Shown here: piece after piece, positions 1 to 64,000 of the stretch
Layout of the letters: each line of letters opens with the position of its first letter
How positions within the stretch are numbered: position 1 is the stretch's first letter
Origin: Bryobacteraceae bacterium
GTDB lineage: Bacteria; Acidobacteriota; Terriglobia; Bryobacterales; Bryobacteraceae
Direction of reading: 5' to 3'
Length of the DNA: 64,000 nucleotides
Assembly: GCA_963714395.1 (NCBI GenBank)
Contig: CAVQOO010000068.1
Coordinates: 18,728-82,727, forward strand
The notes under the pieces: generated by a model
Seen by the model: only the letters and a program-made list of their open reading frames with translations
The model's database searches: none
Told to the model about the DNA's origin: nothing
Program-made: the position numbers and the translations under genes

Positions 1-280
1 CCTTGATGCCGGTGCCGGCATAGACGTGGACGTGGATGTCGATGAGGCCGGGGGTGACGATGAGGCCCGAGACGTCGGCGACTTGCCGGGCCTGGGCGGC
101 GGGGAGGTTCGTGCCGACGCGGGCGATCTTGCCGGCGGCGATAGCGACGTCGCGGACTGCGTCGATGTTGTTCTTCGGGTCGATGACACGGCCGCCCTTG
201 AGGAGAAGATCCCAGGTTTGCTGTGCGTCGATATTGGTGGCCATGAGCGTGGCGATGAGAACGCAGTTGCGGAAATTCAT
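1..280 (-). CDS. amidohydrolase-family protein, N-terminal part (gene runs off the left edge)
   Basis: The reverse-strand translation from ATG (complement 278-280) reads MNFRNCVLIATLMATNIDAQQTWDLLLKGGRVIDPKNNIDAVRDVAIAAGKIARVG...GLIDIHVHVYAGTGIK. The GxxDxHVH metal-binding start is typical of the amidohydrolase superfamily. The + ORF 26..424 is antisense noise. Confidence 0.5.
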   Translation of the reverse strand, partial: MNFRNCVLIATLMATNIDAQQTWDLLLKGGRVIDPKNNIDAVRDVAIAAGKIARVGTNLPAAQARQVADVSGLIVTPGLIDIHVHVYAGTGIK

Positions 281-294
281 GGTGTTGGCTGCCG

Positions 295-744
295 TCAGAT
301 GAAGGCGATGACGTCGATTTCCACGAGCGAGTTGCCGGGGATGCCGCCGGCGGCGGCGATGGTGGTGCGAACAGGGGGCTCTTCGCCGAAACGGCCCAGG
401 AAAACCTCATTCATGCCGGCGTAGTCCTTCAGGTCATTCAGGTAGACATTGCACTTGAGGACCTTGGTCATCGAGGAGCCGGCCGCGACGAGTTCCTTCT
501 CGACTTCATCGAGGACAATTTTGGTGTGGTCCTTGATGTCGCCCGGGACGTGTGCGCCCTTGCCGGCGATGAAGAGCAGGTTGCCGTAGGAGACGGCTCC
601 GCTGAACAGCGGTGTCTTGGCGGGCTTCTTACCGCTGCGGTAGTGGACCTTCTTTTGTGGGGCGGCCGCCGGCTGGGCGGCAACCGTGGTGGAAGCGGCG
701 CCGGCAACGATGGCCGCGCCAAACGCGCGTCGGGATTTGGTCAT
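295..744 (-). CDS. RidA/YjgF/L-PSP family protein with a Tat-type signal peptide
   Basis: 149-aa ORF. N-terminus SRRAFGAAIVAGAASTTVAA resembles a Tat signal. The core ...GAVSYGNLLFIAGKGA...KCNVYLNDLKDYAGMNEVF...IPGNSLVEIDVIAF matches RidA family signatures. Confidence 0.7.
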   Translation of the reverse strand: MTKSRRAFGAAIVAGAASTTVAAQPAAAPQKKVHYRSGKKPAKTPLFSGAVSYGNLLFIAGKGAHVPGDIKDHTKIVLDEVEKELVAAGSSMTKVLKCNVYLNDLKDYAGMNEVFLGRFGEEPPVRTTIAAAGGIPGNSLVEIDVIAFI

Positions 745-767
745 GAAGTATGGTCCTCGAAGGCAGT

Positions 768-1907
768 CTAGCTCAGCTTGATGGCACGCAGGTCGATCTT
801 CTTGCGATCGGCGACGCCGATACCGAGAGCGCCGGCAATTTCGACGTGCTCGGGCTGCATGCGAACGAAGCCGCTGTCGGCGTCCTTCATGGCTTCAGCC
901 AAGGGCTTCATACCGACTGAGACGCGGTGGGCGTCGAGTTCCTCCCAGCCGATCTTGTCGATCGCCACAGGGTCGGTGGAGAAGAACATCGTCTTGTGTT
1001 CCCAGACGTACTTCTCGCGGCTTGGATTCATAACGGGTCCGCCGTGGGCGAGCGCTTTGATGGCGTCGCCAATGTGGAGGACCGCTTTGTTACGGATGAC
1101 GGGGATGGAGACAGAGGCGGGAATGAACGCGCCGCAGGCGTTCAGCATCGGCGAGGAGTGGCTGCGGTTGACGTTGTTCACGAGCCCGTGCGACATGTTC
1201 TTCAGCGCGAAGGTGATGCCGGCCGACTGGTGGTGCTTGAGCAGGCAGAGATTGACGAGCTTGTTCACTTCTTTGGTGATGTAGACGGCGGCGAAGCTGC
1301 GGCGTGCCTGGTCGTTGGTCATGTCGAAGCCCGGCAGCGTGAGCTGCATGTCCATGTAGTGGTCGGGGTCGTAGCCGTCCATGCGCTGCTGCGTGCGGTC
1401 GTTGTAGTCGGCGGCCCAGGCGACACGGACGCCTTCGGGCAACCATTTGTCGAAACCGGCGGCGTAGAACTCCTGCTTGTAACGGTCGTAGACAACGATG
1501 TTCTTGCGCGGGACGCCGGCGGATTCGAGGCCCGAGATGATGGACTGGACGACCTCGGGAGAGGAGATGACGTAGGGGCGGCTGACCGGGTTGAGCTTGA
1601 TGCCGACGACGTCGGACGGTTCGAAGAAGGCGCGCCAGGCGGCGGTGGAGTCGGGCGCACCGGTGAGTTCAGTCATGCCGCGGTTCATCATCTGCTGGAC
1701 GGGCTCGCGTTGATAGGCGCCCGAGATGATGGAGCCGGGGTGCTCGACGCGGACGACGCGTCCAGGGAAGAGGCCGGGTGCGGACCACTTGGTCTTTTCG
1801 CTTTTGCTGTTAGTGGAGGTGGCGTGTGCAAGAGCTGAGCCTGTCAGTCCGAGCGCGAGCATGCGCTCGAGCCATTCGCGGCGGGATTCTCGAATGATTG
1901 AATTCAT
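768..1907 (-). CDS. DUF362-family protein with a Tat signal (RREWLERMLALGLTGSALA)
   Basis: 379-aa intact ORF with a twin-arginine N-terminus. Overall composition and length resemble DUF362 proteins. The family assignment is from memory, not a search. Confidence 0.5.
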   Translation of the reverse strand: MNSIIRESRREWLERMLALGLTGSALAHATSTNSKSEKTKWSAPGLFPGRVVRVEHPGSIISGAYQREPVQQMMNRGMTELTGAPDSTAAWRAFFEPSDVVGIKLNPVSRPYVISSPEVVQSIISGLESAGVPRKNIVVYDRYKQEFYAAGFDKWLPEGVRVAWAADYNDRTQQRMDGYDPDHYMDMQLTLPGFDMTNDQARRSFAAVYITKEVNKLVNLCLLKHHQSAGITFALKNMSHGLVNNVNRSHSSPMLNACGAFIPASVSIPVIRNKAVLHIGDAIKALAHGGPVMNPSREKYVWEHKTMFFSTDPVAIDKIGWEELDAHRVSVGMKPLAEAMKDADSGFVRMQPEHVEIAGALGIGVADRKKIDLRAIKLS

Positions 1908-1990
1908 GTTTGTCCCAGGTTCCCAGTGATGAAAGAAACGCCGGCCCTCGAAGGGAGCCGGCGTTTCGGTTACGGTTGACAGTCAGCCTA

Positions 1991-4900
1991 TTAGAAGATG
2001 TACTTCAAGCCGAACTGAATGTTGCGGGGCGCCTGCACCTGGCTGGTGATGGCGCCAAAGCTGGCCGGAGTGCCGATGCTGCGACCGGGAGCGCCCCAAC
2101 TGACGTGGTTGAAGGCGTTGAAGAACTCCGCGCGGAAGTCGACGTACTGCTTTTCGGTGATGTTGAACTTCTTGCCGACGGAGAAATCGGTGGAGAAGTA
2201 GCTGGGCGCCCGTTCGGTGCCGATGCCGGAGTTGCCGAACGAACCATCGGCTGGCTGGCCGTACGCGCAGGTGCCGTTGTTGACGCCGCCGGCGCAGAAG
2301 AATGCGGTCGCGGGCGGCCGTGTCAGTGGGCAGACCGAAGTAGTTGTCAATGTTGACCAGGTTCGGGTCGCCATTGAGCTCGCCGTAGCGATTGGCCCGA
2401 ACGTTGCCGCGGACGGCCTGACCGGTGCGGTCGATCGCCATGATGGTAACGGGGAAGCCAGTGCGGGCGGCGACAAAGTAGTTGATGTTCCAGCCGCCGA
2501 GGATGAGGTCGCGCCGCCTTGTTCATGTCGGAGCCGAACTTCTTGCCCTTGCCGACCGGCAGGTCATAGAGGCCGCCGATGGTGAAGTTGTGGGTGACAT
2601 CGAAGAACGACGGGCCGCGGTTGCCGCGGCGGTCGTATGCGTTCTGCCAGTAGGCGCCTTCACCGGCGGTGAAGCCGCCGCCGTAGTAGCCCAGGTTATC
2701 GGTGAGGGTTTTGCCGAAGGTGTAGGCTGCCAGGAACTCGAGCCCCGAGCTGTAGCGCCGGCGGCCAGTCACCTGGAGGGAGTGGTAGTCCATGGTGGCC
2801 GAGGCCTCGGTCAAGGCGATGTTGTCGACGTTGGGCAACACGTTGATGAGCGGCCGCCGGAGGTTGAGGTTGGTCCAGGTGCTGAACGGGCCCGTACCGG
2901 CGAGGGGCTGGTTGGCCTCGTGCGGAGCCACAAGGTGGGTCCCCTTCTGACCGACGTAGGCGGCGGAGAAGGACGTGGCGCGTCGAGCTGATACTCCATG
3001 GAGAAGTTCATCTGGGAAGTAGTCTGTGGGCGCAGGTTCTGGTCCCACGCACGCCCCTGTAGCTGAGGGTTGGTGCCGGCTGACGCAGGACGCGGCATAT
3101 CGAGACGGATGTCGCCAGTCACGACGTCGGAGAAGCCCGAGGTGATTGTGCCCGGTGTTCTGGCGTCGTAGGTGAAGTTGGTTTCGACGAAGAACGGCGG
3201 GTTCAGGGGCAGGCGGAGGTTGGCGCCGGTGCCTTCCATGAAGCTCATGTAGGCATAGCCGGCGCGAATGACCATCTTGCTCTTGAACATTTCCGGCGTC
3301 CAGGCCAGCCCGATGCGCGGCATGAACTGTTTCCAGTAGCCCTCGTAGAGCGCGCGGCTGTTGCCGTTCTGGCCCGGCGTAGAGCAGCTTGCCGGTGTAG
3401 GTGTCGATGTTGACCTGACGGTCGGCGACCTCGTAGATGGGCTGAGCATACTCCCAGCGAATGCCGAGGTTGATCGTGAACGTGCTGGTGACCTTCCAGT
3501 CGTCCTGGGCGAAGATAGCCGTACGCCAGGAGCGGTGGCCCCAAGTTCCCGCAGCGGCGCCGCGGCCCTTGCTCGGCAAGTGCGTCGAGCAGGAAGTCGG
3601 CGTAGTCGAGGTTCGGAGTAGGTGCCGTTGTAGGTGAAGAACCCGAGGGCGCCGTTGTTGCCGGCATAGAAGCGGTTCTGCTGATAGCGGGTGAGCTGAG
3701 CGCCCATCTTGAGCAGGTGGCGGGCTTTCTGCCAGGTGAGGTTGTCGTAGTAGATGAACTTGTTGTCCGCGGTATTGCTGATGATGGCGCCCGCGCCGGC
3801 CGCGGTCAGATCCTGAACCGAGCGAGACGGAGCTAAGGCCGGGGATCGGCTGGCCGCCGGGAATGCCGAAGTGAAGCGTTGCCATCGGCGCCGAGTTTGC
3901 CGGACCAGTCGAGGACGGTGTCGTTGATGACGACGCGCGAGTAGGCAGCACGAGCCTCGTTGACGACCGACGGGGAAAAAGTGCGAACCCAGTTGACGAC
4001 GCCGGACTTCGTCGGACCTTCCTGGCCGCTGTGTCATCTGTATGGCAAGCGGCTGCAGGCTGCCGAAGGACTCTCATAGCTTCCCATGGAGAAACGGCCG
4101 GAAAGGCTGTCCTTGTCGGAGAAGCGATAGTCGATCTTTGACGTCGCCCTGGTGGTTCTTCTAGCGTGGTCGCCGTGCTCGAACCATAGTTACCGCTGAT
4201 GCCAAGGGCGCCGGCTCCCGCTTGGTTCGGCAGCGGGTAGAGGTCGGGGCTTGAGAAGAGTTTCCTGGCGACAGGGTTGACGATTCGTGCCACCGGGATT
4301 TGCTTGCCGGGGAACGGATTGCCAGTCAGTCGGGTCAATGATGTTGTTGGGGAACTGGCTCAGGTCGCCGATACGCCACGCGGCTGGCGCCACGCTGGCC
4401 GATGCAGGGCCGCCTGTGCGCTGCTCGGTGCCTTCGTAGTCGACGAAGAAGAAGGCCTTGTCACGGACGATCGGGCCACCGAAGGTGCCGCCGAAGATGT
4501 TGCGCTTGAAGCCGAGCGCGTCGCCGTAGACACGTTGCGGTTGCGGAAGAAGCCATTGGCGTTCAGCTTATCGTTCTGGAGGAACTCGAAGACGTTGCCA
4601 TGGAACTGGTTGGTGCCGCTCTTGATCGACATCATAACGGCGGCGCCGCCGGCGTTGCCGTAGTCGGCCGCGGCATTGCCGGTGAGGACCTTTACTTCTT
4701 CGAGGGCGTCGACGTTCGGGGAATAGCCGTTCGCGGTTGTCGATGGAGTCATTGACGTCGACGCCGTCGAGCATGAAGTTGTTGGTCTGCTCGCGGTTGC
4801 CGTTGACGAAGGGCCGGGCGCCGAAGCGGCTGTTGAGTCCATCCGGGATTGGTGGTGATCGCGCCAGGGATCATCTGGGTGAGGGCCATGAAGTTCCGCC

Positions 4901-5348
4901 CCTTCAAGGGGAGGGAGGTGAGTTTGGCCGTCGTGAGGGTGTCACCTGTTTGGGTCGTCTCGGTCTGAAGAATAGGAGCGACGCCGGTGACTTCGACGAC
5001 CTGCGTAGTGTCGCCGATCTCCAGTTTCACGTCAACGCGGGCGGTCTGGCTGCCGTCGAGCCGGAAGGGCCCAATGCTTGACTTCTTGAAACCCTGAGCC
5101 GAGGCGGTCAAGTTGTAGTCGCCGATCGGGAGGAAGAGCAGGTTGTAGACGCCGGACTCGTTGGTCTGCGCTTCGGTGCTGATGTTGGTGGCAGTGTTGG
5201 TTGCAGCCACTTTGACATTGGGAATAACGGAACCAGATGGATCCATGACGGTGCCCGTGATGGCACCGGTGATCGTCTGGGCAGAAGCCAGCCCACTAGT
5301 GATGAGCAGGCAGAGAAGCAAAACTCCAAAGCGATAGTTGATTTTCAT
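1991..5348 (-). pseudogene. TonB-dependent receptor with an N-terminal carboxypeptidase-regulatory-like domain, split by at least four frameshifts
   Basis: N-terminal piece 4749..5348 (signal peptide plus TGAITGTVMDPSGSVIPNVKVAATNTATN...GDYNLTASAQGFKK). Plug motif in 4360..4842 (NGYSPNVDALEEVKVLTGNAAADYGNAGGAAVMMSIKSGTNQFHGN). Barrel segments in 2811..4037 and 2347..4338. C-terminal piece 1991..2476 ends in ...QFGLKYIF (TonB C-terminal Phe). The pieces lie in different frames. Confidence 0.6.
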
Positions 5349-6133
5349 ATGGGAATAGCCCTTTTAGGCTGGCCTGGGGAGCCCCAGCAACCCAACTTCA
5401 TTGGCTGCAGATTTGGAGCCATCAACGAGAGACCCTGAGCGTAGCCTATGTTCTTAGTTAACAAAAAGTTAACGTGAAAAGCAAGCCCGCTCTCGGCCCC
5501 ACCAAGTGAGCCGAGGCTTACTGTTGCATCGACTTTCGGGATTGGTCTATAATCCTCACTAGTCGATACATGACGATCCGGTGCACTATCAGTGCCGTAC
5601 TTATCGCGTGGATGGGCGTTTGCGCCCAGACCCCCGAAGCACGCGTGCCGGCGGGTACCCGACTGCGACCCAGTCGATGTGCGCGGCTTGACATCGACCA
5701 TGGATCTGACCACGCCCGGGACGGCGAATCGCACTCATTTGACACGTATTCCGCGCGTCATCAGGCGCTGGGGAACCGGACTGGAACGGGTACGATCAGC
5801 GCCGGTCCGGCCGATCCGATTCCGGCAGTACTTGCGGACGAGATCCGTCTTTCCACTCCAGGAATCGCATTCCATTCGCTCGTCATCGCCTGGCACGAGA
5901 CAGTTCCAGCCCGACTGACCAAGGGCGTCGTTCGGGGCCGAGCCCCTCCATTGTTTCATTCGTAAATCTTCACGCAACCGCCGCGGGTTTCACCGGAGCA
6001 GGACCTATTCAGGTCCCGCTTTCACCGACCTCACCCGCGGCTAACCCGTCCAGGAGAGTCTGCCTGAATCAAGGCATCACCTCCAGGACAAGACGCGCGA
6101 GTCCCTGCTTGCGCGTGGGCTGCCTAACTGTAA

Positions 6134-6811
6134 ATGGAGATTACTGCAATGAAGAGAATTCTAGATGGACTTTCCCGTTTCCAGACTGAGATCTTTCCCG
6201 AGGAGCGCGCGTTGTTTGCGCGCCTGGCTAAATCACAAACTCCCGAGGCGCTCTTCCTCACCTGTTCGGACAGCCGTATCGTACCGGACATGCTCACACA
6301 GACGAAGCCCGGCGATCTATTCATCTGCCGCAACGCGGGCAACATCGCGCCTCCATACGGCGAACACGCTGGAGGCGTCTCGGCGACGATCGAGTATGCG
6401 GTGCTGGCCCTGGGGGTGAAGGACATCATCGTCTGCGGCCACTCCGATTGCGGGGCCATGAAGGGACTTCTTCACCCGGACCAACTTGCCGCACTTCCCA
6501 CTATGGCCGCGTGGCTGCGCCACGGCGAACGAGCGCGATTCGTCACCGAAGAGAACTATGCCCACCTTCCCGATCATGCAAGGCTTGCGGCGCTGACTGA
6601 GCAAAACGTGCTGGCGCAAATCGACAACCTGAAGACCTATCCCTGCGTTGCGTCGCGGCTGCACAATGGCACGCTCCAACTGCACGGCTGGGTGTACGAG
6701 ATCGAAAGCGGGGTGATGCGCGCTTATGACCCCAGCGATCGATCGTTCGTGCCGGTCCTGGCTACGCGCGAACATCTTGGCCCGCGCGCCCTGGAGGCGA
6801 GAAGTGCCTAG
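6134..6811 (+). CDS. beta-class carbonic anhydrase
   Basis: Intact 225-aa ORF with LFLTCSDSRIVPDML and VCGHSDCGAMKG (the beta-CA Cys/His zinc ligands and CxDxR motif). Confidence 0.85.
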   Translation: MEITAMKRILDGLSRFQTEIFPEERALFARLAKSQTPEALFLTCSDSRIVPDMLTQTKPGDLFICRNAGNIAPPYGEHAGGVSATIEYAVLALGVKDIIVCGHSDCGAMKGLLHPDQLAALPTMAAWLRHGERARFVTEENYAHLPDHARLAALTEQNVLAQIDNLKTYPCVASRLHNGTLQLHGWVYEIESGVMRAYDPSDRSFVPVLATREHLGPRALEARSA

Positions 6812-8196
6812 CCTGACTGCTACGACGAGCGGCGCAGCGCCGCCTCCACGCGTCAATAACGCGGACGACACGACACTGCTCCGGCGTTTGCTCTTCTTCA
6901 TCAACCCAATCGATGCCCGCTACGAGGACCTGCGACGGGGCAACATCGCACTGAACGTGCTGCGCGACTTCGCCGCCGGACTGATCGTGGCCATGGTGGC
7001 GATCCCGCTTGCGATGGGATTCGCCATGGCCAGCGGACTGCGCCCGGAACAGGGCATCGTCGGCGGAGCCATCGCCGGAATGATCGGCGCGCTCTGGGGC
7101 GGATCGAAGTACCAGGTCTACGGCCCCACTGCGGCGTTCATCCCCGTCATCGGCGGGCTGATGGCCAAGTACGACCACCGTGTGCTGGTGCTTGCCTCGA
7201 TCCTGGCCGGTGTGATTCTGATTGGTTTTGGCGTGCTGCGACTGGGCCGCATTGTGGCCAAGGTGCCGCACTCCATCGTGGTTGGCTTCACGATCGGGAT
7301 CGCCATCACAATCGCCTTCTCCCAGGTCGGCGAGCTGCTCGGCCTGAAGGCCAAGATGGGCTACAGCCTGTTCGACAAGGTGGCGGTGATCAGCGCAAAC
7401 CTGGGCGCGATCAACTACTATGCTGTCGCGATCGGGCTGTTCACCTTCGTGATCACGAAGTACGTGCTCAAGATCTCGGTGTTCATTCCGGCGCCGCTTC
7501 TGGCGTTGGGATTGAGCACCTTGATTGCGGCGACCCTATGGGGAGGCAAGGGCCTGGTTCTGGTGAAAGAGAAGTACGGGCAGATCCCGACGGACTTCCT
7601 GGTGTTCACGTCGCCGGCCTCGATCATCCCGACTCCGCAGTTCCTGCTCGATCTCGCCTACTATGTGGTGGCGTTCGTTGTCGTGGCAGCCATCGAGAGC
7701 CTGCTGTGCTCGCGCATGGCTGACCGACTGGCGGACAATCGCGGCACACCCTTCAACCCCAATAAAGAGCTGTGGGGACAGGGAATCGTGCAGATCGTGA
7801 TTCCGCTTGTTGAACGGTTTCCCGCACACCGGCGCACTGGCGCGCACCGCCACCAATATCAAGCTTGGAGCGGTCTCGCCCCTGGCCGGAATCTTCAAGT
7901 GCATCCTGAAGCTGCTGCTCGCGCTTTACCTTGCACATTTCCTCGAGCTGGTCCCGATGGCGTGCATCGGCGGCATTCTGCTCTACGTTTCGACCGCGAT
8001 GGTGAAGCCAGCGGAAGTCAGGCAGGTTCTGGCTCACAACTCGTTCCACATCGGGCTGATGGTGTATACGGCGGTCATGGTCGTGGTTACGGACTTCCTG
8101 ACCGGAGTTGTGAGCGCCGTGGTGATCTGGGCTTTTTTGCAGCGCTACCTCGACAAGCCGGTGGGTGTTCCCGAGCAGGCCGGCGCGGAGGCTTAA
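6804..8196 (+). CDS. SulP-family anion (sulfate/bicarbonate) transporter, with a frameshift near 7800
   Basis: A GTG at 6804 overlaps the CA stop. Polytopic membrane sequence ...AAGLIVAMVAIPLAMGFAMASGL...YGPTAAFIPVIGGL... is typical of SulP. The reading frame switches from ORF 6726..8222 to ORF 7807..8196 (NGFPHTGALARTATNIKLGAVSPLAGIF...) around 7800. Confidence 0.7.
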
Positions 8197-8200
8197 GCCG

Positions 8201-9070
8201 ATGCAGCCACACGAACGAGTGACTGTGGCGCTGGCGCGCGCGGAAGGCGACAGTGAACTGCTTGAATTCGCCCTCTGCGTCGCGAAACTCCGGCCCACGG
8301 AGTTTCAATTTGTTCACGTGCTGGACTGGCCTGCGGGCGGCCGGGATCCCGCCACAAGTCGTCGGCCACGACCGGGCCCTCGCCGAGATCGTCTCTGAGG
8401 TGCGGCGATACTTTCCCGGGGAAGGCGGCGATTGTCACGTCCTGGCTGGGTCGCTACTGGACCGGCTGCTCGAATTTGCGATCGAGGAGCAGAGCGATTT
8501 GTTGCTCGTGGGTCACAACCGCGGACGCAGCGGGAGGCGCTCGCTGGCCCGCCGTCTCGCCATGCAGGCGCCGTGCTCGCTGTTGATGGTCCCACTGGGC
8601 TCATCGCCGGCGGTTCGCGGCGTTCTGTGCGCGATCGATTTCTCCGAGCACTCCGCGCAGGCCCTCTCTATGGCTACACAGATCGCACAGCGAGCGGGGC
8701 TCGAAGAGTGCCTCGCCTTGCATGTCGTCTTCGGCGAAACCCGCGGCCGGGAGCATGCGGCGTTCGAGCGCTTCACTGCGCCGCTTGAACTTCACGGCGT
8801 GAGGGTTAGGCCGGTGTTTGAACAGGGGGTTAGCGTTGCTCGAATCCGCCATGGCAATTGCGCGGAACGAGAGCATCGACCTCATCGTGGCGGGGACGCG
8901 CGGGCAGAGCCGCTCAGCGAGTATCCTGCTGGGAAGCGTGTCGGAGCAGTTGCTTGGAGGAAACTCCGATTCCGGTGTTGATCGTCAAACAGCGGGGCGA
9001 ACGCATGAGCGTGCTCGAGGCGCTTTTTGATCGCGACCTGAGCATTCGCCGGGCGCCGCGTTCCGCCTGA
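8201..9070 (+). CDS. tandem-domain universal stress protein (UspA family), interrupted by frameshifts
   Basis: ATG at 8201 (MQPHERVTVALA...). Usp motifs LLLVGHNRGRSGRRSLARRLAMQAPCSLLMVP and DLIVAGTRGQSRSASILLGSVSEQLL...PVLIVK are spread over three frames (8165..8398, 8253..8981, 8818..9030, 8858..9070). Confidence 0.6.
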
Positions 9071-9087
9071 CTGGGTACAATCGATTG

Positions 9088-9974
9088 ATGTTCCCGTTCC
9101 GGCGGGTCCTGGTGGCACTGGCCGGGACCGAGACAGATGCCGGGCTGCTCGACTATGCCGCGATGATCGGCAAACGCAGTTCGGGCGTGGAATTCCTGTG
9201 CGTGCACATCGCCGCCTCAGAACAGGCGCTGAAGCTCGCTCTTCCCCTTCGCGAGCGAGCCATCGAACTGCTGAGCGACGAAGGCCGAGCAAACTCCACT
9301 ATGTGCGAGTTCGTTCATTGGTGAACGCGAGGACAGTCTGCTCGAGATCGCGGCCGAACAGCAGGCAGACGTCATTCTGCTCGGACATCGCCGCGACCGC
9401 AGCGGACGCCGGTCGCTTGCCCGACGCATGGCTATGAAAGCGCCGTGCGCGGTATGGATGGCGCCCGAAGGAACGCCCGCAGCAAGTGCGCCGCGTCCTG
9501 GTACCGATCGACTTCTCCCGCCGCTCGGCTGATGCCGTCACACTGGCCACGGAACTCGCCGAATCCATGGGGCTTGATGAAGTGTTCGCCCTGCATGTTT
9601 ACTTCAATGAGGCTTCGGTCAGCTACGACGAGTACGACGAACTGATTGCGGATGAGCATGACCTGGCGTTTCGCATCTTTGTCGCGCCGATAGACCTGCA
9701 CGGCGTCCATTTGAGGCCGTTGTTCGTCGAGGGCTCAATCGTGGCCCACACTGTGCTTCGGATCGCCGATGAGCAAACGTTCGATCTCATCGTGATGGGA
9801 ACACGCGGCCGCAGCCGTTCGGCCGCAGTCCTGCTGGGTAGTGAAACAGAGCACGCCATCCGGGAGACGCGTATCCCGATCCTGGCAGTCAAGCACTTCG
9901 GGTCGAAGCTCCGATTCCTTCAGGCCTTGCTCGATCGCGGACTGCGAGGCGCGCGGGGAGGCCGGTTCACGTGA
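9088..9974 (+). CDS. second tandem-domain universal stress protein, interrupted by frameshifts
   Basis: MFPFRRVLVALAGTETDAGLLDYAAMIGK... (9085..9324) continues out of frame. ORF 9486..9974 has VLVPIDFSRRSADAV... and DLIVMGTRGRSRSAAVLLGSETEHAIRETRIPILAVK. Confidence 0.6.
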
Positions 9975-9977
9975 AGC

Positions 9978-10570
9978 CTAGACAGCCGTTGCGGCCGCCT
10001 GGGGGTCGACTGTGGCGCCCTGGAGGCCCAATTCAGGCGCGCGGGCCTGGAGGGCGGTTATGCAGAAAGTGATATGGGTGTCGAGGTCGAGGCCGAGTTC
10101 GGCGGCGCCGCGAGTGATATCGTCGCGATTGATGGCGCGTGCAAAGGCTTTGTCCTTCATCTTCTTACGGACGCTCTTTGCTTCGACTTCGTGGATGGAG
10201 CGGGAGGGTTTGACGTAGCTGACGGCGGTGAGGAAGCCGGCGAGTTCGTCGCAGGCGTAAAGGACCTTTTCGAGGGGGGATTGGCGGGGGACGCCGGAGT
10301 AGTCGGCGTGCGAGAGAATGGCGCGGCGGATGGTGTCGCTGACGCCGCGCTCCTTGAGGATCGGTTCGCCGAGCATGGGATGGTCAGGCGACTGGGGATG
10401 GATCTCCCAATCGAAGTCGTGGAGGAGGGCGGTGACGGACCATTCCTCGGGTCGCCGCCGAACTGCGGGGCGTAAGCGGAGACGCAAGCTTCGACGGCGA
10501 GCATGTGACGGCGGAGGGCGTCGTTTTGGACGAACTCGCAGACGATATTCCAGGCCAGATCGCGGGTCAT
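9978..10570 (-). CDS. HD-domain phosphohydrolase-like protein, with a frameshift near 10440
   Basis: MTRDLAWNIVCEFVQNDALRRHMLAVEACVSAYAPQFGGDP (frame of ORF 10157..10636) continues as EEWSVTALLHDFDWEIHPQSPDHPMLGEPILKERGVSDTIRRAILSHADYSG (frame of ORF 9978..11015). The H...HD...D pattern resembles the HD/HDIG superfamily. The long ORF 9978..11015 that runs across the tRNA is an artefact. Confidence 0.5.
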
Positions 10571-10653
10571 TGAGATGAAGATAGCACTGACCGGGCACGG
10601 AGTGAAGTTGGCCTGGCGAGGGGTGCCGTGGTACATTGACTGAAGATCGACGT

Positions 10654-10729
10654 GGGCCTGTGGCGCAGTTGGGAGCGCGCTTCCATGGCATGGAAGAGGT
10701 CGTGAGTTCGAATCTCACCAGGTCCACCA
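10654..10729 (+). tRNA. tRNA-Ala (anticodon GGC)
   Basis: Cloverleaf folded by hand. Acceptor GGGCCTG/CAGGTCC with G3:U70. D-arm GCGC-AGTTGGGA-GCGC. Anticodon stem CTTCC/GGAAG with loop ATGGCAT (GGC). T-arm GTGAG-TTCGAAT-CTCAC. Discriminator A followed by CCA. Confidence 0.85.
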
Positions 10730-10749
10730 GATTTCCCCTCCCCAACACG

Positions 10750-11934
10750 TCAAAGAACGGGCTCCGTTCCCTCCTGAAGGATCGCCAAGTACGCGTCATA
10801 GACAAACAGCCGGTGCCGCTGTCGGCCGGTGATCTCCCGCAGGATGCCGAGGCGGCGCATGTGCTCGAGCGACTTCGCCACGGTGGGAGCGGAGAGGCCG
10901 ATCTTCTGGGCGGTCGTGGGGATCGACACGACCGGGTTGCGCTGCATGTGCTGGAAGACGCGCAGCACCGACGCGGCCGGCCGGCCGAGGGTCTCAATTT
11001 GGCGGCGGTGCTCATCGAACAGCGCCACGATGCGGCGGGCGGCGGCGGCGGCCTGATCGGCGGTCTCGCGAACGCCGGTGAGAAAGAAGTCGAGCCAGGC
11101 CTCCCAGTCGCCTTTCGTGCGCACGCGTCCCAGCAAGTCGTAGTAGGCGGAGCGGTGCGTCTTAAAGTAGAGGCTCAGGTAGAGGATCGGCTCGCGGATG
11201 GCGTTCGCAGCGCAAAGCAGGAAAGTGATCAGCAGGCGGCCGAGGCGGCCGTTACCGTCCAGGAAGGGGTGGATCGTCTCGAACTGCACATGCACCAGGC
11301 CGGCTCTAATGAGCAGCGGAATGCCGGGCCTCTCTTCGTGCAGGAACCGTTCCAGCGCGCCCATGCAGTCCATCACCAACTCTGGCGGCGGGGGCACGAA
11401 GACCGCGTTTCCCGGGCGGCTGCCGCCGATCCAGTTCTGGCTGCGCCGAAACTCTCCGGGCTGTTTGCCGCTGCCGCGTCCCTTGGCGAGCAGGATCTCG
11501 TGGATCTCGCGGATGAGCCGGAGAGACATCGGAAACCCGCCGCGCATGCGCTCCAGGCCGTGCGTCATCGCGGCGACGTAGTTAGAGACCTCCTGGACAT
11601 CGTGAAGAGGGACGCCGGGCGCTTCGCCGTTCTCGAACAGCAGCAGGTCCGCCAGAGAGGACTGCGTGCCCTCAATCTGCGAGGAGAGCACCGCCTCCTT
11701 CCGGACGTAAGTGTAGATGAATAGCGAAAGGTCGGGCAACAGGGAGGCCAGCCCGTCCAGTCGGCCCAAAGCTTGATTGGCTTGCTCCAGAAGGAGTTGC
11801 AGGGAATCGAGGCGGACGGAGGGTTCGGCGGGAGCGGGGGCGGGACGAACGCGCGGAAGGACTCCTGCTCTAGCGCCCTCACGATGTATCGCCCAAGCCG
11901 AGGGTTGTCTCGGGCTTCCAAGGGAGATGCCCAT
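10750..11934 (-). CDS. Fic/DOC family protein (predicted AMPylator) with a C-terminal winged-HTH
   Basis: 394-aa intact ORF. Canonical Fic motif IHPFLDGNGRLGRLLITFLL. The N-terminal ...SQIEGTQSSLADLLLFE is typical of Fic. Confidence 0.85.
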   Translation of the reverse strand: MGISLGSPRQPSAWAIHREGARAGVLPRVRPAPAPAEPSVRLDSLQLLLEQANQALGRLDGLASLLPDLSLFIYTYVRKEAVLSSQIEGTQSSLADLLLFENGEAPGVPLHDVQEVSNYVAAMTHGLERMRGGFPMSLRLIREIHEILLAKGRGSGKQPGEFRRSQNWIGGSRPGNAVFVPPPPELVMDCMGALERFLHEERPGIPLLIRAGLVHVQFETIHPFLDGNGRLGRLLITFLLCAANAIREPILYLSLYFKTHRSAYYDLLGRVRTKGDWEAWLDFFLTGVRETADQAAAAARRIVALFDEHRRQIETLGRPAASVLRVFQHMQRNPVVSIPTTAQKIGLSAPTVAKSLEHMRRLGILREITGRQRHRLFVYDAYLAILQEGTEPVL

Positions 11935-12025
11935 CCTTTCGTCGGTTTGTATCTAACGAAAGGATACACGACTTTCGTTTTTCTGTGGCAGGTATCCCTA
12001 ACTCTATGAGGTAACGCAGATCCGC

Positions 12026-13411
12026 CTATATTCCAGCCAACGCGGCAAGCAGGGCGGCCAGCAGCTTGGGTTCCTGGTTAGGGGCAACAGTGCGGAGATC
12101 GATGAGGAGTGTATCGTCTTCGACGCGGGCGATGACGGGGGGAGACGAGGCCCGCAAGGCCCGTTCGAGGGCGGCGGCAGGCCCGCGCAGTGCAATGAGC
12201 ACAGATGAAAGGGATTGCGCGGGAGTAGAACCGCCGCCGATCAGAGACCGGCCATCACGGACCTCACAGGAGGACCCTCCCAGCTCGCAGGCAATGCGAT
12301 TGGCGCGATCTCGGAGGTGATCGACGCTCAAGCTCAGCATCCGGTGAACCGGGAGGGCTTCCACTTGTGAGAGGAGATGGAGGCGCAAACAGGTTTCCAT
12401 GGATTCGATAACGAGTTTGTCGACGCGCAGGGCTCGGAACATGGGGTTGCGGCGGAGACGCTCGACCAGGACAGGGTCGCCGGCAATGACGCCGGCTTGC
12501 GGGCCGCCGAGGAGTTTGTCGCCGCTGAAGCTGAGCAGGCTGACTCCAGCGGCGAGGCTGGCCTGGACCGTAGGCTCGTCGATGCCGAGGGCGGACAGAT
12601 CGGTGAGATTCCCGGAGCCAAGGTCTTCATAAAGGGGAATACCGGTTTCGCGGCTGAGCGCCACGAGTTCGTCGAGCGAGGGACGTGAGGTGAAGCCCTG
12701 GATGCGGAAGTTGCTGGGGTGGACCCGCATCAGCAATCGGGTTTGCGGAGTGATGGCGCGGCGATAGTCCTCGATGCTGGTGCGGTTGGTGGTGCCGACC
12801 TCGACAAGCTTGGCGCCGGAGCGCTGCATGATGTCGGGAATTCGGAAGCCGTCGCCGATCTCGATGAGCTCCCCGCGGCTGACGACGACTTCATCGCCCT
12901 GGCCGGCGAGTTCGTGCAGGGCAAGATAGACGGCGGCCGCACCGTTGTTGACCAGGATCGCGGGACGGCCCAGGAGACGCTCGAGAAGCCGTGCCGTGTG
13001 GCGGTCTCGCTTGCCGCGGCGGCCTGTTTCGAGGTCGTACTCGAGGTTGGTGTACCAGGAGCGGGGCGCGGCTTCGGACAGGGGAGCGCGGCCGAGATTG
13101 GTGTGCAGGATCACGCCGGTCGCATTGATCACCTCGACCAGGGAAGGGGCGGCGAGGGATTCGAGACCTGCGGCGGCGCGCGCGGCCAAGTCTCCGGCGG
13201 GGTGGCCGGCTCGGATGCGGTCGCGGGCTGCATCGATGGCGAGGCGGCACTCGGCAACGATCAGTTCACGCGGAAAGCGGTTCTCGAGATGCGCAAGCTG
13301 CCGGGCTAGCGCATCGACGGAGGGCAAACCGCGGAGATCGTTCGAATCGCTCACTTCAACGGGAACATCTTTCTGAGTTCGTCGAGCGGCGGGCGGCGGC
13401 CATACTCGCAC
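12026..13411 (-). CDS. selA: L-seryl-tRNA(Sec) selenium transferase
   Basis: 461-aa ORF. N-terminal LRGLPSVDALA and the PLP-lysine region FSGDKLLGGPQAGVIAG are characteristic of SelA. The upstream 61 nt overlap the preceding gene, so the true start may be internal. Confidence 0.8.
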   Translation of the reverse strand: MRVWPPPAARRTQKDVPVEVSDSNDLRGLPSVDALARQLAHLENRFPRELIVAECRLAIDAARDRIRAGHPAGDLAARAAAGLESLAAPSLVEVINATGVILHTNLGRAPLSEAAPRSWYTNLEYDLETGRRGKRDRHTARLLERLLGRPAILVNNGAAAVYLALHELAGQGDEVVVSRGELIEIGDGFRIPDIMQRSGAKLVEVGTTNRTSIEDYRRAITPQTRLLMRVHPSNFRIQGFTSRPSLDELVALSRETGIPLYEDLGSGNLTDLSALGIDEPTVQASLAAGVSLLSFSGDKLLGGPQAGVIAGDPVLVERLRRNPMFRALRVDKLVIESMETCLRLHLLSQVEALPVHRMLSLSVDHLRDRANRIACELGGSSCEVRDGRSLIGGGSTPAQSLSSVLIALRGPAAALERALRASSPPVIARVEDDTLLIDLRTVAPNQEPKLLAALLAALAGI

Positions 13412-14202
13412 AGCTCGAAGGTTTCGTACTCCTTGACACCGGCCGGCACATCAGGATGGCGCGTGCGGCGCTCACGGAAGCCTTCGAGCCATTTGCGGCG
13501 GGCGGCGACGTCCTTGGGGACTTCTTCGAGACGGTGGTCGACCCAGGGGAGCCACTCGTAGACCTGCGAGACGTGCGCGTCAAGGGCGTCGATCTTCTTC
13601 TCGAAGACGTCGTCGATGGGGACGATGATGTCGGCGCGGAATGGCGCTGGCTTCTGGAAGTTGTCCTCGTAATAGAGGAAGATCGGGTTGTTATCGAGGG
13701 CCGGCGTGTCGGCGGCAACGTTCGGGACGACGACCATGTAGGCTGCGTCCTGGACGAGGACGCCGGTGTAGCGGTGGTCGGGGTGATAGTCGTTGGGGCG
13801 GGGGGCGAAGACGATATCCGCTTTCCATTTGCGGATGGCGCGGATGATCTGGCGCCGGACTTCGAGGGTGGGCAGCAGCTCGCCGTCGTGGTTGTCGAGG
13901 ACTTCGTATTCCTGGATGCCGAGCCGGCGGGCGGACTCCTGGGTTTCGAGGAATCGGCGCTGGGCGAGGCGCGCGCCGCCGATTTCGTGGTGGCCCGCAT
14001 CGCCGTTGGTGACGGAGAGGAACTTGACGGCGTGTCCGTCGCGGGCGAACTTGGCGGCGGTGCCGCCGAACTTGATGTCGCAGTCGTCAGGGTGCGCGCC
14101 GATGGCGATGACACGCAGTTTTCCGGGATGAGCGGCGGGGGCCTGCGCTCGCACGAGAGCCCCGGAGAGAAACGATAAGACTGCCTGCCGCCGAGTGATC
14201 AT
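13351..14202 (-). CDS. PIG-L/LmbE family deacetylase with a signal peptide
   Basis: 283-aa ORF. VIAIGAHPDDCDIKFGGTAAKFARDGHAVKFLSVTNGDAGH matches the LmbE-like metal-binding motif. Confidence 0.75.
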   Translation of the reverse strand: MITRRQAVLSFLSGALVRAQAPAAHPGKLRVIAIGAHPDDCDIKFGGTAAKFARDGHAVKFLSVTNGDAGHHEIGGARLAQRRFLETQESARRLGIQEYEVLDNHDGELLPTLEVRRQIIRAIRKWKADIVFAPRPNDYHPDHRYTGVLVQDAAYMVVVPNVAADTPALDNNPIFLYYEDNFQKPAPFRADIIVPIDDVFEKKIDALDAHVSQVYEWLPWVDHRLEEVPKDVAARRKWLEGFRERRTRHPDVPAGVKEYETFELCEYGRRPPLDELRKMFPLK

Positions 14203-15351
14203 ACGCTACCGTAGAGGCCTTTCCAGGTGGTTTCTTTCTGAGTGTAGATCGCCGTGCGGCCCAGGATGGCAATCATCGTGGAGAGGGCGGAGCGCTCGCC
14301 GACGTTTTCGACTTCGCCGCGCTGGATGCGCTCGAGGAAGAGCTCGAAGGCGTCGATAGGTGATGTCGCGCTTGGCGTCGACCTTCTCCATTTCGTTCGG
14401 GCCCTTGTATGTGAATCATGCGCGGCGCGCGAGGTGGTGATGGTTCCCTTGGTTCCGGTGAACTCCTCGCCGACCTTGGCGTAGCCGCGCGGGGTTAACT
14501 GGTTGGCTTCGAAGTTGACGTGGATGCCATTGGGGAATTCGAAGCAGAGGGTGAGGTGATCCATGATGTCCATCGTGGTGCGGACCTTGCGGCCGCCATA
14601 GCCGACCGCGCGGATGGGCAGGCCGCCGAGGAACCAGTGGAGGACGTCGAAGTTGTGGCAGTCCTGCTCGACGATGAAGTCGCCGGAGAAGTCGCGATAG
14701 CAGAACCAGTTGCGGAGCTTGTCTGTCTTGGCGTCGGCGCCGGGATAGTCGCGGCGAGTGAAGGGGTCGTTGGCGATCCAGTAGCCGCGGGCGGCGGAGA
14801 GTGTGCCGATGTCGCCCGCCTGGAGCCGCTTGTAGGCGTCCAGATAGACGCGGCCGTAGCGCTGCTGGAAGCCGACGGAGAGCATCTTCTTCGGATCGTG
14901 CTTGCGGGCGGCGGCAATGACTTTGCGGCAGCCTTCGCAGGTCGACGCCCATGGGCTTCTCGCAATAGACGTGCTTCTTCGCGTTGACGGCGGCCTCGAG
15001 CATGCGCGGGTGCTCGAAGGGCGGCGTGGCGATGACCACCGCGTCGATGGAGGGGTTGGCCAGCAGCTTTTCGAAGTCCTTGTAGACGTCCGGTTTCTGA
15101 AGGCCGAGGGCGGCAGTCGCCTGCTCGATGCGGTCGTCGAAGGCGTCGCAGAGGGCGGTGATGCGGCCGCGGGGATCGGCGTGGGTGATCTTGGCGTCGA
15201 AGGTGCCGCGCCCGCCGCAGCCGATGAGGCCGACCGAGACTTTGGAGTTGGCCTGGCTGCCGCGCACAGCGGAAGGGGCGACGATCGAGAAGGCCGCGGC
15301 GGAAGAAGTGATCAGGCCGCGGCGGGTGAGTGCGCTGTCGGAGGGGTTCAT
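14199..15351 (-). CDS. Gfo/Idh/MocA-family oxidoreductase with a Tat signal, two frameshifts
   Basis: N-terminal part in ORF 14416..15351 (Tat-like RRGLITSSAAAF; VGLIGCGGRGTF...IDAVVIATPPFEHPRMLEAAVNAKKHVYCEKPMGVDL). C-terminal part in ORF 14199..14885 (...GYWIANDPF...). The frames differ. Confidence 0.65.
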
Positions 15352-15368
15352 GGGCCTTGGGCCCGATT

Positions 15369-16418
15369 CTATCGCAGGTGGCTGGATGAGGCGGATTCCG
15401 CTTCGCCCCGGCGGGCGGCCTCATGGGAATCGGAGTGGTCGCGGGCGCGGCGGTAGATTTCCTTGATCTCCGATCCTGTGAAGGCGAGGGCGACGGCCCC
15501 GGCTGCGAGCAGGGGGACTGTGACGGCAAAGAACATCATGCCGGAGACGAGCTTGGCTGTCTGCGCGTCGACGCCGAGGACCTTGTGGAGGGCGAGGTAG
15601 CAGAAGAAATGAAACACGCCGACGTTGCCGGGAGGACCGGGGACGACCGTGCCGAGACGAAGGACGACCAGGACGAGGGCGCCGGCGCCCCAGTGCAGGT
15701 TGAGGCCATAGCCGACGAGCATGGCGTGCAGGGGGATGATCTGGAGCGCCAGATAGACGGTGCTGAGCATCACCGCGGCCGGGAAACTACTGGAACGGCC
15801 CATGAGGTGGAGGCCCTCCACGAGCGAGCGGAGAACGTTCGACCAGCGATGACGTGTCACGGCGTGCTGGGCGAACTTCTTGTTCAGGACTGCGAAGATG
15901 ACCAACCCGCCGATGCTGGCAACGACAAAGGCGAGGATCCAGGCAGCGGTCTGGAGTTCACCGGGCATGGGGACGAACATCGCGGCAAGGATGAAGCCGG
16001 CGATGAGCCAGACGCCATCGATCAGGCGTTCGATGATGGCCGACGAGACGACGATGGGAAACGGGAGGCGGTTCCAGACGGCAAGCAGATAACAGCGGAT
16101 CAGCTCTCCGCTGCGCAAGGGCAGGACTTCATTGGCGAAGAGCCCAATGTAGATCGCCTGCACGCTCTTGCCGAGAGGAAGGTTCCCCAGGGGGGTGAGG
16201 AGCCGGTTCCAGCGCCAGGCCTGGGAGACATAGACGAGAACGTCGGCGGCAACCGCGAGGGCGATCCACGCCCAATGGATTCTGGCCAGGCGTGGGAGCT
16301 CGTTCTTCCAGTCGAAGTCGTGGTAGACCCACAGCAGACAGGCCAGTGAAAGCACATAGGCGAACACAGTGCCCCAAAAAGGGGAAGAGTTACGAGCGCC
16401 GTTCGCCGAAGTTGCCAT
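15369..16418 (-). CDS. flippase-like / lysylphosphatidylglycerol-synthase TM-region family membrane protein
   Basis: 349-aa intact polytopic ORF. Hydrophobic repeats with an RCYLL-like motif (GELIRCYLLAVW) are typical of the TIGR00374/UPF0104 family. Confidence 0.5.
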   Translation of the reverse strand: MATSANGARNSSPFWGTVFAYVLSLACLLWVYHDFDWKNELPRLARIHWAWIALAVAADVLVYVSQAWRWNRLLTPLGNLPLGKSVQAIYIGLFANEVLPLRSGELIRCYLLAVWNRLPFPIVVSSAIIERLIDGVWLIAGFILAAMFVPMPGELQTAAWILAFVVASIGGLVIFAVLNKKFAQHAVTRHRWSNVLRSLVEGLHLMGRSSSFPAAVMLSTVYLALQIIPLHAMLVGYGLNLHWGAGALVLVVLRLGTVVPGPPGNVGVFHFFCYLALHKVLGVDAQTAKLVSGMMFFAVTVPLLAAGAVALAFTGSEIKEIYRRARDHSDSHEAARRGEAESASSSHLR

Positions 16419-16710
16419 CTCTCCTCATCTTAATGTTCTGACGCGGCAGCGCGCGTGTCGGTTCAGAAACAACGCCGTGCAAGGAAAATGGTTCGCCATT
16501 GTCCCGGTACCGATGTTTCGCTCGGGAATGCCCGGCACCTGACCGGAGTCCCAGAAACTAAGTGGTTTGGGGGTGCTTTATGGCTTGGAACGTACATTCC
16601 GGCGGCGGCGGAAGGCTCCTCAGCTTTTCTTCCCATGCCCTCGGTACCGTTGGCAGACGCGCTCCTGGACCGTAGGGTTGAGAGGAACTCGGAGGAAAAG
16701 GAATTGTACT

Positions 16711-17379
16711 TCACGTACCAACTTGGACGATTGGCGATCGCGGCCCTTATCTGCGGCGGACTCGCCAGTGGGGTCGCCCCTGGCGATTGTCAGCAACGGC
16801 TCGATCGGTAGCCAGACCAACAACTCTTGCGAGGTGGCGGGAGTCAACAGCGGAAACTGCGATACACAAAACATCGACAAGCATCCCGCCTGGGCCAACC
16901 CATCGACGGGGTCGAACTGGGTTTCATTCGCCCAGACGGGGAACGATAACGGAGCCAGCTTCATTTCAAATGGAATAGACGTCGAGTTTTATCATCCCTT
17001 TGTGCTGCCAACGGATTGGGATGCGGCGGAGGGCTCCATCAGCGTCATGGGAGACGACACGGCGCAAGTGCGGTTGAACGGCGACGTGATCTACGATTTC
17101 GCGGAAAACAATGGCTATCCGACCTGCGCGCTCAATGGAATCGGATGCCTGGACCAGACCAAGCAGACCATCGATCTGACGCCGGAAATGTTCAATTACG
17201 GAGTCGGGAATTCGAACACCTTTACTTTTGTAGTGGCGCAGCGGGGCGGGGGCGGATACGGCTTGAACTATGCGGGTTCGGTGGATGGGTTCGCCACGCC
17301 CAATGAGGTTCCGGAACCCTCGACATACATGCTCATCGGAGCAGGTCTGATCGGGCTGTACCTGGCTCGCAGGAGCTAG
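16711..17379 (+). CDS. PEP-CTERM sorting-domain secreted protein, with a frameshift at the signal-peptide junction (~16780)
   Basis: The C-terminus VPEPSTYMLIGAGLIGLYLARRS is a canonical PEP-CTERM (PEP, TM helix, basic tail). A TTG/RBS at 16711 gives signal peptide ...LAIAALICGGLASGVA in a different frame from the mature part. Confidence 0.7.
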   Translation, partial: SRTNLDDWRSRPLSAADSPVGSPLAIVSNGSIGSQTNNSCEVAGVNSGNCDTQNIDKHPAWANPSTGSNWVSFAQTGNDNGASFISNGIDVEFYHPFVLPTDWDAAEGSISVMGDDTAQVRLNGDVIYDFAENNGYPTCALNGIGCLDQTKQTIDLTPEMFNYGVGNSNTFTFVVAQRGGGGYGLNYAGSVDGFATPNEVPEPSTYMLIGAGLIGLYLARRS

Positions 17380-17514
17380 ATACATTCCCGTCAGGAGGAG
17401 ACGAACGGCGCGCCATGGCGGCGCGCCGTTTTCGTTGACACGGGGCGTTTCAAAACAACCGATTCCTTGGTACCCTGATCTAACTCAAGAAGTACAGATA
17501 AGGCAGGTACGGGT

Positions 17515-18837
17515 ATGCAAGCGGTTGGTCCAGTGCAGGCTGAGGAGCGGATTTCGTCGCTCGACACCGTGAGAGGATTCGCCCTGCTGGGGATTCTGTT
17601 GATGAACATCGTCGGGTTCGGGCTGGCGTCAGCGTACGATGATCCGACGAACGCGGGCGGGGCAACCGGGGTGAACCTTTGGACCTGGATCGTGATGCAC
17701 GTTCTGGCCGAAGGCAAGATGCGCTGCCTGTTCTCGATGGTGTTCGGCGCGGGAGTGGTCTTGTTGACTTCGCGCGCGGAGCAGCGTGGGGCGGCCGCTT
17801 CGTCGGCCGACATTTTCTACCGTCGAAACCTGTGGCTGCTGGTCTTTGGCGTGGCGCACGCGTTTCTGCTTTGGCACGGGGAGATTCTTTATCCCTACGC
17901 GTTGTGCGCGCTGGCGCTGTACCCGTTCCGGCAAGTGCAGCCGAAAACGCTGCTGCTGATCGGCGGGACGATGCTGTTGATCATCGCAGGGGCGAACATC
18001 TACTCGGGCTTCGAGCTAAGGCAGACGATCACTCAGGGAACGGCGGCGATACAGGCTGAAAAGAGCGGCGCCAAGTTGACCGGCGAGCAGGAGGAGGCCA
18101 AACAGAAGTGGGAGTCAGTGAGGAAGCACGCCAAGCCGACTGCGGAAGAAACGGAAAAGACCAACCGGCGGTGGCGGGGCAGTTTCATCGACGTGCTGAA
18201 GGTGCGAGCGGAGTCGGTGTGGCGCTGGCACAGCATGGCCTACTACCACTACTACAACCTCGATCTGTTCAGCATGATGTTTATCGGGATGGCTTTCTTC
18301 AAGCTGGGGATCTTCAGCGCTGCGCGTTCGATGAAGTTCTACGCGGTAATGGCGTGTGTGGGCTACCTGATCGGCTTGTCGGTGAATTCATACACGGCGT
18401 ATGTGCGCGTGTCGAACAACTTCGACCTGGTGGTGAACGCCTATTCGACGGTGACCTATGACATCGGGCGGCTTTCGATCGCGCTGGCGCATGTCGGCGT
18501 GCTGATGGTGCTGTTGAAGGCCGGTATTGTGCCCTGGTTGCTTCGTCCGCTTGCTGCGATTGGGCAGATGGCGCTGAGCAATTACCTGATGCACTCGGTG
18601 ATTTGCTCGACAATCTTCTGCGGGTACGGTTTCGCGATGTTCGGCCGGATGGAGCGGCACCAGTTGTACTTCGTGGTGGCGGGAATCTGGCTTGTGCAGA
18701 TGATTGTGAGCCCGATCTGGCTGCGGCACTTCCACTTTGGGCCGGCCGAGTGGGCATGGCGGTCGCTCACCTACTGGGAAAAGCAGCCGATGCGAAAGGC
18801 CGTACCGGGAACGGTTGCAGAGCCAGCGGTTGCGTAG
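17515..18837 (+). CDS. DUF418/YeiB-like polytopic membrane protein
   Basis: 440-aa intact ORF. N-terminal ...LDTVRGFALLGILLMNIVGFG... is typical of the DUF418/DUF1624 family. Assignment from memory. Confidence 0.45.
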   Translation: MQAVGPVQAEERISSLDTVRGFALLGILLMNIVGFGLASAYDDPTNAGGATGVNLWTWIVMHVLAEGKMRCLFSMVFGAGVVLLTSRAEQRGAAASSADIFYRRNLWLLVFGVAHAFLLWHGEILYPYALCALALYPFRQVQPKTLLLIGGTMLLIIAGANIYSGFELRQTITQGTAAIQAEKSGAKLTGEQEEAKQKWESVRKHAKPTAEETEKTNRRWRGSFIDVLKVRAESVWRWHSMAYYHYYNLDLFSMMFIGMAFFKLGIFSAARSMKFYAVMACVGYLIGLSVNSYTAYVRVSNNFDLVVNAYSTVTYDIGRLSIALAHVGVLMVLLKAGIVPWLLRPLAAIGQMALSNYLMHSVICSTIFCGYGFAMFGRMERHQLYFVVAGIWLVQMIVSPIWLRHFHFGPAEWAWRSLTYWEKQPMRKAVPGTVAEPAVA

Positions 18838-18876
18838 TGGCCGTAACCAATTGCAGACGGCTTCGTCTGAGGATCA

Positions 18877-19647
18877 ATGATGCGACGACGGGACTGGCTG
18901 GGAGCGCCTGCGGCTTTGGCCTTCAGGGCCGATGGGCCGCGGCCGGTGAGCGCGACTTTTCCAACTCAGGCGCCAGAGCTGGCGAAGGAAGTGGTAGGAG
19001 TTTCACACGGCAACTTTAAGCGGGTGAAAGAGTTGGTGGAGGCGCAGCCGACACTGGCCGAGGCGACCTGGGATTGGGGATTCGGCGACTGGGAGTCGGC
19101 ACTGGGAGGGGCATCGCACGTTGGGAACCGGGATATCGCGCTATATCTGATCGACAAAGGCGCGGCGCCGACGATATTTTCGGCGACGATGCTGGGTCAG
19201 GTGGAAGTGGTGCGAGCGTTGGTTACGGCGCAGCCGGGGATTCAGCGGCAGAAGGGGCCACACGGGATCACACTACTTTCTCACGCTCGAGCAGGCGGGG
19301 CGCAGGCGAAAGATGTGCTCGAATACTTGCAGTCATTGGGGGATGCCGATCAAAAGCCTCCTTTGGCTCCGATCTCAGACGAGGAGAAGGCAGCGATTGC
19401 CGGAGAGTATGCCTGGGGCGCCGGGAATGACGAGAGGTTCGTGGTCGCGCTGTCGAAGGGCCAACTGACGATCATGCGGCCCGGCGGAACTGGAACGGCG
19501 CGTAATCTCTTCCATTTGGGGGCTTTCGCCTTCTATCCTGCCGGGGCGGAAGCGGCGAAGGTCAGGTTTACTATGGCTTCAGGAAAGGGTGAGGCGCTGA
19601 GCATCCACGACCCCGAGCACGTCGTGTCCGCGAAGCGAGTCTCATAA
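18877..19647 (+). CDS. ankyrin-repeat protein with a Tat-like signal (RRRDWLGAPAALAF)
   Basis: Repeats of the form G.TPLH.A...G...V..LL..GA (for example GNRDIALYLIDKGAAP and GPHGITLLSHARAGGAQAKDVLEYL). Confidence 0.55.
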   Translation: MMRRRDWLGAPAALAFRADGPRPVSATFPTQAPELAKEVVGVSHGNFKRVKELVEAQPTLAEATWDWGFGDWESALGGASHVGNRDIALYLIDKGAAPTIFSATMLGQVEVVRALVTAQPGIQRQKGPHGITLLSHARAGGAQAKDVLEYLQSLGDADQKPPLAPISDEEKAAIAGEYAWGAGNDERFVVALSKGQLTIMRPGGTGTARNLFHLGAFAFYPAGAEAAKVRFTMASGKGEALSIHDPEHVVSAKRVS

Positions 19648-19657
19648 GCATTGAAGA

Positions 19658-20032
19658 TCAGTTGCGAGTAGCGCTCCAGGTCATCTCGCCGCCTTCGGGC
19701 ATCTCGACCGCGGTGGAACTCCCCTTCATCGACTTACCCTCAATCTTGGCGGTCATCTTGTAAGTCATGGAGCCGCCTTCGGGGCGATTGCGCTTGACGG
19801 TGAACTTCAGGGTGTCGCCTTCCACTGTGCCTTCCGTAATTTCGAGAACGCGACTGCCTTCGAAGGTGAACTTGCCCGTGAGTTTGCCGTCTTCCACCTT
19901 GAGGGACATGGCAGCCGTGACCTCGCCCTGAGGCGTGTCCATTTTGTAGTTCCACTCACCGGTGACTAAGTCTTCCGCCACTGCGGCGAAGGAACACGCC
20001 AGGAACACTACGAGGAGTATGGTGCGGTGCAT
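19658..20032 (-). CDS. small secreted hypothetical protein
   Basis: MHRTILLVVFLACSFAAVA signal peptide followed by a Lys/Thr/Glu-rich beta-rich sequence. No recognisable family. Confidence 0.35.
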   Translation of the reverse strand: MHRTILLVVFLACSFAAVAEDLVTGEWNYKMDTPQGEVTAAMSLKVEDGKLTGKFTFEGSRVLEITEGTVEGDTLKFTVKRNRPEGGSMTYKMTAKIEGKSMKGSSTAVEMPEGGEMTWSATRN

Positions 20033-20078
20033 GGATGGGTGATGCTGTCGATTTGACGGCAGACTCACCAATCGGCGG

Positions 20079-20960
20079 CTATCTAAAGTCGCGAAGGCTC
20101 TCTTTGTCTGCGGTGGGGAAGTCTTTTGGAACCTTCTGCTTGACCTTGCCGGTGGTGGCCCATTCGGCGCCGCGCTGGAGGGTGACGATAAAGCCTACGC
20201 AGCGCATGGCTTCCACGTCGTGCCCGAGTGTGGTGTGGAAGATGCGGCCCTTGCCGTATTGGATGGTGAACAGTATCGGCTCGTTTTCGCCGGTACCCTT
20301 CTGTTCGACAGAGGAAAAGGCGGTGGCCAGGAGTTCCAGCTTTTCGGCGGGCCCGCGTAGACGGTCATAGAGCTCGTCGATATGGTGCAGGAACGCCGGG
20401 GGCAGTCCCTTGGTGATGGGGTGGTTGGGCTCGCGGATCTCAATCTTGAAGGCGTGCCGCGGACCATGGCTGCCGCCGCGGCCGGGGCTCATGTCGCGGA
20501 AGACTTTGCCGTCTTTCCAGCGGATATAGGGGCCGTCCTTCTCGCTGCGGCCGCTCCAGCCGCCGAGGCCGATCACCTTGTTGAACTCGGCCCACTTGGG
20601 GAAGGCGTTGTCGGCGGCATGGTAGCTGATGACGCCGCCGCCCTTGTTCACAAACTCCAGGAAGGCCGCCTGGGTGGACTCGGGCCAATCGCCGGCGTTC
20701 TTGGGGCCGAAGTCGTTGTAGTTGAGAACAATCAGGTCGTAGGCGGCGAAGTCGGGCTTGAATGAGGCCAGCGCCGCGTTGTCGGGAGGCGCGGTGAGCA
20801 CTTCCACCTTGAAGTGACCGCCCTCTTCCAGGATTTGCTTCAGGACCGGCGTCGTGGTCTTCCAGTCGTGATTGTTGCGGCCATCGATGATGAGGGCCTT
20901 TTTCGGCGCGGCAGAGAGAGTGCCGGCCATAACAAGTGAGACGAGGAGGGAAGATGATCT
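20079..20960 (-). CDS. ThuA-like (class-I glutamine-amidotransferase-like) protein, secreted
   Basis: ...KKALIIDGRNNHDWKTTTPVLKQILEEGG...VLNYNDFG...GGGVISYHAADNAF...IGLGGW... matches the ThuA family architecture. The start is uncertain. Confidence 0.55.
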   Translation of the reverse strand, partial: RSSSLLVSLVMAGTLSAAPKKALIIDGRNNHDWKTTTPVLKQILEEGGHFKVEVLTAPPDNAALASFKPDFAAYDLIVLNYNDFGPKNAGDWPESTQAAFLEFVNKGGGVISYHAADNAFPKWAEFNKVIGLGGWSGRSEKDGPYIRWKDGKVFRDMSPGRGGSHGPRHAFKIEIREPNHPITKGLPPAFLHHIDELYDRLRGPAEKLELLATAFSSVEQKGTGENEPILFTIQYGKGRIFHTTLGHDVEAMRCVGFIVTLQRGAEWATTGKVKQKVPKDFPTADKESLRDFR

Positions 20961-21179
20961 GCCGCATAAGGACTTGAAACTCCTGAACTGAGTGTATACG
21001 GCCAGCGACCCATTGAGGCAACTGCATTCATCGGGGAAATCTCCCTGCATAACCTAGGAGTACCGGTACGAAATCACTCGGTTGGCCTCCGCGATGGGAC
21101 CGATGTCTCTGGCGGCAACTCCCTTGAATTGCTTATCCTGTATTGATCCATCCTTGAAGTTAGTCCCCACGAAGTACCA

Positions 21180-23354
21180 ATGAACAAAACAGCTTTGATT
21201 GCAGCAGGCGTCTTTGCCGTCAGCCTCTACGCCCAAATCCCCGGCCCGAATGTCAACATGATCTCCGGAACGACCTGGCCCAATGGGGATCCGCACCTGA
21301 ACCGGCAGAACGAAGGCTCCGGCGCGGTGTCCAGCCGCAATCCCAGGACCCTGTTCGCCGGTGGAAATGACTATCGGACGGTGGACATACCTTTCCCCGC
21401 CGATGACGGGCGCGTCGTGGGCGACGCCTGGATGGGCGCCTACCGGTCCTACAATGGCGGCGAGACCTGGCTGAGTTCGCTTCTGCCGGGCTATCCGCAG
21501 GACAATTCTCCGGAAGGGGTTACCTCTCCGCTCAAAGGCTACGCGGTCGCCACGGATCCGATCGTCCAGGCGGGCACACATGGCCTCTTCTACCAGGGTG
21601 GGCTGGTATTCAACAGGGGGAATAACGCCGACAGCGCCCTTTTCGTCGCCACCTGGCAGGACCTGAACAACAAGGAGAACGGGGAGCGCATCCGCTACCG
21701 CAGGGCGGTGATTCTCGATACGGGCACGTCGGGCACCTCCCTCGATAAGCCGTGGATGGCTACCGACATTGCCCGCGGCGGGGCAGTCGGCTCGGCATCC
21801 TGCTCCTTTGACGGAGTGCTCCTTCACGAGCGGGAACCTGTATGTGATCGGCACCAAGTTTGTCGGCTTGGACCCGGGCAAGCCGCAAAACAACCCGAAA
21901 TCGCAGATCCTCGTCTACCGTTCGCAGGATTGCGGCGCCTCCTTCCCGCTTGTCACCAAGGTGAGCGAATCGATCAATTTGAGCAACGGAGCCGTGGGAG
22001 CTATCGACCCTTCCGATGGGACTCTCTATGTTGTCTGGCGGCAGTTGGCCTCAGGAAACCAGGGCGACGGGATCATCTGGACCAAGTCGACAGACGGAGG
22101 CAGAAACTTCAGCAAACTGGAAACAGCCTTCACATTCCCGGCAGGCCAGCTTTTCGACCAGGGGAGCACCACGTCGACTTTTCGCGCCCTTTCCCTGCCG
22201 TCGTTGGCGGTCGACAAAGCAGGAACGGTGTACATGACCTTCTCCCTGCGAGGGGCCCAAGGCGCCGACGCGCGGGTGGTACTCAGCACGCTCCCCAAGA
22301 ACGGCAATAACTGGACTCATCCGCTCCAGATCGACAACTATACCGGGCGCGGTCACCAGTTCTTTCCGGCCATCGCGTACGTCGGCGAGCAACTGGGAGT
22401 CCTCTTCTATGACTCCCGGGAAGACGGCACCAAAAGCGTCTTGAACTGCAGCGGGACGACGAGCGGCTGTACCGAATCACGCGTTCCAGTGAAGACCGGA
22501 CTCAACCCGCAAAGCCTTTTCACTCCGTATATCGACGACGCTGGAATGCCAGTGCGACACACAATCGACGTCCGGTTTGTGCAGTTTCCCGCAGGCACGG
22601 TGAGCTCCGCGCGCATCGGTCCGGGTTTCGCAATACAAGTACGCGGCGAATACTCTGACCGGCAAAGTCGAGCAGGTGCAGTACAACGCACCCAACTTGC
22701 CGATGTTCGTGCAGGGAACAAAGCCCTTTATCGGGGACTACATCTACCTGGCCACGCAGTTGATTGCGAGCGATGGCGGAGGCGGATGGAAGTACAACAC
22801 CGAGGCGACCAATGCGCCAGTCTTCCATGCCGTTTGGACGGACAACCGGGACGTGCAACCTCCACCTGCACGTTTGGTTGGAGGAATCTGGACTCGGGAT
22901 TGGAAGAGTATACGCCGCCGGGAACGACGAGCAGGCAAGCCTCTATGATCCGGCCCAGAACACTCCCCTCTGCGATCCGGCCAAACCGGCTTCCGGGACT
23001 CGCAACCAGAATCTCTATTACTCGCAAATCACGGGGGGGCTGGCCGTTTCGCTTAGGCAGGATTCCAAGAATCTGACATCCGGCTTCCAGCGGTCCTTCG
23101 CTATCACCGTCAGAAACAACTTCAGAGCGGCAAAGTATTACCGGCTCACAATTCAGTCGCCGGTCGGCGTGACCGCATCGTTCTCTTATTTGCAGCCTGA
23201 GTTGTCGCTCGATGTCGCCGTCCCGGCTCGCTCGTCCATTTCGCGCACGGTTTTCGTTAAGTCCGGAAACCCGAAGAGCCAGGTTAAAGTGTTGGTGCAG
23301 GAACTGATGAGCGTCGGCGGCACTCCTCTTCGGGAGGTCAACAATCTACGCTGA
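21180..23354 (+). CDS. secreted BNR/sialidase-like (beta-propeller) protein, multiple frameshifts
   Basis: Signal peptide MNKTALIAAGVFAVSLYAQ. Asp-box-like S.DGG.TW elements (SYNGGETW, STDGGRNF, SQDCGASF). The sequence is spread over ORFs 21180..22310, 21769..23076, 22676..22948 and 22764..23354. Confidence 0.5.
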
Positions 23355-23356
23355 TT

Positions 23357-23806
23357 GTGAATCCCGACATCACCAACCCGGACATCGTTAGTCCGGATAT
23401 TGTCAGTCCCGACATCGTCAACCCGGACATCGTCAGTCCCGACATCACGAATCCTCTCATCACCACCGCCGAGGTCTACAGCCCGACTATCACGAATCCC
23501 GACATCGTCAATCCGGACATCGTCAGCCCCGACATCAGCACAGTTGACATCTCAAGCCCGCAGATCGTAAGTCCGGACATTGTCAGTCCTGACATTGTCA
23601 GTCCCGACATCGTCAACCCGGATATCAGCACGTTCCAGATCATCAATCCGGATATCGTGAGTCCCGACATCGTCAGCCCCGATATTGTGAGCCCGGACAT
23701 CGTGAGCCCGGACATCGTCAACCCGGATATCACGGCTATCCGAATCGTCAGCCCGGACATTGTGAGTCCGGACATCGTGAGTCCGGACATCGGCAACCTG
23801 TCGTCA
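23357..23806. repeat. about 30 tandem 15-bp coding repeats encoding (S/N)PDIV pentapeptides
   Basis: Direct reading: ccggacatcgt(c/g)ag(t/c) units; protein NPDITNPDIVSPDIVSPDIVNPDIV... Confidence 0.9.
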
Positions 23807-26081
23807 GGCGTGACCGACTTCACGTGGAAAATCACCAACAAGGGCAACACCGGCGTCTCCTACAACGCCAAATTGCTCGAGGCGGGTCCGAAGTTCTGCT
23901 GCCCGCAGGGGTGTCAGAGCGCGGGCAACTGCCCAACGGGTTGCTACAAGTGCCAGCTGGTTCTCCGCAGGACGTATCCCACTCCGGCGGCGAACGGATG
24001 TTCTCCGACCGTGAGCGTTCAAAACATCCTGGTCTCAAGCGTTCTCAATCCGAGGCTTCTGGATGCCTCTCAGGGCGACACGCCTGACAACTCTCCCGAT
24101 GAGAAGAACTCGACTCTGGCTCTTGGGCCGGGCGAGGCGGGCCGCATGACGCTGCGGGTGTTTGGCCTCAAGACGGGGACCGTTCCACCCGGGCTCACTC
24201 AGCCTGTCGCTGTGTCCGCTTCCGGTACGGCGGCCAGCGACACTTCCGTTACAATCACAACCTTCTCATTGCCGCCAGGCATGCTGGGGCAGCCCTTCAA
24301 CCAGACCATCACGTCAATCGGCGGCTCCGGTCCACGCGAATCTGGACCGTGTACAGCGGCACACTTCCACCCGGCCTCACTCTGGACCCGTCAACGCAAT
24401 TGATCGCCGGCACGCCCGTGGCCTCGGCCTCGGCCGTGCTGTCTGGAACCCCGACTCAGGGAGGTACGTTCACTTTCACGCTTCAGGTCAAGGACACGCC
24501 GGCCGGGCGCCTGCAGTGTAGAAAAGACAGCGGACTGCGTTCAGCCTCACGTAGACCGCCAGACGTACACACTCACGGTGAACGACTTCAAGCTCTTGTC
24601 CGTGACGCCATCCAAGCTGTTTGCCAAGTCGGGAGACACGATCACGGTCACAGCGGCTGTCACTAACCTCGGTCCCGATGCGGTTGCCAATGTCGCAGCC
24701 GGTCAGCTTCAGCTCAACTCGAACGGATCGACCGCTTCCGCTTCTTGCGGACCGGCGGCGCCGGTTTCCGTGAGTCTGGCCGCCGGGGCTTCGCAGAACT
24801 TCTCCTACGTCTGCTCAGGCTTCAGCGGTAACGGCTCGGTTGCTTTCAGCACGCAGGCGTCGGCCACGCTGAACGGAGGGCCATCATTCCAAACGCCGTC
24901 TGTTGTCCTCGGCGCCGGTCGTGGTCGACAACGTGCAGCCAACATTCAGCCCGGCCGTCATCCTCTCAGGCGGCCAACCCTACACTCCTGGGCCAGGCAA
25001 CTGGACCAGCCAGAACGTAACGGTGACCTTCGCATGTACCGACAGCTCAGGGATTGCCCAACAGCCGCTGAGTCCTCAGACCTTGAGCGCCGAAGGCGCG
25101 AACCAATCCGTCTCGGCTACCTGTGCGGACAATGCCGGCAATAGCACAACCCAATCCGTGACCGGCATCAACATTGACAAGAACCAGCCGCTGATCAGCT
25201 ACACCATGTCAGCTGGCGGGGCCGTCTACACAGCGGGAACCTGGACCAATAAGGCGGTGAGCGTTCTCTTCGCTTGCACGGATACTCTCGGGGGGGCCGT
25301 GCTCGCCCCGGCTACGAATCCCCGGGTTCTGACCACGGAGGGCGCGAACCAGTCGGTGTCCGCGACGTGCACTGACATCTCCGGCAAGTCTGCTACGGCG
25401 ACTGTCTCCGGAATCAACATCGACCTGACTCCGCCGGTGATCACCATCACGACACCGGCCAACGGCGCTTCGTATACGCTGGGCGCGAGCCTGACCACGA
25501 GCTATTCCTGCACCGACCCAATGTCCCCCGTGACATCCTGCACCGGGCCAGTGGCCTCGGGCGGAACTCTGACGCTATCCACGGCCGGACCGGGATCATT
25601 CGCAGTCAGTTCGTCGAATGCCGCAGGCAATACCGCAACTGCTGCATCGAGCTACACTGTCGTCGCTCCCCCGCAGTTCACCTTCGTCGGGTATCTGACG
25701 CCGCTCAAGACCGCCGGTACCTATTCAGGAACGGCGAAACTGGGCTCGGCTGTCCCGGTTAAGTTCCAGATCCTGGACGGCTCGCGAGTCACCGTGTCGA
25801 ACATTGCTGCGGTTGCTTCCATCCGCAGTATCTTCACTGGACGCCCCACTGGCGGGACGTGCCCCATCAGTCTGGCGGGAACGAGCACGGTGCTTTACGC
25901 TCCGACAACCGGCGCCACGGGAGGCAGCACTTTCCGGATCGACACCGGGAACACTTTCATCCTGAACTGGGACTCCACGAGTGTGGCTCCCTTGGGAGTA
26001 GGATGCTACACGGTCGTAACCGAACTCGCACCAGCCTACGGGGGACTGGTCCGGTCGACGAGCATTCAATTAACTCGTTAG
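23357..26081 (+). CDS. large secreted repeat protein ((S/N)PDIV pentapeptide array plus multiple Ig-like/putative-Ig domains), several frameshifts
   Basis: GTG start at 23357. The repeat array is followed by LPPGLTL...GTP...GTFTFTLQVKD (putative Ig domain) and Thr/Ser-rich Ig-like domains in ORFs 24349..24666, 24578..25144 and 24903..26081. It may be contiguous with the upstream BNR protein. Confidence 0.45.
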
Positions 26082-26446
26082 GATAGGGGACTATTTCGCG
26101 GCGAGGCGCTGTTTGGCGTCCGCCGCGAGCAGGTCCTGGGCACGCTGGCGCGGAGCTTTAAGTAGCTGCCGAAGAAATCAGCCGACGAAGGGCTCTTGAG
26201 CCCTTCGTGCAGCCGGCCCGAGATAGTAGGGAATCGGGGCACAGTAGCGGAACGTCGGCATCTCGTTCATCATGATGTCGGTGGCTTCGCCCCGGCGTCT
26301 TTCGCAGGTGTCCATCTCCGAGCCGGCTTCGGCGAATGCGCCCAATGCGATATAGGCCTTGGCGAGGACGAAGCGTCCGAGCCAGGTGTCGATGAGTTTC
26401 TGTCCTTCGATCAAGGCCTCAATGGCGTTTCTGGGCTGGCCGCGCC

Positions 26447-29101
26447 TCAAATCGATTTCGGCCTGGATGATCTTGGCGAAGGTGCGAGGAACCGGGCCGA
26501 GCTTTCGAGCCAGCTCAGCGGCAATCGCCTGAGCTCTTGCCTCCTGGCCCAGACTCCAAATGTGAGATTGCGAGCGACCATGGCGATGCCTTCGTCATTG
26601 GTGCCCTCGAGCGCTTTCTGAAATGCAGCGATCGCCGCGCTCCGGTTCCCTTCCATGGCATGTGCTTCGCCGACCAGCGACCATTTCTTGGCGGCAAGCT
26701 CGGGAGTGCCGGCTTTCGCCTCGGCCTCAATCGCCGGGAGGAGGACCGCGAGGGCGTCCTGTGGGCGTCCCTGGTAGAGCGCCAGATCCGCTTCCCCCGC
26801 GGCGGCAAATGAGGCTCCCTGCTCATTAACCGTCTTCATCTGCTGATAAACCTGGCTCGCCTTATCCAGGCTGCCGAGCAACAATTGGGAAACAGCGTTG
26901 GCGAAGTAGCCCTTCATGTACTTCGGATTCTCGGCAATAACCGCGGCGGACTCCCGCGCGGCCGATTCGAATTCCCCGGCGTACAACGCATAGAGAGCCA
27001 CATTGTTACGGTACGGGATGTTCTTTGGATAGACCTCCAGCGCTTTCCGTCCCTCCTCGAGCGCCCGCTGCATGTCGCGCCGCAGGTAATACGCGTAGGC
27101 CAAGTTGCTGCGGCCGGTGGAATCCACGGGGAATTGCTTCACTAGCGCGGTGAATTCCTCGACAGCCCTGCCGGCTTCCATATTGACCAGGTAATATCCG
27201 CCACGAGTCCGGAAGCGCTCACGTTCGCTCATGCGATTGATGTGCGCCATCGACTGGCTGTAGAACTGGAGGGCGAGTTCGCGCTGTCCCAGATTGGCGT
27301 AAACGGCGGCGAGGCTCGAATAGGCGCTGCCGAATCCGGAGTCGATCTGGATGGCTTTCTTGTATTCCTCGATCGCCTGCTGCGCCTTGCCTGCAAACCT
27401 GAATTCCTGGCCCAGAGCATAGCTGTGCGCCGCTTCGATGTTTGTAGTGGTGTAGGTCTCGGCGGCCGCCAGTTTGGCGGATTCCACCGCCGAATCGCCC
27501 AGGGCCTTGCGCAGCGGTCCGGAGAGGAGGCCTACCTCGTTGAGGAAGTCCGCTTTCCCAGCAGGGGAGCTGTCGACTTTGGCGATCTCCTTTCCACTTT
27601 GCGGGTCCACCGCCCGGACTTCGATCAAGTACCGATTGCCGCTCTTCTCGAGTTTTCCCTCCAGAACAACGGAAATCCCCTCGCGGACGGCCACCAGGCG
27701 GGCTCCCGTGCCATCCAACTTGCCGCTCTTCGGATTCAGTTGCTCCACGAGGCGCTTGGCGCGGCCTCGGTCGTATGAATTGACGAAGGACGCGGCCTCC
27801 AGGGAAACACTCAGCGTCGATTCCACGGTTCCGTCAAACACAGGTTCTCCTGTGCCGTTGGTAAAGTCCGCGATGAGGAGTGTCACGATCCTGGGTACTC
27901 CGCCCTGCCCGGAGTCCGAAGGCCGGTTCAGCAAGTAGTATCCGCCGCCGGCAATCGCTGCCACTCCAGTCGCTCCCGCGATGATCCACTTACGACGTGA
28001 GGACGGCCCAGGAGGCGACACCGCGGCGACCGGCACCGAAGGCTTGATTGCCGTCGCAAAAACTGTCGGCATCTGCGAAGAAGTTCGCGGCGTGCGCGGC
28101 CGGCCCAGATAGACATCGAGGTCGCCAATGATGTCGTCCACCGTCTGGTACCGTGTGGCAGGATCCATCTCCATGGCATGGCCGACTATCGCATTCAGCG
28201 CCTCGGGAATGCTCGGATCCAATTCTATTGGCGGCCTTGCTTTTTCGCGGGTCCGGGCCACAAGAGAGCCGACCATCGTCTGCGACGGGAAGGGAACCTG
28301 CCCGGTCAGCATTTCAAACAGGATGACGCCGAGCGCGAAGATGTCGGCGCGGTGGTCGGCGCGCTGGCCCATGGCCTGTTCGGGCGACATGTAGTCCGGG
28401 GTGCCCATGATGACGCCGCTCCGCGTCATTCCGGTATTCTCCATCGAATGCGCGAGGCCGAAGTCCATGACGGCCACCCGCCCGCGGCCGTCCACCATAA
28501 TGTTCTGCGGCTTCAGATCGCGATGGATGACATTCTTGGCGTGGGCCGCGGCCAACCCGAGGCAGACCTCGCGGATGAGAGAGGCGGATTCCTCGGGAGG
28601 AAGCCTTCTTTCGCGCATAATGTCCGTCAGCATGCGGCCTTCGACGAACTCCATCGACAGGAAGCGGAGGGAGCCAGCCGTTCCCAGGTCATACACGCGC
28701 ACTACATTGGGGTGGGCGATCTGGCTCGTCAGGACTACTTCCTGCTTGAAGCGATCGAGCACCTGCCGCTGCGCGGCCAGTTCGGGGCGAATGGTCTTGA
28801 TTGCTACTTGCCGGTTCAGTTCGCGGTCCAATGCCTTGTAGACCGCACCCATGCCGCCCTGCCCTAAGAGCGATTGAATCTCATAACGGTCCGCCAGGAT
28901 GGCGCCCACCTCTAGCGAGGCCCCTTGCGGCGCATCGAAGTCGGCTTCGAAGTTGGAAATCCTCGTTTCGGCGGAAGACTGAAGCCCGATCGCGATGGTC
29001 TCAGAGCCGAGGCCTGGGGCAGTACCGCCGAACAGCGAACTGCATTTCCGGCACTTCTCGGCACCTTCCTCGTTGACAGTTTGACACTCCGGGCAGATCA
29101 C
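26447..29101 (-). CDS. Ser/Thr protein kinase with an N-terminal zinc-ribbon, one TM segment and C-terminal TPR repeats
   Basis: 884-aa ORF. MICPECQTVNEEGAEKCRKCS (zinc ribbon). Kinase motifs GQGGMGAVYKA, HRDLKPQNIMV, DFGLA, MGTPDYMSPEQ. TM segment IIAGATGVAAIAGGGYYLL. TPR-like repeats follow. The 3' end may really continue into ORF 26178..26450 (TPR-like) after a frameshift. Confidence 0.85.
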   Translation of the reverse strand: MICPECQTVNEEGAEKCRKCSSLFGGTAPGLGSETIAIGLQSSAETRISNFEADFDAPQGASLEVGAILADRYEIQSLLGQGGMGAVYKALDRELNRQVAIKTIRPELAAQRQVLDRFKQEVVLTSQIAHPNVVRVYDLGTAGSLRFLSMEFVEGRMLTDIMRERRLPPEESASLIREVCLGLAAAHAKNVIHRDLKPQNIMVDGRGRVAVMDFGLAHSMENTGMTRSGVIMGTPDYMSPEQAMGQRADHRADIFALGVILFEMLTGQVPFPSQTMVGSLVARTREKARPPIELDPSIPEALNAIVGHAMEMDPATRYQTVDDIIGDLDVYLGRPRTPRTSSQMPTVFATAIKPSVPVAAVSPPGPSSRRKWIIAGATGVAAIAGGGYYLLNRPSDSGQGGVPRIVTLLIADFTNGTGEPVFDGTVESTLSVSLEAASFVNSYDRGRAKRLVEQLNPKSGKLDGTGARLVAVREGISVVLEGKLEKSGNRYLIEVRAVDPQSGKEIAKVDSSPAGKADFLNEVGLLSGPLRKALGDSAVESAKLAAAETYTTTNIEAAHSYALGQEFRFAGKAQQAIEEYKKAIQIDSGFGSAYSSLAAVYANLGQRELALQFYSQSMAHINRMSERERFRTRGGYYLVNMEAGRAVEEFTALVKQFPVDSTGRSNLAYAYYLRRDMQRALEEGRKALEVYPKNIPYRNNVALYALYAGEFESAARESAAVIAENPKYMKGYFANAVSQLLLGSLDKASQVYQQMKTVNEQGASFAAAGEADLALYQGRPQDALAVLLPAIEAEAKAGTPELAAKKWSLVGEAHAMEGNRSAAIAAFQKALEGTNDEGIAMVARNLTFGVWARRQELRRLPLSWLESSARFLAPSPRSSRPKSI

Positions 29102-29162
29102 CTTCGTCGGATTCCAGAAGCGATACTGGATCTATTGAAGTTACTATCTTCCGTGCTGGCTA

Positions 29163-30950
29163 TCAAGCGGTGGATTTTGATACAACGGCGCCACCGCGAG
29201 GGGTACGGCGGACAACGACGGCGGTGAAGTCGTCCGACGCGGTGACCGAGCCGGCGAATGCAGCCACTTCGCGGGTCAGCAGATCCACCAGGTCGACCAC
29301 CGGGCAGGTGTGGTTGTCCTTGACCAGATTGAGAAGCCGGCCTTCGCCGAACTCTTCGTCGGTGCCTGTCTGCTCGGCTTCGGTGACGCCGTCGGTGTAC
29401 ATCATCAGGACATCGCCGACTTCCATCCGGCAGCAGTGTTGAGTGAAGGCATACTTCGGCAAAACGCCGAGCACGGGCCCTCCGTCGTCAAGACGAACCA
29501 CCTTGCCATTTGCGCGCACCAGAAGAGGCGGGTTGTGACCCGCGTTGCAGTATGTCACGTCACCGGTGACCGGATCGATCTCGCAAATGAAGAACGTGAT
29601 GAAGCGGTTACCGGGACAGGTGGTGGTAATACTCGAGTTCAGCCGGGTCGTGAGCGCTGCCATCTCGATCTTCTCTTCCAGCAGGACCTGAACGCGGGCC
29701 TGCAGGCCGGTCATCAGCAGGGCGGCGGGCATGCCCTTGCCGGCGACGTCGCCAACGAGGAAAACCTGCTTGCCGTCCGGGCGGAGGAAGAAATCGTAGT
29801 AGTCGCCGCCGACGCTGCGGCAGGCCTCGGTGAAAGCAGCAACATCAAGCCCGTCGATGGACGGCGCGGCGCCCGGCAGCAGGCTCTTCTGAATGTCGGC
29901 GGCCTGCTGCATATCGCGAGCTATGAGCAGGTCGTGTTTCTCGACCTCCAGCAGCCGCGCGTGCTCGATGCGGATGGCCGCGATATTGGCCATCACCGTC
30001 AGCAGGTTCAGATCTTCGGCAGTGAAGGGCCGGACCATGTGCGGCGAGTCGACATAGATGAGTCCGAGCACTGTGTCCTTGGTCTGGAGCGGGACAGCCA
30101 TCATGCTGCGGACCGCTTGCGCGACGATGCTGGCCTGGGCCCGGAGCAACTCGTCGAGCCGGACGTCGCGAACCAGCAGACTCTCCTTCTTGTTGAGGAC
30201 CTGGTCGCGGACAGTGTTGCTGATTTTGAAGCCTTCGCCCTTGGCCGCGCGAGTCTCCAATTGGCCGTTCTCAAGGATGAGCAGGACGCCGCGAGTAGCG
30301 CCGACAGCCTCCACGGCGAGATTCATGATGATTGGGAAGAGTTCGTTCAACGGCCTGTGGCCGGCCAGTTCCTGTCCCGCCCTCACCAGAGGGTGAATGC
30401 GCGAACCGCCGCCAGAGGACCCTCCCGATTGAGTGCTCACCAGCGACTTGCCGGCGCGCATGATGTTGTCCAAATTGGCGATGACGGTGGCGCCGGGCGC
30501 GATCTCCATCGGGGAGTCCACGAACTCCACGCTGCTGCCTCGATCAAGCTCCTCGCTCCTGAACTCGACCAGAAGTGAGCCCGCGGCGACGCGGTCGCCA
30601 GTGAGCAGCATCCGGCGGGCGGTGACGGCCACGCCGTTCACCTTGGTGCCGTTGCGGCTGCCCAGATCGACGACAGCCCAGGAAGAGCCGCTCTTCTCAA
30701 AGGCCAGATGATTCCTGGACAGTCCGGCATCCTCATGAAAACACAAGTCGTTATTGGGCGCACGCCCCAACGTGTAACGTGCCGAGTCGAGGGTTACGAC
30801 TCGGGTTTGTCCAGAAGGAGTGCGGATGTGGAGTTCCGACCTGGTCATGGGGGCTCCAATCAATGTAGCGCGTTCTATCGCCTGCATGACAGTTGCCTTC
30901 ACGATGGGGGACAATGGCCGGAGCGGCGCCGGCGGCGAAAGCTGGAACAA
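29163..30950 (-). CDS. FHA-GAF-PP2C (SpoIIE-like) serine phosphatase
   Basis: 595-aa ORF. FHA region YTLGRAPNNDLCFHEDAGLSRNHLAFEKSGSSWAVVDLGSRNGTKVNG. GAF-like middle. PP2C region GGDYYDFFLRPDGKQVFLVGDVAGKGMPAALLMTGLQA...MYTDGVTEA. Confidence 0.8.
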   Translation of the reverse strand: MFQLSPPAPLRPLSPIVKATVMQAIERATLIGAPMTRSELHIRTPSGQTRVVTLDSARYTLGRAPNNDLCFHEDAGLSRNHLAFEKSGSSWAVVDLGSRNGTKVNGVAVTARRMLLTGDRVAAGSLLVEFRSEELDRGSSVEFVDSPMEIAPGATVIANLDNIMRAGKSLVSTQSGGSSGGGSRIHPLVRAGQELAGHRPLNELFPIIMNLAVEAVGATRGVLLILENGQLETRAAKGEGFKISNTVRDQVLNKKESLLVRDVRLDELLRAQASIVAQAVRSMMAVPLQTKDTVLGLIYVDSPHMVRPFTAEDLNLLTVMANIAAIRIEHARLLEVEKHDLLIARDMQQAADIQKSLLPGAAPSIDGLDVAAFTEACRSVGGDYYDFFLRPDGKQVFLVGDVAGKGMPAALLMTGLQARVQVLLEEKIEMAALTTRLNSSITTTCPGNRFITFFICEIDPVTGDVTYCNAGHNPPLLVRANGKVVRLDDGGPVLGVLPKYAFTQHCCRMEVGDVLMMYTDGVTEAEQTGTDEEFGEGRLLNLVKDNHTCPVVDLVDLLTREVAAFAGSVTASDDFTAVVVRRTPRGGAVVSKSTA

Positions 30951-31099
30951 GGCGAGGCGCGTTTGCGTTGGTTAGGGAAGGAGGCATATTCATGACTCCC
31001 CACGCCCCGTGGCGCTCGATGCGCCCTTAGAAACAACCCGGCGGCCCGCCCGGCCGCACGCGGATCCTTCCCAAAGTCGGCGGTTTCAGGAGATCACAA

Positions 31100-32902
31100 A
31101 TGCAGATGTATGTCTACGCGGGCCTGGCCCTATTAGGGCTGGTGCTGCTCGCTGTATTGAGCAAAGTGTTGTTTGGCTGGGTTCTCATCCGGGAGGACCA
31201 GGTCGGCCACGTGGTTCGGAAGTTCGGCGCGAAGGATCTGCCGCAGGGGCGGATTGTCGCCCTGGAGGGTGAGGCCGGTTATCAGGCGCGTACACTCGCT
31301 CCCGGCGTCCATTTCTGGTATTGGCCGTGGATGTTCAAGGTCGACCGGAAACCAATAGTGGTGGTGAAGCCGGGACAGATTGGCCTGGTGGTGGCCAAGG
31401 ACGGCGACGCGCTGCCGCAGGACAGGATTCTCGCTCGCCGCGTCGATTGCGGGAACTTCCAGGACGCGGAACAATTCCTGCGAAACGGGGGCCAAAAAGG
31501 CAAGCAGAGCGCGGTGCTGACCACCGGAATGTATCGCATCAATCAGGTGCTGTTTGAGATTTTCACCGCCGATGTGACTTCGGTGCCTCACAACAAAGTG
31601 GGCATCCTGACGGCCAGGGACGGCGCTCCCATGCCGGCAGGCCAGATGGCGGCCCCGGTGGTGGGAGGCCATTCGAACTTCCAGGATCCGGAAGCCTTTC
31701 TGCACAATGGCGGATACCGCGGTTTGCAGGAGCAAATCGTGCTGGCCGGCCAGTACAATCTGAATCCGTGGTTCGTCGACGCCGAACTGGAGGAACTGTA
31801 TGAGGTCCCGATCGGGCACGTCGGCGTTGTGGTGAGCTTCGTGGGCAGCGACGAGAAGGACATTTCCGGCGAGTCCTTCACCCACGGCAACATCGTCCCG
31901 CGGGGAGGCAAGGGTGTCTGGAGCGAGCCGCTGTATCCCGGCAAGCATCCGCTGAACCTGCGCTGCATGCGCGTTGAACTGGTACCGACCACGAACATCG
32001 TGCTCAACTGGGCAGACGCCCGAAGCGAGGCGCACAAGCTGGATGAAAAGCTGTCGACGATCACAGTCCGTTCGCGCGACGGCTTCACGTTCAATCTCGA
32101 CGTCAGCCAGATCATCAACATCGGTGCAACCAAGGCGCCATGGGTAATCAGCCGAGTGGGCAGCGTTCGCAACCTGGTGAATCAGGTGCTGGAGCCGCTG
32201 GTGGGCAACTACTTTCGCAACAGCGCGCAGAACTACACGGTGCTCGACTTTCTGTCGGCGCGCAGCGACCGGCAGCGGGAAGCGCGGGAGCACATCAGCC
32301 GGGCGATTCTCGAATACGACGTTCAAAGCGTCGATTCCCTGATCGGCGACATCACACCGCCTGCGGCACTGATGGACACGCTGACCGCGCGCAAACTTGC
32401 GGAGGAACAGAAGAAGACGTTTGAGGTGGAGCGGGAAGCTCAGGAGAGCCGCAAGACGCTGGAAGCGGAGAAGGCGCTGGCCGAAAAGCAGCGCGAACTG
32501 GTCAACGAGGAACAGAATGTGATGATCGCGCAGCGCAAGGCGCAAGCAGCGGTGCGCCATGCCGAAGGCGATTCCTCGGCGATGTCGATCCGCGCCAACG
32601 GCGAGGCGGAGGCCATTCGCCGCCGGGGTACGGCCGAGGCGGAGATCTCGGCCATCAAGGGCGAGAACGAGGGCCGGGCGATTCAGGCTGTCGGTTTGGC
32701 CCGTGCGGAGGCGGCGCGCAAGGGCGTCGAGGCGATGGGCGAGTACTATGGGCTGCTGCAGATTTTCCAATCGCTGGCCGAAAAAGGCATCCGGCTGACT
32801 CCGGATGTCATGGTGGGCGGCACACAGCCAGCGGCATCGGATGCCGTGCTGGCGTTGCTGGCGGCGCAGATGAGCAAAGCGACGCAGCCGAAGCACGATT
32901 GA
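31100..32902 (+). CDS. flotillin-like SPFH/Band-7 membrane protein (YqiK/FloA-like)
   Basis: 600-aa intact ORF preceded by an RBS (caggag). N-terminal TM helix (LALLGLVLLAVL). SPFH region. Long Ala/Glu/Arg/Lys coiled-coil tail (LAEEQKKTFEVEREAQESRKTLEAEKALAEKQRELV...) typical of flotillins. Confidence 0.8.
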   Translation: MQMYVYAGLALLGLVLLAVLSKVLFGWVLIREDQVGHVVRKFGAKDLPQGRIVALEGEAGYQARTLAPGVHFWYWPWMFKVDRKPIVVVKPGQIGLVVAKDGDALPQDRILARRVDCGNFQDAEQFLRNGGQKGKQSAVLTTGMYRINQVLFEIFTADVTSVPHNKVGILTARDGAPMPAGQMAAPVVGGHSNFQDPEAFLHNGGYRGLQEQIVLAGQYNLNPWFVDAELEELYEVPIGHVGVVVSFVGSDEKDISGESFTHGNIVPRGGKGVWSEPLYPGKHPLNLRCMRVELVPTTNIVLNWADARSEAHKLDEKLSTITVRSRDGFTFNLDVSQIINIGATKAPWVISRVGSVRNLVNQVLEPLVGNYFRNSAQNYTVLDFLSARSDRQREAREHISRAILEYDVQSVDSLIGDITPPAALMDTLTARKLAEEQKKTFEVEREAQESRKTLEAEKALAEKQRELVNEEQNVMIAQRKAQAAVRHAEGDSSAMSIRANGEAEAIRRRGTAEAEISAIKGENEGRAIQAVGLARAEAARKGVEAMGEYYGLLQIFQSLAEKGIRLTPDVMVGGTQPAASDAVLALLAAQMSKATQPKHD

Positions 32903-32932
32903 GCCGGTTTCACCGACGGGCGCTCTAAGCCT

Positions 32933-34378
32933 GTGCTAATTTTGAAGTTTGGCTCCGCTCACGAGGCGGTTTTCGTGCAGGTATTTCTACAAGGCAAAAT
33001 CCTGGGCGCCGACGGGTTTGTCGAGGCCCACGGAAGTGATCTTCAACAACTCGGCGGGAGTTGTCTCTATATTTCCCTGCTGAGCGAGGCGGTTCCGCGC
33101 GGCCTCCTGGACGCGCTTAAACTGTCGCCGGAGCTGCTGGGCTCCAGCGGCGGCGGCCAGTTTCTTGTCCTGCTGCCAGGCGAAATCCTCGCCGAGGCCA
33201 ATGCCTACCTGACTGAAGCGACGCGACGGCTCGCGGCGTTCTCCGGCAGGCGTTTGAGGCTGGTTTGGGCCTCGACGGAGAACCTGGGAGTATGGAGCGA
33301 CGTCCGGCGCCGTCTCGACGGCGAGATGGTCCATTGGAGCGGCCTGAACGCATTGGAGCCGGACGGATTGTTCGATCCTTTCGTTGACTCACTGCAGGGC
33401 GGCGAGTGGATGGGCAGCTTGTTCGAGAGTCTGCCGGACTCGGCCGCGGCGGTGCTCGATTTCGCAGAACCCGGCTTGCTGCGGCGCGCAGGCGATCCGC
33501 ACGCCGTGGCGACGCACCGGGCATTGAACGATGCCGGGGATGCGCCTGCCACGCTGAAGGACCTGGCCGAACGAGCGCAAGGGCGCAGCGCCTGGGGGAT
33601 TCTGCGAGGCGAAATCGACCAGTATGAGTCGCGGCTGCGGCAGGCACAGAGCGTCGAGGAGTACATGCCGCTGACGGCTTTCTTCAAGCCGTTTTTCACC
33701 GGAGAAGTTCAGGTTCTGTGCATGCAGGGCGCATTCTGGCGGAAGGTGACGGTGCTATCAGCCGGCGGCAACGGCTTTGCGGTGGCCGGTTCGTGGGACG
33801 CGCTGATCGAGTTTGCGCGGGAAATGCAGCGGTTGTATCACCGGACGGCGGAGGAAGTGCTGCGCGAGCAGGCTGGTCCGGAGGCGAAAACGCTCTCGAT
33901 GGGACTCGCCCTGGCCGCGACGGCGGATTCGGCCCCCGCGCCGGTGTGGGTAGAGGCAGGACGTCAATTGAGCGTGGCAAAGTCATCTTCTCGGGACTCT
34001 ATCTCGGTATTTGGCCGTGTTGTGGATTCAAAACAGCTCGCCGAAGCCTCGGATTTGAAGAACCTGATGGTTCGCCTGGTGGACGAGTTTGGGGCAAGCC
34101 CGCAATTCCTCGGGGAGTTGGGAGCGTTTTACCGCGAAACCGACCGGGTTCTGCCGGCACGCAACCAGCAGCGGCAGGCCGATGCGCAGCAGCGTCCTTG
34201 GCGGCTGCATCGCCGGTTGAACCGCGTGCTTGACTCGGAAGGTCGCCACCGTGATTTTCAAAAGGCTCGCGCCGCAGTGCAGGCAGCGTTCCTCACGCGC
34301 GGGCAGGGACAATTGAAGCTGAGGCCCTCCGGCCGCGTCGCCCTGGAATGGGCGCGGCTGGCCAAAGAGGCGGAATAA
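32933..34378 (+). CDS. Cas10-like large subunit (two degenerate palm/cyclase-like domains, no HD domain)
   Basis: GTG start 30 nt after the flotillin stop. ...LLGSSGGGQFLVLLPGE... (near 33140-33185) and ...LSAGGNGFAVAGSWDALIEFAREMQRLYH...TLSMGLALAA (near 33756-33900) mirror the Cas10 GGDD segment (GGDDllv.g.wd.v.ela..i...f...TiSaGi), with GGDD replaced by GGGQ and GGNG. Size of 481 aa. Position at the head of a csm2-3-4-5-like operon. Confidence 0.5.
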   Translation: MLILKFGSAHEAVFVQVFLQGKILGADGFVEAHGSDLQQLGGSCLYISLLSEAVPRGLLDALKLSPELLGSSGGGQFLVLLPGEILAEANAYLTEATRRLAAFSGRRLRLVWASTENLGVWSDVRRRLDGEMVHWSGLNALEPDGLFDPFVDSLQGGEWMGSLFESLPDSAAAVLDFAEPGLLRRAGDPHAVATHRALNDAGDAPATLKDLAERAQGRSAWGILRGEIDQYESRLRQAQSVEEYMPLTAFFKPFFTGEVQVLCMQGAFWRKVTVLSAGGNGFAVAGSWDALIEFAREMQRLYHRTAEEVLREQAGPEAKTLSMGLALAATADSAPAPVWVEAGRQLSVAKSSSRDSISVFGRVVDSKQLAEASDLKNLMVRLVDEFGASPQFLGELGAFYRETDRVLPARNQQRQADAQQRPWRLHRRLNRVLDSEGRHRDFQKARAAVQAAFLTRGQGQLKLRPSGRVALEWARLAKEAE

Positions 34379-34380
34379 TA

Positions 34381-35130
34381 ATGAGCGAAATCGAAGAGCA
34401 GAACCAGAATCTTCCGGAAGAAAATCCGGAACCCAGGCCGGAGCCGGCAGTGGAAGCTCCTCAGGCCGCCGAAGCGCCTGCTGCTGAGGCTCCAGTTGCC
34501 GAGGTTTCGCCGGCGGCATCGCCCGCGGAAGCTCCGGCTGCCGCCGCCGCACCGGCGGCAGGCGAACCTAGGCCGGAGCGTCCTCCCCGCGGCGAAAGAA
34601 GCGATCGCGGACCGCGCCCGGAACGAGGACCTCGCCCTGAGCGCGGTCCCAAGCCTGAACGCAGCGAGCAGCGCCCCGAGCAACGTGGCGGCGAACGTCC
34701 AGGCGGCGGCGACCGCGGTGGAGACCGAGGCAGACCTCCGCTTCGGGGCCGGGAAGGTCCGCGCCCCGGCGGACGCCCGCCCGAGCTGATGCTGGACATC
34801 GATCTCGAAAAGCTGATTCACGACAGCCTCTATCTGGACAACCAGGCCCACACCGTCGTGGTTCGCATGCGCGACATGGACTCGGGCACCCGCAGCCAGC
34901 TTCGCCGGCTGTTCAGCGCCACCCGCCGCGCCTGCCGCGCGGTCGAGTCCGAACGGCAGCACCACTTTGTGATGCTGCGGGCACGCCTGGCCTATACGAT
35001 TGCGCGCCATCAGTTGCGCAGCCTCGATCCGCTGGAAAAGCTTCTGCTCCAGGTCACGCGAAAGAATGACCCGCGCGGCTACGAGCGTTTCCGCGATCTC
35101 TTCGAGGCCATTGTGGCCTACAACGAGTAA
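34381..35130 (+). CDS. Cas11/Csm2-like small subunit candidate with a roughly 130-aa low-complexity Pro/Glu/Arg/Ala-rich N-terminal extension
   Basis: ATG immediately after the cas10-like stop. The N-terminus is repetitive (PERGPRPERGPKPE..., GGDRGGDRGRP). The C-terminal ~110 aa look alpha-helical (LEKLIHDSLYLDNQAHTVVVRMRDM...LRARLAYTIARHQLRSLDPLEKLLLQV...FRDLFEAIVAYNE) at the position where csm2 sits in III-A operons. Confidence 0.4.
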   Translation: MSEIEEQNQNLPEENPEPRPEPAVEAPQAAEAPAAEAPVAEVSPAASPAEAPAAAAAPAAGEPRPERPPRGERSDRGPRPERGPRPERGPKPERSEQRPEQRGGERPGGGDRGGDRGRPPLRGREGPRPGGRPPELMLDIDLEKLIHDSLYLDNQAHTVVVRMRDMDSGTRSQLRRLFSATRRACRAVESERQHHFVMLRARLAYTIARHQLRSLDPLEKLLLQVTRKNDPRGYERFRDLFEAIVAYNE

Positions 35131-35155
35131 GGGCCCAAACGAGGAAGGAGAATCC

Positions 35156-35989
35156 ATGAGTTCCCATACCGCCGATACGAAGCTCGGCCTGATCGGCAAG
35201 CTCCTGCTCGATGGCGAGCTGATTTGCGACACCGGCCTGCACATCGGTGCGGGCAAAGGCTCGCTCGATTTGGGCGGAGCCGACAATCCGGTCGTCAAGG
35301 ACGCTTTCGGGCGTCCCTACGTCCCTGGCAGTTCACTGCGGGGGCGCATCCGGGCGCTGCTCGAGCAGGCGCACGGCCACGCTGTCGCCTCCGATCTGGT
35401 CTACTTGTCGCGCCGCCGCGGACAGGAAGTCCGAATTCATCAGAGCGACGATCCGGGTGACGAAATCTGCCTGCTTTTCGGGCGCAATCCGGGCCGCATG
35501 GAGCGCGTTTCCGGAGATGCGCTGGAGCCCTCGTCGGCGACGCCAGCGAGGCTCACCGCCTATGACGCTCCGCTGGAGCTGGACTCGATTACAGTGCAGA
35601 TGCGCGAGAATCTCGACGACGAACTGACTGAGGTGAAGAGCGAAAACTCCATCGACAGGCTGACCGCGCAGGCTCTGGCACGCACATTGGAGCGCGTCCC
35701 GGCGGGGGCGAGGTTCCGGGTTCGGTTCGTGATCGACATCCTGTGCGCGGAGGACCGCGAACTGGTGTCGCCATTCGTGGCGGGCATTCGATTGCTGGAA
35801 GACGATTCGCTCGGGGGAGGCGGTTCCAGAGGCAGCGGCCGAGTGCGCTTCACGTCGTGGAAGGTCTCCTGGCGGAACAAGTCCTACTACACAGCCGCCG
35901 GCGCCGAGGCGACACTGGCCTCGGCCGGCACGACAGCCGAACTGCAAGCCGCGGTCGCCGATCAGGAATTCTCCGGACGCCTGGCCTAA
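35156..35989 (+). CDS. Cas7-group RAMP, Csm3-like backbone subunit
   Basis: RBS ggaaggag before the ATG. ...CDTGLHIGAGKGSLDLGGADNPVVKDAFGRPYVPGSSLRGRIRALLE... matches the Csm3 N-terminal signature, including the catalytic-loop Asp in G.DNP..KD and the PxxPGSSxKG motif. The C-terminal glycine-rich loop is LGGGGSRGSGRV. Confidence 0.7.
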   Translation: MSSHTADTKLGLIGKLLLDGELICDTGLHIGAGKGSLDLGGADNPVVKDAFGRPYVPGSSLRGRIRALLEQAHGHAVASDLVYLSRRRGQEVRIHQSDDPGDEICLLFGRNPGRMERVSGDALEPSSATPARLTAYDAPLELDSITVQMRENLDDELTEVKSENSIDRLTAQALARTLERVPAGARFRVRFVIDILCAEDRELVSPFVAGIRLLEDDSLGGGGSRGSGRVRFTSWKVSWRNKSYYTAAGAEATLASAGTTAELQAAVADQEFSGRLA

Positions 35990-37011
35990 TGAACCCCGCC
36001 CTGCTCGTTCGTCTCCGGCCCCTCACGCCGTGGCGCATCGGGAGCGATTCCGGCGCCCGCGAGCAGGCGTCCGCCGTGTATTCCAGCGACACTCTATTCT
36101 CGGCAGTATCCGGGGCATTCCAGCAGCTTGGCTGGCTCGAGGAGTGGCTCGGGGCCACAGTGCGGGGGGTCGAAGATCCCGCCGTGCGATTGACCAGTGC
36201 CTTTCCGTTCCAAAAGGGACTCCTGTATCTGCCGCCTCCCTCGGGGTTGTGGCCGCCGCCCGGAGAAAGCCGTGTGCGCTGGAAGGGCGCCCAACTGCTG
36301 CCCGCGCCGGTCCTGGCCGGACTGCTGCGCGGAGAGATGCCTGGCGAAGAAGAGTGGACCATTGATGGCCAGAGCGCTTGTCTCGTGCCCTCGCGACAAC
36401 GAGGGGCGGCCGGTCCGTATCGATTCCTGCGCCGCTCCCATGCGGCAGTCGACCGGCTTACCGGCGGCATCGCGGAGCCTTATTCCGTCGCTTGCACACA
36501 GTTCGCGCCTGAGGCGGGACTCTGGTGTGCCGCGGAGTTCTCTTCCCACACGGCATATGCGATCTGGTCGCCCAAACTACAGGCGGCGTTCCGGCTATTG
36601 GCCGACTCCGGACTCGGCGGCCTGCGGAGTCGCGGCTTTGGCCGTTCGCGGACCCCACTCTTCCAGGCGGGTACGCTTGCGGAATTGATCTTCGGGGCCG
36701 CGGCGCCAGTGTCTGCCGCCGCGCCTGCCGCATGGTGGCTCCTTTCGCTCTTCTCGCCTGCCGGTGACGACGCGGTCCATTGGGAACGGGGCAGTTACGA
36801 TCTCGTGACCCGCACCGGCCGCGCTGTTGACGGACGGCTGAAGCTGTCGACTCGCATGGTCCGCGAGGGAGGCGTCCTGGTTTCGGATAAGCCCTTGCGA
36901 GGCACGGCGCTCAATGCCGCTCCGCCCGAAGCGCCCCATCCATTGTGGCGCGCGGGTTTCGCCGTCGCCCTGCCGATCGCATGGTCCGGCGCTGGAAGGG
37001 GGGTGGCATGA
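35989..37011 (+). CDS. Cas5-group RAMP, Csm4-like subunit
   Basis: Start overlaps the csm3-like stop (TAATG). N-terminal ...PWRIGSDSGA...YSSDTLFSAVSGAF is Csm4-like. Glycine-rich loop GLGGLRSRGFGRS. Position after csm3 matches the III-A order. Confidence 0.6.
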   Translation: MNPALLVRLRPLTPWRIGSDSGAREQASAVYSSDTLFSAVSGAFQQLGWLEEWLGATVRGVEDPAVRLTSAFPFQKGLLYLPPPSGLWPPPGESRVRWKGAQLLPAPVLAGLLRGEMPGEEEWTIDGQSACLVPSRQRGAAGPYRFLRRSHAAVDRLTGGIAEPYSVACTQFAPEAGLWCAAEFSSHTAYAIWSPKLQAAFRLLADSGLGGLRSRGFGRSRTPLFQAGTLAELIFGAAAPVSAAAPAAWWLLSLFSPAGDDAVHWERGSYDLVTRTGRAVDGRLKLSTRMVREGGVLVSDKPLRGTALNAAPPEAPHPLWRAGFAVALPIAWSGAGRGVA

Positions 37012-38174
37012 CGCGCTACCGTCTCACAGTCTTGACGCCGATGCTGATCGGCGACGGCCAGAGATTGGCCCCGATCGATTACATGGTCTGGAAAGACCAG
37101 GTCAATGTGCTCGACCAGAAGAAGATCTTCCGGCTCCTGGCTAAAAGTCCGCGGCTGGACAGCTACCTGTCCCAAATCCGCCGGGCCGACAAGCTGGACT
37201 TCAACTCCTGGGGCGGCTACGCCCAGAACTATGCGCTGCGCCGCATTCCGCTCGAGTCCCCGGCCCTGGGCCGCGTGTTTGAGCGCACTCTGCCGGAGCA
37301 CCTCTTTCTGCCGACTTTCGCCACCACTCCCTCCGGGAGCCTCCATATCCCGGCCACCGCAATCAAAGGAGCGTTGAGGACAGCGCTGCTGACGCAACGG
37401 GCGACGAACTCCCATTGGGCACAGTTCTCTGAACGGTTGGAAGCCGCCGAACGGGCGCCCAGAAGTCCCGGCGAGATCCTGGAAGCGGCCGTTTTGGGTT
37501 CACAGGGGCAAGCCCGCACTCGGGGGTTCCTGCTGGCCGACTCGGAGCCGCGCCCCGCGGGCGGGCTGACTCGAATCTACCTGACCCGCACGGCCACCCT
37601 CGTCGATCGCGGCGGACGACTCGAACTTGGCTGGAAAACCGCGCCTCGCGGCACGCTGGACGGTAAGCGCGCCGCTGACGCAACGCCAGTCCTGGCTGAA
37701 ATGGCCATTCCGGGGAGTGTGTTCGAAGGCTCGTTCTCCGAGGCGCCATTTTTCCGCCGGACAGAGACCCTGCGCGCCCTGAACTGGAAGGAATCCCCCG
37801 GGGCGCTCCGCTATGCGGAAGCCTCAAACGCATGGGCCGCACGCTGTCTCGCCGCTCAAAGGATCTGGGCCGAGAAGGCCGCGATTCCGGCCGTCATCCG
37901 TTCACTCGATACCCTGGAAGCACGCCGCAAGGATCTGGAAGCCTCGCGCACTGGCTGCCTGGTCTGCTTGGGGTGGGGGACTGGCTATCTGCCCAAGGCC
38001 GCCGATCCGAATCCGGAAGATGAGGTCAAGGACAAAGTTCTGCGCTCGCTTCCGGTGATCGCGTCGGCCATTCGTACTGGCTTGCCCTTTCCCAAGACGA
38101 GGCGGATCGTATTCAGCGCCGATCAGCCGGCGACGCTGCCAGGCTGGGCGGCAATTCAGTTCGAACTCTCTTGA
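37008..38174 (+). CDS. Cas7-group RAMP, Csm5-like subunit
   Basis: ATGA overlap with the preceding gene. ...PSGSLHIPATAIKGALRTALLTQ matches the Csm5 P.IPGSS.KGalRt motif. Glycine-rich loop CLGWGTGY. Confidence 0.6.
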   Translation: MTRYRLTVLTPMLIGDGQRLAPIDYMVWKDQVNVLDQKKIFRLLAKSPRLDSYLSQIRRADKLDFNSWGGYAQNYALRRIPLESPALGRVFERTLPEHLFLPTFATTPSGSLHIPATAIKGALRTALLTQRATNSHWAQFSERLEAAERAPRSPGEILEAAVLGSQGQARTRGFLLADSEPRPAGGLTRIYLTRTATLVDRGGRLELGWKTAPRGTLDGKRAADATPVLAEMAIPGSVFEGSFSEAPFFRRTETLRALNWKESPGALRYAEASNAWAARCLAAQRIWAEKAAIPAVIRSLDTLEARRKDLEASRTGCLVCLGWGTGYLPKAADPNPEDEVKDKVLRSLPVIASAIRTGLPFPKTRRIVFSADQPATLPGWAAIQFELS

Positions 38175-38263
38175 AACACAGCGGAAAGCCCGATCATAGT
38201 AGTCTAGAAGGATAGTGAAGGGACACCAGTCCTTTCTTGTGGGCGGCTGTCAGCGTACCCAAC

Positions 38264-39169
38264 ATGTACAACGCTTTTTTCGGCTTTCGGGAAAATCCAT
38301 TCAACCTCAGCCCGGATCCCGCGTTCCTCTATCGAAGTCCGCAGCACGATGAGGCTCTCGCGAACCTGATCTACGGCGTTCACAGCCGGAAGGGGTTCAT
38401 TGTCCTGACCGGCGAGGTGGGTACAGGCAAGACCACTATGCTCGAGTGTCTCCGGGACTATCTGGAGGCCCAGTATATTGAGTTCGCCTTCATCTTCAAC
38501 TCCAGGATTTCGTCGGACCAGTTTTTCGAGATGATCGCCTACGATCTCGATCTCCGCTGCTCGCACAAGTCCAAGACAGAAGTCCTCTTTGCCCTCAATC
38601 ACCTACTGATCCAGCAGGCCAATCAAGGGCGCACCACGGTGCTAATCGTCGACGAAGCCCATAACCTCGAGTGGGATGTACTCGAGGAGATCCGGCTCCT
38701 GGGAAACCTGGAGAATCCGCGCCTCGGCAAACTCCTGCAGATAGTACTTGCCGGTCAGCCCGAGCTTGACCGGAAACTCGATGCCCCGAACCTCCGGCAG
38801 CTCAAGCAGCGCATCGTGCTCAGGTGTTCTCTATCTCCGTTCCAGCCGTCCGACACCGAAGCCTACATTCGAGCCCGGCTCGACAAGGCGGGCATGCCCG
38901 ATCAGAGCGTGTTTTCGGCTCCATTGATACGGGAGATTCACACGCGAAGTCAGGGGATTCCCCGCATTATCAATGCGCTCTGCGACAACATGCTCCTGAC
39001 GTGCTTCGCTCTGGAACGACGCGATGCCTCGGCTGAAATGCTCGAGGAGATCTGCAGGGACATGCGGCTCGAGTGGCCGGGGATGCCGCAAGTTCGTGGC
39101 GCACGAGGCGGATCGGATCGGCCCGGGTCTGTGGACACGACCGCTTCGCTGTCTTCTCACATGGACTGA
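38264..39169 (+). CDS. ExeA/GspA-like AAA+ ATPase (PEP-CTERM-locus ATPase-like family)
   Basis: MYNAFFGFRENPFNLSPDPAFLYRSPQHDEALANLIYGVHSRKGFIVLTGEVGTGKTTMLECL closely follows the ExeA N-terminal pattern and Walker A. Walker B is VLIVDEAHNL. Intact 301-aa ORF, 90 nt downstream of the csm5-like gene. Confidence 0.8.
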   Translation: MYNAFFGFRENPFNLSPDPAFLYRSPQHDEALANLIYGVHSRKGFIVLTGEVGTGKTTMLECLRDYLEAQYIEFAFIFNSRISSDQFFEMIAYDLDLRCSHKSKTEVLFALNHLLIQQANQGRTTVLIVDEAHNLEWDVLEEIRLLGNLENPRLGKLLQIVLAGQPELDRKLDAPNLRQLKQRIVLRCSLSPFQPSDTEAYIRARLDKAGMPDQSVFSAPLIREIHTRSQGIPRIINALCDNMLLTCFALERRDASAEMLEEICRDMRLEWPGMPQVRGARGGSDRPGSVDTTASLSSHMD

Positions 39170-39409
39170 TCTGGCTATCGAACGGAGACTCAGATAAATC
39201 CTACCAAAGTCCTAACATAGGTCTAAGTGTAACTTTCCATTCGCCTTAGGCGTAGTTAAGAGAAAGTACTGTGAGTAATAGTAGGATTAATCCTAAGAGA
39301 CCTGCCAATAGTTGCATCTTAGGCTAAGGAAGATCCCTTAGTCTGAGGGAATTGCCCACCTGCACTGTTCACTGCGGGCAAGGCAGACAAAACGAAGGTA
39401 AAACCTCAG

Positions 39410-39854
39410 ATGTCCAAGCTGCTTGGCATTAGTCTTATTTGTGCTACGCTCCTTTTGATTGGGCTTTCCGCTACTGCGGGAACGCTCCCAATTGGTACGG
39501 ATGCAAACTCTCTCTCCCTTGGCCGCGATTGCCTCCTCCCGAATCCCTGGGATGATAAGCTCTCCCTCGGCCCGATGCCTCCTCCCGAATCCCTGGGATG
39601 ATAAGCTCTTCCTCGGCCCGATGCCTCCTCCCAATCCCTGGGATGATAAGCTCTTCCTCGGCCCGATGCCTCCTCCCAATCCCTGGGATGATAAGCTCTT
39701 CCTCGGCCCGATGCCTCCTCCGAATCCCTGGGATGATAAGCTAGCAGGCCTTCTCCGCCGAATTTTGCGAACCAAAGCCGACGAGTTTCCCCCCTGGGGG
39801 GCAGCCTGTCGGCTTTCATTTTGCTTCCGATTATTATTGTGTAAGCCAAGCTGA
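39410..39854 (+). CDS. possible small secreted repeat protein (15-aa PNPWDDKLFLGPMPP units) running through the tandem repeat
   Basis: RBS-like aggtaaaacctcag before the ATG. The signal-peptide-like N-terminus MSKLLGISLICATLLLIGLSATAG is in ORF 39410..39601. Coding continuity through the repeat requires the 46-bp units to be 1-nt indel errors (ORF 39459..39854 then reads ...PNPWDDKLFLGPMPPPNPWDDKLFLGPMPP...). Confidence 0.3.
39530..39750. repeat. perfect tandem direct repeat, 45/46-bp unit, about 4.7 copies, no spacers
   Basis: Units gcctcctcc(c)(g)aatccctgggatgataagctct(t/c)cctcggcccgat begin at 39530, 39576, 39622, 39667 and 39712. The periods are 46, 46, 45 and 45, and the copies are otherwise identical. 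Confidence 0.9.
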
Positions 39855-40226
39855 CCGCGAAAGTGCCTGAGTCCGCTGATTGTCTACGGAGTAGTTGGCA
39901 TTTCTGCGACGCTGTATGTTTATCTCCTTACTCTCCTGCTCAAAGGGTATGCCCGTTCCTATTTCGGATTGCTCCTGTATGTCGTAGTCTTGACGCTGAC
40001 GACTGGTGATGGACATGGCAGTTTACAAGTCCGAGGGCTGGAGCAATCTTTTCCTGATCAGTGAGACGGCCCGATGGGTGTGCCCTGTATCTGGTTGTGC
40101 ACTCATTCGTATGGAAGGCGCTTTCATCCAAGCCGGGCCTGGGGTGGATCCGGCACTGGCTTATCGCAGTCAGCGTCCTCATCGTGGTTCGCAGCGTTGT
40201 ACTTCACCCACAGCGAAAAGGCATCG

Positions 40227-40514
40227 ATGTGGGTGCTGAGGACGATCAACATTATCAGCATTGCTGGCATGGTGCTGAACCTGATTCTCTGGACATTGCT
40301 GGTTCGCTACCGCAATACGGACCTCACATTGTTCCTGGTGACGAGCGGATTGGGAATCCAGGCTGCGATGGAGGCTGCGGCATGGTCGATGCGAAGCCTC
40401 AGCATCCGTAGCCTTTTTGGCGCTGCATACTATGTACAGATTCTCGGCCACTTGCTTTGCTTGCTTATCTGGATCATGGCCTTTCGCCGCAAGGCCCCAA
40501 GCTCCAAGGCCTGA
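40227..40514 (+). CDS. small hypothetical membrane protein
   Basis: Hydrophobic segments (INIISIAGMVLNLILWTLLV; ILGHLLCLLIWIMAF) within ORF 40074..40514. No family recognised. Confidence 0.3.
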   Translation: MWVLRTINIISIAGMVLNLILWTLLVRYRNTDLTLFLVTSGLGIQAAMEAAAWSMRSLSIRSLFGAAYYVQILGHLLCLLIWIMAFRRKAPSSKA

Positions 40515-43500
40515 CTACGGCGTGACGGTGTAGCTACCCGTCTGCGGTGAAGGACTGGTGAGTCCGGCTGAATCTGTGGCGTTCATCCAGATCGATTTGG
40601 TTCCCGTGAAGCCGGGGATGAAGGCGATATCGAGCATGACGGTGAGCGTGTTGCCCGAGGCGATCGTCCAGGAACCTGATCCGTACACCCGGCATTGGCT
40701 GTTCTGCACTGTCTGGGCGGCCCCGAGTGTCAAGGACGTGCTCAGCGCAGCGGCGTCGTCGGCCAGCATCACCTTGCCCGCGGCTATGTCGACTTGCAGG
40801 TAGCAGGCCTGATTGGCTTGCTGTACCGAGTTGATCAGGACGCGGGGCCAAAGGATATCGTGAGCTCCGTTGGCATCGGTCCAAGTCAATGTGAACGTCT
40901 GTCGCGCCCCGCTGGCAGCAGCAGGGGAAACGCTAACGGAGATGGGCGCTGCCGGCAGATTGCTCATGACATCGTACGTGCCCAATTGGGGCGCGGCGGA
41001 GGTGAGTCCGCCGAGATCAGTCGCGTTCATGAATACGGCCTTCAGTCCGTTGAACTTGGCTTTGAAGCGAATGTCGATATAGGCGCTGAGTGTGGAGCCG
41101 GTGGCCTGAACACTGGAACTCTGCATTTGTAAAGCGCATTGCGAGTTAGCGACAACGTCGGAGGTTCCCAATCGGCCCGCCTGCGACGGGCTGCCGGCAT
41201 CGTCGGCCAGGGTCACAAGCCCCGCGGCGCGGTCGATCACGAAGTAGCATCCGCCCGGAGCCTGCTGTGAAGAGTTGATCAGCACCCTGGCTGAGCTGAT
41301 GTCGTTGGCGCCATTGGCGTCGGTCCAGACAAACTGAAAAACCTGCCCGCCACCGGAACCGGTGGAGGGCGAAACAGAGACCGGAACCGGCGGTAGCTGG
41401 GCGCTGGCAGCCACCGTGTATGTACCCATCAGCGGAGTCTGGCTCAGCATTCCCGCCGTGTCGAGCGCGTTGGCCCAGAGGGACTTGGCGCCATTGAAGA
41501 CAGGTTTGAAGGAGAGATCCAAGCGGGCTACCAAAGTGCTCCCCAGGATCTGTAAGCTGGTTCCGCTTCCCCGCAGCGTGCACTGGCTATTGGAGGCGCT
41601 GGCCTGTGCGCCCGCCTGGACCGGACTCCAGGAGGCGCCGTCGTCGGCGGCCAACGCGACGCTGCCGGTGGCAGGTCTTACCTGGAGGTAGCAGCCCCAC
41701 GCGGCCGACTGCGCCGAATGGATCAGGACCTCCGCCCTCTGAATGTCCGCGCCGCCATTGAGATCGATCCAGGAGAATACGAACACCTGCTCCGACCCCG
41801 ACCCCGCGGACGGAGTCAGGGACGATGCATGAGGCGCCTGATTGACAGGAACAACGACCGTGTAGCTTCCCATCCAGGGAGAATCGCTGGTCGCGCCGGA
41901 AAGGTCCGTGGCATTAGCCCAGACGCTCTTGGCGCCGTTAAATGGACTCTTGAACGAGAACTGGAAGCTGACGCTCAGTTTTGTCCCGCTCAGCAGCAAG
42001 GAGCTTCCCGCCGTATGCACGGTGCACTGACTGTTGGACAGGGCGACCCCTGAACCCGCGGCAGCCGCACTCCATCCAGAGCCCGTGTCGTTGGCCAGCG
42101 AGACGGCCAGGGTCTGCCGGTCGAACGCGACATAGCAGCCCGCCAGCGAGGTCTGCGAGGAATTGACGAGGACTCTGACGGTCCTGATGTCCTGGGGGCC
42201 ATTCGCATCGGTCCACTCGGCCGTCAGCGTCGTTCCCGTTCCACTGCCCGAACTCGGGCTGACCGAGAGTGGGACTGGCGACATGTTGATGATGACGGCG
42301 ACTGAAAACGATCCGGTCTGCTGCCAGCCGCTGGTTGCCGCCGAAGCGTCTTCACCGGCCGTCCAGATTGTCCGGGCGCCGTTGAAACCCGGGAAGAAGG
42401 CGATTTCAATACTCCAGTGGACCAGTTGGCCTTCGACCGCGACAGTCACCCCGGCCGGGCGCATCTCACAGCGGCTGTTGGCGACAGTCTGCGATGAGCC
42501 GACCGCAGCCAAGAGCCAATCGCTACCGGCATCGTTGCGGAGGCGAAGTGTGGAGGTCCTCCTGTCCAGTTCCAGCAGGCATGCTCCCGAATCCTGGGCC
42601 ACGTTGTGGAAGCGCATCCTCAGGAGAACCAGGTCGGAGGCGCCATTGCTGTCGGCGTATGTGATCGTGAATCGCTGCAGCGCACCCCCTCCCGCCGAGG
42701 GCGTCAACTGAACGAACACCGGAGCTGTGTTGTTGTTCGCCATGGGCGGAAATAGTCCGAAATCGAGATACCCCGTTTGCGCACCAGATGCGTCCGTAGC
42801 GGATGCGTAGATCGACTTGACCAGCGGGTTGGACGAGGCGAAGATGATGTCGAAGCCTATTTGAAGCCCGTTGGCCGTAAAGGAAATCACGGTTGCAGCC
42901 GGGCGAAGCTGACAGTGGGAATTAGCCAGCGGCGCGGCCGTGCCTGGAGCGGCCGAGTACCACCCGGTTCCAGAATCGTTAACCAGCCTAAGCAGCCCCG
43001 CTGCCCTGTCGTACTCCACGGCGCAAGCGCCAGCCTCGACGGGTGAAGTTCCAACCAGCAGGCGGACCTTTGCCAAATCTCCGGCGCCGTCGGCATCGGT
43101 GGCGAGCACGGTAAAGACCGCACCGACACCTGACGCGGTAGAGAAAGTCGCGGAGGCGACATCGGGAGGCGTATTGGCCTTGTCGGGTACGATCCACGTC
43201 CCGCCGCTGACATACCCGCTTTCGGCTTCGTCCACGGCTCGTGCAGCCGCAGCGATGGAGCGGGAGCCGGCAAAGGCTTTTGTGAAAGACAGACTGAGCC
43301 GGATGGAGACGCTCGTGCCTCCAACGGAAACTGTTGAGGTTGCACCTGAGAGGGTGCAGGCAGCCCCGGAGCTCGACGATGCCGTGCCTGGCGTAATGGG
43401 GATTTCTGTCGCGCCGCCCTCAGGCAAGACCATCAACTGGCCGGAGGAACGGATCCAGCGGACACGGCAAGTCAGGGACGCTCCGAGCAGATCGCCTAAA

Positions 43501-45707
43501 GCAAGTTCGACCCAGTTGAATTGGGTGGCGCCATTGGGGTGGGATGCCTGCACTTCGAAGACTCCCTGCTCGCCAGTGCCAGATGCCGGCGTTATCGAAT
43601 CGATCTGAGGCGCCGGACCAAGCGTGAAGCGAGTGACGAAGAACCGGAGTGCGCTGCCTGAAGGGGCGGGGGCCGGCCCACGCAGGGGGAGGTCGGGCGA
43701 GCCGCTCTGTCCGGCCACGACAACGGAGTTGCCCGGCGCCGGGGCGACTGCAAACACCGTGTCCGCACCTGCGCCGCCAATGTAGGTCGAGAATGGAACA
43801 GCCGTGCCGTCGGGTGTGAAGATCGTCAGAAACCCATCGGTTGAGCCCCGATAGCTCGTCACGACAGGATCCTGCAAAGGCAGGTTGACGGAAGTAGTCG
43901 CACCGCCCACGGCGATTCGCCCGTCGGGGAGCAAAGCCATGGTTTGGATCATGTCCTGGCCTCCGCCGCCAAGATAAGTCCCCCAGGCGAAACCGTTCAG
44001 CCCTGGATGGAGTTTGACGAGGAAGCCATCCCGGACACCTCCCATGGTTCCCAGCCACGCGCCCGGAGCCGGGAAATCAGCCGAGGGCGTATAGCCTGCC
44101 GCGTAGACATTGAGAGATCCGTCTACGGCCAGGGCCTCGACGCGCTCCGGCATGCTGGCCGTGCCAGCGCTCCCGCCCAGGTATGTGCCGGCAAGGATGA
44201 GGCTCCCCGATGAGGACAGCTTGAGGACGAAGCCGTCGAGCGCTCCCCGAAGGGAAGGCTGCGCCGCCCCAGGTGGCACGGGAAGGTCCGCTGAACCCGT
44301 TGACCCGCCCGCCAGAATGTCGCCGCCGGGCGCGATGGCGAGGGTCCGGACCAAGTCGTCGCCACCGCCTCCCAGGTAGGTGCTGTACTCCATGGCCCCG
44401 CCAAGGCCGTACCGGGCGACAAAACCATCCGTGGCCCCTCGGAGCGCCGTCTGCGGCGCGCCGGATACGGGGAAGTTCGTTGAAGAGGTCTGCCCTCCCA
44501 CCCAAACTCCCGTGGCCGATGCCGCCACCGAATAGGCTGAATCGTTCTGTGTGCCCCCCAGGTAGGAGCTGAAGAGCAGTTGCGATCCGTCAGCGGCGAA
44601 TTTCAGCAGGAAGGCGTCCGTGCCTCCCCTGGGTGAGGAAGCCGCACCGGCAACGGGGAAGTTCGCCGAGTTCGTACTGCCTGCGACAACGAGGCCTCCG
44701 TCGCTCGAGAGGGCGATCGCCTGCGCGCGATCATCGCCATTGCCGCCGATATAGTTGGCCCACAGAAGTTTGCCGGTTGCCGGATCCAGTTTGATCACGA
44801 CTGCATCAACCCCGCCTCCACGGGGAAGAATTGCCGCTGCCTGGGGGAAATCGGAAGCGTCGGTGTAACCGGCGACGTACACTGAGCCAAATGAATCAAC
44901 GGTCATCGCCGTGGCTGCGGAGATCCCGTTGCCGCCGAAGACGCCGCTGTAGTTGATCGCCGGATCGATGATCAGGCGCTCGTCGTTGAGCAGGGGTGCA
45001 ATGAAGCCGACGGAGTGACCCTCCTGCCCCTGGTGGATTCGAAACGAGACGTCGACGGGCTCGCCTGTCTCCGTCCAGGCGCGCGGCGGATCCTCGCGCC
45101 ACAGGCCATCGGGCATCTCAATCAGCAAGCCCCCGCCGGGTTCCACGCGAACCGCCCGGGCACCGTCGAAGGCAACCCGGATGACATCGGAAGAGACTCC
45201 AGGCTCGACAATGTAGTCGGACTTGATGCGGCCTTCACCGCCCATGAGCCGCAGGGAGATGCCCGGCCAGAGACTCTCAATGAGCAGGCACTCGCCGGAT
45301 TCAGATGTTTGATGCGGCCGTTCTCCCTCGCCCGTGAACCAGCGGATCGGCGCGCGCTGGCCGGTGCAAAGCTTCGCATGCGGGTGGGCCGCGCTGCCTG
45401 GATATCTGATGCGAAGGGTCCTGCCACTGTCCTGGAGACTCAGCGCCGGGCCGTCCGGACCGTTTTCCCAGGAAAGCCGAACTCCTCCGTCGGCTCGCCA
45501 GATCCCGGGCGCCGCCTCGAAGAACCACAATGGACCAGTCACTCCCGCGACCCGAGGTGAGGCCCATGCTTGCGACATCGCCAGCAGCGCCGTCAACGCG
45601 GCACGCCACGGCAGACCGGTGTTCTCCACGTTGGGCTTATCGACCGCCCCGGACGGAATTTGAATAGTGCCGGCACCCCTTAGCCCGTGCCGCGGGTGCC
45701 GTAGCAT
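40515..45707 (-). CDS. giant secreted protein with SBBP-type beta-propeller repeats and at least eight tandem ~140-aa Ig-like domains
   Basis: 1730-aa intact ORF. N-terminal signal. Repeated ...AIALSSDGGLVVAGSTNSANFP... (SBBP-like) units. Then repeated domains of the form SPS.GSG....F.F.W.D.NG..D....RVL.NS.Q....GCY...D......L..D.G..W... Confidence 0.8.
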   Translation of the reverse strand: MLRHPRHGLRGAGTIQIPSGAVDKPNVENTGLPWRAALTALLAMSQAWASPRVAGVTGPLWFFEAAPGIWRADGGVRLSWENGPDGPALSLQDSGRTLRIRYPGSAAHPHAKLCTGQRAPIRWFTGEGERPHQTSESGECLLIESLWPGISLRLMGGEGRIKSDYIVEPGVSSDVIRVAFDGARAVRVEPGGGLLIEMPDGLWREDPPRAWTETGEPVDVSFRIHQGQEGHSVGFIAPLLNDERLIIDPAINYSGVFGGNGISAATAMTVDSFGSVYVAGYTDASDFPQAAAILPRGGGVDAVVIKLDPATGKLLWANYIGGNGDDRAQAIALSSDGGLVVAGSTNSANFPVAGAASSPRGGTDAFLLKFAADGSQLLFSSYLGGTQNDSAYSVAASATGVWVGGQTSSTNFPVSGAPQTALRGATDGFVARYGLGGAMEYSTYLGGGGDDLVRTLAIAPGGDILAGGSTGSADLPVPPGAAQPSLRGALDGFVLKLSSSGSLILAGTYLGGSAGTASMPERVEALAVDGSLNVYAAGYTPSADFPAPGAWLGTMGGVRDGFLVKLHPGLNGFAWGTYLGGGGQDMIQTMALLPDGRIAVGGATTSVNLPLQDPVVTSYRGSTDGFLTIFTPDGTAVPFSTYIGGAGADTVFAVAPAPGNSVVVAGQSGSPDLPLRGPAPAPSGSALRFFVTRFTLGPAPQIDSITPASGTGEQGVFEVQASHPNGATQFNWVELALGDLLGASLTCRVRWIRSSGQLMVLPEGGATEIPITPGTASSSSGAACTLSGATSTVSVGGTSVSIRLSLSFTKAFAGSRSIAAAARAVDEAESGYVSGGTWIVPDKANTPPDVASATFSTASGVGAVFTVLATDADGAGDLAKVRLLVGTSPVEAGACAVEYDRAAGLLRLVNDSGTGWYSAAPGTAAPLANSHCQLRPAATVISFTANGLQIGFDIIFASSNPLVKSIYASATDASGAQTGYLDFGLFPPMANNNTAPVFVQLTPSAGGGALQRFTITYADSNGASDLVLLRMRFHNVAQDSGACLLELDRRTSTLRLRNDAGSDWLLAAVGSSQTVANSRCEMRPAGVTVAVEGQLVHWSIEIAFFPGFNGARTIWTAGEDASAATSGWQQTGSFSVAVIINMSPVPLSVSPSSGSGTGTTLTAEWTDANGPQDIRTVRVLVNSSQTSLAGCYVAFDRQTLAVSLANDTGSGWSAAAAGSGVALSNSQCTVHTAGSSLLLSGTKLSVSFQFSFKSPFNGAKSVWANATDLSGATSDSPWMGSYTVVVPVNQAPHASSLTPSAGSGSEQVFVFSWIDLNGGADIQRAEVLIHSAQSAAWGCYLQVRPATGSVALAADDGASWSPVQAGAQASASNSQCTLRGSGTSLQILGSTLVARLDLSFKPVFNGAKSLWANALDTAGMLSQTPLMGTYTVAASAQLPPVPVSVSPSTGSGGGQVFQFVWTDANGANDISSARVLINSSQQAPGGCYFVIDRAAGLVTLADDAGSPSQAGRLGTSDVVANSQCALQMQSSSVQATGSTLSAYIDIRFKAKFNGLKAVFMNATDLGGLTSAAPQLGTYDVMSNLPAAPISVSVSPAAASGARQTFTLTWTDANGAHDILWPRVLINSVQQANQACYLQVDIAAGKVMLADDAAALSTSLTLGAAQTVQNSQCRVYGSGSWTIASGNTLTVMLDIAFIPGFTGTKSIWMNATDSAGLTSPSPQTGSYTVTP

Positions 45708-45734
45708 CGCATTGCATTACAATCGGGGTTCCGG

Positions 45735-47777
45735 ATGCTTCTCTACGCTGTTACGGTCTTTCTCAGCGCCTTCCTGCTCTTTCAGGTCCAACCGCTGATC
45801 GCCAAGATGATACTGCCCTGGTTCGGCGGCACCGCGGCCGTTTGGGCGACCTGCCTGCTCTTCTTTCAGTCCGCACTGCTTGGCGGATACTTCTATTCGC
45901 ATTTCATCGTGAAGCGCCTCTCGCCACGCCGGCAATGGTACATCCACACGGCGTTGCTGCTGGTTGCGTTGGTGTTCATCCCGATCACCCCGAACCAGTG
46001 GTGGAAGCCGGCTTCTCCCGACGCGCCGATACTCCGGATTCTAGGTCTGTTGGCGGCCACGGTGGGGCTGCCCTACTTCATGCTGTCGACGACGGGACCT
46101 CTGATCCAAGCCTGGTTTGCACGGAGTTTTCCCGGCCGGTCACCCTACCGGCTCTACGCGCTGTCGAACGTGGGTTCGATGCTGGCCTTGCTCACCTATC
46201 CCGGCCTGATCGAACCGGCTCTACCACTGGGGGGGCAGACATGGCTGTGGAGCGGCGGCTTCATCGCTTTCGCTGCGCTGAGCAGCCTGACTGGGTGGCT
46301 GGCGCTGCGGTTGAGGCCGCGCATTCAAGTGCAATCGGCGGTGCAGGAGCCGGCGGAGGTCCCAGCTCGCGGGCAGAAGCTTCTCTGGATCGCCCTGTCT
46401 GCATGCCCGTCCATGTTGTTGCTGTCGCTCACCACTCATCTCACGATGGATGTCGCGCCCATCCCGTTCCTGTGGGTGCTGCCCCTGGCGCTCTACCTGC
46501 TGACCTTCATCCTTTGCTTCGACGCCGAAGGCTGGTACCGGCGCGGCATCTTCTGGATATTGGCACCCTTCGCGCTCGGCGGCCTGGCTTATCTGCTCTC
46601 GCTGGGACCAGCCGACCGGCCTGATGTCCGCATTGTCATCGCACTGTTCGCCGTGGCGTTCTTCCTTGTGACGATGGTCTTTCATGGCGAACTCGCGCGC
46701 CGGAAACCCGCGCCGGCGCACCTGACCGGGTATTTCCTGATGATCTCCATCGGCGGCGCCATCGGCGGCGTGTTCGTCGCGCTGCTTGCCCCGCTGGTTT
46801 TTCCGGCCATGATCGAGTTCCACATCACGCTGGGGCTCATGACACTTCTGCTCGGCCTGCTGGCCTACTTGGAGCCTGGCTGGGGCATGCGGGGCGATCC
46901 TCTTGGATGGAAGGCCATCGCACTCTTCTCGCTGTGCGCCGCCTCGCTGGGCTATCTGGCGAGCGAAGTGCGCGACTCCACCAAAGACAGCCTGCTGGTG
47001 ACCCGCAATTTCTACGGTGAGCTGCGCGTGAAGCAGTACCACGGGATGTACGACATGGATGGGTACCGGACGCTTGTGCACGGCGCCATCAATCATGGCG
47101 AACAGTACACCCACCCGGCGCGCCGCCGCGAGAAGGCAACCTACTATTGCGAAGAAACGGGCTTCGGGCGCCTCATGCAGGGGCGGAACATCGCCGACAT
47201 GCAGAGGGTAGCCATCATCGGGCTCGGCACGGGCAACCTTGCAGCCTACTCCCGGCTGGGCGACCTCTACCGCTTTTACGAGATCAACCCGGTGGTGGAG
47301 AAGATCGCCAACACCTACTTCTGGTATCTGAAGAACGCCGAAGGCGCTACCGAGGTCATGCTGGGCGACGCGCGGCTCACGCTGGAACGGCAGGAACCGC
47401 AGAACTACGACAGCATCACGGTAGACGCGTTCTCGTCGGATTCGATACCCGTCCACCTGCTCACCAGGGAAGCCATCGACCTCTACTTCCGGCACATGAA
47501 GAAGGGCGGAGTGCTCGTTATCCACATCTCGAACCGTTTCATCAACCTGAGCCCGGTGATCGAGCGCGCAGCGACTTCCACCGGGCGCGTGGCCGTGCAG
47601 GTGGAGACCGAGGACACCGACGACGGACGGTGTTACGGCACCACCTGGGTGCTCATCGCCGACTCGATGGCGCCATTTGAAACCCCTGCCTTCAGGGGGT
47701 ATAAGAAGATGGAGCCGAACCCGTGGCTCAGCGCGTGGACTGACGACTACTCGAACATCTATAAGGTGTTGAAGTAA
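45735..47777 (+). CDS. fused polytopic membrane domain / spermidine-synthase-like protein
   Basis: 680-aa intact ORF. About 400 aa of TM helices are followed by a spermidine synthase-like domain (VAIIGLGTGNLAAY...VMLGDARLTLE...YDSITVDAFSSDSIPVHLLTREAIDLYFRHMKKGGVLVIH). Confidence 0.75.
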   Translation: MLLYAVTVFLSAFLLFQVQPLIAKMILPWFGGTAAVWATCLLFFQSALLGGYFYSHFIVKRLSPRRQWYIHTALLLVALVFIPITPNQWWKPASPDAPILRILGLLAATVGLPYFMLSTTGPLIQAWFARSFPGRSPYRLYALSNVGSMLALLTYPGLIEPALPLGGQTWLWSGGFIAFAALSSLTGWLALRLRPRIQVQSAVQEPAEVPARGQKLLWIALSACPSMLLLSLTTHLTMDVAPIPFLWVLPLALYLLTFILCFDAEGWYRRGIFWILAPFALGGLAYLLSLGPADRPDVRIVIALFAVAFFLVTMVFHGELARRKPAPAHLTGYFLMISIGGAIGGVFVALLAPLVFPAMIEFHITLGLMTLLLGLLAYLEPGWGMRGDPLGWKAIALFSLCAASLGYLASEVRDSTKDSLLVTRNFYGELRVKQYHGMYDMDGYRTLVHGAINHGEQYTHPARRREKATYYCEETGFGRLMQGRNIADMQRVAIIGLGTGNLAAYSRLGDLYRFYEINPVVEKIANTYFWYLKNAEGATEVMLGDARLTLERQEPQNYDSITVDAFSSDSIPVHLLTREAIDLYFRHMKKGGVLVIHISNRFINLSPVIERAATSTGRVAVQVETEDTDDGRCYGTTWVLIADSMAPFETPAFRGYKKMEPNPWLSAWTDDYSNIYKVLK

Positions 47778-47791
47778 GCGGCTGAGCCGCT

Positions 47792-49636
47792 TTATAGACG
47801 GCAAATGAGCAGTTCGCGCTCGTAGACCATCTCGGGTGGCAGGTGGTCGTGAAGGTCGATGAACAGCTCTTCGTGCCCGATGACCTCTGTGCGCCAGGCT
47901 GCCCGGTCGAAGCGCTGCAGTTCTTCGAAGGTCTCCCTGGGGAAATCGAGGCCGGTCCATTGGATGCACTCGTAGCTGGGCACCCAGCCAATAGGCGATT
48001 CGTTGGCCAGGGCGCGGCCGCGGGCACGGTCGACGATCCACTTCAGAATCCGCATGTTCTCACCGAAGCCGGGCCACAGGAAGTGGCCGGCCTCGTCCTT
48101 GCGAAACCAATTTACATGGAAGACGCGCGGAGTTTCGCGAAGCGGACGCTGCATCTTGAGCCAGTGCCGGAAGTAGTCGCCGATGTGGTAGCCGCAGAAG
48201 GGAAGCATGGCCATCGGGTCGCGGCGGACCTTGCCCACCTGCCCGCCGGCCGCGGCTGTGGTTTCAGAGCCCATCGTGGCGCCTGTGTACACGCCGGAGG
48301 TCCAATTGAATGCCTGGTAGACCAGCGGCATCGTGGTGGCGCGGCGGCCTCCGAAGATGATGGCGCTGATGGGGACGCCTTCGGGGTTCTCCCAATCGGG
48401 GTCGATGCAGGGGCACTGAGAAGCTGGGGCTGTGAAGCGAGCGTTGGGATGCGCGGCCTTTGCGCCGGTCTCGTGCGCTATTTCCGGTGTCCAACGGCGG
48501 CCCTGCCAGTCGAGACACTCGGCCGGCGGCTGCTTGGTCATGCCTTCCCACCAGACGCCGCCGTCAGGGGTCAGCGCCGTGTTGGTGAAAATCGTATTGC
48601 GCACCAGAGTCGCCATAGCGTTCGGGTTTGTGTGGGCCGAGGTGCCTGGCGCAACGCCGAAAAAGCCGGCTTCGGGGTTGATGGCGCGCAGTTGACCGTT
48701 CGGGCCGGGCTTGATCCAGGCGATGTCGTCGCCAACCGTCCAGACTTTCCAGCCATCGAACCCCTTGGGCGGGATGAGCATGGCCAGGTTGGTCTTGCCG
48801 CAGGCGCTCGGGAAGGCCGCGGCGACATAGGTCTTTTCGCCCTGAGGATCTTCCACGCCGACGATGAGCATATGCTCGGCCATCCAACCCTCGTCGCGCG
48901 CGATGTTGGAGGCGATGCGCAAGGCGAAGCACTTCTTGCCGAGCAGGGCGTTGCCGCCGTAGCCGGAGCCGTAGGACCAGATCTCGCGCGTTTCGGGGAA
49001 GTGAACGATGTACTTCTCGCGATTGCAGGGCCAGGGCACGTCTTCCTTCCCGGGCTCCAGAGGCATTCCTACGGTGTGCATGCAGGGCACAACGCGCTTT
49101 TCGTCCTTGTCGATCTCCTTGAGGACGGGCGCTCCGATGCGGGCCATGATCCGCATGTTCACCACGACGTAGGGTGAATCTGTGAGCTGCACGCCGATCT
49201 GAGACATAGGTCCGCCGACGGGGCCCATGCTGAATGGAAGCACGTACATCGTTCGGCCGCGCATCGAGCCGTCGAACAGCGACTTGAGCTTGCGGCGCAT
49301 CTGGAAGGGGTCCTCCCAGTTGTTGGTGGGTCCGGCGGCGTCCTTGGACAAAGAGCAGATATAGGTACGATCCTCGACGCGCGCGACGTCGTTCGCGTCC
49401 GATCGCGCATAGTAGCAGCCCGGCCACTTCTCTTCGTTCAACTTGATGAACGTGCCGGAGTCGACCAGCCGGGCGCAAAGCGCATCACGTTCTTCGTCGG
49501 AACCGTCGACCCAATGGATGGCGGCAGGCTTGGTAAGCTGAGCCATTTTTTCGACCCACCGTATGAGGTGCTTGTTCTCACAAATAGGGAGAGAGACGTC
49601 GCGTCCCGATAGGATGTTTGGATTGTATGAAGTCAT
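47792..49636 (-). CDS. pckG: phosphoenolpyruvate carboxykinase (GTP)
   Basis: 614-aa intact ORF, strongly PEPCK-GTP-like throughout (for example ...[21 protein letters not shown]...[10 protein letters not shown]...[18 protein letters not shown]...). Confidence 0.9.
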
Positions 49637-49702
49637 GGGGACGCCTCTGGCGAGGCATCCTAACAGGGTAACAGCGAAGGTCCCGAGTTCACTGCTCAGT
49701 AG

Positions 49703-50002
49703 CTACTGGACAATTCCCTGCTTGCCGCCCTGCGGCTCCAGGCTGATGGCGCCGAAGGTGGCTTCGTATTGCTCGACGTTGGTTTGCAGCACGTTCAGCA
49801 GCGCCTTTGCCTGCTGGGGGCTCAGGTAAATGCCCTGGTAGTTTTCGATGTTAACGGCCTCCGGTGTGGTCTGCCGGACTTTTCCGAACAGGAGGAAGAA
49901 GTCCCAGAGGCTGGCGCGCAGTTGGACGCTGTTGGAATAGCTTTCCCGATAATCGGCCGAGTAGTCCAAAGAAACGGTCGGAGGAGGACCTTGCACGTGC
50001 AT
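49703..50002 (-). CDS. DUF3467-like small protein
   Basis: 99-aa ORF. ...YSNSVQLRASLWDFFLLFG... pattern recalled for DUF3467. Family from memory. Confidence 0.45.
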   Translation of the reverse strand: MHVQGPPPTVSLDYSADYRESYSNSVQLRASLWDFFLLFGKVRQTTPEAVNIENYQGIYLSPQQAKALLNVLQTNVEQYEATFGAISLEPQGGKQGIVQ

Positions 50003-50095
50003 AGGCCAACATCCTAACAGGTTGGAGCGAAGGAATCTGGTCTCTACACCGGGGGCACTGCTTCGATGTTCCTCTTTGGACTGCTCAGCTTGCCC

Positions 50096-50650
50096 TCACC
50101 TAAGTTTCATTTCATCGAACACGGACTGGAGAACCGCACCTAGTTGCATGAATTCATCATAGTTGGCGGGTTTTCGGAAGTAGCGAGCTATTCCGAGACG
50201 CATCAGTTCTTCTCGTTCCCTCGCGACATCCGCCGAAGTGATAATCACAACCGGAATGTGGGGGCATGTTTTGCTTCCTCGGAGGCGCATGAGCACCTCC
50301 TTGCCCGTTCGCTTAGGGAGGTTCAAATCGAGCAGAAGCACTTCGGGACGAACAGCTCCGGGGCTGCAATCAGCACGTTCAAGAAATTCGCACGCCTTTT
50401 CACCGTCTTCGACGACATGCAACTCGACCGCAAGACCTTGGAGCTCTATCGCCTCTTCGACCATGAGCACGTCGGTTCTGTTGTCCTCGACGAGCAGCAC
50501 GACGATTTTACGGGCGCTCGTTGCGCCGGAAGGCTGAGGGTTGAAGCCGGTGCGACTCGAATCAGTTGCAGAACCATCAGCACCACACCAAACAGCATTG
50601 ATTGCCGATTGCGGATCAAATGTCACGGCCATATTCCTCTCATTAGCCAC
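50096..50650 (-). CDS. single-domain response regulator (CheY-like receiver)
   Basis: VLLVEDNRTDVLMVEEAI...LLLDLNLPKRTGKEVL...PVVIITSADVAREREELMRLGIARYFRKP (Asp pocket, phospho-acceptor D, conserved K). Confidence 0.75.
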   Translation of the reverse strand: MANERNMAVTFDPQSAINAVWCGADGSATDSSRTGFNPQPSGATSARKIVVLLVEDNRTDVLMVEEAIELQGLAVELHVVEDGEKACEFLERADCSPGAVRPEVLLLDLNLPKRTGKEVLMRLRGSKTCPHIPVVIITSADVAREREELMRLGIARYFRKPANYDEFMQLGAVLQSVFDEMKLR

Positions 50651-50687
50651 CGCTCAGGTAGGCTGCTGCGACTTGCGCATAAGCGTG

Positions 50688-53600
50688 TCATCGAACCGGG
50701 ACGGAGAAGTAGAATGTGGTACCCCTTCCCGGCCCCTCGGACTCCAGCCAAATTCTTCCGCCGTTCCGCTCAACGATCTTTTGGCATATTGCCAAACCGA
50801 TTCCGGTTCCTGGATACTTGCCATCCGTGTGAAGGCGTTTGAAGATGCCAAAAACTCGTTCTTTGTACTCCTCCGCAATGCCGATGCCATTGTCACGCAC
50901 GGAAAAGAGCCACTCCTTCGCGCGTCTTTCGGCGCTCACGTGAATGCAAGGTCTCTCGTTGTCTTTCCGGTATTTGATCGCGTTTCCGATGAGATTCTGA
51001 AAGAGCTGCTGCAGCTGGATTTCTCGCATCCGGACGCACGGAAGACTATCCTGGGTGATCTCCGCGGCCGTTTCGCTTACTGCAGCAGAGAGGTTTGCAA
51101 GTGCCTTTGCGAGAGCGTTGGACGATTCGGCATTTTCGAGTCCGGCTCCATCGGCGCTGGCACTCTGGGTGTACACCAGAAGATCCCTGACCAGTTGCTC
51201 CATTCTCTTTGCGCCCCCGGTCATGAATCCTAGATATTCCTTGGCTTTTGTATCGAGCAGGTGCCCATATCGGCGGCTTAGCACGTCGCCTGAAACGGCG
51301 ATGTTTCGAATCGGTTCCTGCAGGTCATGGCTCGCCGAATATGCGAATTGCTCGAGGTCTGAGTTCGCCCGTTGCAGCGCTTCGTTGTAGCGCTTCAATT
51401 CTTCCTCCGTGTTCTTGCGATCAGTAATCTCAAGTGTTACGCCGACCATACGCGGTGGCGCGCTACCGGTTTCAGGGAGAACGCGGCCCCTGGCATTGAT
51501 CCAATGGATCGAGCCGTTGTCCCAGATGCAGCGGTAGTCTGCCTCCCAACTCCCTGACTCCTGAATCGCGCGATCAATGATCGCCTGAACGGCATCGCGG
51601 TCCTCTGGATGGGTCGCGGCGCGAAAGGCGTCATAGCTGAAAGGCTCAGAAGGTGCGCGGCCAAAATGCGCTTTGCACTGAGCAGAAGAAGTCAGGTCCA
51701 TGGTCTTCAGGTCGAGTTGCCAGTCGCCCAGTTTTCCCGTGCTGAGGGCGAGCCGCAACCGCTCCTCATTCTCGCGAAGGTCGGCACTCTGCTCGAGAAG
51801 CAATCGTTCCGTTCGCTTTCGCTCTGAGACATCGCTGAAGACGACAACGAGACCAGCTACCCTATCAGCTTCCCGCAGTGGGGCCGAGCTATAGACTACG
51901 TCGAAGAAAGTTCCATCCCTTCGAATGAAAACGTCTTCGTGGCCGGTCAAAGTTGTTCCCGCGTGCAACACCTGAAATCCAGCGCACTCTTCGGCCGGGA
52001 ATGCCGTTCCGTCAGGATGCATGTAGTGCGTCACATCGTGCATGCGCTTTCCACGCAGTTCATCAAACGTCCATCCGAACATTGCTTCGGCTGCTGGATT
52101 GATTGTGGTCACACACCCGGTGCTGTCGACGGTATAGAGCCCCTCACCCATGTTGTTCACGATTGCTTCGTTAAACTGCGCGGCGTGGCGAAGGGCTTCC
52201 TCCGCCTGTACACGGGCGGTGATGTCTTCGCAGAGCTTGATGATGTGCTGAGGGCGGCCCTGATGATTTCGCATCAGGGAGACGCTATTTTGAACCCAGA
52301 CAATACGGCCGTCTTTCCGGACGTAGCGCTTCCGAATCACAAACCGCTCGATCTTGCCGGCGAGTAGCTGTTGAATCCTTGTTTGCATCTTGGCGCGATC
52401 ATTTGGATGACTTAGAGAGGTTGTGTCCAACTCCCTAAGCTCGTCTTCGGAGTAGCCGGTAATCGCGCACAATGCCTCATTGGCGTTCACGAACCGTCCT
52501 TCAGCCGATAGGATGGCGACTCCGACCGCTGCCGAGTTGAAGACGCCGCGGAATCTTTCCTCAGACTCGGCAAGCTCAGCGCGCGCGCGCAGCTGAGCGG
52601 AAATGTCCCGAAAGTAGCAGACCACGCCATACCGGCCATCCGGCAGCACAATACGGTCGGCCCGCCGCTCAAAACATTCGGTCACGCCGCGATCAAGGCG
52701 CTGCTCGATACTCTCGAGCGACTCATACGGCTCGCCTGACTCCAATGTATGGCGGAAAATGCGAACGACTTCATCGGCGTAGTCTTTCGGCCACAGTATG
52801 TGAGCTATTTCGTCGAAGTCCCGTCCTACGATGTCCGGGATACCAAACACAGGGAATGCCACGGGATTGACTTCGCGGATGCGAAAGTCAGCGTCAACAA
52901 GAAAAACCCCGAGCGGCGCCTGGTTGAGCAGAGTTTCATACTGAGTGGAGCGGAAGTGCAGGGCATCCGCGCTTTCGCGGCGAAACCGGGCAAGCGCGAC
53001 GTGCGATTCTACCCGCGCGACAAGTTCCCGTGCGCTAAAGGGCTTGGTAAGGTAGTCGTCTGCTCCGGCCTCCATGCCCTCAACGCTTGCTTCCTCCCCT
53101 GCCCTGGCCGAGAGGAGAATGACTGGAACGGTATTCAGATTGTCGTCGGCCCGGAGCGCGCGCAAGAGCTCAAACCCGTCGAGCCCGGGCATCATGACGT
53201 CCGCGAGAACGAGGTCGGGTTTCCGCTCTTTGGCAGCTTGAAGCGCGGTAGCGCCGTCAGCGACTGCGGCAACTTCAAATGATCGCGCGAGGAGCCGACG
53301 TACGTAGTCGCGCATGTCTGCGTTGTCGTCTGCAAGGAGAACCAGCGGTCGCGGCAGACCGGCAACGGGAGTATCTGAAGGGCGGCTGCTCGGGACAGTG
53401 CCATGCGTTTTCGAACTGTCAGGGGCGTCCTCCGGCAGCCAGCGGGACACTTCTTCGACGAACGCTTTGACGTTCGTAGCGGTCGACAATGAACCGCGGG
53501 TCGCTTCGAGGCTTTCGGGCGGCAGATGAGCTGAGCCACGGGGCAGCGACACGGTCAATGTCGTGCCTTTGCCAATCTTGCTTTGAAGCTGAATGTTGCC

Positions 53601-55271
53601 GCCATGCAGCCTGACAAGCTCGTGAACCAGAGCGAGGCCTATGCCCGTGCCTTCATGCGTTCGGGCCCGGGCGCCGCGTACACGATGGAAGCGCTTAAAC
53701 ACGTGTGGCTGGTCGTCCGGAGCGATGCCGACGCCTGTATCGGCCACTGTGAACAAGACCCCTTCGCCATGCCAGGTCAGGCGAACGGCAATCTCACCTT
53801 CAAACGTGTGCTTGAAGGCGTTAGAGAGAAGGTTCAACACCACCTTTTCCCACATCTCCCGGTCCACATAAATCGGTTCGGGTAGTGAGTCGCAATCGAT
53901 GGTGAACTGCACGCCGGCTTTCTCAACAGCAGAGCGGAAGTTGCTGGCAAGATCCCCGGTCAGCCTGGCGAGGTCGGTGGGCTCAAAGAATGCCTGCACG
54001 CGTCCTGCTTCCATTCGCGAGAAATCGAGCAGGGTATTCACGAGCTTTTGGAGCCGGAGCCCGTTCCGGTGCACGACCGCGAGCGATTCAACGGCAACTG
54101 GAGGAAGTGCGCCGTCGTCGGAAAGCATCTCCTCCAGAGGGGCGAGCATGAGGGTCAGCGGCGTACGAAACTCGTGACTCACATTAGAAAAGAAGACCGT
54201 CTTTGCCCGATCAAGCTCCGTCAATGCGGCCGCGCGTTTGCGCGCCTCTTCAAAAGATCGAGCGTTGGCAATGGCTGTTGCCACTTGAGAGGCAGCAACC
54301 TGTAGGAAATTCTCATACGCCTCGTCCAACTTGACACGCGAACTCGCGCCGGCGATGAGAAATCCAACGAGTTGGTGCGCTGTGTTGGAACGAATTGGTA
54401 GAACAACAGCTGTATGCGGAGGATCGGGCCACGGGCCAGCGGGGACTGAATCAAATCTGGCGCCTATGTCCTCCACTACCTGCATTTGCTCAGTAGTTTT
54501 GCACTCGGCCAGAGGCCATGGTGCATTTTCATCATCGAGGTAAATCAGTTGCGGGCTAATGCTCCTTCCCGAATCCACGCCGCACAAATCCGCGAGATGC
54601 GCCTGCCCGCCTTCAGCCGATAACAAATATATGAGAGCGAACGGGACGTCCTTCGAATGCTCGGCCAGCGTTTCGCACACTGCGGCGCACGCTTCTTCGT
54701 CAGATTTGGCATCAGAGGCAAGGGCGCCCAGATCGCGGAGAATCTGGAGGCGGCGCGCGCCGATAACCTTTTCCGTTATTTCGTGCACGGTGGCAAGCAC
54801 GCCGCCAATGCCGCGTGGCGCTGTCTCGTCCGGGACGGGACTGTACGCGACAGTAAAGTGCGTCTCTTCTGTGTAGCCCTTTCGTTGGATATGAAGCTCG
54901 ATATCGTCCATCCAAGTAGAAGGGCCGCCGCTAAACGGAGTATCGATAAGAGGCTGAAGCACGTGCCAGATCTCCGACCAGCACTCTCTGACCGGCTTGC
55001 CTAACGCCCACGGATGCTTAACGCCGAGTATCGGCCGGTAGGCATCGTTGTAAATCGAGATGTAATCCGGTCCCCACCAAAGAAGGAGCGGGAAGCGATT
55101 TGCCAGGAGGAAGCTCACCATCATGCGCAGCGCAGGCGACCACGTTTCGACCGCTCCAAGCGGGGTCGCCGACCAGTCGAGCGTGCGCATCAGCGTGCTG
55201 ATTTCGCTACCGCCGGAGGGGAATCCGGACGGCAAATCAGCCTCGCAGCGAAGAGGGGTTTCATGGGACAT
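50688..55271 (-). CDS. multi-domain hybrid sensor histidine kinase (PAS/GAF - HisKA/HATPase - receiver - multiple PAS - second HisKA/HATPase)
   Basis: 1527-aa intact ORF. H-box SHEFRTPLT. ATPase G-boxes (DTGVGI; GTGIGL). Receiver LLADDNADMRDY...LVLADVMMPGLDGFELL...K. Second H-box ASHDLQEPIRNI and G-box DNGIGI..GTGIGLAI. Confidence 0.85.
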   Translation of the reverse strand: MSHETPLRCEADLPSGFPSGGSEISTLMRTLDWSATPLGAVETWSPALRMMVSFLLANRFPLLLWWGPDYISIYNDAYRPILGVKHPWALGKPVRECWSEIWHVLQPLIDTPFSGGPSTWMDDIELHIQRKGYTEETHFTVAYSPVPDETAPRGIGGVLATVHEITEKVIGARRLQILRDLGALASDAKSDEEACAAVCETLAEHSKDVPFALIYLLSAEGGQAHLADLCGVDSGRSISPQLIYLDDENAPWPLAECKTTEQMQVVEDIGARFDSVPAGPWPDPPHTAVVLPIRSNTAHQLVGFLIAGASSRVKLDEAYENFLQVAASQVATAIANARSFEEARKRAAALTELDRAKTVFFSNVSHEFRTPLTLMLAPLEEMLSDDGALPPVAVESLAVVHRNGLRLQKLVNTLLDFSRMEAGRVQAFFEPTDLARLTGDLASNFRSAVEKAGVQFTIDCDSLPEPIYVDREMWEKVVLNLLSNAFKHTFEGEIAVRLTWHGEGVLFTVADTGVGIAPDDQPHVFKRFHRVRGARARTHEGTGIGLALVHELVRLHGGNIQLQSKIGKGTTLTVSLPRGSAHLPPESLEATRGSLSTATNVKAFVEEVSRWLPEDAPDSSKTHGTVPSSRPSDTPVAGLPRPLVLLADDNADMRDYVRRLLARSFEVAAVADGATALQAAKERKPDLVLADVMMPGLDGFELLRALRADDNLNTVPVILLSARAGEEASVEGMEAGADDYLTKPFSARELVARVESHVALARFRRESADALHFRSTQYETLLNQAPLGVFLVDADFRIREVNPVAFPVFGIPDIVGRDFDEIAHILWPKDYADEVVRIFRHTLESGEPYESLESIEQRLDRGVTECFERRADRIVLPDGRYGVVCYFRDISAQLRARAELAESEERFRGVFNSAAVGVAILSAEGRFVNANEALCAITGYSEDELRELDTTSLSHPNDRAKMQTRIQQLLAGKIERFVIRKRYVRKDGRIVWVQNSVSLMRNHQGRPQHIIKLCEDITARVQAEEALRHAAQFNEAIVNNMGEGLYTVDSTGCVTTINPAAEAMFGWTFDELRGKRMHDVTHYMHPDGTAFPAEECAGFQVLHAGTTLTGHEDVFIRRDGTFFDVVYSSAPLREADRVAGLVVVFSDVSERKRTERLLLEQSADLRENEERLRLALSTGKLGDWQLDLKTMDLTSSAQCKAHFGRAPSEPFSYDAFRAATHPEDRDAVQAIIDRAIQESGSWEADYRCIWDNGSIHWINARGRVLPETGSAPPRMVGVTLEITDRKNTEEELKRYNEALQRANSDLEQFAYSASHDLQEPIRNIAVSGDVLSRRYGHLLDTKAKEYLGFMTGGAKRMEQLVRDLLVYTQSASADGAGLENAESSNALAKALANLSAAVSETAAEITQDSLPCVRMREIQLQQLFQNLIGNAIKYRKDNERPCIHVSAERRAKEWLFSVRDNGIGIAEEYKERVFGIFKRLHTDGKYPGTGIGLAICQKIVERNGGRIWLESEGPGRGTTFYFSVPVR

Positions 55272-55289
55272 TGGGAAAGCCCTCGCGTT

Positions 55290-55705
55290 GTCTGCGGTTC
55301 ACTACCTCCCTTACCACTACACCGAGTTCCAAGTAGGAATCGAGGTCTGATGGCTTCCGGAAGAAGATCCCCGAATGACTTCGCACCTCTTCACGATCCT
55401 CCGGTGCGTCAGAAGAGCTCAAGGCGACAATGGGAGTTTCACGGCAGCGACGCCCGCTGCGAACGCTCCCGCATGATCTCTGCTCCGTCTCTCCTTGGGA
55501 GATGGAGGTCCAGCAGGAAAAGGTGTGGAGCTGGAATCCGGATGTCGCGCTCAAGCTCCTCCAGATAGTGAAGGGCATCCTCACCATCCCTCATTCGGAC
55601 AAGCTGATAACTGATTGCGTGGGCTTGAAGAGCTTCCTCGATCATCATGACATCTGCGTCGTTGTCCTCAGCGACAAGAATTCGCAGCGTCTTCAGCTCA
55701 TCCAT
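55290..55705 (-). CDS. response-regulator receiver protein, with a frameshift near 55450
   Basis: ORF 55439..55705 (RILVAEDNDADVMMIEEAL...LFLLDLHLPRRDGAEIM) continues in the frame of ORF 55261..55587 (PIVALSSSDAPEDREEVRSHSGIFFRKP). Confidence 0.6.
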
Positions 55706-55940
55706 AAAAGCCGCCTGCCTCTATGACATTCTGCGCCGCTTGCCATTCCGGCTGTCGCTTTGCTTAAGAGCAGCCCCGGGAAGCGACCATTCTCTCCGAC
55801 CGCTTCCAGCCCCCTTCATCCAGCTTCGGCTAAGGCCTCTCCTCGCATCCCTCCCCGAACAAAAGCCTCTAACCGGGCGCGCGTTATTCCACATTTTACG
55901 TGATCTAAAGGGACTTTTGGCAGCGCCGGAGTTTGCGCGG

Positions 55941-57181
55941 CTACTGCGTGGCCACATCCAAAGTGGCAGTCGTTCGCAAGCTTGGCTCGCCGCCCGGAGA
56001 GCAGCCGAGCGTGAGGCGGCCAGCCGGCCAACTCGCTGGGATACGGATGAGCGCGACCCAAAACGCCGGCTCGCTGGAATCGCGTTCGACGCTGACCACC
56101 TCTAAGCCGCTCTTCCAGGATTGTGCCGGCTCGTCCCAATGGACCCACTCCAGCCCGTCAGAGGTCGGGCCTAGCCCGGTCAGGTAGATCCGCACGAGCT
56201 CGCCCGGCCGGGCGGGGCGGTACTGGTTGATGAGATCGCCGTTGCCGGCGGAGATCGCCACATTGACGGAGCTCCAATAGGAGGCTGTTTCGCCCAAGTC
56301 GAAAAGGACAAGAAAGCGCGGCGCCCTGGGGACAACGGTGATCGTCCGCCGCTGCGGCTCAAAGGGAGATGCCTCGGCCTGGACTTCAATTTCTCCATCG
56401 CCCAGCGGAGTCGCGGCGTCGGCGACGACGATCAGAGAACGATTTCCCTGGAGCCGGATGGATGCTTCCTGGCCGGCGATGCTGACGCCGGCCCGGCCAA
56501 GCGCGTTCCCGGCCAATGAGAGCCAGCTACCCGGGGCGATCCGTTTGGGGGAGGAGGAAATCGAGGGAGTTTCCGCCAGCAGTTGGCATTGCCGGAGATG
56601 GCGATCGCGGAGAGATCCTGCTCGACCTCCGTAAGAAAGCTCCGGGTGCGATACCGGAGGTCCAGCATATGCACCTTCGAACTGAGCCCGTTGAGTTCAT
56701 CCTGCCGGAGGAAGAGCCGGCTGCCATCGGCTGTAAGGGCAATCGGAAGAGGAGAGAAGCGATAGTAGTCCGGGAGAATCTGGGTCGTGCGGCCGGAGGC
56801 GATGTTCACTGAGTAAAGAGGCAGTGGACCCTTGGCCTCGTCCTGCTGGACAACCGCCGTTGTGCCATCGCGGCTGTACGCCACGACGCGCGCAGCGTGG
56901 AAACCAAGCTCGATCCGCTTGGGGGCAGCCTCGGGCGAGAAGACGCGCAACTGTGTGCCTTCCGCAATCGCCACACTGCCGTCGTCAGCGATTGAATCGA
57001 CAGGCAAGCCGCCTTCCGGCAACGGGTACTCCTTCTCCGATTCGAGGTTGATCCACAGCGAGCGCCTCTGGCCGTTGGATGCATTCGGCTGGCTGAACAG
57101 GGCCCATCGCCCGTTCCGGCTGACGCCGGCGTAGCCCGGTCGGTTCAATTCACTGTCGAACCAGCGGGTGGCTTGAGCCAC
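55941..57181 (-). CDS. hypothetical beta-propeller-like protein, frameshifted
   Basis: Two overlapping frames (56432..57181 and 55941..56516) carry repetitive Ser/Gly/Asp-rich beta-strand-like segments. The upstream open frame runs into the tRNA-Asp, so the start is unclear. Confidence 0.3.
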
Positions 57182-57307
57182 AACCCCTTCGACTTCGGAG
57201 ACTCGACCTGGAATTGCCGGAAAGTCCGTGACGATCGAATAGGCGAACGTCAGGCCATCACTGCTGACGCTGGGCTGGATGATCGAAGTGGGAGGAAGAG
57301 GGCTGGA

Positions 57308-57384
<77 letters not shown>

Positions 57385-57462
57385 GCATTGCGGTAGGCAA
57401 CACCTTTAATCTAACACACAGGCAGATTCGGGTTCAAAGCCGCGCACCGCGGTTGAGTTCGG

Positions 57463-60162
57463 CTATTGCTTCTTCCGGTGCTGCTCGCGAAGGAACGACG
57501 GATCGTCCATCTTGGGCGAAGGCGCGGGGTCGATGGGGTCCTTGGCATTCTCCGGAACAAAGATCTCCGGATCCGGACGCAAAGCCTCATAGGGAGAGAA
57601 GTCCGGATTTGTGGTCTGGAAGCAATCCGACAAGTCCGGCGCCGTGGCGTCGTAGAGATTCAGGGGAGGCAGACCCAGCAGCCGGAACGCTGTCTTCAGC
57701 AAGCCAGGGAAACTGACATTGGTGCGGGACGCGTAATTCCGCTTCGCCCACGGGCTGGCCACCAGCAGCACTGTCCTGTGCGAATCGACATGATCCACTC
57801 CCCCCTGCGCGTCGTCCTCAGTAATGAGAATTGCCATGTTTTTCCACCAGGGCGACTTGGACAAATACTCGACCATCCGGCCCAGCGCGTAGTCGTTATC
57901 GGAAACGTAGGATGCAGAAAACGGATAGCCGTCTTCGGGCCGCGGCTTGGCCATGTGGTCGTTCGGCAGATGGATGAACAGGAACCGCGGCAGCTCCCTG
58001 CCTGGCTTTACGTACAGTTTCTCCACCTCGCCGATGAACTGCTCCACGCGGTATTGATCCGGGATGTTCATGTTGTACTGCGCGTACTCCCGCGAGGTGT
58101 TTCGCCACAGCGGGTCCGGCATCGGCACATTGGTCATGTAGCGTGCGCCGGTGGGCATCTCGCCCGGGTCCTCGACCACGCCGGCCAGTTCGAGCCCCTC
58201 GCCGTAGTTTCGGAACGGAATGCCGTGCCGCTCGAGATGGTGCCAGAGCGCGCCCTGCTCCAGTTGCTCCTCGGGGTGTAGGCTCGAATTCGACTGCGCA
58301 AACAGCAGTCGCCCCGGCGCTGTCGTCGGAAAACGGAAGTCCTTCTGTCCGCCGTATGATGCCATCAGCGAACTCTCGGTCCATGCATTCGGGTACGAGC
58401 CCACGATCCAGTGGTGGCCGTCTACCGATACTTCGCTATCCACATAGAAGTTGTCCGAGAATGCGTATCGCTCGGCCAGCGAATGATGATTTGGCGTGAT
58501 GTTGTAGAACTTCTTTTCGAGGCGAGCTTTCAGCGCGCCGGGTTCCGGGTCAATCCAGCCTCGACGTCCGAATCGCGCCAGCTCGGGCGCGCCACGAAGT
58601 TCATCGCCGCGGTCACGCTCCAGGTCGCCGAGAACTTCGTCATAGGTGCGATTCTCTTTGACGATCACCACGACGTGCCGGATCTCCTTGGGCAGATCAG
58701 GTGGCGGTTCCGTCTGCGGCTGGAATCCGTTGACGGTCGTCACCTGATGGCTCAACACTCGCAGAACTCGCGGGAATGGCATTGGGTACACGCTCACCAG
58801 CCCGCGCCGCAGCTCCCCCTGGAAAGAAGATTCGAGCGGCGCTGTTTTGGTCGCATTCGGCCCCGTGCCCAGACCCTTGGCGCTGGCGACGAAGACCTGA
58901 CCTTCCCGTGTGGCCACCGACGAAGGGAACCATCCGGCCGGAATCCGTCCAACCACTCTGTTGCTCGACATGTCGATGACGGAGACCGCGTTGATGCCCG
59001 CTTCTGCCACCAGCAGGCGGCTGGAGAGTACATCGATCGCCAAGCCGATCGGCAGGATGCCGCGATAATTGGCGAGCCCCTCGATCCTCAGCTCAATCGT
59101 TGCCCTCGGCCTGAGTGTGAGCGCGTCGATCACCGTCACCGAGTCCTGATTCGAGTTGGCTACATAGATGGCGCTCGGCGTCACGGCCAGGCCCGACGGG
59201 CCGGATCCGCCCTTGCTCCAGACGCCGAACGGCTCGCCTGTGCGAATGAACTTCACGACGCGTGGCGCTGCCGGATTCTCGACGTCGACAACGCACAGCG
59301 AGTTCGATTCGTCCACGTTCGGGTCGCCCAGACCGGGGATGTCGACTTCACCGGTGCCGGTGCTGCGTCTTGCTCCCGTCTCGGCATCCCTGGATGGGAA
59401 GCCGAATGCCGGATATTGCAGCCCGGTCTCCCGCGCTCGCTTCGGATCGGCCCCCGGCACGGGCTTGTACTCGAACATTCCCACATTGGTCACATAGAGA
59501 CGCCGCCCGTCGGGCGAGAGTGCCGCGCGAAACGGCAGCCGGCCTGTCCGCACGCTGGCCAGCATTCTCCGCGAACGTGTGTCGAAGATGGCCACCCGGA
59601 AGTTCGCCTGGTCTACGACATACAGAATGCGCTTCTTTCCGTCGTAGGCCAGATCACCTGAATAGCCATCCCGCCACGCGCCCTGATTCAGGCTGAAGAG
59701 GCCCTGCACCCGGCCGCCCGGGATCGTGATCTCCCGCACACGGCCGCTATTGCCTTCGCTGGCGAACAGCCGCCTGTCGTCGGCAAACTGCAGTCCCATG
59801 AAGACGCTGCGCCAGTCGTCCTCGTCATTGTCGGCTTTTTCGTTCTTGCGCTTGGTGGCCAACGTGCGCGTCTGCCACGGTTCGCTGGTCATGTCCAGCA
59901 GCGTGAGCGAATAGCGGTTCGGGCCGCCGTCCGATGTCACGGCGAATTCGCCATCGGGACTCACCGCCAGGCCGAATGCACCCGGCCCGGTGGGGAAATG
60001 GCGCCCGTGCGGAGCGATCATGCGCCCGCCAGGCAGGATGCTCTCCGCGCCCGGACGCCTGCTCGCAGGCCTCGTGCCCGCCGGCGTTCTGTAGTCTTCG
60101 GCCCAAAGGGTCGCCGCCAGCGCGGCCAGCCAGAGTAAACGCATTCCTGCTCTCAACATCAA
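57463..60162 (-). CDS. secreted YVTN-type beta-propeller fused to a phosphoesterase-family (phospholipase C / AcpA-like) domain
   Basis: 899-aa intact ORF. Signal peptide. Propeller-like repeats (LYVTNVG, IYVANSNQDSVTVID). The phosphoesterase signature HVVVIVKENRTYDEVLG and ...FIHLPNDH... is in the C-terminal half. Confidence 0.7.
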   Translation of the reverse strand: MMLRAGMRLLWLAALAATLWAEDYRTPAGTRPASRRPGAESILPGGRMIAPHGRHFPTGPGAFGLAVSPDGEFAVTSDGGPNRYSLTLLDMTSEPWQTRTLATKRKNEKADNDEDDWRSVFMGLQFADDRRLFASEGNSGRVREITIPGGRVQGLFSLNQGAWRDGYSGDLAYDGKKRILYVVDQANFRVAIFDTRSRRMLASVRTGRLPFRAALSPDGRRLYVTNVGMFEYKPVPGADPKRARETGLQYPAFGFPSRDAETGARRSTGTGEVDIPGLGDPNVDESNSLCVVDVENPAAPRVVKFIRTGEPFGVWSKGGSGPSGLAVTPSAIYVANSNQDSVTVIDALTLRPRATIELRIEGLANYRGILPIGLAIDVLSSRLLVAEAGINAVSVIDMSSNRVVGRIPAGWFPSSVATREGQVFVASAKGLGTGPNATKTAPLESSFQGELRRGLVSVYPMPFPRVLRVLSHQVTTVNGFQPQTEPPPDLPKEIRHVVVIVKENRTYDEVLGDLERDRGDELRGAPELARFGRRGWIDPEPGALKARLEKKFYNITPNHHSLAERYAFSDNFYVDSEVSVDGHHWIVGSYPNAWTESSLMASYGGQKDFRFPTTAPGRLLFAQSNSSLHPEEQLEQGALWHHLERHGIPFRNYGEGLELAGVVEDPGEMPTGARYMTNVPMPDPLWRNTSREYAQYNMNIPDQYRVEQFIGEVEKLYVKPGRELPRFLFIHLPNDHMAKPRPEDGYPFSASYVSDNDYALGRMVEYLSKSPWWKNMAILITEDDAQGGVDHVDSHRTVLLVASPWAKRNYASRTNVSFPGLLKTAFRLLGLPPLNLYDATAPDLSDCFQTTNPDFSPYEALRPDPEIFVPENAKDPIDPAPSPKMDDPSFLREQHRKKQ

Positions 60163-60205
60163 GCGTCTCAGAGCGTCCCCCGGCTGCGCAATGGCTGCAG
60201 CGCGT

Positions 60206-61764
60206 TTACTTCGGGGCGGCGGCCGGACCGGCGCCGCGATTCGCCAGCTTGTTCAGGCCGTCGATATAGGCCTTGACGCTGGCTTCGATGATGTCGGTGG
60301 ATGCGCCGCGGCCCATGACGCGGACGCCCGGAACCTCCAGTTGCACGGTCACTTCGCCCATCGCTTCCGTGCCGCTGGTCACCGCTCGAATCTCGTACCT
60401 GCCGAGTTTCGCTGAGCTGCCCGTCAATTGTGAGATTGCCTTGTAGACGGCATCCACCGGGCCGTCGCCGATGGCGGCGCCTTCCTTCACCTCATCGTTC
60501 ACGCGCAGCCGGACGGTGGCCGTCGGTATCGCCGCTGTGCCGCTGTAGATGTGCAGGTAGTCGAGCTTGTAGGTCTCCGCATCGGCGTGCAGTTCATCGC
60601 GCAGGATGGCGACCAGGTCTTCGTCGAAGACCTCCTGCTTCTTGTCCGCCACAACCAGGAATCGCTGGTAGGTCTGGTCAAGTTCCTCCGGCGAAATCGC
60701 GTAGCCCAGCTTTTCCAGACGGTCCCGCAGGCCGGCGCGGCCGGTACGAGCGGTGAGCACCACGCGGCTCTCCGCGGCGCCGACGTCTTCGGGCCGCATG
60801 ATCTCGTAGGTCTCACGGTTCTTCAGGAAGCCGTCGACGTGAATGCCGGAGCTGTGCGAGAACGCGTTGCCGCCGACTACGGCTTTGTTGGCCGGGACAA
60901 CCATGCCGAGCATCTCCGAGACCAGCCGGCTGGTACGGATGAACTCCGTCGTCTCGATGCCGGTCTGAAGCCCGAAGTAGTCGCCGCGCGTGCGGATGGC
61001 CATCACGACCTCTTCCAGCGCCGCGTTGCCGGCTCGCTCGCCGATGCCGTTGATGGTGCCTTCCACCTGCCGCGCGCCGTTGCGAACGCCGGCCAGCGAG
61101 TTGGCCACCGCCAGGCCCAGGTCGTTGTGGCAGTGAACGCTGATGGTGGCCTTCTCGATGTTGGGCACGTTGTCGCGGATGGAAGCGATCAGCGCGCCGT
61201 ACTGCTCGGGCATCGCGTAGCCGGTCGTATCGGGAATATTGACCACCGTGGCCCCGGCGTCGATGGCCGCCTGCAGCATCTCGAAGAGGTAGGCCGGATC
61301 GGAGCGGCCGGCGTCTTCGGCGTAGAACTCCACGTCGTCGGCGAACTGCCGCGCCAGCTTCACCGCGTCTGCCGCCATCTGGACGAGGCGGACCTTCTTC
61401 TCGCCCAGGGTCTTGCCGTACTTGTCGTCGCCGAACTTGCCGATGATGTGGATGTCGGACACGCCGATGCCGGTGTGGATCCGCGGCCGCTGTGCCTTTG
61501 CCAGCGCCTTGCCGCAGGCCTCGATGTCGGAGGCCACGGCGCGGGAAAGGGCGCAGATCGCGGGGCCTTCGATCTCCTGGCCGAGCAGTTGCACCGCCTC
61601 GAAATCCTCGGGCGACGATGCGGGTATCCCGCTTCGATGACGTCCACTTTGAGGCGGGCCAACTGCCGGGCGATGGTCAGCTTCTCGCGCCTGCCCAGCC
61701 GGGTCCCGGCCGCCTGCTCGCCGTCTCTCAAGGTGGTGTCGAAAATGAAAACTCTATCGGACAT
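60206..61764 (-). CDS. 2-isopropylmalate synthase / citramalate synthase family protein (LeuA/CimA-like), with a frameshift near 61600
   Basis: N-terminal [20 protein letters not shown] (ORF 61360..61764) continues in another frame as ...[12 protein letters not shown]...[20 protein letters not shown]...[17 protein letters not shown]... (ORF 60206..61594). A regulatory C-terminal domain is present. Confidence 0.75.
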
Positions 61765-61818
61765 CGGGTTACACCAGTGCCCTTGAGTGTAATACCCGGC
61801 CCCCGGCCCTCGCGCAGT

Positions 61819-62815
61819 CTAGCCCAGGACTTCGGGATTCACGGGGTTTGCCGGCCGCTCATCCGACAGGAAGGCCGCGGCATTCTCCGCGGCCATCATC
61901 GACATGCGCTTGCGCGTCGCGATGGAAGCTGACGCGATGTGCGGGGCGACGACGACGTTGGGCAGGCTCAGGAGTTTCGCTTCCACCCCCGGCTCGCGCT
62001 CAAAGACGTCGAGGCCCGCCGACCAGATGCGGCCCTGCTCCAATGCGTCTGCCAGTGCGCGTTCATCGACGACGGGGCCGCGAGCGGTGTTGATGAGAAC
62101 CGACGTGGGCTTCATGATGGCCAGCTCGGCGGGGCCGATGAGGTGTTTTGTTTCCGGCAAAAGCGGAACGTGGAGCGTGACGAAGTCGGCCTGACGCAGC
62201 AGTTCCTCCTTCGACACGAACGTAACCGCAAGTTCGCCCTCGACGTTCTCAGGCAGACGGGTCGCATCGTGGTAGAGGATCCTCATTCCGAAGCCACGAC
62301 CCCGGCGCGCCACAGCCTGCCCGATGCGCCCCATGCCGAAGATGCCGAGCGTGGCGCCATGGACATCCTGGCCCGGCGAGAAGATCGATGAGCCATGTTT
62401 TCCATCTGCCTTCGTGCACAAAAGCGTGCGCTTCCGGAATGCGCCTGGCGGCGGCCATCAGCAGCGCCCAGGCGAAGTCCGCCGTAGTTTCCGTGAGGAC
62501 GCCGGGCGTATTGGTGACCAACAGCCCGCGCCGCGTCGCGGCTGGCACATCGATGTTGTCGTAGCCCACGGCCACCTGGGCAAGAACTTTCACTGAGCTG
62601 TCCAGTTGCTCAATCACGTCCGCGCTGAGCTTGTCGGTCAACTGCGAAACCACTGCGGCACAGCCCTTGGAGCGCGACAGCAGGCCGGCAGTGTCGAGCC
62701 CGGTGTCAGTGGATTCATAGTCCACCTCGAACCGCGACTGCAGAAAGTCCACCGCCTCCGGGTAGACGCGCTTGGTTATCAGAATCCGCTGGGCTGCCAT
62801 ATCAATTTCCGCCAC
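61819..62815 (-). CDS. D-isomer-specific 2-hydroxyacid dehydrogenase, with a frameshift near 62400
   Basis: ORF 62249..62815 (substrate-binding domain) continues as ORF 61819..62421 with GIFGMGRIGQAVARRG (NAD Rossmann) and ...NTARGPVVDERALADAL...LDVFEREP...PNVVVAPHIASAS. Confidence 0.7.
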
Positions 62816-62869
62816 GATTGTCGCACGGTGATTGTGGCCCGTGGGCGCGGCCTCCTACAATTGAATGCT

Positions 62870-63776
62870 ATGGCACAACTCGGCTTTCTTGGTCTCGGCA
62901 TTATGGGCTACCCGATGGCCCGGCATCTCCTCCGCGCCGGCCACTCCGTCGCGCTCTGGTCCAACACCTCTTCCAAGGCCAGGCAACTGGCGGAAGAGGA
63001 GAAGGGTACCTTCTGCGAAACCCCCAGGGAGGTCGCGGAGAAAGCCGACGTCATCTTCCTCTGCGTCGGCGACACCGACATGAGTGCCCGGGTGACGCTC
63101 GGCGAGGGCGGGCTCATCGAGGGCGTTCGTCCCGGCTCGGTCATTGCCGATTGCTCAACTATCTCCCCCTCCTACGCCCGGCGCGCGGCCGAAACCCTCA
63201 AAGTGAAGGGCGTTGACTTCCTCGATGCGCCCTGCACCGGATCCAAGCCCGGGGCGGAGGGCGGCACCCTCACCTTCATGATCGGCGGCGACGAGGCGGT
63301 CTATGAAAAAGTGAAGCCATTCTTCGAAATCATGGGAAAGCGCCTCTATTACTGTGGTGGCACCGGCCTTGGTCTGCACGCCAAGCTGACGCAGAATCTT
63401 ATTCTTTCCAATATCTTACAGGCATTCAACGAGGGCATGGTGCTGTCCACCAGCGCAGGGGTGGATCCCGAACTGATGCTGGACATCCTCGACAACAGCG
63501 CCGCCAAGAGCGGACTGATCGCTTTTAAGGCTCCCTACGTCTTCCGCCGGGACTTTTCTACCAATTTTTCAGTGAGATGGATGCACAAGGACATTGGGCT
63601 GATTCTGGAATCAGGCGAATGAACTAGAAGTTCCCCTGCCGTTGACCGCTGTGACCGCAGCAACTCTTTCAGACGGCAATTTCTCAAGGGCTCACAGATG
63701 AGGATATGTGCTCTACTATCAAGGTTTTAGAGAAGATGACGGGGGTAGAGGTCAAGTCGATATCCAAAAAATCATA
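62870..63776 (+). CDS. 3-hydroxyisobutyrate dehydrogenase-like NAD-binding dehydrogenase, with two frameshifts near the 3' end
   Basis: MAQLGFLGLGIMGYPMARHLLRAGHSVALWS... is intact to 63622. The family-typical C-terminus (...NELEVPLPLTAVTAAT...FQTAISQGLTDEDMCSTIKVLEKMTGV...) then continues in two shifted frames to a TAA near 63776. Confidence 0.7.
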
Positions 63777-64000
63777 AAAAACTCTTGCAATCCATGGAAT
63801 CAGTATCTTACTATTGGAATCAAGCCGGGGAGGCAACTCCCACCAAAGCGAGACTAACCTCAAAAGACCCCTGAAGCATTCCTCCCCGGCGCCTTCGGGT
63901 CTCTCGCAAAAATCAAACAAAGCCGATAGAAGAAGAAACGGGTCGCATCATGCGCGCATCGGTCAATAGCCCGCGTGTTCGCGCCGCAATGATAGGATGG

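Follow-up and report, generated by a model that had tools for sequence, protein, structure and literature searches.

The type III-A (Csm) systems of Staphylococcus epidermidis, Streptococcus thermophilus, and Thermococcus onnurineus are built from five subunit families, encoded in the same order as in the operon reported here. [quoted passage not shown] Orphan cas genes in Ca. Solibacter usitatus were read in 2011 as the remnant of a lost CRISPR locus (PMC3174227), and the complete genome of Ellin6076 was reported to be CRISPR-free with three cas genes, whose tie to the present cassette is putative (PMC3174227). Here, we analyzed a 64-kb stretch of DNA (the window) from a Bryobacteraceae bacterium. 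We found that it carries a complete type III-A-derived effector operon, which we read neither as a remnant in decay nor as a piece of an ordinary CRISPR locus. This array-less csm block, conserved in hundreds of soil Acidobacteria species, suggests an RNA-guided machine that works outside ordinary CRISPR immunity.

The operon consists of five tightly packed plus-strand ORFs encoding a Cas10/Csm1-like protein, Csm2, Csm3, Csm4, and Csm5 (Table 1), and its wider surroundings in the window are ordinary chromosomal genes such as those for SelA, PEPCK, LeuA, and carbonic anhydrase. In the nucleotide sequence, the cas10/csm2 junction is TAATAATGAGCG with a gap of 2 nt, the csm2/csm3 spacer is 25 nt and includes GGAAGGAG, csm3 and csm4 overlap by 1 nt (TAATG), and csm4 and csm5 overlap by 4 nt (ATGA). 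A preliminary description of the locus had reported five co-directional packed genes, and both the ORFs and the junctions bear this out; every peptide string that it quoted is present in the translations. The range that it gave for the csm cassette, 32933-39169, takes in all five genes but at its end also includes the ATPase gene, which its own text treated as a flank.

For the cas10-like gene, the most likely start is GTG 32975 (VQVFLQGK), and the equivalent residues are the start in most of the sampled homologues. With this start, the gap to the upstream SPFH gene is ~72 nt, instead of the 30 nt first reported. A second candidate start, GTG 32933, was rejected; it falls within the conserved extended -10 box (32934-32942). 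Almost every related locus inspected has a TGTGCTAGATT-type box ~41 nt 5' of its cas10 start, and a conserved ...CTGAGGC... sits immediately 5' of that start in related loci. Judged by consensus and conservation, the csm operon would have a conserved promoter of its own.

Table 1. Features of the csm operon and its flanks, in window coordinates.
Feature	Position	Strand	Basis
Mini-Cas10 gene, Csm1-like large subunit, 467 aa	32975..34378	+	Pfam, NCBIfam, Foldseek
Csm2/Cas11 small subunit, 249 aa	34381..35130	+	Pfam, NCBIfam
Csm3, Cas7 backbone subunit and RNase, 277 aa	35156..35989	+	NCBIfam, PDB
Csm4, Cas5-type subunit, 340 aa	35989..37011	+	NCBIfam, PADLOC
Csm5, Cas7-like cap subunit, 388 aa	37008..38174	+	NCBIfam, PADLOC, Pfam
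ExeA/GspA-type AAA+ ATPase (AAA_22), 301 aa	38264..39169	+	Pfam, NCBIfam, synteny
Putative extended -10 promoter element TGcTAATTT of the csm operon	32934..32942	+	Consensus and conservation
Shine-Dalgarno-like GAGG, 8 nt ahead of the GTG start	32963..32966	+	Conserved in related loci
Putative promoter-like site in the csm5/ATPase gene spacer	38171..38200	+	Consensus scan
Small gene with signal peptide and PPPNPWDDK-type tandem repeats	39410..39854	+	TRF, direct-repeat search, translation

Profile, PDB, and fold searches agree that the operon is of subtype III-A; the preliminary description had proposed a Csm-like type III cassette with the gene order of III-A/D. A profile search of each protein, which it had set as the test of this proposal, returned strong Cas matches well beyond chance. 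PADLOC calls Cas10, Csm2, Csm3, Csm4, and Csm5 in the window. For Csm3, the NCBIfam model scores 180.5 bits, where the cutoff is 90, and the Csm3 chain 4qts_C is matched in the PDB (E 1.3e-40), where GGADNPVVKD lines up with GGTDNPVIRD. This motif is at least 95% conserved among 71 sequences, and its aspartate is the residue that we take to be catalytic, the counterpart of D33 in S. thermophilus Csm3. Csm4 covers the full cas5_csm4 model of NCBIfam (109.5 bits, cutoff 55) and matches Csm4 in PADLOC (E 9e-22); Pfam Csm4_C falls slightly under its gathering score (22.9 versus 25.9). Csm5 passes its NCBIfam cutoff narrowly and over the N-terminal third only (39.0 versus 38.3 bits), and it is also matched by PADLOC (E 2e-16) and by Pfam RAMPs, at 34 bits and above gathering score. 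In Csm2, residues ~153-248 match both NCBIfam Csm2 (39.9 bits, cutoff 30.6) and Pfam Csm2_III-A (41 bits, gathering score 24.8). This highly conserved C-terminal domain of ~113 aa follows a disordered N-terminal tail of ~130 aa that is rich in P, E, A, R, and G, and such a tail is found across the family (median 118 aa).

The large subunit is a reduced Cas10. Its 467 residues make up a minimal Palm1, a linker, Palm2, and the C-terminal helical domain D4. The NCBIfam Cas10/Csm1 model matches at 99.3 bits (E 2e-28), under its cutoff of 170 and over model positions 490-750 only, and Pfam Cas10-Cmr2_palm2 scores 32.1 bits against a gathering score of 27. The family profile aligns to Csm1 residues ~254-354 (Palm1) and 500-728 (Palm2 and D4), so that the N-terminus of the protein corresponds to Csm1 residue 254. 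Searches with Pfam, NCBIfam, and PDB alignments gave no match to an HD nuclease domain. All top Foldseek matches of an AF2 model are Csm1 (E down to 7e-15), for a model with a mean pLDDT of only 65 and a poorly modelled D4 region. Full-length relatives are at most 530 aa long, and the next tier of matches consists of canonical Cas10 proteins of ~760-820 aa at 26-31% identity. From these lengths and identities, the short proteins appear to form a discrete clade.

The window Cas10 has also lost its catalytic signature. GGDD has become GGNG and RGD has become RGE, which removes the cyclase motif and the Palm2 catalytic acidic residues, and an arginine of Palm1 is replaced by serine in this lineage. 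The clade of the window has altered 5 of 85 near-invariant Cas10 positions, both Palm2 acidic positions among them, and has kept the other 80. GGDD or GGDE is present in 75 of 81 Cas10 sequences and AGD[DE] in two more, which brings those with an acidic motif to 77. The loss of the cyclase motif is confined to the narrow lineage of the window.

How widespread is this operon? Relatives number 1418 protein matches and are confirmed in at least 530 species-level genomes. Among the record titles listed, 76 of 80 are Acidobacteriota, and Bryobacterales where the order is resolved. The cassette is thus a family feature of Bryobacterales and not an isolated oddity. The five-gene order is identical in all 62 loci with enough sequence, over a span of 4.9-5.6 kb, and a representative at only 36% identity has the same six-gene layout. 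Pair by pair, the ATPase gene has diverged at synonymous sites to broadly the same extent as the cas genes. Given correlated divergence and the taxonomic restriction, the cassette has probably been inherited vertically.

A rival reading is that a CRISPR locus was lost and the cas genes stayed behind without a function, as was published for Ca. Solibacter usitatus. The truncated Cas10, the loss of GGDD in the lineage of the window, and the lack of an array and of adaptation genes at the locus all fit with this reading. However, purifying selection acts strongly on all five csm genes: all but two of the comparisons give a dN/dS of 0.02-0.16, the exceptions both being Csm4 (0.20 and 0.33), and the Cas10 value is 0.09-0.11 even in the GGDD-less lineage. 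Reading frames are intact in 62 of 62 complete loci, the promoter is conserved, and most near-invariant Cas10 positions persist in the clade of the window. The selection data contradict the remnant reading, and we consider it very improbable. The term "degenerate", which had been applied to the whole cassette, holds for Cas10, which is truncated, lacks HD, and carries GGNG, but not for the other subunits.

The other components of a CRISPR-Cas locus are missing from the window and from the sampled flanks of related loci. TRF, a direct-repeat search, and Rfam detected no CRISPR array in the window, that is, across ~33 kb upstream and 25 kb downstream of the operon. Nor did we find an array within ±10 kb of 82 related loci (1.29 Mb around 80 of them, plus L081 and L082), using a scan that did detect a synthetic positive control. 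A Pfam scan of ~48 window ORFs, systematic for those of about 100 aa and longer, revealed no cas6, cas1, cas2, or CARF gene. Similarly, neither the recurrent flank clusters of related loci nor the precomputed Pfam annotations for L081 and L082 contained a cas6, cas1/2, CARF, or SAVED gene. These results uphold the earlier claim that an array, Cas6, an adaptation module, and a CARF effector are lacking in the window, and they also place no array, cas6, cas1, or cas2 just outside the operon. With genuine III-A subunits present, they support the view of a type III effector outside a canonical CRISPR context. As for the guide RNA, Rfam gave no candidate in the window, no conserved non-coding element was seen beyond promoters and UTRs, and the AT-rich spacer 3' of the ATPase gene is not more stably folded than shuffled versions of it (z = -1.26).

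One explanation for these absences is that the operon is an ordinary III-A interference module that receives crRNAs in trans from distant arrays, processed by Cas6 or a host RNase, and cuts target RNA in antiviral defense. Synechocystis offers a precedent in its favor, as it has cas6-less type III systems with maturation by host RNase E. All five effector subunits remain intact, with the Csm3 aspartate conserved, and our searches for arrays reached only across 64 kb of the genome of the window and ±10 kb of related loci. Moreover, type III loci that lack an array and use crRNAs from elsewhere are a familiar phenomenon: most III-B, III-C, III-E, and III-F loci are without arrays (PMC12669027). 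Several observations nevertheless weigh against crRNA supply in trans. The cassette is confined to one order yet is widespread there; its internal synteny is fixed, its genes evolve under strong purifying selection, and housekeeping genes surround it. Defense modules tend to be patchy and to sit in islands. Furthermore, no CARF/SAVED effector is seen, although most members retain the cyclase residues; relatives were not found in viral contigs; and a complete genome from the group has been reported as CRISPR-free, with cas genes that are a putative counterpart only. Taken together, we regard crRNA supply in trans as possible but rather doubtful.

The neighbors of the operon offer a further lead. 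The preliminary description placed the cassette between a flotillin/SPFH gene and the ATPase gene and proposed a survey of this neighborhood. The flotillin half of the proposal does not hold: an SPFH gene lies beside the cassette in none of 80 related loci, and this neighbor of the window operon is incidental. The ATPase half does hold, since the gene directly follows csm5 in 49 of 61 loci (it is absent there in 12), at 69-87% amino-acid identity with the window ATPase. The ATPase likely starts at ATG 38264, has conserved Walker A and B motifs, and belongs to the wider AAA_22/ExeA family (Pfam AAA_22, 95 bits). Its full-length match to NCBIfam TIGR03015 (287 bits, E 1.4e-85) is under the equivalog cutoff of 324.5, and its neighbors are csm genes and a small secreted repeat-protein gene instead of a PEP-CTERM/exosortase locus, which places it outside the XrtA/PEP-CTERM system-associated ATPases. 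It resembles TIGR03015 and ExeA/GspA ATPases in this full-length match and in the Walker motifs, but unlike the ExeA/GspA and PEP-CTERM proteins it adjoins a csm operon and not a secretion or exopolysaccharide locus. In the searchable literature, we found no tie of the ExeA-type ATPase family to type III systems.

The ATPase gene apparently has a separate promoter. A consensus scan of the csm5/ATPase spacer of the window finds TTGAAA-18-CATAGT, and a TGTTAGAAT-type extended -10 box is present in this spacer in most related loci. Because of this apparent promoter and the 12 loci that lack the gene beside csm5, only synteny ties the ATPase functionally to the operon, and a role for it in the csm system would follow from that neighborhood. 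Past the window ATPase lies the small repeat gene, whose 45-nt tandem units occupy 39512-39742 and which is frameshifted in the window. In 20 of 45 loci, a comparable gene is found 260-570 nt past the ATPase, and its repeat period is in every case a multiple of 3; this secreted protein is an uncertain candidate member of the csm system.

Could the Csm complex be mainly an RNA-triggered sensor and scaffold that acts through the ATPase, by TnsC-like recruitment or a nucleotide signal, and not by RNA cleavage itself? The csm5-ATPase pair is the sole conserved neighborhood outside the operon, with variable genes on either side, and the ATPase is better conserved than Cas10 (76% versus 56% mean pairwise identity). 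The cyclase residues of the 77 Cas10 proteins also lack a nearby CARF/SAVED partner, and the structural neighbors of the ATPase model include the DNA-bound AAA+ proteins Cdc6/ORC, RuvB, and TnsC. However, these fold matches are class-level only (TM <=0.41 and rmsd ~10-13 Å among the top matches), and Pfam and NCBIfam recognize no nucleotide-sensor domain in the ATPase. Its apparently separate promoter and its absence beside csm5 in 12 loci also count against output through the ATPase, as does the secreted repeat-protein gene that often follows it and with which it may belong instead. Finally, the lineage of the window keeps the operon and the ATPase without the cyclase residues. For these reasons, we consider a sensor acting through the ATPase distinctly unlikely.

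We therefore favor, with moderate confidence, a selectively maintained, RNA-loaded Csm-type complex that cleaves RNA, uses a host-encoded or fixed non-adaptive guide, and has a role other than adaptive immunity. The five proteins would come together around a guide RNA to form a Csm-type ribonucleoprotein, which would pair with complementary RNA, and Csm3 would cut the paired RNA through its retained aspartate. Most of the family keeps the cyclase residues of Cas10, and in these members the binding of a target probably switches on production of a nucleotide signal as well. In the lineage of the window, the changes from RGD to RGE and from GGDD to GGNG and the Palm1 substitution leave RNA binding, RNA cleavage, and any step coupled to the ATPase as the only predicted activities. 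The guide may be a host-encoded RNA, or at least one that is fixed and non-adaptive, and the role may be host-level RNA surveillance or regulation rather than classical adaptive immunity.

How does such a complex relate to known type III systems? In addition to subunit families and gene order, the window operon shares with III-A the conserved Csm3 catalytic aspartate motif. It differs in that III-A Cas10 proteins are ~750-820 aa long, whereas the window protein, at ~467 aa, has neither HD nor the segment between Palm1 and Palm2. The window operon is also without a CRISPR array, cas6, cas1/2, or a csm6/CARF gene, and GGDD has been lost in its lineage. In the window family, Csm2 carries a disordered N-terminal tail of ~120-130 aa, and the block is limited to one bacterial order and linked with an ExeA-type ATPase.

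[quoted passage not shown] The pattern here is nonetheless the reverse, with no HD and a conserved Cas7 aspartate, and so the operon lies outside their definition by an active HD and an aspartate-less Cas7 (PMC12669027). III-G occurs specifically in Sulfolobales; III-H, mostly archaeal, has a Cas11 that replaces the Cas10 C-terminus; and most members of the window family instead retain GGDD or GGDE. The array-less III-B, III-C, and III-F loci, which use crRNAs from other loci, are, like the window cassette, effector-only, with no array or adaptation module of their own. These loci are patchy defense modules that co-occur with array-bearing systems; the window cassette instead looks lineage-wide, syntenic, and chromosomal.

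The cassette is almost certainly an effector operon derived from type III-A. All five co-directional genes proposed in the preliminary description, which was made from the sequence alone, are present on the + strand in the ORF listing and translations, a sixth gene follows them, and each peptide motif quoted for them is found in the translations. The junctions it described were borne out on reading the window: the cas10-like gene meets csm2 at TAATAATGAGCG, csm2 is separated from csm3 by a 25-nt spacer that includes GGAAGGAG, and the csm3/csm4 and csm4/csm5 junctions are TAATG and ATGA, respectively. When the proteins were checked against Cas profiles, NCBIfam placed them in III-A families, and both Pfam and PADLOC agreed. 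In the PDB, the Csm3 protein is matched best by the Csm3 chain 4qts_C (E = 1.3e-40), in which GGTDNPVIRD pairs with GGADNPVVKD of our sequence. Overall, the observation of a type III effector cassette was confirmed and its interpretation, as a complex retained outside a canonical CRISPR context, is supported.

Where does the operon begin and end? Nearly all related loci have a conserved extended -10 box of TGTGCTAGATT form ~41 nt 5' of the cas10 start. The GTG at 32933, from which the cas10-like gene was previously read, falls within this box; because the conserved box stands ~41 nt 5' of the start that homologues support, this GTG belongs to the promoter. The gene likely starts at GTG 32975, with GAGG just before it, and residues equivalent to VQVFLQGK form the N-terminus in most sampled Cas10-like homologues. 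The end previously placed at 39169 is the stop codon of the ATPase gene. The ATPase likely starts at ATG 38264 (MYNAFFGF). In the spacer between csm5 and the ATPase gene, a -10 box resembling TGTTAGAAT occurs in most related loci; the window has only a weaker consensus match there, TTGAAA-18-CATAGT.

Positions and profile evidence for features of the window
Feature	Position	Strand	Evidence or content
Apparently split outer-membrane beta-barrel gene	2347-5348	-	CarboxypepD_reg + OMP_b-brl_4; three ORFs: 4749-5348, 4360-4842, 2347-4338
PEP-CTERM protein	16567-17379		C-terminal PEP-CTERM sorting motif
~27 tandem 15-nt units	23344-23823		(S/N)PDIV-type pentapeptide repeat, inside the next ORF
Pentapeptide-repeat ORF	23357-24403		weak Extensin-like and GLTT Pfam matches only
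Kinase-phosphatase pair	26447-30950	-	884-aa Ser/Thr kinase with TPR; 595-aa FHA-GAF-PP2C (SpoIIE-type) phosphatase
Operon extended -10 box	32934-32942	+	conservation among related loci
Cas10/Csm1	32975-34378	+	NCBIfam 99.3 bits, E 2e-28, below cutoff 170; model positions 490-750 only
Csm2		+	NCBIfam 39.9 bits, cutoff 30.6
Csm3		+	NCBIfam 180.5 bits, cutoff 90
Csm4		+	NCBIfam 109.5 bits, cutoff 55
Csm5		+	NCBIfam 39.0 bits, cutoff 38.3
346-aa ORF, rejected as a gene	34258-35298	-	antisense to GC-rich low-complexity csm2 tail
ExeA-like ATPase	38264 (likely)-39169	+	TIGR03015 287 bits, below cutoff 324.5
Small repeat gene	39410-39854		signal peptide; 15-aa PPPNPWDDK-type repeats
45-nt x 5 tandem repeat	39512-39742		rejected as array or guide source
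Small membrane protein	40074-40514	+	
1730-aa protein	40515-45707	-	DUF7948 + SBBP beta-propeller

The large subunit of this operon is a minimal Cas10. A profile of its family matches Csm1 at residues ~254-354 (the start of Palm1) and ~500-728 (Palm2 and D4), leaving the protein without an HD domain and without the inter-Palm segment. An AlphaFold2 model (mean pLDDT 65; both Palm domains reasonable, D4 poor) has a minimal ferredoxin-like N-terminal domain, and the top matches of this model in a Foldseek search of the PDB were all Csm1 chains, with E down to 7e-15. Searched against 1.84 billion representative proteins, the family stands apart as a discrete group: the 54 representatives at E ≤1e-30 are all at most 530 aa long, and the tier below them consists of canonical Cas10 proteins of ~760-820 aa at 26-31% identity.

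Most of the family retains the residues of the cyclase site. Among 81 Cas10 sequences the Palm2 motif is GGDDF in 57, GGDEF in 18, AGD[DE]F in two and GGNDF in one, and only three have lost both acidic residues, namely the window (GGNG) and its two closest relatives (GGHG and GGGG). Of the 85 positions at which 95% or more of the other 78 sequences agree, this small clade has changed five: the first-strand Asp (RGD to RGE), the first Asp of GGDD, a Palm1 Arg, and two aromatics. This pattern points to cyclase chemistry having been lost in a targeted way from a retained scaffold, rather than to decay.

The catalytic-Asp motif of Csm3 is at least 95% conserved (71 sequences). Csm2 has an N-terminal tail of low complexity (median 118 aa), first acidic and then R/G/D/E/P-rich, followed by a C-terminal domain with 80-88% identity among family members. 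In some subclades Csm4 contains an insertion of ~150-200 aa that is acidic and P/A/E-rich; in one of them (related loci L044, L045, L046, and L076; for example, L044 csm4 at 12789-14336) this low-complexity stretch separates the N- and C-terminal domains. With the Csm2 tail and the Csm4 insertion, disordered segments are a recurrent trait of the family. We also rejected a long minus-strand ORF of high GC3 that is antisense to the csm2 tail; equivalent antisense ORFs in other loci cluster together as an apparent family, which is a composition artefact.

How widely is this operon distributed? The Cas10-like protein has 1418 significant relatives, and a scan that took a single genome from each GTDB species confirmed 530 genomes with a relative; IMG labels some family members Csm1. 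Look-ups for an exact copy of the window's Cas10, read from either start codon, gave no match in the collection searched. Of the 80 best loci, 76 bear Acidobacteriota names, Bryobacterales where resolved, and the other four carry discordant MAG labels. In every one of the 62 loci whose sequence continues for 5.6 kb or more past the cas10 start, the five genes keep one order within a span of 4.9-5.6 kb. The six-gene layout is shared even by the full-length representative that diverges most, at 36% identity. No relative was found among IMG/VR viral contigs. For all six genes, pairwise dN/dS falls in the range 0.02-0.16 in every comparison but two, both of Csm4 (0.20 and 0.33). For the window Cas10 against its two closest relatives it is 0.09-0.11; dS in the pairs that involve the window is near saturation (~1.4-1.9). 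Moreover, pairwise identities of Cas10 track those of Csm3, Csm4, and Csm5 (r = 0.86-0.91), versus r = 0.68 for the ATPase.

The sixth gene encodes an AAA_22 ATPase of the ExeA/GspA type. It follows csm5 in 49 of the 61 loci with enough downstream sequence, and it is better conserved than Cas10, with 69-87% identity to the window protein against 43-80% for Cas10. It had no match among PDB sequences, and a fold search returned AAA+ similarity at class level only. Because genes farther up- and downstream vary by clade, the csm-ATPase adjacency is the sole conserved neighbourhood. The flotillin/SPFH gene that the preliminary description named as the other neighbour is found in none of the 80 related loci, and the Ser/Thr kinase and FHA-GAF-PP2C phosphatase genes were likewise rejected as conserved neighbours. 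This pair resembles a phospho-signalling unit; it lies directly upstream of the SPFH gene and is not csm-adjacent in other genomes. Downstream, the genes for the beta-propeller protein and the small membrane protein recur after the ATPase in several related clades (for example, L004-L006, L009, L020, L021, L023, L027, and L028). The PEP-CTERM protein probably reflects an exosortase system in the source genome, which could be relevant to what the TIGR03015-like ATPase does.

Which RNA could guide the complex? Tandem Repeats Finder, a direct-repeat search, and Rfam detected no CRISPR array in the 64-kb window, and a mini-array search was empty. A k-mer scan that detected a synthetic control array found none in 1.29 Mb of related loci or in L081 and L082, two additional loci outside the best 80. 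As first described, cas6, cas1, cas2, and CARF-type genes are absent from the ~48 ORFs of the window by Pfam, which finds ordinary chromosomal content (SelA, PEPCK, LeuA-like, carbonic anhydrase, a histidine kinase, the Ser/Thr kinase, and the PP2C phosphatase). Rfam, run at gathering thresholds on the whole window and with E values as high as 1 allowed near the locus, matched no guide RNA near the cassette. Folding of 39170-39409 was not significant, and blastn of the upstream, middle, and downstream spacers returned only conserved promoters or UTRs and coding repeats. The main rival reading, in which the cassette draws crRNAs from arrays elsewhere in the genome, is in our estimate well below even chances. 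One lead is the complete 9.9-Mb genome of a member of the same group, Candidatus Solibacter usitatus Ellin6076, which was reported in 2011 to be CRISPR-free while carrying three cas genes (PMC3174227). Those genes occupy three of five successive locus tags, an arrangement that would be compatible with the cassette.

The tandem repeat downstream of the ATPase is neither a degenerate array nor a guide source, in our reading. Unique spacers are missing from it, a signal peptide stands ahead of it, and homologous repeats in 20 loci encode PPPDP[WLM]-type peptides, with a period that is always divisible by 3. Its 45-nt units are 96% identical, and one 46-nt unit shifts the frame, marking either a pseudogene or an assembly indel. 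Of 45 related loci, 20 have a similar gene at a distance of 260-570 nt past the ATPase, among them L081, the most divergent. Elsewhere in the window, the apparent division of the outer-membrane beta-barrel gene into three ORFs suggests frameshifts or assembly indel errors, and this affects the weight given to the frameshift in the repeat gene.

By reference to established Csm complexes, Csm4 and Cas10 would sit at the 5' end of a guide RNA, a Csm3/Csm2 filament would extend along it, and Csm5 would cap its 3' end. The complex would then pair with complementary RNA, which Csm3 would cut. By this analogy, RNA-guided RNA cleavage is probably the core activity. In most of the family, the kept Palm residues suggest that target binding would also set off nucleotide synthesis, an activity predicted to be lost in the window's lineage. 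Any nucleotide signal would need some other receptor, since no CARF/SAVED receptor is encoded nearby. A CRISPR-independent, host-level role is a real possibility, although we place it below even chances. More tentatively still, we propose that a type III effector may have been domesticated as a core, vertically inherited machine of a whole bacterial order. Its Csm ribonucleoprotein, built with the minimal Cas10 and with a Cas11 whose disordered tail is RG-rich, would be loaded with a host-encoded, non-CRISPR RNA and would cleave or sense endogenous transcripts, in regulation or RNA surveillance, functionally coupled to an ExeA-type AAA+ ATPase. If true, domestication would mean RNA-guided regulation without arrays, spacer acquisition, or Cas6.

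Why does such an operon matter? As a rule, CRISPR-Cas modules are defence genes that are mobile and patchily distributed, and their documented exaptations are mostly linked to mobile elements, as in CRISPR-associated transposons and plasmid type IV systems. In contrast, the cassette is a type III operon that strong purifying selection keeps intact, with fixed synteny, in no fewer than 530 species-level genomes. These appear to represent one soil-dominant order, and the operon comes without an array, Cas6, adaptation genes, or a known downstream effector. An operon that is intact, syntenic, selected, and array-less is therefore a good candidate for non-defence exaptation of a class 1 effector. 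It raises the questions of which RNA guides a Csm complex without CRISPR, what a minimal Cas10 of two Palm domains and D4 does, and whether ExeA-type AAA+ ATPases can couple to type III complexes. Moreover, family members with an intact or a lost cyclase provide a built-in separation-of-function experiment.

Our literature search, which had most subscription journals outside its range, looked for descriptions of this Bryobacterales cassette and for a link between ExeA-type ATPases and type III systems, and found only the 2011 remark on Ellin6076. The 2025 classification update (PMC12669027) adds three reduced type III subtypes, and its text and the supplements searched make no mention of Acidobacteria. 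III-G and III-H retain the HD domain but not an active cyclase or the Cas7 Asp, from which DNA targeting is predicted, and III-I has a Cas7-11-like fusion protein (PMC12669027). None of the three matches the present cassette. The genes themselves were already recognisable as cas, but the family does not appear to have been described as a variant in its own right, array-less and order-wide.

Follow-up and report, generated by a model that had tools for sequence, protein, structure and literature searches.

The open reading frame at 32933–34378 on the forward strand of the window (the whole 64-kb stretch of DNA analysed here) encodes a genuine Cas10/Csm1 homologue, the large subunit in an operon whose other members, judged by profile matches, are those of a III-A (Csm) system. 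The reading of the locus that we favour, with a probability of roughly two in three, is that of a III-A-derived Csm complex in which a Cas10 that has neither an HD domain nor a working cyclase is kept as the structural head, so that RNA cleavage is the sole predicted output. Cas10 is what defines a type III system, and signalling is predicted for about 97% of Cas10 proteins (PMC12669027); the known cyclase-dead subtypes compensate with the HD nuclease. By motif the Cas10 of the window has neither activity, yet it is as conserved as its active relatives, and it therefore offers a natural experiment on a purely structural role of Cas10. The surrounding family, HD-less, chromosomal and without an array nearby, is found in abundant Acidobacteria of the soil (491 species genomes) and is a candidate case of a type III complex exapted to a use outside defence.

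The large subunit and its operon

The reading frame is uninterrupted and encodes 481 aa, and the suggestion of a preliminary description of this DNA that the product is a Cas10-like large subunit is borne out by profiles and fold alike. The protein matches Pfam Cas10-Cmr2_palm2 at 32.1 bits (cutoff 27) and the NCBIfam Csm1 model TIGR02578 with an E of 2.3e-28, the latter at 99.3 bits, short of the equivalog cutoff of 170, and only over model positions ~490–753 and a weak palm1 stretch. A profile of the short-Cas10 family to which it belongs finds the Csm1 proteins of the PDB with E of 1e-13 to 3e-16. An AlphaFold2 model (pLDDT 79, pTM 0.79), whose secondary structure consists of two beta-alpha-beta-beta-alpha-beta units followed by a helical tail, retrieves in Foldseek a top 50 of PDB matches that are all Csm1 chains (E 1e-16, TMq ~0.65). 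Two palm domains and a helical D4 are present, the profile and fold matches to Csm1 spanning palm1 to the C-terminus. In the 481-aa numbering the layout is palm1 ~15–135, a reduced linker 136–205, palm2 206–365 (with motifs GEID at 226–229 and GGNG at 278–281), and D4 366–481.

The true start of the gene is most likely GTG 32975 (467 aa) and not the annotated GTG 32933, because the latter sits within a conserved extended -10 box. A TGTGCTA(G/A)ATT sequence is conserved ~40 nt 5' of the cas10 start across ~80 orthologous loci, whose cas10 genes all begin at a GTGCAG/ATG equivalent to window residue 15, and residues 1–12 of the model have a pLDDT below 50. The operon and its promoter comprise the following features:

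32934–32942, forward strand: extended -10 box (TG-c-TAATTT) of the csm operon, overlapped by the annotated GTG 32933
32975–34378, forward strand: cas10/csm1, short form, 467 aa from GTG 32975
34381–35130, forward strand: csm2 (Cas11 small subunit), with an N-terminal low-complexity extension of ~150 aa, P/E/A/R/G-rich
35156–35989, forward strand: csm3 (Cas7 backbone RNase), catalytic loop GGADNPVVKD present
35989–37011, forward strand: csm4 (Cas5, partner of Cas10), start overlapping the csm3 stop
37008–38174, forward strand: csm5 (Cas7-like cap), start overlapping the csm4 stop

The absence of an HD domain, also claimed in the preliminary description, is upheld. The HD dipeptide occurs nowhere in the sequence of the window Cas10, and the short family aligns end to end with residues ~250–275 onward of its nearest full-length relatives, Csm1 proteins of 757–817 aa, whose HD motifs lie upstream of the point at which the short family begins to align. 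The gene upstream of cas10 encodes an unrelated SPFH protein (Pfam). In the same alignment the CxxC...CxxC zinc finger between the palms is deleted across the short family.

The order cas10-csm2-csm3-csm4-csm5 is conserved across 60+ loci, with start and stop codons overlapping between module genes and tiny intergenic gaps; csm2 starts 3 nt past the cas10 stop, as it does in the orthologues (median gap 3 nt). Csm2, Csm3, Csm4 and Csm5 all exceed their curated NCBIfam cutoffs. The Csm2 matches cover residues ~165–259 (Pfam Csm2_III-A, E 4e-10; TIGR01870, 39.8 bits, cutoff 30.6), and the remaining subunits are recognised by TIGR02582 (Csm3, 179.8 bits, cutoff 90; PADLOC Csm3, E 1.7e-54), TIGR01903 (Csm4, 108.4 bits, cutoff 55; a Pfam Csm4_C match in addition) and TIGR01899 (Csm5, 38.7 bits, cutoff 38.3; PADLOC Csm5, E 2.6e-16). 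With every subunit matching III-A models, the module is of III-A (Csm) type by this measure, and the likeness to subtypes III-C, III-D and III-F that had been anticipated does not hold, the nearest full-length relatives being Csm1 proteins. The N-terminal extension of Csm2 is unusual, being disordered and Arg/Gly/Pro-rich.

An aspartate in the Csm3 loop is the catalytic residue of the RNase (D33 in S. thermophilus and S. epidermidis). The GGADNPVVKD loop of the window Csm3, which we take to be the equivalent of the D33 loop in these two species, is identical in 73 of 74 loci, with a single V to I change.

The palm2 active site and the clade in which it was lost

Both GGDD-type motifs had been described as degenerate, and this proves correct for palm2 (GGNG for GGDD) and incorrect for palm1, where Csm1 never has GGDD. 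The palm2 segment SAGGNGFAVAG and its counterpart in solved structures of Csm1, YSGGDDvFvvG, line up without a gap, so that palm2 reads GEID...GGNG against GDxD...GGDD in Csm1, the first metal-binding Asp being replaced by Glu. In palm1, the string SSGGGQFLVLLP lies where canonical Csm1 has GGGH or GGGN, and its GGGQ is the norm of the short family (111 of 121 sequences); on this alignment palm2 is the only motif with a degenerated GGDD. A palm1 arginine (RGRS) that is conserved in the short family and in canonical Csm1 is a serine in the window protein.

Mutation of GGDD to GGAA abolishes synthesis of cyclic oligoadenylate (cOA) in Csm and Cmr complexes. Taken with the replaced palm2 Asp-Asp, this biochemistry supports the earlier prediction that the complex does not signal by cOA, whose synthesis has very probably been lost in the window Cas10. 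Glu227 and Asp229 are still present, and given their retention some residual or altered nucleotidyl-transfer chemistry may persist.

The loss is confined to a small part of the family. Short Cas10 proteins (~465–490 aa) occur in the 491 GTDB species genomes, the best-matching members being Bryobacterales; looking up the exact sequence of the window protein in the assembly index gave no match. The first Asp of GGDD is kept in 110 of 121 homologues and the GDxD Asp likewise in 110, and 78 of the 83 genomic loci carry GGDD or GGDE. Only the window and three related loci (L001, L005 and L006) among these 83 combine GEID with GG[N/H/G]G. Position 280 varies between N, S, H and G within this clade, which marks the site as released. 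All members of the clade have replacements at twelve residues that the family conserves, D227E, D280x and R43S among them, and 117 of 135 family-conserved columns are still kept. Read from these alignments, a family whose cyclase is otherwise intact has recently lost the site in one small clade.

Selection on the gene appears undiminished. For cas10, dN/dS is 0.085–0.113 inside the dead clade, compared to 0.077–0.141 in intact clades of similar divergence, and for the other csm genes of the dead clade it is 0.03–0.18, rising to 0.33 against more distant relatives; dS is saturated (>1) in several of these comparisons, making the values approximate, and pN/pS of 0.14–0.25 still points to constraint. 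All five genes of the module are under strong purifying selection, and by these substitution ratios the cas10 of the window clade is still functional and constrained like its intact relatives. The locus might instead be a decaying remnant, a pseudogene in progress left by a former CRISPR-Cas locus, as would befit the loss of the HD domain, zinc finger and catalytic Asp residues and the lack of an array, and as the 2011 genome paper on Ellin6076 took such genes to be (PMC3174227). This account is largely refuted and very improbable, since no locus has a broken reading frame, promoter and translational coupling have been conserved, and the dead clade combines a cas10 dN/dS of ~0.1 with the retention of most family-conserved columns noted above.

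We therefore return to the III-A-derived complex with a structural Cas10. In this reading Cas10, Csm2, Csm3, Csm4 and Csm5 would form a ribonucleoprotein whose large subunit is the product of the frame at 32933–34378. Throughout the short family the HD nuclease domain at the N-terminus and the zinc finger are gone, which leaves palm1, linker, palm2 and D4; most members have kept the palm2 cyclase residues GDxD...GGDD/E, and in the small clade of the window these have given way to GEID...GG[N/S/H/G]G and the palm1 Arg to Ser. With the HD domain absent and the cyclase residues replaced, the window Cas10 is predicted to make no cOA and to cut no DNA. It is presumably retained as a scaffold that would pair with Csm4 at the 5' end of the guide RNA and seed the Csm2/Csm3 filament. 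The invariant loop of Csm3 makes the cutting of RNA complementary to the bound guide the only predicted catalysis, and the earlier proposal that the complex acts through its Cas7 RNase is accordingly a reasonable reading of an intact catalytic loop.

Guide source, effectors and the neighbouring ATPase

The whole csm module is array-less in the inspected loci and conserved across Bryobacterales. The DNA inspected comprised the 64-kb window of the source genome and ±10 kb around the locus of each relative. No CRISPR array was detected in the window or in 86 loci by TRF, a repeat finder and a 14-mer periodicity scan, which returned coding tandem repeats only, and in 80+ related loci, cyclase-intact ones included, no array, cas6 or adaptation gene lies within 10 kb. 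Assembly of an RNA-guided complex is thus something we infer for a window and 80+ loci devoid of array and cas6. Two candidate guide sources were rejected. A 45-nt repeat following the ATPase gene could have been a guide array without spacers, but it codes for a protein that has a signal peptide and 15-aa repeats, and synonymous differences between loci also count against it; a guide-RNA gene hidden inside the module would find no room in the 3-nt gap between cas10 and csm2, and the csm5-ATPase gap holds a promoter. A search of the window with Rfam returned two tRNA genes and nothing else.

One explanation is that the module is a conventional antiviral III-A effector that relies on crRNAs and Cas6 processing supplied in trans from elsewhere in the genome, having dropped signalling in favour of target RNA cleavage. 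There are precedents for type III loci that have no array and take crRNAs in trans, and III-G has been discussed in these terms (PMC12669027); the crRNA-handling subunits Csm3, Csm4 and Csm5 are all conserved, and our view extends over ±10 kb per relative and 64 kb of the source genome. We nevertheless consider this explanation doubtful, because none of the 80+ loci has an array, cas6 or adaptation gene within those 10 kb and the flanks of the module consist of housekeeping genes rather than defence islands. No relatives were found in viral contigs or plasmids, on which ground a mobile-element origin was also rejected. The family is spread over 491 species genomes, its neighbours co-diverge and its promoter is conserved, a pattern unlike that of patchy mobile defence loci. 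In addition, the complete genome of Solibacter usitatus Ellin6076 has no CRISPR at all, although three Cas genes lie side by side in it (PMC3174227), and these genes are probably the same module as that of the window. A literature search on the Ellin6076 locus tags of that paper, or on Acidobacteria together with Cas10, produced nothing further.

Several of these observations lend themselves to another reading, which we hold only tentatively and with the odds against it, namely that a type III effector has been exapted or domesticated as an array-independent, vertically inherited chromosomal protein complex that binds or cuts RNA by means of a non-CRISPR guide or intrinsic RNA recognition, perhaps in a regulatory role. 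In most Bryobacterales Cas10 would then signal to a sensor encoded elsewhere, and the clade of the window would have dispensed with signalling. This would agree with a module that is conserved order-wide, chromosomal and non-mobile under its own conserved promoter, with the purifying selection on all five genes, with the lack of arrays, cas6 and adaptation genes in 80+ loci and of CRISPR beside the Cas genes of Ellin6076, and with the unusual Csm2 extension. The signalling arm of Cas10 would on this reading be dispensable, as one clade lost it yet keeps every subunit under full purifying selection. On the other hand, no candidate guide RNA gene was found among the tiny gaps of the module or by Rfam, and vertical inheritance is read from taxonomy labels and co-divergence. 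If the module does work without CRISPR arrays, it raises the question of which RNA guides the Csm complex, and would put on offer a compact, collateral-free RNA-targeting Csm scaffold.

The lack of a CARF or SAVED gene nearby had been taken as fitting the dead cyclase motif. The absence itself stands: no Pfam matches to CARF, SAVED, Cas6, Cas1 or Cas2 were found among the screened ORFs of the window (compositionally likely genes and long ORFs across the 64 kb), and none to Cas6, Cas1, Cas2 or CARF in the three annotated loci L001, L085 and L086. All-against-all clustering of flanking ORFs detected no conserved extra neighbour beyond six genes and a lineage-limited upstream VWA pair, the screen for effector neighbours in the relatives being based on Pfam annotation for those three loci and on gene clustering for the rest. 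The fit with the motif does not survive, because the cyclase-intact relatives, ~80 with GGDD or GGDE, also have no sensor gene nearby, and the missing effector is thus not specific to the dead motif.

The sixth of these genes encodes an ATPase that the preliminary description had suggested as a partner of the complex:

38171–38200, forward strand: promoter-like site in the csm5-ATPase spacer, with a TGnTAnnAT box conserved across loci
38264–39169, forward strand: ExeA/GspA-like AAA_22 ATPase, a frequent, separable neighbour and candidate partner at most

That this ATPase is an effector or partner of the Csm complex, standing in for the HD and cOA outputs, is unlikely. In its favour, 50 of 63 informative loci have the gene downstream of csm5, on the same strand and usually 40–200 nt away, even though the genes beyond it and those upstream of cas10 vary. 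However, a conserved extended -10 promoter of its own precedes the gene, and in 13 loci the csm module is intact but the ATPase is missing, its place being taken by unrelated genes (by Pfam cupin, two-component, peptidase, amidase and transposase genes). Its best match is to TIGR03015, the XrtA/PEP-CTERM system-associated ATPase of an ExeA-like family, over the full length (1–268 of 269; E 1.4e-85) at 287 bits, below the cutoff of 324.5, which would make it a close paralogue or subfamily of TIGR03015; a small secreted repeat-protein gene of its own often follows. Across loci its identity is higher than that of the Cas proteins (70–86% vs 43–80%), as in a housekeeping gene, and its conservation is the same beside intact and dead cyclases. 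The suggested partnership is weakly supported.

Comparison with known systems

Canonical III-A Csm1 proteins (S. epidermidis, S. thermophilus, T. onnurineus, L. lactis and M. canettii; PDB 7uzw, 6ifk, 6o73, 6xn3 and 8wfx, Foldseek E 1e-16) share with the window Cas10 the palm1-palm2-D4 core, the palm1 GGG[H/Q] and palm2 strand/helix motifs, and the Csm2–Csm5 operon partners. They differ in carrying an HD domain of ~250 aa and a CxxC...CxxC zinc finger, and in their length and active site (~750–815 aa with GDxD...GGDD, against 467 aa with GEID...GGNG); moreover array, cas6 and csm6 are not adjacent to the module of the window. The LdCsm system of Lactobacillus delbrueckii (PMC7214462, PMC8287949) resembles the window in having a III-A gene set without a cOA pathway or CARF effector. 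It is reported to retain an active HD DNase that carries immunity, whereas the window Cas10, without HD, would contribute no Cas10-borne nuclease.

[quoted passage not shown] These differences in HD and Cas7, together with the gene content, led us to reject a placement in III-G, III-H or III-I, the subunits matching Csm and not the Cmr, Csx26 or III-H models, and PADLOC Cas7_IIIg and Cas7_IIIh giving marginal matches only. The mCpol protein of Panoptes (PMC12657230) is a miniaturised Cas10-related palm protein and in this respect similar to the window Cas10, but it is a stand-alone active di-adenylate cyclase that operates with a 2TM-beta toxin and no Csm subunits (PMC12657230). The window protein has two palm domains and a Csm operon setting and is catalytically dead by motif, and identity with mCpol was rejected on gene content.

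In the 2015 and 2020 classifications the Cas10 of III-D commonly has no HD domain; the subtype possesses Csx10, Csx19 and several distinct Cas7 genes, and its cyclase is usually active. Its HD-less large subunit is like that of the window, whose gene set is instead that of Csm2–5, and the window Cas7 matches the III-D Cas7 models of PADLOC at E 3.9e-15 as against 1.7e-54 for Csm3. In the III-E effector gRAMP/Cas7-11, Cas10 is lost altogether, the Cas7 domains are fused and the protease Csx29 has been recruited. Guide-directed RNA cleavage without a nuclease or cyclase output of Cas10 is common to III-E and, as a prediction, to the window, where by contrast a multi-subunit Csm complex is kept together with a disarmed Cas10.

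Identity of the gene and its missing domains

The open reading frame at 32933–34378 (+), taken in the preliminary description for a Cas10-like subunit, is confirmed with the translation quoted there, and its Cas10/Csm1 homology is secure on several independent lines. It exceeds the Pfam cutoff for Cas10-Cmr2_palm2 (32.1 vs 27 bits, with a weak Csm1_B match over palm1), matches TIGR02578 (NCBIfam Cas10/Csm1, E 2.3e-28, model positions ~490–753) and is hit by four Cas10 and Cas10a models of PADLOC. A PDB search (phmmer and family profile) returned Csm1 chains only (best E 2.8e-16), as did the top 50 Foldseek matches (E ~1e-16, TMq ~0.65) to its AlphaFold2 model (pLDDT 79.3, pTM 0.79). The gene is most likely 32975–34378 (467 aa), because the annotated GTG at 32933 belongs to a conserved –10 box (TG-c-TAATTT, 32934–32942; TGTGCTA(G/A)ATT, kept ~40 nt 5' of a conserved GTGCAG or ATG start in ~80 orthologous loci), a Shine-Dalgarno GAGG lies 8 nt 5' of GTG 32975, homologues (462–490 aa) align from query residue ~15, and residues 1–12 of the model are disordered; residue numbers below follow the 481-aa form. 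A small hairpin (32955–32969) overlaps this Shine-Dalgarno. Extended –10 boxes (TGnTAnnnT) are conserved at two sites among the 86 related loci (L001–L086, each the module with 10-kb flanks), namely 5' of cas10 and in the spacer between csm5 and the following ATPase gene (38171–38200).

The reported lack of an HD nuclease motif is borne out. When 1.84 billion representatives were searched exhaustively, ~25 full-length clusters of 450–530 aa scored above 330 bits, followed by canonical Csm1 proteins of 757–817 aa (at most 165 bits) aligned from residue ~250–275 to their C-termini; likewise, the family profile begins at residues ~255–273 of solved Csm1 proteins. In a MAFFT alignment, the HD motifs (LxHDIGKF...HH...D) and zinc finger (CxxC...CxxC) of canonical Csm1 are absent from this short family. 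Nor is there a split HD gene, since the upstream neighbour encodes an SPFH/Band-7 (flotillin-like) protein (31100–32902, +, 600 aa) ending 30 nt before 32933. No counterpart of that gene adjoins the module in the 86 related loci, ~20 of which carry a VWA gene pair upstream instead. Among distant matches in the representative search, P0213, P0258 and P0266 (527–600 aa) are HD-less or HD-reduced Cas10 proteins outside the short family that keep zinc finger and GGDD.

The claim that both GGDD-type motifs are degenerate holds for palm2 and over-reads palm1. In palm2, SAGGNGFAVAG falls exactly on YSGGDDvFvvG of Csm1 and WGILRGEIDQYE on lgVlRaDvDnLG, so that both GGDD aspartates are lost and Glu replaces the first metal-binding Asp. 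In palm1, SSGGGQFLVLLP aligns to YSGGGHaYLLLP; this motif is normal, since canonical Csm1 has GGGH or GGGN here and GGGQ occurs in 111 of the 121 family sequences.

Clade-specific loss of the cyclase site

Of 1,418 matches in a 90%-identity protein database, the best 120 all span 446–515 aa except for one 351-aa fragment; their named sources are Bryobacteraceae, Solibacter or other Acidobacteria, and they are labelled 'Csm1' or 'hypothetical protein'. Among the 491 GTDB species genomes with a relative, almost all of the best 80 belong to Bryobacterales, Paludibaculum fermentans included. The cyclase site is generally kept: the GDxD Asp is present in 110 of 121 aligned sequences, as is the first Asp of GGDD (second position D in 70, E in 40), and 78 of 83 genomic loci have GGDD or GGDE. 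GEID...GG[N/S/H/G]G is confined to the window and its close relatives (proteins P0001–P0008; loci L001, L005, L006; 75–93% identity), here called the dead clade. This clade keeps 117 of 135 family-conserved columns and replaces 12 residues whose conservation elsewhere in the family is 88% or more, among them D227E, D280x and R43S, the last in the palm1 'GRS' motif common to canonical Csm1; residue 280 varies within the clade, the signature of a released site. The loss of the active site is thus recent and clade-specific. Sporadic partial GGDD/GDxD losses, apparently independent of one another, occur in parts of the family whose cyclase is otherwise intact (P0059, P0090, P0098, P0116, L075; variants GGNE plus GNVD, GSGD, GADN, GDDG, GGND).

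The disarmed Cas10 is still fully constrained. Within the dead clade, cas10 dN/dS is 0.085–0.113 (Nei-Gojobori; pN 0.08–0.16, pS 0.54–0.67), compared with 0.077–0.141 in cyclase-intact clades of similar divergence, and Csm2, Csm3, Csm4 and Csm5 give 0.03–0.18 (up to 0.33 against more distant relatives). This comparison gives no sign of relaxed constraint on cas10, and a pseudogene is therefore rejected. Judging from known Csm structures, the retained role would most simply be structural, as the Cas10–Csm4 head of the Csm filament.

The csm module and its surroundings

Features following cas10 in the window
34381–35130, csm2, above NCBIfam III-A cutoff
35156–35989, csm3, above NCBIfam III-A cutoff
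35989–37011, csm4, above NCBIfam III-A cutoff
37008–38174, csm5, above NCBIfam III-A cutoff
38264–39169, AAA_22 ATPase, best match TIGR03015 (XrtA/PEP-CTERM-associated, ExeA-like)

The csm genes overlap or nearly touch, and the order cas10-csm2-csm3-csm4-csm5 is kept wherever a locus extends far enough to display it. The Csm3 loop GGADNPVVKD, which by S. thermophilus and S. epidermidis Csm3 we take to hold the catalytic Asp, shows no variation in 73 of 74 loci and a single V to I change in the other, and because it is kept, guide-directed RNA cleavage is the sole activity predicted for the window complex. Since its Cas10 has neither an HD domain nor a functional cyclase site, cyclic-oligoadenylate signalling, whose absence had been predicted, is very probably lacking in this lineage. 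Csm2 bears an N-terminal low-complexity extension of ~150 aa (34381–34840; Pro/Glu/Ala/Arg/Gly-rich, PRPERG-like repeats); canonical Csm2 has ~120–140 aa, and family members 150–313 aa (median 236), with one exception of 114 aa, probably from a miscalled start.

The ATPase, suggested earlier as a partner of the complex, is found downstream of csm5 in 50 of the 63 informative loci, including loci with different outer flanks. A functional partnership is nevertheless unlikely: the gene has its own conserved extended –10 box, its product shows higher conservation than the Cas proteins, a small secreted repeat-protein gene of its own often comes next, and in 13 loci the module persists with unrelated genes in its place. 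Its TIGR03015 match (E 1.4e-85, 287 bits) lies under the cutoff of 324.5. In the window the repeat-protein gene (39410–39854, +) encodes a signal peptide and 15-aa repeats (PPPNPWDDKLFLGPM); its tandem repeat (39512–39742) comprises five 45-nt units, the first of 46 nt, which breaks the reading frame by frameshift or sequencing error, and in L085, L007, L009 and L025 the AAA_22 gene is followed by intact orthologues of the same period.

Neither the 64-kb window nor the 10-kb module flanks of the 86 loci yielded a CRISPR array; periodic matches there are coding tandem repeats only, and Pfam scans of the screened window ORFs found no Cas6, Cas1, Cas2, CARF or SAVED domains. The absence of nearby CARF/SAVED genes had been read as fitting the dead motif; the absence stands and the special fit does not, because cyclase-intact relatives equally have no sensor gene nearby. 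Window neighbours are housekeeping and envelope genes (among them PEPCK, LeuA-like, SelA, a kinase/phosphatase pair and PEP-CTERM proteins), and the Pfam-annotated flanks of L001, L085 and L086 agree, with housekeeping-type neighbours and no Cas6, Cas1, Cas2, CARF or SAVED genes. Clustering of all flank ORFs revealed no conserved neighbour beyond the module, the ATPase and the lineage-limited VWA pair, and no relatives were found in viral contigs or plasmids. Judged in the window and flanks of up to 10 kb, the module is a conserved chromosomal unit of Bryobacterales without an array, and it may borrow crRNAs in trans or may have been exapted.

The kinase/phosphatase pair (26447–30950, –), a Ser/Thr kinase with TPR repeats (884 aa) beside an FHA-GAF-PP2C (SpoIIE) phosphatase (595 aa), diverges from the SPFH-csm side. 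Farther upstream, ~28 tandem 15-nt units (23344–23823) encode PDIVS-type pentapeptide repeats within ORF 23357–24403 (+), whose sole Pfam match is weak and Extensin-like; the adjoining ORFs 22764–23354 and 24903–26081 have no Pfam match.

Relation to known systems

The preliminary description was largely right in observation and partly in interpretation; of more interest are the recent clade-specific loss, the full constraint on a disarmed Cas10 and the conserved module without an array. The searchable literature yielded no account of this Bryobacterales Cas10 family, which lacks both HD domain and array. [quoted passage not shown] These are probably the same conserved module, and if so, the purifying selection found here contradicts the 'remnant' interpretation.

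By gene content and nearest relatives, the module is a III-A derivative. Subtype III-C has Cmr-type subunits and III-D a Csx10 and Csx19 gene set, whereas the window module carries csm2–csm5. The Lactobacillus delbrueckii III-A complex (LdCsm), which also does without cyclic-oligoadenylate signalling, is reported to keep its HD DNase, unlike the HD-less Cas10 of the window. mCpol, the Cas10-related palm protein of Panoptes, is a stand-alone active cyclase, whereas the window protein sits in a Csm operon with its cyclase residues replaced.

What the first reader, a model, noticed from the sequence alone, without database searches (positions are those of the whole stretch)
34381..35130. Small-subunit candidate carries a roughly 130-aa intrinsically disordered Pro/Ala/Glu/Arg-rich N-terminal extension
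Cas11/Csm2 proteins are normally compact, all-helical and about 120-140 aa. This gene instead begins with a long low-complexity region (AEAPAAEAPVAEVSPAASPAEAPAAAAAPAAGEPRPERPPRGERSDRGPRPERGPRPERGPKPE...GGDRGGDRGRPPLRGREGPRPGGRP) rich in RG/RGG-like and PERG repeats, ahead of the helical C-terminal domain. Arg/Gly-rich disordered tails often bind RNA or drive condensation. This would be an unusual addition to a type III small subunit.
Basis: partly seen in the sequence, partly recalled or inferred. Interest (0 to 1): 0.6.

Follow-up and report, generated by a model that had tools for sequence, protein, structure and literature searches.

The report
Csm2 small subunit with disordered Arg/Gly tail
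The gene is a genuine type III-A CRISPR small subunit (Csm2) with a roughly 137-residue disordered Arg/Gly/Pro/Glu/Ala-rich N-terminal tail; all 80 related soil Acidobacteria (Bryobacterales) loci examined keep such a tail, which most likely acts as a flexible RNA-binding arm, though that function is untested.

Summary
ORF 34381..35130 (+) encodes 249 aa.

- **Core:** residues about 142-248 are a Csm2 helical bundle. It passes the Pfam and NCBIfam cut-offs, AF2 pLDDT is about 90, and the top 15 Foldseek PDB hits are Csm2 chains.
- **Tail:** residues 1-141 have no predicted structure. They comprise an acidic cap, an Ala/Pro/Glu spacer (net -11) and an Arg/Gly/Pro/Glu/Asp module (net +7).
- **Context:** the gene sits in a five-gene module: HD-less Cas10 (481 aa, GGNG in place of GGDD), Csm2, Csm3, Csm4, Csm5. 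There is no CRISPR array, cas6, cas1/2 or csm6 nearby.

The tail is not specific to this locus. At least 224 Bryobacterales species genomes encode this Csm2. In 80 loci examined the frame between the cas10 stop and the core is always filled by a 30-197 aa tail, and a core-proximal R/G-rich module is universal. In 63 of 77 loci no alternative start exists near the core, so the tail must be translated.

Distant Csm2s in canonical III-A loci carry shorter basic or RG-rich N-termini, and one carries a cold-shock domain. My best reading is a non-specific RNA-binding arm beside the target-RNA-binding helices. This is inferred, not shown. I found no published description, and I rate it a new variant of a known kind.

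The parts
34381..35130 (+). csm2 (cas11) gene, 249 aa plus stop
   Evidence: ORF. Family matches.
34381..34425 (+). Acidic/Gln-rich N-terminal cap, aa 1-15 (MSEIEEQNQNLPEEN, net -5)
   Evidence: The pattern M-[A/S]-[E/D]-x-[Q/E]-[Q/E]-[E/Q] recurs at the start of 68 orthologous tails of very different length. Charge profile.
34426..34560 (+). Ala/Pro/Glu-rich acidic spacer, aa 16-60 (net -6)
   Evidence: Found in tails of about 100 aa or more, including the window's nearest relatives (L001-L008, L013, L019, L031). The upstream parts of long tails average A 20, P 21, E 15 %.
34561..34782 (+). Arg/Gly/Pro/Glu/Asp-rich module, aa 61-134 (net about +7; PRPERG and GGDRG repeats)
   Evidence: This is the universal part of the tail. 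The last 40 tail residues over 70 loci are R 27, G 30, D+E 18.5, P 11 % with almost no hydrophobic residues. There is no recent DNA slippage, only one weak 12-nt repeat.
34783..34803 (+). Conserved junction, aa 135-141 (ELMLDID, family consensus PEIDLEKL), with an in-frame ATG (M138, 34792-34794)
   Evidence: Alignment A1. An ATG at this boundary occurs in 12 of 34 long-tail loci against 3 of 41 short-tail loci.
34804..35127 (+). Csm2 helical core, aa 142-249
   Evidence: AF2 helices at 142-147, 149-163, 168-186, 189-210, 213-228 and 231-248, with pLDDT about 90. Foldseek hits are Csm2 chains. About 70 columns are invariant among 60 orthologs.
32933..34378 (+). HD-less Cas10/Csm1 (481 aa), GGNG at the cyclase motif
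   Evidence: Pfam palm2. TIGR02578 is matched only over model positions 490-750, below the cut-off. Alignment to solved Csm1 proteins places SAGGNGF on SGGDD and residues 32-88 on Csm1 positions about 262-340. Orthologs have a median length of 484 aa and mostly GGDD or GGDE.
35156..35989 (+). Csm3 (Cas7), the RNA-cleaving backbone subunit
   Evidence: TIGR02582 scores 180 bits. The GGxDNPV Asp is invariant in 78 of 78 orthologs and aligns with solved Csm3 proteins.
35989..37011 (+). Csm4 (Cas5)
   Evidence: TIGR01903 scores 109.5 bits. PADLOC Csm4 match.
37008..38174 (+). Csm5
   Evidence: TIGR01899 scores 39.0 bits against a cut-off of 38.3. PADLOC Csm5 match at 58 bits.

Best explanation
The gene encodes the Csm2 (Cas11) small subunit of a type III-A-like effector. 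A translated, intrinsically disordered N-terminal tail has been added to it. The conserved functional piece is the roughly 40-75 aa Arg/Gly-rich module directly before the first helix.

Solved Csm complexes hold two or more Csm2 copies, and helices alpha2 and alpha3 line the target RNA. Each copy here would therefore project one flexible, positively charged arm next to the target-binding cleft. The proposed role is sequence-independent electrostatic capture and retention of transcripts. That would raise the on-rate and dwell time of target RNA on the crRNA-loaded complex, so that Csm3 can cut it. In orthologs with an intact GGDD motif, Cas10 could also signal.

In this window the tail carries an extra acidic cap and Ala/Pro/Glu spacer. 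These probably tune or mask the basic module.

Shown: gene identity, translation of the tail, disorder, composition and clade-wide retention. Inferred: RNA binding, the geometry in the complex, and the tuning role of the acidic half.
For: **Identity and fold.**

**The tail is coding.**
- In 69 of 75 loci the first in-frame ATG lies within -40 to +86 nt of the cas10 stop, whatever the tail length (30-197 aa). Three of the six exceptions are visible frameshifts.
- In 63 of 77 loci no ATG, GTG or TTG exists within 10 codons of the core, and the nearest start is 26-155 codons upstream.
- An independent gene caller called the same tailed product in L081 and L082.
- The DNA shows 3-periodicity in this frame.

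**Selection acts on composition, not sequence.** The core-proximal 40 aa are R 27%, G 30%, D+E 18.5% across 70 loci. No ortholog has lost the tail despite heavy indel turnover. Peptide repeats are not encoded by recent DNA repeats.

**The Csm2 N-terminus recurrently carries nucleic-acid-binding-type additions.**
- Distant Csm2s (30-45% identity) have short basic or RG-rich N-termini. These sit in canonical III-A loci with a full HD-Cas10 and Csm3-5, plus Csm6 and Cas2 in L083 and Cas6 in L085.
- One Csm2 (P0326) carries a cold-shock domain, PF00313.

**Position in the complex.** Csm2 alpha2 and alpha3 contact target RNA, and the Arg of the (T/S)SQIR motif is needed for cleavage (PMC10289348). 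The equivalent Arg (R175) is invariant here.

**Consistency with the locus.** In this window Cas10 lacks HD and has GGNG. RNA binding and cutting by Csm3, whose Asp is invariant, is therefore the only predicted output. That fits an investment in RNA affinity.
Against: There is no direct biochemical evidence.

The tail is a polyampholyte. The whole window tail has net charge about -3, and the RG module is only about +10 per 100 aa. Asp or Glu sits beside most Arg residues (GDRGGDRG, PRPERG). The tail lacks the aromatic residues typical of strong RGG RNA binders, so affinity could be low.

I could not verify from coordinates where the Csm2 N-terminus points in a Csm complex.

Length varies six-fold, which would be odd for a geometrically precise role.

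No crRNA source (array or Cas6) was found near any of the 80 loci, so even the guide-dependent framework is assumed.
Confidence: 0.5

Rival explanations
1. The tail is a localisation or assembly device. As a blocky polyampholyte (acidic half, basic half) present in several copies per complex, it would drive partitioning into RNA-protein condensates or recruit host RNases or helicases (degradosome-like bodies). That would compensate for the missing Csm6, Cas6 and HD nuclease activities.
For: Charge is strongly segregated: aa 1-60 net -11 and aa 61-135 net +7. Csm2 is multivalent in solved complexes (PMC10289348). The RhlE2 disordered region drives phase separation and binds RNase E (PMC11260450). 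In at least 13 loci other members add acidic Pro/Glu-rich disordered regions to Csm4 instead, so charge-rich tails recur in this complex. No ancillary nuclease is encoded in the module.
Against: Short-tail orthologs (30-60 aa, net +3 to +4) lack the acidic block, so blockiness is not universal. No partner was identified, and no conserved neighbouring gene apart from a PEP-CTERM-type ATPase with its own promoter. No paper links Csm complexes with condensates.
Confidence: 0.2
2. The tail has no specific function. It would be a tolerated low-complexity expansion typical of GC-rich genomes, kept only because it is harmless and because the start codon is translationally coupled to cas10.
For: Length varies from 30 to 197 aa and sequence conservation is poor. 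GC3 is lower than in neighbouring genes, 0.58 against 0.73-0.82. Similar acidic low-complexity extensions appear sporadically on Csm4.
Against: Every one of the 70 scorable tails is at least 30 aa. All keep the same R/G/(D/E) composition next to the core and a similar N-terminal cap. With such a high indel rate, neutral sequence should have been lost in some lineages. The signature is otherwise absent from credible ORFs in 1.6 Mb of the same genomes. The attached core is under extreme constraint, at 78-88% identity.
Confidence: 0.15
3. The tail is autoregulatory. The acidic cap and spacer would mimic nucleic acid and fold back on the RG module or on the basic RNA-binding face of Csm2, suppressing non-specific RNA binding until a cognate target displaces them. 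This resembles the acidic tips of other nucleic-acid-binding proteins; that comparison is from memory and I did not check it.
For: The acidic cap is conserved at the extreme N-terminus in all variants. The Csm2 core is strongly basic with many invariant Arg residues. Charge is segregated in the window's tail.
Against: In short-tail orthologs the acidic cap is only about 7 residues and the tail is net positive. There is no structural support: AF2 shows no contact or order.
Confidence: 0.1
4. The start is mis-assigned. The real Csm2 would begin at M138 (ATG 34792), and the 411 nt upstream would be an untranslated spacer.
For: An in-frame ATG exists at the boundary in the window and in 14 of 77 loci. 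Open frames are common by chance at 62% GC.
Against: In 63 of 77 orthologs no start codon lies near the boundary. The upstream ATG abuts the cas10 stop and has a GAGG motif. The N-terminal cap is conserved and the frame shows periodicity. There is no convincing Shine-Dalgarno motif before M138. A minor tail-less isoform made by internal initiation remains possible.
Confidence: 0.03

Closest known systems
Canonical Csm2/Cas11 of type III-A (S. epidermidis, S. thermophilus, L. lactis, E. italicus; T. maritima 5AN6)
   Same: Same helical-bundle fold (Foldseek TM to target 0.5-0.67, rmsd 2.4-3 A). Same position in the operon. The Arg of the SQ(I/L)R motif that contacts target RNA is conserved.
   Different: Characterised proteins are compact, and related database Csm2s are 119-187 aa. 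This protein adds a 137-aa disordered tail. Its core is also unusually conserved within its clade, at 78-88% identity.
Csm2 proteins with short basic or RG-rich N-termini in canonical III-A loci (P0211 in L083, P0207 in L085, P0221, P0217), and the cold-shock-domain-Csm2 fusion P0326
   Same: An N-terminal, basic or RNA-binding addition to the same domain.
   Different: Those tails are 10-55 aa, only 30-45% identical in the core, and sit in loci with a full-length HD-Cas10 plus Csm6/Cas2 (L083) or Cas6 (L085). The Bryobacterales tails are longer, obligatory across the clade, and attached to an HD-less module with no array nearby.
Disordered C-terminal regions of bacterial DEAD-box helicases (P. 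aeruginosa RhlE1/RhlE2, PMC11260450). The E. coli DeaD and RhlE tails are recalled from memory.
   Same: A disordered, Arg/Gly-rich appendage on an RNA-handling core. [quoted passage not shown]
   Different: The protein family is unrelated and the tail is at the other terminus. The Csm2 tail is richer in Asp/Glu/Pro and has near-neutral net charge. No experiment exists for it.
Type III variants with reduced Cas10 (HD-less or cyclase-inactive, for example subtypes III-C, III-D and III-F; recalled from the 2020 Makarova et al. classification, not checked here)
   Same: Cas10 lacks the HD domain, and in this window the GGDD motif is degenerate.
   Different: All five proteins score best against III-A (Csm) models. 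Most orthologs keep GGDD or GGDE.

Membership tests
Csm2 (Cas11, type III-A small subunit; PF03750 / TIGR01870) | Sequence match above the curated family thresholds | tested here: met
   PF03750 scores 41.0 bits (cut-off 24.8) over aa 153-247. TIGR01870 scores 39.9 bits (cut-off 30.6). Six PADLOC Csm2 models match.
Csm2 (Cas11, type III-A small subunit; PF03750 / TIGR01870) | Small all-helical bundle superposable on solved Csm2 | tested here: met
   The AF2 core has pLDDT about 90 and six helices. The top 15 Foldseek PDB hits are Csm2 chains, probability 0.95-1.0.
Csm2 (Cas11, type III-A small subunit; PF03750 / TIGR01870) | Encoded between cas10/csm1 and csm3 in a csm operon | tested here: met
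   Shown for the window. The same order holds in all 80 related loci.
Csm2 (Cas11, type III-A small subunit; PF03750 / TIGR01870) | Compact single-domain protein of about 120-140 aa | tested here: not met
   The protein is 249 aa, of which 137-141 aa form a disordered N-terminal tail. This is an addition to the domain, not a replacement of it.
Csm2 (Cas11, type III-A small subunit; PF03750 / TIGR01870) | Assembles as the minor filament and contacts target RNA | not testable with these tools
   The only support is indirect: the Arg equivalent to SeCsm2 R49 / ToCsm2 R96 is invariant.
[quoted passage not shown] | Cas10/Csm1 with an N-terminal HD nuclease domain | tested here: not met
   The protein is 481 aa. 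It aligns only to Csm1 positions about 262-340 and about 490-750. Orthologs have a median length of 484 aa.
[quoted passage not shown] | Cas10 Palm2 GGDD cyclase motif | tested here: not met
   The window has GGNG. Most of the 64 orthologs have GGDD or GGDE.
[quoted passage not shown] | Csm3 with catalytic Asp, plus Csm4 and Csm5 | tested here: met
   Csm3 scores 180 bits and its Asp is invariant in 78 of 78 orthologs. Csm4 scores 109 bits. Csm5 scores 39.0 bits against a cut-off of 38.3.
[quoted passage not shown] | Adjacent CRISPR array, cas6, cas1/cas2 and a csm6/CARF effector | tested here: not met
   There is no array in the 64-kb window or within about 10 kb in 80 loci. The apparent arrays are coding tandem repeats. 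Neighbouring genes are ordinary. The rest of each genome could not be searched, and not every window ORF was scanned.
RGG/RG-type RNA-binding disordered regions | Disordered segment with clustered RG/RGG motifs | tested here: met
   The commonest tripeptides are GDR, DRG, RGG, REG and GGD. The core-proximal 40 aa are R 27% and G 30%. AF2 predicts no structure.
RGG/RG-type RNA-binding disordered regions | Demonstrated RNA binding | not testable with these tools
   This needs EMSA or anisotropy measurements with and without the tail.

The most novel reading that the evidence does not exclude
The RG-tailed Csm2 marks a vertically inherited Csm module that is widespread across Bryobacterales and has no CRISPR array, cas6 or adaptation genes nearby. 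Its Cas10 lacks the HD domain. The small subunit and Csm3 are conserved like housekeeping proteins. On this reading the module has been co-opted from immunity into host RNA metabolism, for example surveillance or decay of cellular transcripts, possibly inside RNA-protein condensates. The disordered tail would be the adaptation that plugs the complex into cellular RNA or RNP bodies.
Probability: 0.15. Interest if true: 0.8.

Novelty: new variant of a known kind. Interest (0 to 1): 0.5.

Why it matters
Cas11 small subunits are regarded as minimal helical spacers that line the target strand. A clade in which every Csm2 carries an obligatory Arg/Gly-rich disordered arm suggests that target-RNA capture by type III complexes can be tuned by appendages on the small subunit. 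The shorter basic tails and the cold-shock-domain fusion in other lineages point the same way. This is directly testable by comparing complexes with and without the tail. It could also be used to raise the sensitivity of Csm-based RNA detection tools.

The host module is of separate interest. It is HD-less, has no array nearby, is absent from viral contigs and diverges in step with a neighbouring chromosomal gene. Its Csm2 core is 78-88% identical across species whose Cas10 is only 30-61% identical. That makes it a candidate for a long-term resident, perhaps repurposed, type III effector.

Tried and rejected
- **CRISPR arrays.** A k-mer chain detector flagged 'arrays' in the window and 12 loci. 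TRF showed these are coding tandem repeats (periods 39-72 nt, all multiples of 3, encoding GPxPPPxPW(D/E) units) in a small secreted-type protein downstream of the ATPase, so they are not CRISPRs. Rfam found only two tRNAs in the window.
- **A guide RNA gene beside the module.** The csm5-ATPase gap holds only a TAGAAT-type promoter for the ATPase. The cas10 upstream gaps are 30-60 nt.
- **Conserved neighbours that could be effectors.** The SPFH and FHA-GAF-PP2C genes flanking the window's module are absent from the other loci. Recurrent neighbours are VWA, oxidoreductase and the PEP-CTERM ATPase.
- **Complementarity between Csm2 tail length and the Csm4 acidic extension.** No significant rank correlation (rho -0.11, p 0.39).
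- **Exact-sequence look-ups** of the window's Csm2 (two starts) and Csm3 found nothing on record, so the source genome is not in that collection.
- **Viral contigs.** No relative found.
- **Literature.** No paper combines Cas11, 'intrinsically disordered' and type III. Papers matching Csm2 with 'N-terminal extension', or with the small-subunit/disordered/arginine-rich terms, did not by title or abstract concern a Csm2 tail. No paper links Csm complexes to condensates.
- **Recent slippage as the origin of the peptide repeats.** Only one weak 12-nt repeat was found in the tail DNA.
- **Single-sequence search of solved structures** with the core gave only marginal Csm2 hits (E about 0.07). The fold search was needed.
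Full report
**1. The observation**

Window 34381..35130 (+) is one uninterrupted ORF of 249 codons. It starts at an ATG 2 nt after the TAA of the upstream gene and follows a GAGG motif.

- Residues 1-137 are low in complexity: R 16, G 13, E 17, P 22, A 15 %, with 7% hydrophobic residues. They lie on the disordered side of the charge-hydropathy boundary, whereas residues 138-249 lie on the folded side.
- AlphaFold2 with a 60-sequence alignment predicts no secondary structure and pLDDT 48-68 for residues 1-141. It predicts six helices with pLDDT about 87-95 for residues 142-248.

**2. Identity of the folded part**

The C-terminal domain is Csm2.

- Sequence: Pfam PF03750 scores 41 bits (cut-off 24.8), TIGR01870 scores 39.9 bits (cut-off 30.6), and six PADLOC Csm2 models match.
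- Fold: the 15 best Foldseek matches in the PDB are all Csm2 chains of solved type III-A complexes (E. italicus, S. epidermidis, L. lactis, S. thermophilus). Probability is 0.95-1.0, TM to target 0.5-0.67 and rmsd 2.4-5.1 A.
- A plain sequence search of PDB chains gave only marginal Csm2 hits.
- The Arg of the SQ(L/I)R motif is invariant in this family. In solved complexes this residue contacts target RNA and is needed for cleavage (PMC10289348).

**3. The surroundings**

The gene is the second of five:

| Gene | Coordinates | Notes |
|---|---|---|
| Short Cas10 | 32933..34378 | 481 aa |
| Csm2 | 34381..35130 | 249 aa |
| Csm3 | 35156..35989 | 180 bits |
| Csm4 | 35989..37011 | 109.5 bits |
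| Csm5 | 37008..38174 | just above cut-off |

- The Cas10 aligns only to the Palm1 region (Csm1 positions about 262-340) and to Palm2/D4 (about 490-750), so it has no HD domain. It reads SAGGNGF where solved Csm1 proteins read SGGDD.
- The Csm3 Asp in GGxDNPV aligns with the corresponding GG(T/I)DNPV segment of solved Csm3 proteins and is invariant in 78 of 78 orthologs. SeCsm3 D32 is the RNA-cleavage residue according to PMC6468305.
- I found no CRISPR array in the 64-kb window, no Rfam family other than two tRNAs, and no cas6, cas1/2 or csm6 nearby.
- The flanking genes are an SPFH protein, an FHA-GAF-PP2C phosphatase, a Ser/Thr kinase and a PEP-CTERM-type ATPase.

**4. Related sequences**

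- A word-indexed search with the 116-aa core found 4198 proteins. The best 120 are all 84-90% identical and come from Acidobacteria/Bryobacterales. Nearly all are 145-203 aa, so they carry a tail.
- A species-level genome scan found at least 224 genomes, and I kept 80 loci.
- All 80 loci have the same five-gene order. The PEP-CTERM ATPase follows Csm5 in 40 of 73 loci. The SPFH and phosphatase genes are not conserved.
- Median identity to the window is: Csm2 core 84% (range 78-88), Csm3 68%, ATPase 75%, Cas10 43%, Csm4 47%, Csm5 48%.
- Divergence of Cas10, Csm3, Csm4 and Csm5 correlates with divergence of the neighbouring ATPase (rho 0.50-0.64). No relative occurs in viral contigs. Both results are consistent with chromosomal, largely vertical inheritance.
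- In a library clustered at 50% identity the family is isolated. Full-length hits are about 77-89% identical, the lower values (55-76%) coming from fragments or frameshifted gene calls. Identity then drops to 30-44%.

**5. Is the tail translated?**

- In 69 of 75 loci the first in-frame ATG lies -40 to +86 nt from the cas10 stop, often 1-4 nt away, although tails range from 30 to 197 aa.
- Of the six exceptions, three (L034, L035, L065) are frameshifts with the tail readable across two frames. Two (L025, L067) are ORFs that stay open into cas10.
- In 63 of 77 loci no ATG, GTG or TTG lies within 10 codons of the core boundary. The nearest start is 26-155 codons upstream, so the core cannot be made without a tail.
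- The first seven residues follow M-[A/S]-[E/D]-x-[Q/E]-[Q/E]-[E/Q] in 68 tails, and the junction is R-x-(E/D)-G-P-P-E-I-D-L-E-K-L.
- The tail DNA has marked codon periodicity in this frame: GC1/2/3 is 0.89/0.69/0.58 in the window and 0.87/0.66/0.64 on average over 72 loci.
- An independent gene caller called the tailed product in L081 and L082.
- Among all ORFs of at least 100 aa in the 1.6 Mb held, the R/G/(D/E) signature is confined to Csm2 genes plus about 18 other ORFs, nearly all with low GC3 and read here as out-of-frame.
- The mis-annotated-start and indel explanations are therefore rejected for the family. In the window itself an ATG at M138 leaves room for a minor tail-less isoform. 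Such boundary ATGs are enriched in long-tail loci (12 of 34 against 3 of 41, p = 0.003). This test is not corrected for phylogeny.

**6. Anatomy of the tail**

- The part universal to all loci is the core-proximal module: R 27%, G 30%, D+E 18.5%, P 11%, net about +10 per 100 aa. The commonest tripeptides are GDR, DRG, RGG, REG and GGD.
- Tails of about 100 aa or more add an upstream acidic Ala/Pro/Glu-rich spacer, net about -5 per 100 aa. These include the window's nearest relatives (L001-L008, L013, L019, L031).
- In the window, aa 1-60 carry net -11 and aa 61-135 carry net +7.
- The peptide repeats (PRPERG x3, GGDRG x2) are not encoded by recent DNA repeats. Composition is therefore maintained rather than freshly generated.
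- Tail length over 70 loci runs from 30 to 197 aa with a median of 71. The window's 133 aa, counted to the core query boundary, is long but not exceptional.

**7. Wider Csm2 family**

- Distant Csm2s (30-45% identity) often begin with short basic, RG- or N/Q-rich peptides. Examples are P0211, P0221, P0207, P0217 and the Carboxydothermus and Methylomusa proteins. By a strict R+G criterion, 14 of 128 qualify.
- P0211 and P0207 sit in canonical III-A loci with a 745-780-aa Cas10 (a weak HD hit is on record for L083) and Csm3-5. L083 also has Csm6 (faint CARF hit) and Cas2. L085 also has Cas6.
- One Csm2 (P0326) has an N-terminal cold-shock domain, PF00313.
- The Csm2 N-terminus is therefore a recurrent site for additions of a basic or RNA-binding type. 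The Bryobacterales tail is the extreme case.

**8. Mechanism**

My best reading (confidence 0.5) is that each Csm2 copy projects a flexible Arg/Gly arm beside the alpha2/alpha3 target-RNA-binding face. The arm would give non-specific electrostatic capture and retention of transcripts, and the acidic half would tune it.

- **Shown:** identity, translation, disorder, composition and retention.
- **Inferred:** RNA binding, geometry and tuning.
- **Against:** the tail has near-neutral net charge, acidic residues next to most Arg residues, no aromatic residues, and six-fold length variation. No crRNA source was found nearby.

The rivals, with my estimated confidence, are:

| Rival | Confidence |
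|---|---|
| Condensate or degradosome targeting | 0.2 |
| Neutral low-complexity expansion | 0.15 |
| Autoinhibitory acidic mimic | 0.1 |
| Wrong start | 0.03 |

**9. Comparison and novelty**

The protein is a member of the Csm2 family: sequence, fold and context features were all tested and met. It departs from the compact single-domain architecture.

The locus fails several features of a complete III-A system. The HD domain is absent. GGDD is degenerate in this window, although most orthologs keep GGDD or GGDE. There is no adjacent array, cas6, cas1/2 or csm6. I therefore describe it as a reduced III-A-type effector module.

Literature searches returned no description of a disordered tail on Cas11/Csm2. 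Public annotation simply calls these proteins Csm2. My verdict is a new variant of a known kind, with interest 0.5.

The most novel reading not excluded is that the module, which is widespread across Bryobacterales, has been co-opted for host RNA metabolism, with the tail as the adaptation (probability about 0.15).

Noticed in passing
window 32933-34378 (motif near 33749-33769): The short Cas10 of this window reads GGNG at the cyclase motif. Most of the 64 orthologs read GGDD, several read GGDE (probably including the nearest relatives, though I did not map motif variants to loci), and about ten others are degenerate. Cyclase activity therefore seems to have been lost repeatedly within the clade, while the HD domain is absent throughout.
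   Followed up: partly
L011, L012, L014, L032, L036, L047, L051, L059, L061, L069, L070, L073, L076, L081/L082 (for example L082:12350-12865): In these relatives Csm4 carries a 30-230 aa acidic Pro/Glu/Ala/Thr-rich low-complexity C-terminal extension, in L082 made of near-perfect peptide repeats. All but one (L011, 116 aa) have Csm2 tails under 100 aa. There is no significant rank correlation with Csm2 tail length.
   Followed up: partly
window 34792-34794 and the equivalent position in 14 loci: An in-frame ATG sits at the tail/core boundary and is enriched in long-tail variants (12 of 34 against 3 of 41). It could allow a tail-less Csm2 isoform by internal initiation. No clear ribosome-binding site precedes it in the window.
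   Followed up: partly
P0326 (187 aa, metagenomic): A Csm2 with an N-terminal cold-shock domain (PF00313 plus PF03750). This is an independent fusion of an RNA-binding module to the same end of Csm2.
   Followed up: no
window 39410-39854 (tandem repeat 39512-39742); also L003, L004, L014, L019, L033, L041, L052, L066, L072 downstream of the ATPase: A small ORF has a signal-peptide-like start and a 45-nt coding tandem repeat in 5 copies (GPMPPPNPWDDKL units). One 46-nt spacing splits the reading frame in the window. Similar coding repeats (period 39-72 nt) follow the PEP-CTERM-type ATPase in other genomes. My array detector first mistook it for a CRISPR-like array.
   Followed up: partly
window 23344-23823 (ORF 23357-24403): A 15-nt coding tandem repeat in about 27 copies gives a PDIVS-like pentapeptide repeat protein. 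It has only weak hits to the Pfam Extensin_1 and GLTT repeat families.
   Followed up: no
window 34780-35130 compared with the rest of the module, across L001-L080: The Csm2 core is the best conserved protein of the module (78-88% identity), ahead of Csm3 (59-82%) and far ahead of Cas10, Csm4 and Csm5 (30-63%). Its divergence does not track that of the neighbouring host gene (rho 0.06). From memory, the small subunit is usually among the least conserved Cas proteins; I did not check this.
   Followed up: partly
window 38175-38270 and the csm5-ATPase gaps of L001-L005, L013, L019, L031: A conserved (A/G)TGnTAGAATG element (extended -10-like) lies upstream of the PEP-CTERM-type ATPase. The conserved ATPase N-terminus MYNAFFGFRENPF implies that its real start is the ATG about 27 nt downstream of the TTG (38237) that opens the listed ORF.
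   Followed up: no

Follow-up and report, generated by a model that had tools for sequence, protein, structure and literature searches.

An ExeA/GspA-family AAA+ ATPase as the best-kept neighbour of an array-less Csm-like operon in Bryobacterales

Why does an ATPase of a family known as secretion ATPases lie directly behind a set of Csm-like genes, and do the two belong together? This question is raised by one locus in a 64,000-nucleotide stretch of Bryobacteraceae DNA (hereafter the window), for which an earlier note had described the ATPase as attached to the Csm-like cassette. The gene in question is the following.

38264..39169, + strand: ExeA/GspA-family AAA+ ATPase gene, 301 aa, soluble (Pfam, NCBIfam, homologues)

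The open reading frame runs on the + strand from an ATG at 38264 to a stop at 39167-39169, and homologues at 76-99% identity establish it as a genuine gene. Its translated N-terminus reads MYNAFFGFRENPFNLSPDPAFLYRSPQHDEALANLIYGVHSRKGFIVLTGEVGTGKTTMLECL, exactly as the earlier note had quoted it, and contains the FG..PF..PDP..F motif, which we take to be typical of the ExeA/GspA family. The protein matched Pfam AAA_22 (PF13401) at 4e-27 and NCBIfam TIGR03015 at an E-value of 1.2e-85, its residues 1-269 spanning about the full model length (269 positions). The TIGR03015 score of 287.2 bits is below the curated cut-off of 324.5; the cluster representative (P0241) scored 297.8 bits and the nearest outside relatives 206-294. 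Orthologues are named 'general secretion pathway protein A' or 'ExeA family protein' by JGI and NCBI, and the stand-alone 300-aa form makes up one 50%-identity cluster. The Walker A motif (GEVGTGKTT) is invariant in 128 of 128 loci, and the Walker B motif reads VLIVDEAH in the window, with DEAH conserved. On its sequence, the product is a soluble ExeA/GspA-family AAA+ ATPase, orthologous across Bryobacterales and, by its Walker motifs, predicted to be catalytically intact, so that the family assignment made earlier was borne out.

The AF2 model of the ATPase (pLDDT 69) comprises the ATPase core and a disordered tail, with no TM segment. When this model was searched with Foldseek, Cdc6/ORC and TnsC were the closest folds. 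The TnsC matches (CAST I-B, ShCAST and Tn7) had E-values of 4e-7 to 2e-6 and a TM of about 0.45-0.5, Cdc6/ORC outscored them, and RuvB was about level with them. The best PDB profile match was MuB, at a marginal E-value of 0.021, and phmmer found no solved homologue by sequence. TniB-type AAA+ proteins, to which the earlier note had related the family, also belong to Pfam AAA_22. The PADLOC defence-system models gave weak P-loop matches only, which ruled out a known defence-associated ATPase, and Pfam, NCBIfam and PADLOC detected P-loop families only in the protein, with no cOA-sensing CARF/SAVED domain. A foreign origin by composition was also rejected, as GC3 is 0.725 against 0.69-0.78 in the csm genes.

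Upstream of the ATPase, the following features were identified, in agreement with the earlier description of these genes as Csm-like.

32932..32942, + strand: promoter-like extended -10 TGTGCTAATTT before the short cas10 (conserved motif, aligned loci)
32975..34378, + strand: short Cas10/Csm1-like large subunit, 467 aa, two palm domains and a C-terminal helical domain (Pfam, NCBIfam, AF2)
34381..35130, + strand: Csm2/Cas11-like small subunit with a long variable N-terminal extension (Pfam, NCBIfam, PADLOC)
35156..35989, + strand: Csm3/Cas7 backbone subunit with the catalytic Asp loop GGADNPVVKD (TIGR02582, PDB)
35989..37011, + strand: Csm4/Cas5-like subunit, start overlapping the csm3 stop (TIGR01903, PADLOC)
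37008..38174, + strand: Csm5-like subunit, start overlapping the csm4 stop by 4 nt (TIGR01899, PADLOC)

The cas10 start was set to GTG 32975 by family alignment, and the starts of csm2, csm4 and csm5 were chosen as well. A TGTGCTAGATT-type motif lies about 35-45 nt 5' of this start in most of the aligned loci, and in the window it falls between the stop of a Band_7 gene (32902) and the cas10 start. The Band_7/SPFH gene was discarded as a member of the system because it is missing from all other loci. Cas10 matched Pfam Cas10-Cmr2_palm2 at 1.4e-07 and TIGR02578 at 2.3e-28, the latter over model positions 490-750 only (the C-terminal ~260), and its AF2 model (pLDDT 77) resembles type III-A Csm1 structures with an E-value of about 1e-16. 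No HD domain was matched in the window Cas10 by Pfam, NCBIfam or the structure model. Csm2 was called by PADLOC and matched Pfam Csm2_III-A (4e-10) and TIGR01870 (6.6e-10), both on the C-terminal ~95 residues only. Csm3 was over the cut-off of TIGR02582 (6.3e-53), with PDB Csm3 4qts at 2.2e-40, and Csm4 was over that of TIGR01903 (4.2e-31) and was called Csm4 by PADLOC. Csm5 matched TIGR01899 at 8.1e-10 (38.7 bits against a cut-off of 38.3) and the PADLOC Csm5 model at 2.6e-16.

The order cas10-csm2-csm3-csm4-csm5 is constant in every locus long enough to judge, and the Csm3 loop GGADNPVVKD is unchanged in 103 of 105 loci. The palm-2 motif of the window Cas10 reads GGNG in place of GGDD, and two other loci (L110 and L151) have also lost GGDD, with G(I/M)EG, whereas GGDD or GGDE is found in 98 of 107 orthologous Cas10s. 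The earlier description of the complex as cOA-dead therefore holds for the sub-lineage of the window and fails for the family.

No CRISPR array was found in the window by TRF and repeat scans, nor by a k-mer array finder in 2.04 Mb comprising the window and 163 loci, which returned coding tandem repeats only. The scanned ORFs included no cas6, cas1 or cas2, and those of the window no CARF/SAVED gene. A search for a nearby guide or other ncRNA with Rfam gave two tRNAs only, short-word blastn of the 500 nt 3' of the ATPase revealed no widely conserved non-coding element, and the AT-rich spacer at 39170-39409 folds no better than shuffles (z -1.26). Compared with type III-A (Csm) systems, the cassette shares the gene order, has Csm3 and Csm4 over the III-A equivalog cut-offs and keeps the Csm3 Asp loop, but its Cas10 has no HD domain and reads GGNG in the window, and the locus is without array, cas6 and adaptation genes. 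In the 2025 classification (Makarova et al. 2025, PMC12669027), III-F, III-G and III-H stand as reduced variants of type III. The cassette locus is like III-G in being without array or adaptation genes, and an ExeA-type ATPase as the commonest neighbour of such a cassette is unmentioned in that classification (PMC12669027). Additionally, full-text literature searches found no paper that ties an ExeA/GspA-family ATPase to type III CRISPR loci, in keeping with the earlier remark that the family was not known from them; the pairing is apparently undescribed.

The conservation of the pairing was then assessed in related loci. The cassette is present in at least 540 species-level genomes. Among the 80 loci examined, all those with titles came from Bryobacterales or other Acidobacteriota, except for three oddly labelled MAG contigs, and every named source of the stand-alone ATPase and of the cassette was Bryobacterales or other Acidobacteriota. 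A search for the cassette in other phyla with the most divergent Cas10 (L110) stayed in the family, the named matches being Bryobacter/Bryobacteraceae. In 40 of 55 species-level cassette loci (73%), a same-strand ATPase gene occurs no more than 4 kb 3' of csm5; for the best-kept upstream neighbour the figure is only 23%. Anchoring on the ATPase instead gave 67 metagenome loci, in 54 of which (81%) csm5 lies upstream: immediately so in 46, and at up to 3.7 kb in the other 8. With roughly three in four related Bryobacterales loci retaining the pair, the link is real, and the lack of the ATPase from orthologous cassettes, which the earlier note had named as a possible refutation, was not found. 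The adjacency is found on both sides of the most basal division in the Cas10+Csm5 tree, and it reaches 100% in the major clade of the window; both flanks turn over while the csm5-ATPase pair persists, and apart from the ATPase no neighbour of the cassette is widely conserved.

The pair has nevertheless been separated at least nine times independently on the cassette tree and at least five times on the ATPase tree. ATPases without csm genes do not form a paralogue clade; that explanation was dropped, since these copies are orthologues interspersed in the ATPase tree. We conclude that csm5 and the ATPase were neighbours ancestrally and that this arrangement has since been lost more than once, in several separate events. 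Close relatives group in the ATPase tree as they do in the cassette tree, as expected if the cassette is vertically inherited in Bryobacterales, which these trees suggest. The two parts evolve at different rates: across loci, identity is 71-91% for the ATPase against 34-80% for Cas10 and 41-75% for Csm5, the ATPase evolving far more slowly. Where a cassette has no ATPase nearby, GGDD and the active-site loop of Csm3 are retained, and a varied set of genes lies downstream. Where Cas10 lost GGDD (the window, L110 and L151), the ATPase is still adjacent, intact and equally conserved. The ATPase link predates this loss, so the ATPase is no replacement for the lost signalling.

The next feature is the gap between csm5 and the ATPase.

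38175..38263, + strand: csm5-ATPase intergenic gap, 89 nt, with a promoter-like site (consensus scan)

As the csm5 stop ends at 38174, 89 nt separate it from the ATPase on the same strand; the earlier placement downstream of csm5 on the same strand was right, and its distance of 90 nt was one too many. A consensus scan placed a promoter-like TTGAAA-18-CATAGT at 38171-38200, and no terminator was called in the gap. Across loci, an extended -10 (TGnTAnnnT) was found in 83 of 87 csm5-ATPase gaps, compared with 6.3 +/- 2.4 in shuffles, at a median position of 56 nt before the ATPase ATG; the window gap is one of the four without it. The distance between csm5 and the ATPase varies from 23 to 262 nt, while the csm genes overlap each other, and in some loci toxin-antitoxin, radical-SAM or other unrelated genes are inserted between the two. 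The best explanation is that the ATPase is transcribed mainly from its own, predicted promoter. In view of the promoter, the insertions and the separations, the word attached is an overstatement.

Downstream of the ATPase, two further features were recognised.

39410..39760, + strand: signal-anchored Pro-rich tandem-repeat protein gene (PPPNPWDDKL, 45-nt units), frameshifted here (TRF, repeat finder)
39879..40514, + strand: polytopic membrane protein remnant, ~213-225 aa, in three reading frames, a pseudogene here (tblastn)

The repeat ORF of the window stops at 39601, after a 46-nt unit, and the intact L001/L007 orthologues of the membrane protein matched its remnant by tblastn in frames 2, 3, 1 and 2 in turn. 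The tandem repeats were rejected as a spacer-less array on account of an in-frame signal peptide, a shared Pro-rich core and periods all divisible by 3. Since the ATPase is intact while these envelope genes are pseudogenes in the window, it must have some function for which they are not required. Intact orthologues of the repeat gene lie 3' of the ATPase in about 33 of 89 loci (~37%), followed by the membrane protein family in roughly 15-22% of loci, and a TonB_C gene takes the 3' position in ~9%, so that a secreted Pro-rich or TonB_C gene is immediately 3' of the ATPase in ~46% of loci in all. These genes persist in the csm-less loci L101, L105, L106, L116 and L127. Whether the ATPase groups with the downstream repeat protein rather than with the cas-like genes had been posed as a refuting point, and it is partly so, the tie to repeat or TonB_C genes being conserved even without csm.

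The ATPase was also compared with known envelope systems. TIGR03015, the XrtA/PEP-CTERM ATPase (a hypothetical equivalog), is the top-scoring family and shares size, FG..PF..PDP and Walker A/B with the window ATPase, which differs in being below its cut-off and outside an exosortase/EPS locus, with csm-like and small envelope genes as neighbours. A PEP-CTERM protein gene had been noted and was confirmed at 16567-17379 (PF07589, TIGR02595); it is the only one in the window and, 21 kb from the ATPase, too distant to provide a local exosortase context. The scanned ORFs of the window included no exosortase or EPS-locus gene, nor did the conserved flanking clusters that were examined or named, and the window contains no GspB/ExeB, secretin, T2SS or pilus-biogenesis genes. 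With ExeA/GspA, the T2SS accessory ATPase that we take to be grouped with MshM-type ATPases as COG3267, the window protein shares the AAA_22 module and the N-terminal motif. The nearest relatives outside Bryobacterales (55-63% identity) follow the ExeA-like plan of cytoplasmic ATPase, TM and periplasmic domain, as membrane-anchored ATPase-TM-TonB_C or Pro-rich fusions. Unlike ExeA proper, the window ATPase is the ATPase module alone, without TM or periplasmic domain, and the periplasmic half, where present, is encoded separately downstream (Pro-rich repeats or TonB_C).

In our preferred reading, to which we give about an even chance, the ATPase and the Csm-like ribonucleoprotein serve one pathway, the ATPase as a partner under separate regulation. 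This reading is favoured by an adjacency above the synteny of the other neighbours, by orthology and by an ATPase that stays intact without the envelope genes or GGDD. The modelled fold, nearest to the nucleic-acid-handling AAA+ proteins Cdc6/ORC and TnsC, was also counted for it, together with the MuB profile match. Counted against it were the own promoter, the inserted genes, the repeated separations and the ATPase-less cassettes with intact GGDD and Csm3 loop. Tight physical partners do not usually evolve at such unequal rates, and for this reason the slow ATPase beside fast Csm proteins was counted against the partnership, as were the envelope-type relatives and the Pro-rich/TonB_C neighbours, even in csm-less loci. 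Moreover, all the linkage evidence comes from one order, so inherited synteny may be its cause.

The main rival, to which we give a sizeable, though less than even, probability, is that the gene encodes an envelope ATPase independent of the csm genes. It would be the cytoplasmic half of an ExeA/GspA-type envelope-assembly or energy-transducing system that is split between genes, and its csm adjacency would be ancestral synteny with no mechanistic coupling. Its partners would be a signal-anchored Pro-rich or TonB_C protein and a polytopic membrane protein. The conserved promoter in 83 of 87 gaps, a gap that tolerates insertions, a pair separated repeatedly, an evolution slower than that of the Csm proteins and the failure of any PADLOC defence-system model to match all suit this account, as do the ATPase-TM-TonB_C fusions among the closest relatives and the Pro-rich (~37%) and TonB_C (~9%) genes kept without csm. 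However, the csm5 adjacency (73-81%) exceeds the envelope-partner tie (~46%) and is about three times that of the best upstream neighbour, both envelope genes are broken in the window beside an intact ATPase, and the model of the soluble 300-aa form has no TM segment.

Two other explanations fare worse. It is improbable that the ATPase is a nucleotide-signal effector that senses a cyclic oligonucleotide or another product of the Cas10 palm and replaces CARF/SAVED effectors: GGDD/GGDE is intact in 98 of 107 Cas10s, the window has no CARF/SAVED gene and the ATPase is the sole widely conserved neighbour, but it is kept where the motif was lost (GGNG in the window, G(I/M)EG in L110/L151), no known sensor domain was detected in it, and the same ATPase survives without csm genes in cis. 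The relic of a CRISPR-associated transposon, with the ATPase as a TniB/TnsC-like target selector from, or serving, a type III RNA-guided transposon, is very improbable, because the AAA_22 domain, the Foldseek TnsC matches (type I-B and V-K CASTs, Tn7), the weak MuB profile match and a cassette without array, with a Cas10 without nuclease domain, are set against the absence of transposase, TniQ and integrase from the window and the conserved flanking clusters, the agreement in groupings between cassette and ATPase trees, as under vertical inheritance, and a sequence whose match to ExeA/TIGR03015 (287 bits) far exceeds that to any TnsC or MuB. The window ATPase is in the same AAA_22 family as TnsC/TniB/MuB, with a predicted fold that matches TnsC no better than Cdc6/ORC or RuvB and with marginal sequence similarity; like TnsC of CASTs, it stands beside an RNA-guided, Cascade-like, nuclease-less module, but without transposase or TniQ and under apparent vertical inheritance.

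The operon is an array-less, type III-A-derived one, with a short HD-less Cas10, Csm2-5 and a predicted RNase-competent Csm3, and the ATPase is its ancestral downstream neighbour. In the preferred reading, the ATPase may work like AAA+ proteins of the ORC/TnsC type, as an oligomer driven by ATP that serves as a switch or adaptor between the cytoplasmic, RNA-binding Csm-like complex and an envelope-facing half. The latter would consist of products of the downstream genes: the signal-anchored protein (Pro-rich or TonB_C) and the membrane protein; together, ATPase and envelope-facing half would resemble a split ExeA-type protein. The analysis establishes what the protein is, that its Walker motifs are intact, that it is kept beside csm5 more often than other neighbours are kept, that it has a promoter motif of its own, and that its relatives and neighbours are of the envelope type; that it is coupled to the Csm-like complex, physically or in function, and which way a signal would run, we infer. 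Tentative, and on the whole unlikely, is the fuller proposal that Bryobacterales possess a domesticated, chromosomally fixed, type III-A-derived ribonucleoprotein with an ExeA-type ATPase partner, non-adaptive, RNA-sensing or RNA-guided, and signalling to the envelope via a split ExeA-like periplasmic half. The ribonucleoprotein in this proposal would have no array and no HD domain, a Csm3 predicted to be RNase-competent and a Cas10 that, judging by its motifs, is mostly cyclase-competent.

Known array-less type III variants are patchy and defence-like. The RNase site of the present Csm-like operon is invariant, and the operon appears to be vertical across an entire order of soil Acidobacteria, the ATPase being its best-kept neighbour. 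This pattern suggests that a CRISPR effector complex has been co-opted for housekeeping or regulation. If there is no coupling, the cassette still stands as a reduced type III variant not described before, and the ATPase is an ordinary envelope gene. If the envelope-signalling proposal is true, it would add a functional class to CRISPR-Cas exaptation and give ExeA/GspA ATPases a cytoplasmic role that is new to the family. If the coupling itself is true, the ATPase would be a new accessory class for type III systems and would link a 'secretion' ATPase family of poorly understood mechanism to nucleic acids in the cytoplasm, which could be tested in the cultured Paludibaculum fermentans and Bryobacter aggregatus.

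The ATPase is encoded on the forward strand from the ATG at 38264 to the stop at 39169 (301 aa). Translating this ORF reproduced exactly the N-terminal sequence quoted in the earlier note, and the gene is genuine and conserved. The ExeA/GspA kinship proposed there was borne out by a Pfam AAA_22 match (4e-27), by an alignment covering the entire NCBIfam model TIGR03015 ('XrtA/PEP-CTERM system-associated ATPase'; 1.2e-85), and by the names of the relatives. The database search returned at least 7,999 relatives, with identities of 76-99% among the best 120; those that bear a name are listed as 'ExeA family protein' or 'general secretion pathway protein A' and come from Bryobacteraceae, Paludibaculum, and Acidobacteria. 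Although similar to the TIGR03015 family, the ATPase scored 287.2 bits, below the curated cutoff of 324.5, and lacks that family's genomic context. In an exhaustive search with 50%-identity representatives, the Bryobacterales ATPases formed a single cluster, whose representative was 73% identical. After it come proteins of 390-630 aa at 55-63% identity that carry the same ATPase module followed by a transmembrane segment and a periplasmic part, several with a C-terminal TonB_C domain, and none reached the TIGR03015 cutoff. ExeA proper has a transmembrane and periplasmic half, whereas the window ATPase has neither; it is a TIGR03015-like member of the ExeA/GspA family.

No solved structure matched the ATPase by sequence, and its family profile matched phage Mu MuB weakly (E 0.021). 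The structures nearest to its AF2 model (pLDDT 69, core 70-88) were Cdc6/ORC (E 4e-9), followed by TnsC of CASTs and Tn7 (E 4e-7 to 2e-6), with RuvB close behind; TM was about 0.5. The model is consistent with an oligomeric AAA+ protein of the initiator/TnsC type, a fold that does not imply DNA binding.

The ATPase gene follows a type III-A-like cassette, in which gene starts were refined against orthologues. The cassette and the two genes downstream of the ATPase are:

32975-34378, +, short Cas10 (467 aa)
34381-35130, +, Csm2
35156-35989, +, Csm3, above the type III-A equivalog cutoff
35989-37011, +, Csm4, above the type III-A equivalog cutoff
37008-38174, +, Csm5
39410-39760, Pro-rich repeat gene, a signal peptide then five 45-nt PPPNPWDDKL repeats
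39879-40514, polytopic membrane protein gene (about 213-225 aa), a pseudogene in reading frames 2, 3, 1, and 2

The cassette genes overlap or lie 2-25 nt apart. The match of the window Cas10 to the Csm1 model is confined to the C-terminal third, and Pfam and NCBIfam profiles gave no HD match. Its AF2 model (pLDDT 77) matched type III-A Csm1 structures (E about 1e-16), with the alignment spanning 410-470 columns of the 700-770-aa targets. The Csm3 catalytic loop GGADNPVVKD was identical in 103 of 105 loci, and the Cas10 palm-2 motif was GGDD or GGDE in 98 of 107; the window has GGNG instead, its two closest relatives have GGHG and GGGG, and the most divergent Cas10 clade (L110, L151) has G(I/M)EG. 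No CRISPR array, cas6, cas1/2, or CARF gene was found within the window, where the surrounding genes are housekeeping ones (e.g., PEPCK, LeuA, SelA), and no array turned up when the window and its related loci were searched together (2.04 Mb). Csm2 has about 250 aa, but its family models cover only the last ~95 residues; the N-terminal ~150 (34381-34870) form a poorly conserved extension.

A pattern scan for the short Cas10, with one genome per species, returned at least 540 genomes. The best 80 of these loci were titled Bryobacterales, Bryobacteraceae, Solibacter, Paludibaculum, or broader Acidobacteriota/Terriglobia, except for three MAG contigs with odd labels. A search from the most divergent Cas10 member matched only the same family, and the five csm genes occurred together in constant order wherever found. 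The cassette resembles type III-A but differs from it, and from the reduced III-F, III-G, and III-H, as PMC12669027 describes them: it has neither an HD domain nor an array, keeps the Cas7 catalytic Asp and, for the most part, GGDD, and is inherited vertically across the order Bryobacterales.

The earlier note placed the ATPase 90 nt past csm5 on the same strand; the strand and closeness stand, and the distance is 89 nt. Of the species-level loci anchored on the cassette, 55 extend far enough downstream, and in 40 of these (73%) the ATPase lies no more than 4 kb after csm5 and on its strand, against 23% for the best-kept upstream neighbour, a VWA protein. In the reverse test, on 67 ATPase-anchored metagenome contigs with at least 500 nt upstream each, csm5 was directly upstream in 46, 0.4-3.7 kb away in 8, and missing in 13, 3 of which had the full 10 kb of upstream sequence. 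The six-gene unit was identical in Paludibaculum fermentans and an unrelated metagenome contig with different flanks. On the Cas10+Csm5 tree, the ATPase is adjacent in 36 cases, separated by an insertion in 8, and absent in 15, the absences being scattered across at least nine lineages; linkage is complete in the major clade that holds the window, and adjacency is reconstructed as the ancestral state. On the ATPase tree, copies without csm genes are orthologues interspersed among linked ones. The earlier note would have been refuted had orthologous cassettes lacked the ATPase; most of them keep it. The linkage is clearly above the synteny of other neighbours, though not obligatory.

The csm5-ATPase gap measures 23-262 nt, mostly about 75 to 165 nt. 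An extended -10 element (TGnTAnnnT, e.g., CATGTTAGAATG) occurred in 83 of 87 gaps, at a median of 56 nt ahead of the ATG, compared with 6.3 +/- 2.4 in shuffled gaps. The window's own gap is among the four that lack the exact motif; a weaker sigma-70-like site lies at 38171-38200, with no terminator called there. Unrelated genes (HicB-type antitoxin, nucleotidyltransferase/HEPN pair, radical-SAM proteins, cupin-like protein) interrupt the gap in 8-10% of loci. Identity across loci was 71-91% for the ATPase, 34-80% for Cas10, and 41-75% for Csm5. Gap promoter, insertions, and identity ranges together indicate that the ATPase gene, which evolves slowly, is probably transcribed as a unit of its own. 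Ahead of cas10 (32932-32942) stands a similar element, TGTGCTAGATT; these strongly conserved elements ahead of both genes may represent a common Bryobacterales promoter form.

Among 89 loci, the first gene past the ATPase encoded a signal-anchored Pro-rich tandem-repeat protein (PPPDPW-type) in about 33, with repeat periods of 33-96 nt, all multiples of 3; in 8 loci it encoded a secreted TonB_C protein of 116 aa (Pfam 1e-19). The gene that came next was frequently that of a polytopic membrane protein of 213-234 aa. Since these envelope partners persist in five loci lacking csm genes (L101, L105, L106, L116, L127), the ATPase plus downstream gene resembles a split ExeA-type protein. Neither partner gene is intact in the window; the ATPase and all csm genes are. 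One repeat unit is lengthened to 46 nt by an additional base in a C run near 39587, and the frameshifted ORF stops at 39601, whereas orthologues elsewhere are intact; the membrane protein gene has at least three frameshifts and is intact in L001 and L007. The spacer after the ATPase (39170-39409, 240 nt) has 44.6% GC against a window average of 62% and is rich in CCTAAG/CTTAGG-like words, with no significant fold (z -1.26) and no conservation beyond close relatives.

A 223-240-aa secreted family (start 'FDxKVRNYFFAG') is encoded in L051 (15060-15731), in L057 (15389-16081), and as the first gene past the ATPase in L103, L108, L119, L126, and L142; it directly follows the ATPase in some loci and csm5 in two ATPase-less loci, which suggests that there the ATPase gene alone was deleted or moved. 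Immediately ahead of cas10 and in its orientation, about 21-23% of loci, Paludibaculum fermentans included, carry a VWA-domain secreted protein and a large protein (930-1131 aa) without domain matches (e.g., L002 86-4505, L004 1399-4191, L009 4957-5712); this pair may form another accessory module, restricted to certain lineages. The SPFH/Band_7 gene occupying that position in the window (31100-32902, 600 aa) was rejected as an accessory, being absent from all 163 related loci. Just upstream of it, a Ser/Thr kinase-TPR protein (884 aa) and an FHA-GAF-SpoIIE/PP2C phosphatase (595 aa) are encoded in the divergent orientation (26447-30950, -); neither appeared in the gene clusters conserved around other loci. 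A DUF7948/SBBP beta-propeller repeat protein (40515-45707, -, 1730 aa) converges on the locus; its conservation downstream is limited to nearer relatives (L001, L002, L006-L008, L011, L021, L022, L026). In the ORF at 23357-24403, a 15-nt tandem repeat encoding a pentapeptide occurs about 28 times, and the ORF gave weak matches only (Extensin_1, 29.7 bits against a cutoff of 105; GLTT repeat).

We infer a coupling between the ATPase and the Csm-like ribonucleoprotein, and see an even chance that the ATPase is its functional partner, a separately regulated AAA+ switch or adaptor in the same pathway. This reading is favoured because adjacency to csm5 is ancestral, is the best-conserved feature of the neighbourhood, exceeding the tie of the ATPase to its own envelope partners, and survives the loss of the envelope genes (in the window) and of the Cas10 cyclase motif. 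The somewhat less probable alternative is an independent ExeA-type envelope ATPase with inherited synteny; for it speak the gene's own promoter, the tolerance of the gap to insertions, the fact that the pair has separated repeatedly, the difference in evolutionary rate, and relatives of the envelope type. The two readings are close. A role as a cOA sensor is unlikely because lineages whose Cas10 has lost GGDD still keep the ATPase, in which no known sensor domain was detected, and a transposon relic is unlikely given vertical inheritance and no transposase in the window or among the conserved flanking clusters. Compensation for a dead cyclase, as the earlier note had suggested, does not fit because the association predates the motif loss and most orthologues keep GGDD.

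A full-text literature search found no description of the cassette or of an ExeA-type ATPase tied to type III systems. The evidence for the functional link of the ATPase, our core claim, is gene neighbourhood within a single order only; as a switch or adaptor, the ATPase would possibly connect the Csm-like ribonucleoprotein to the envelope module.
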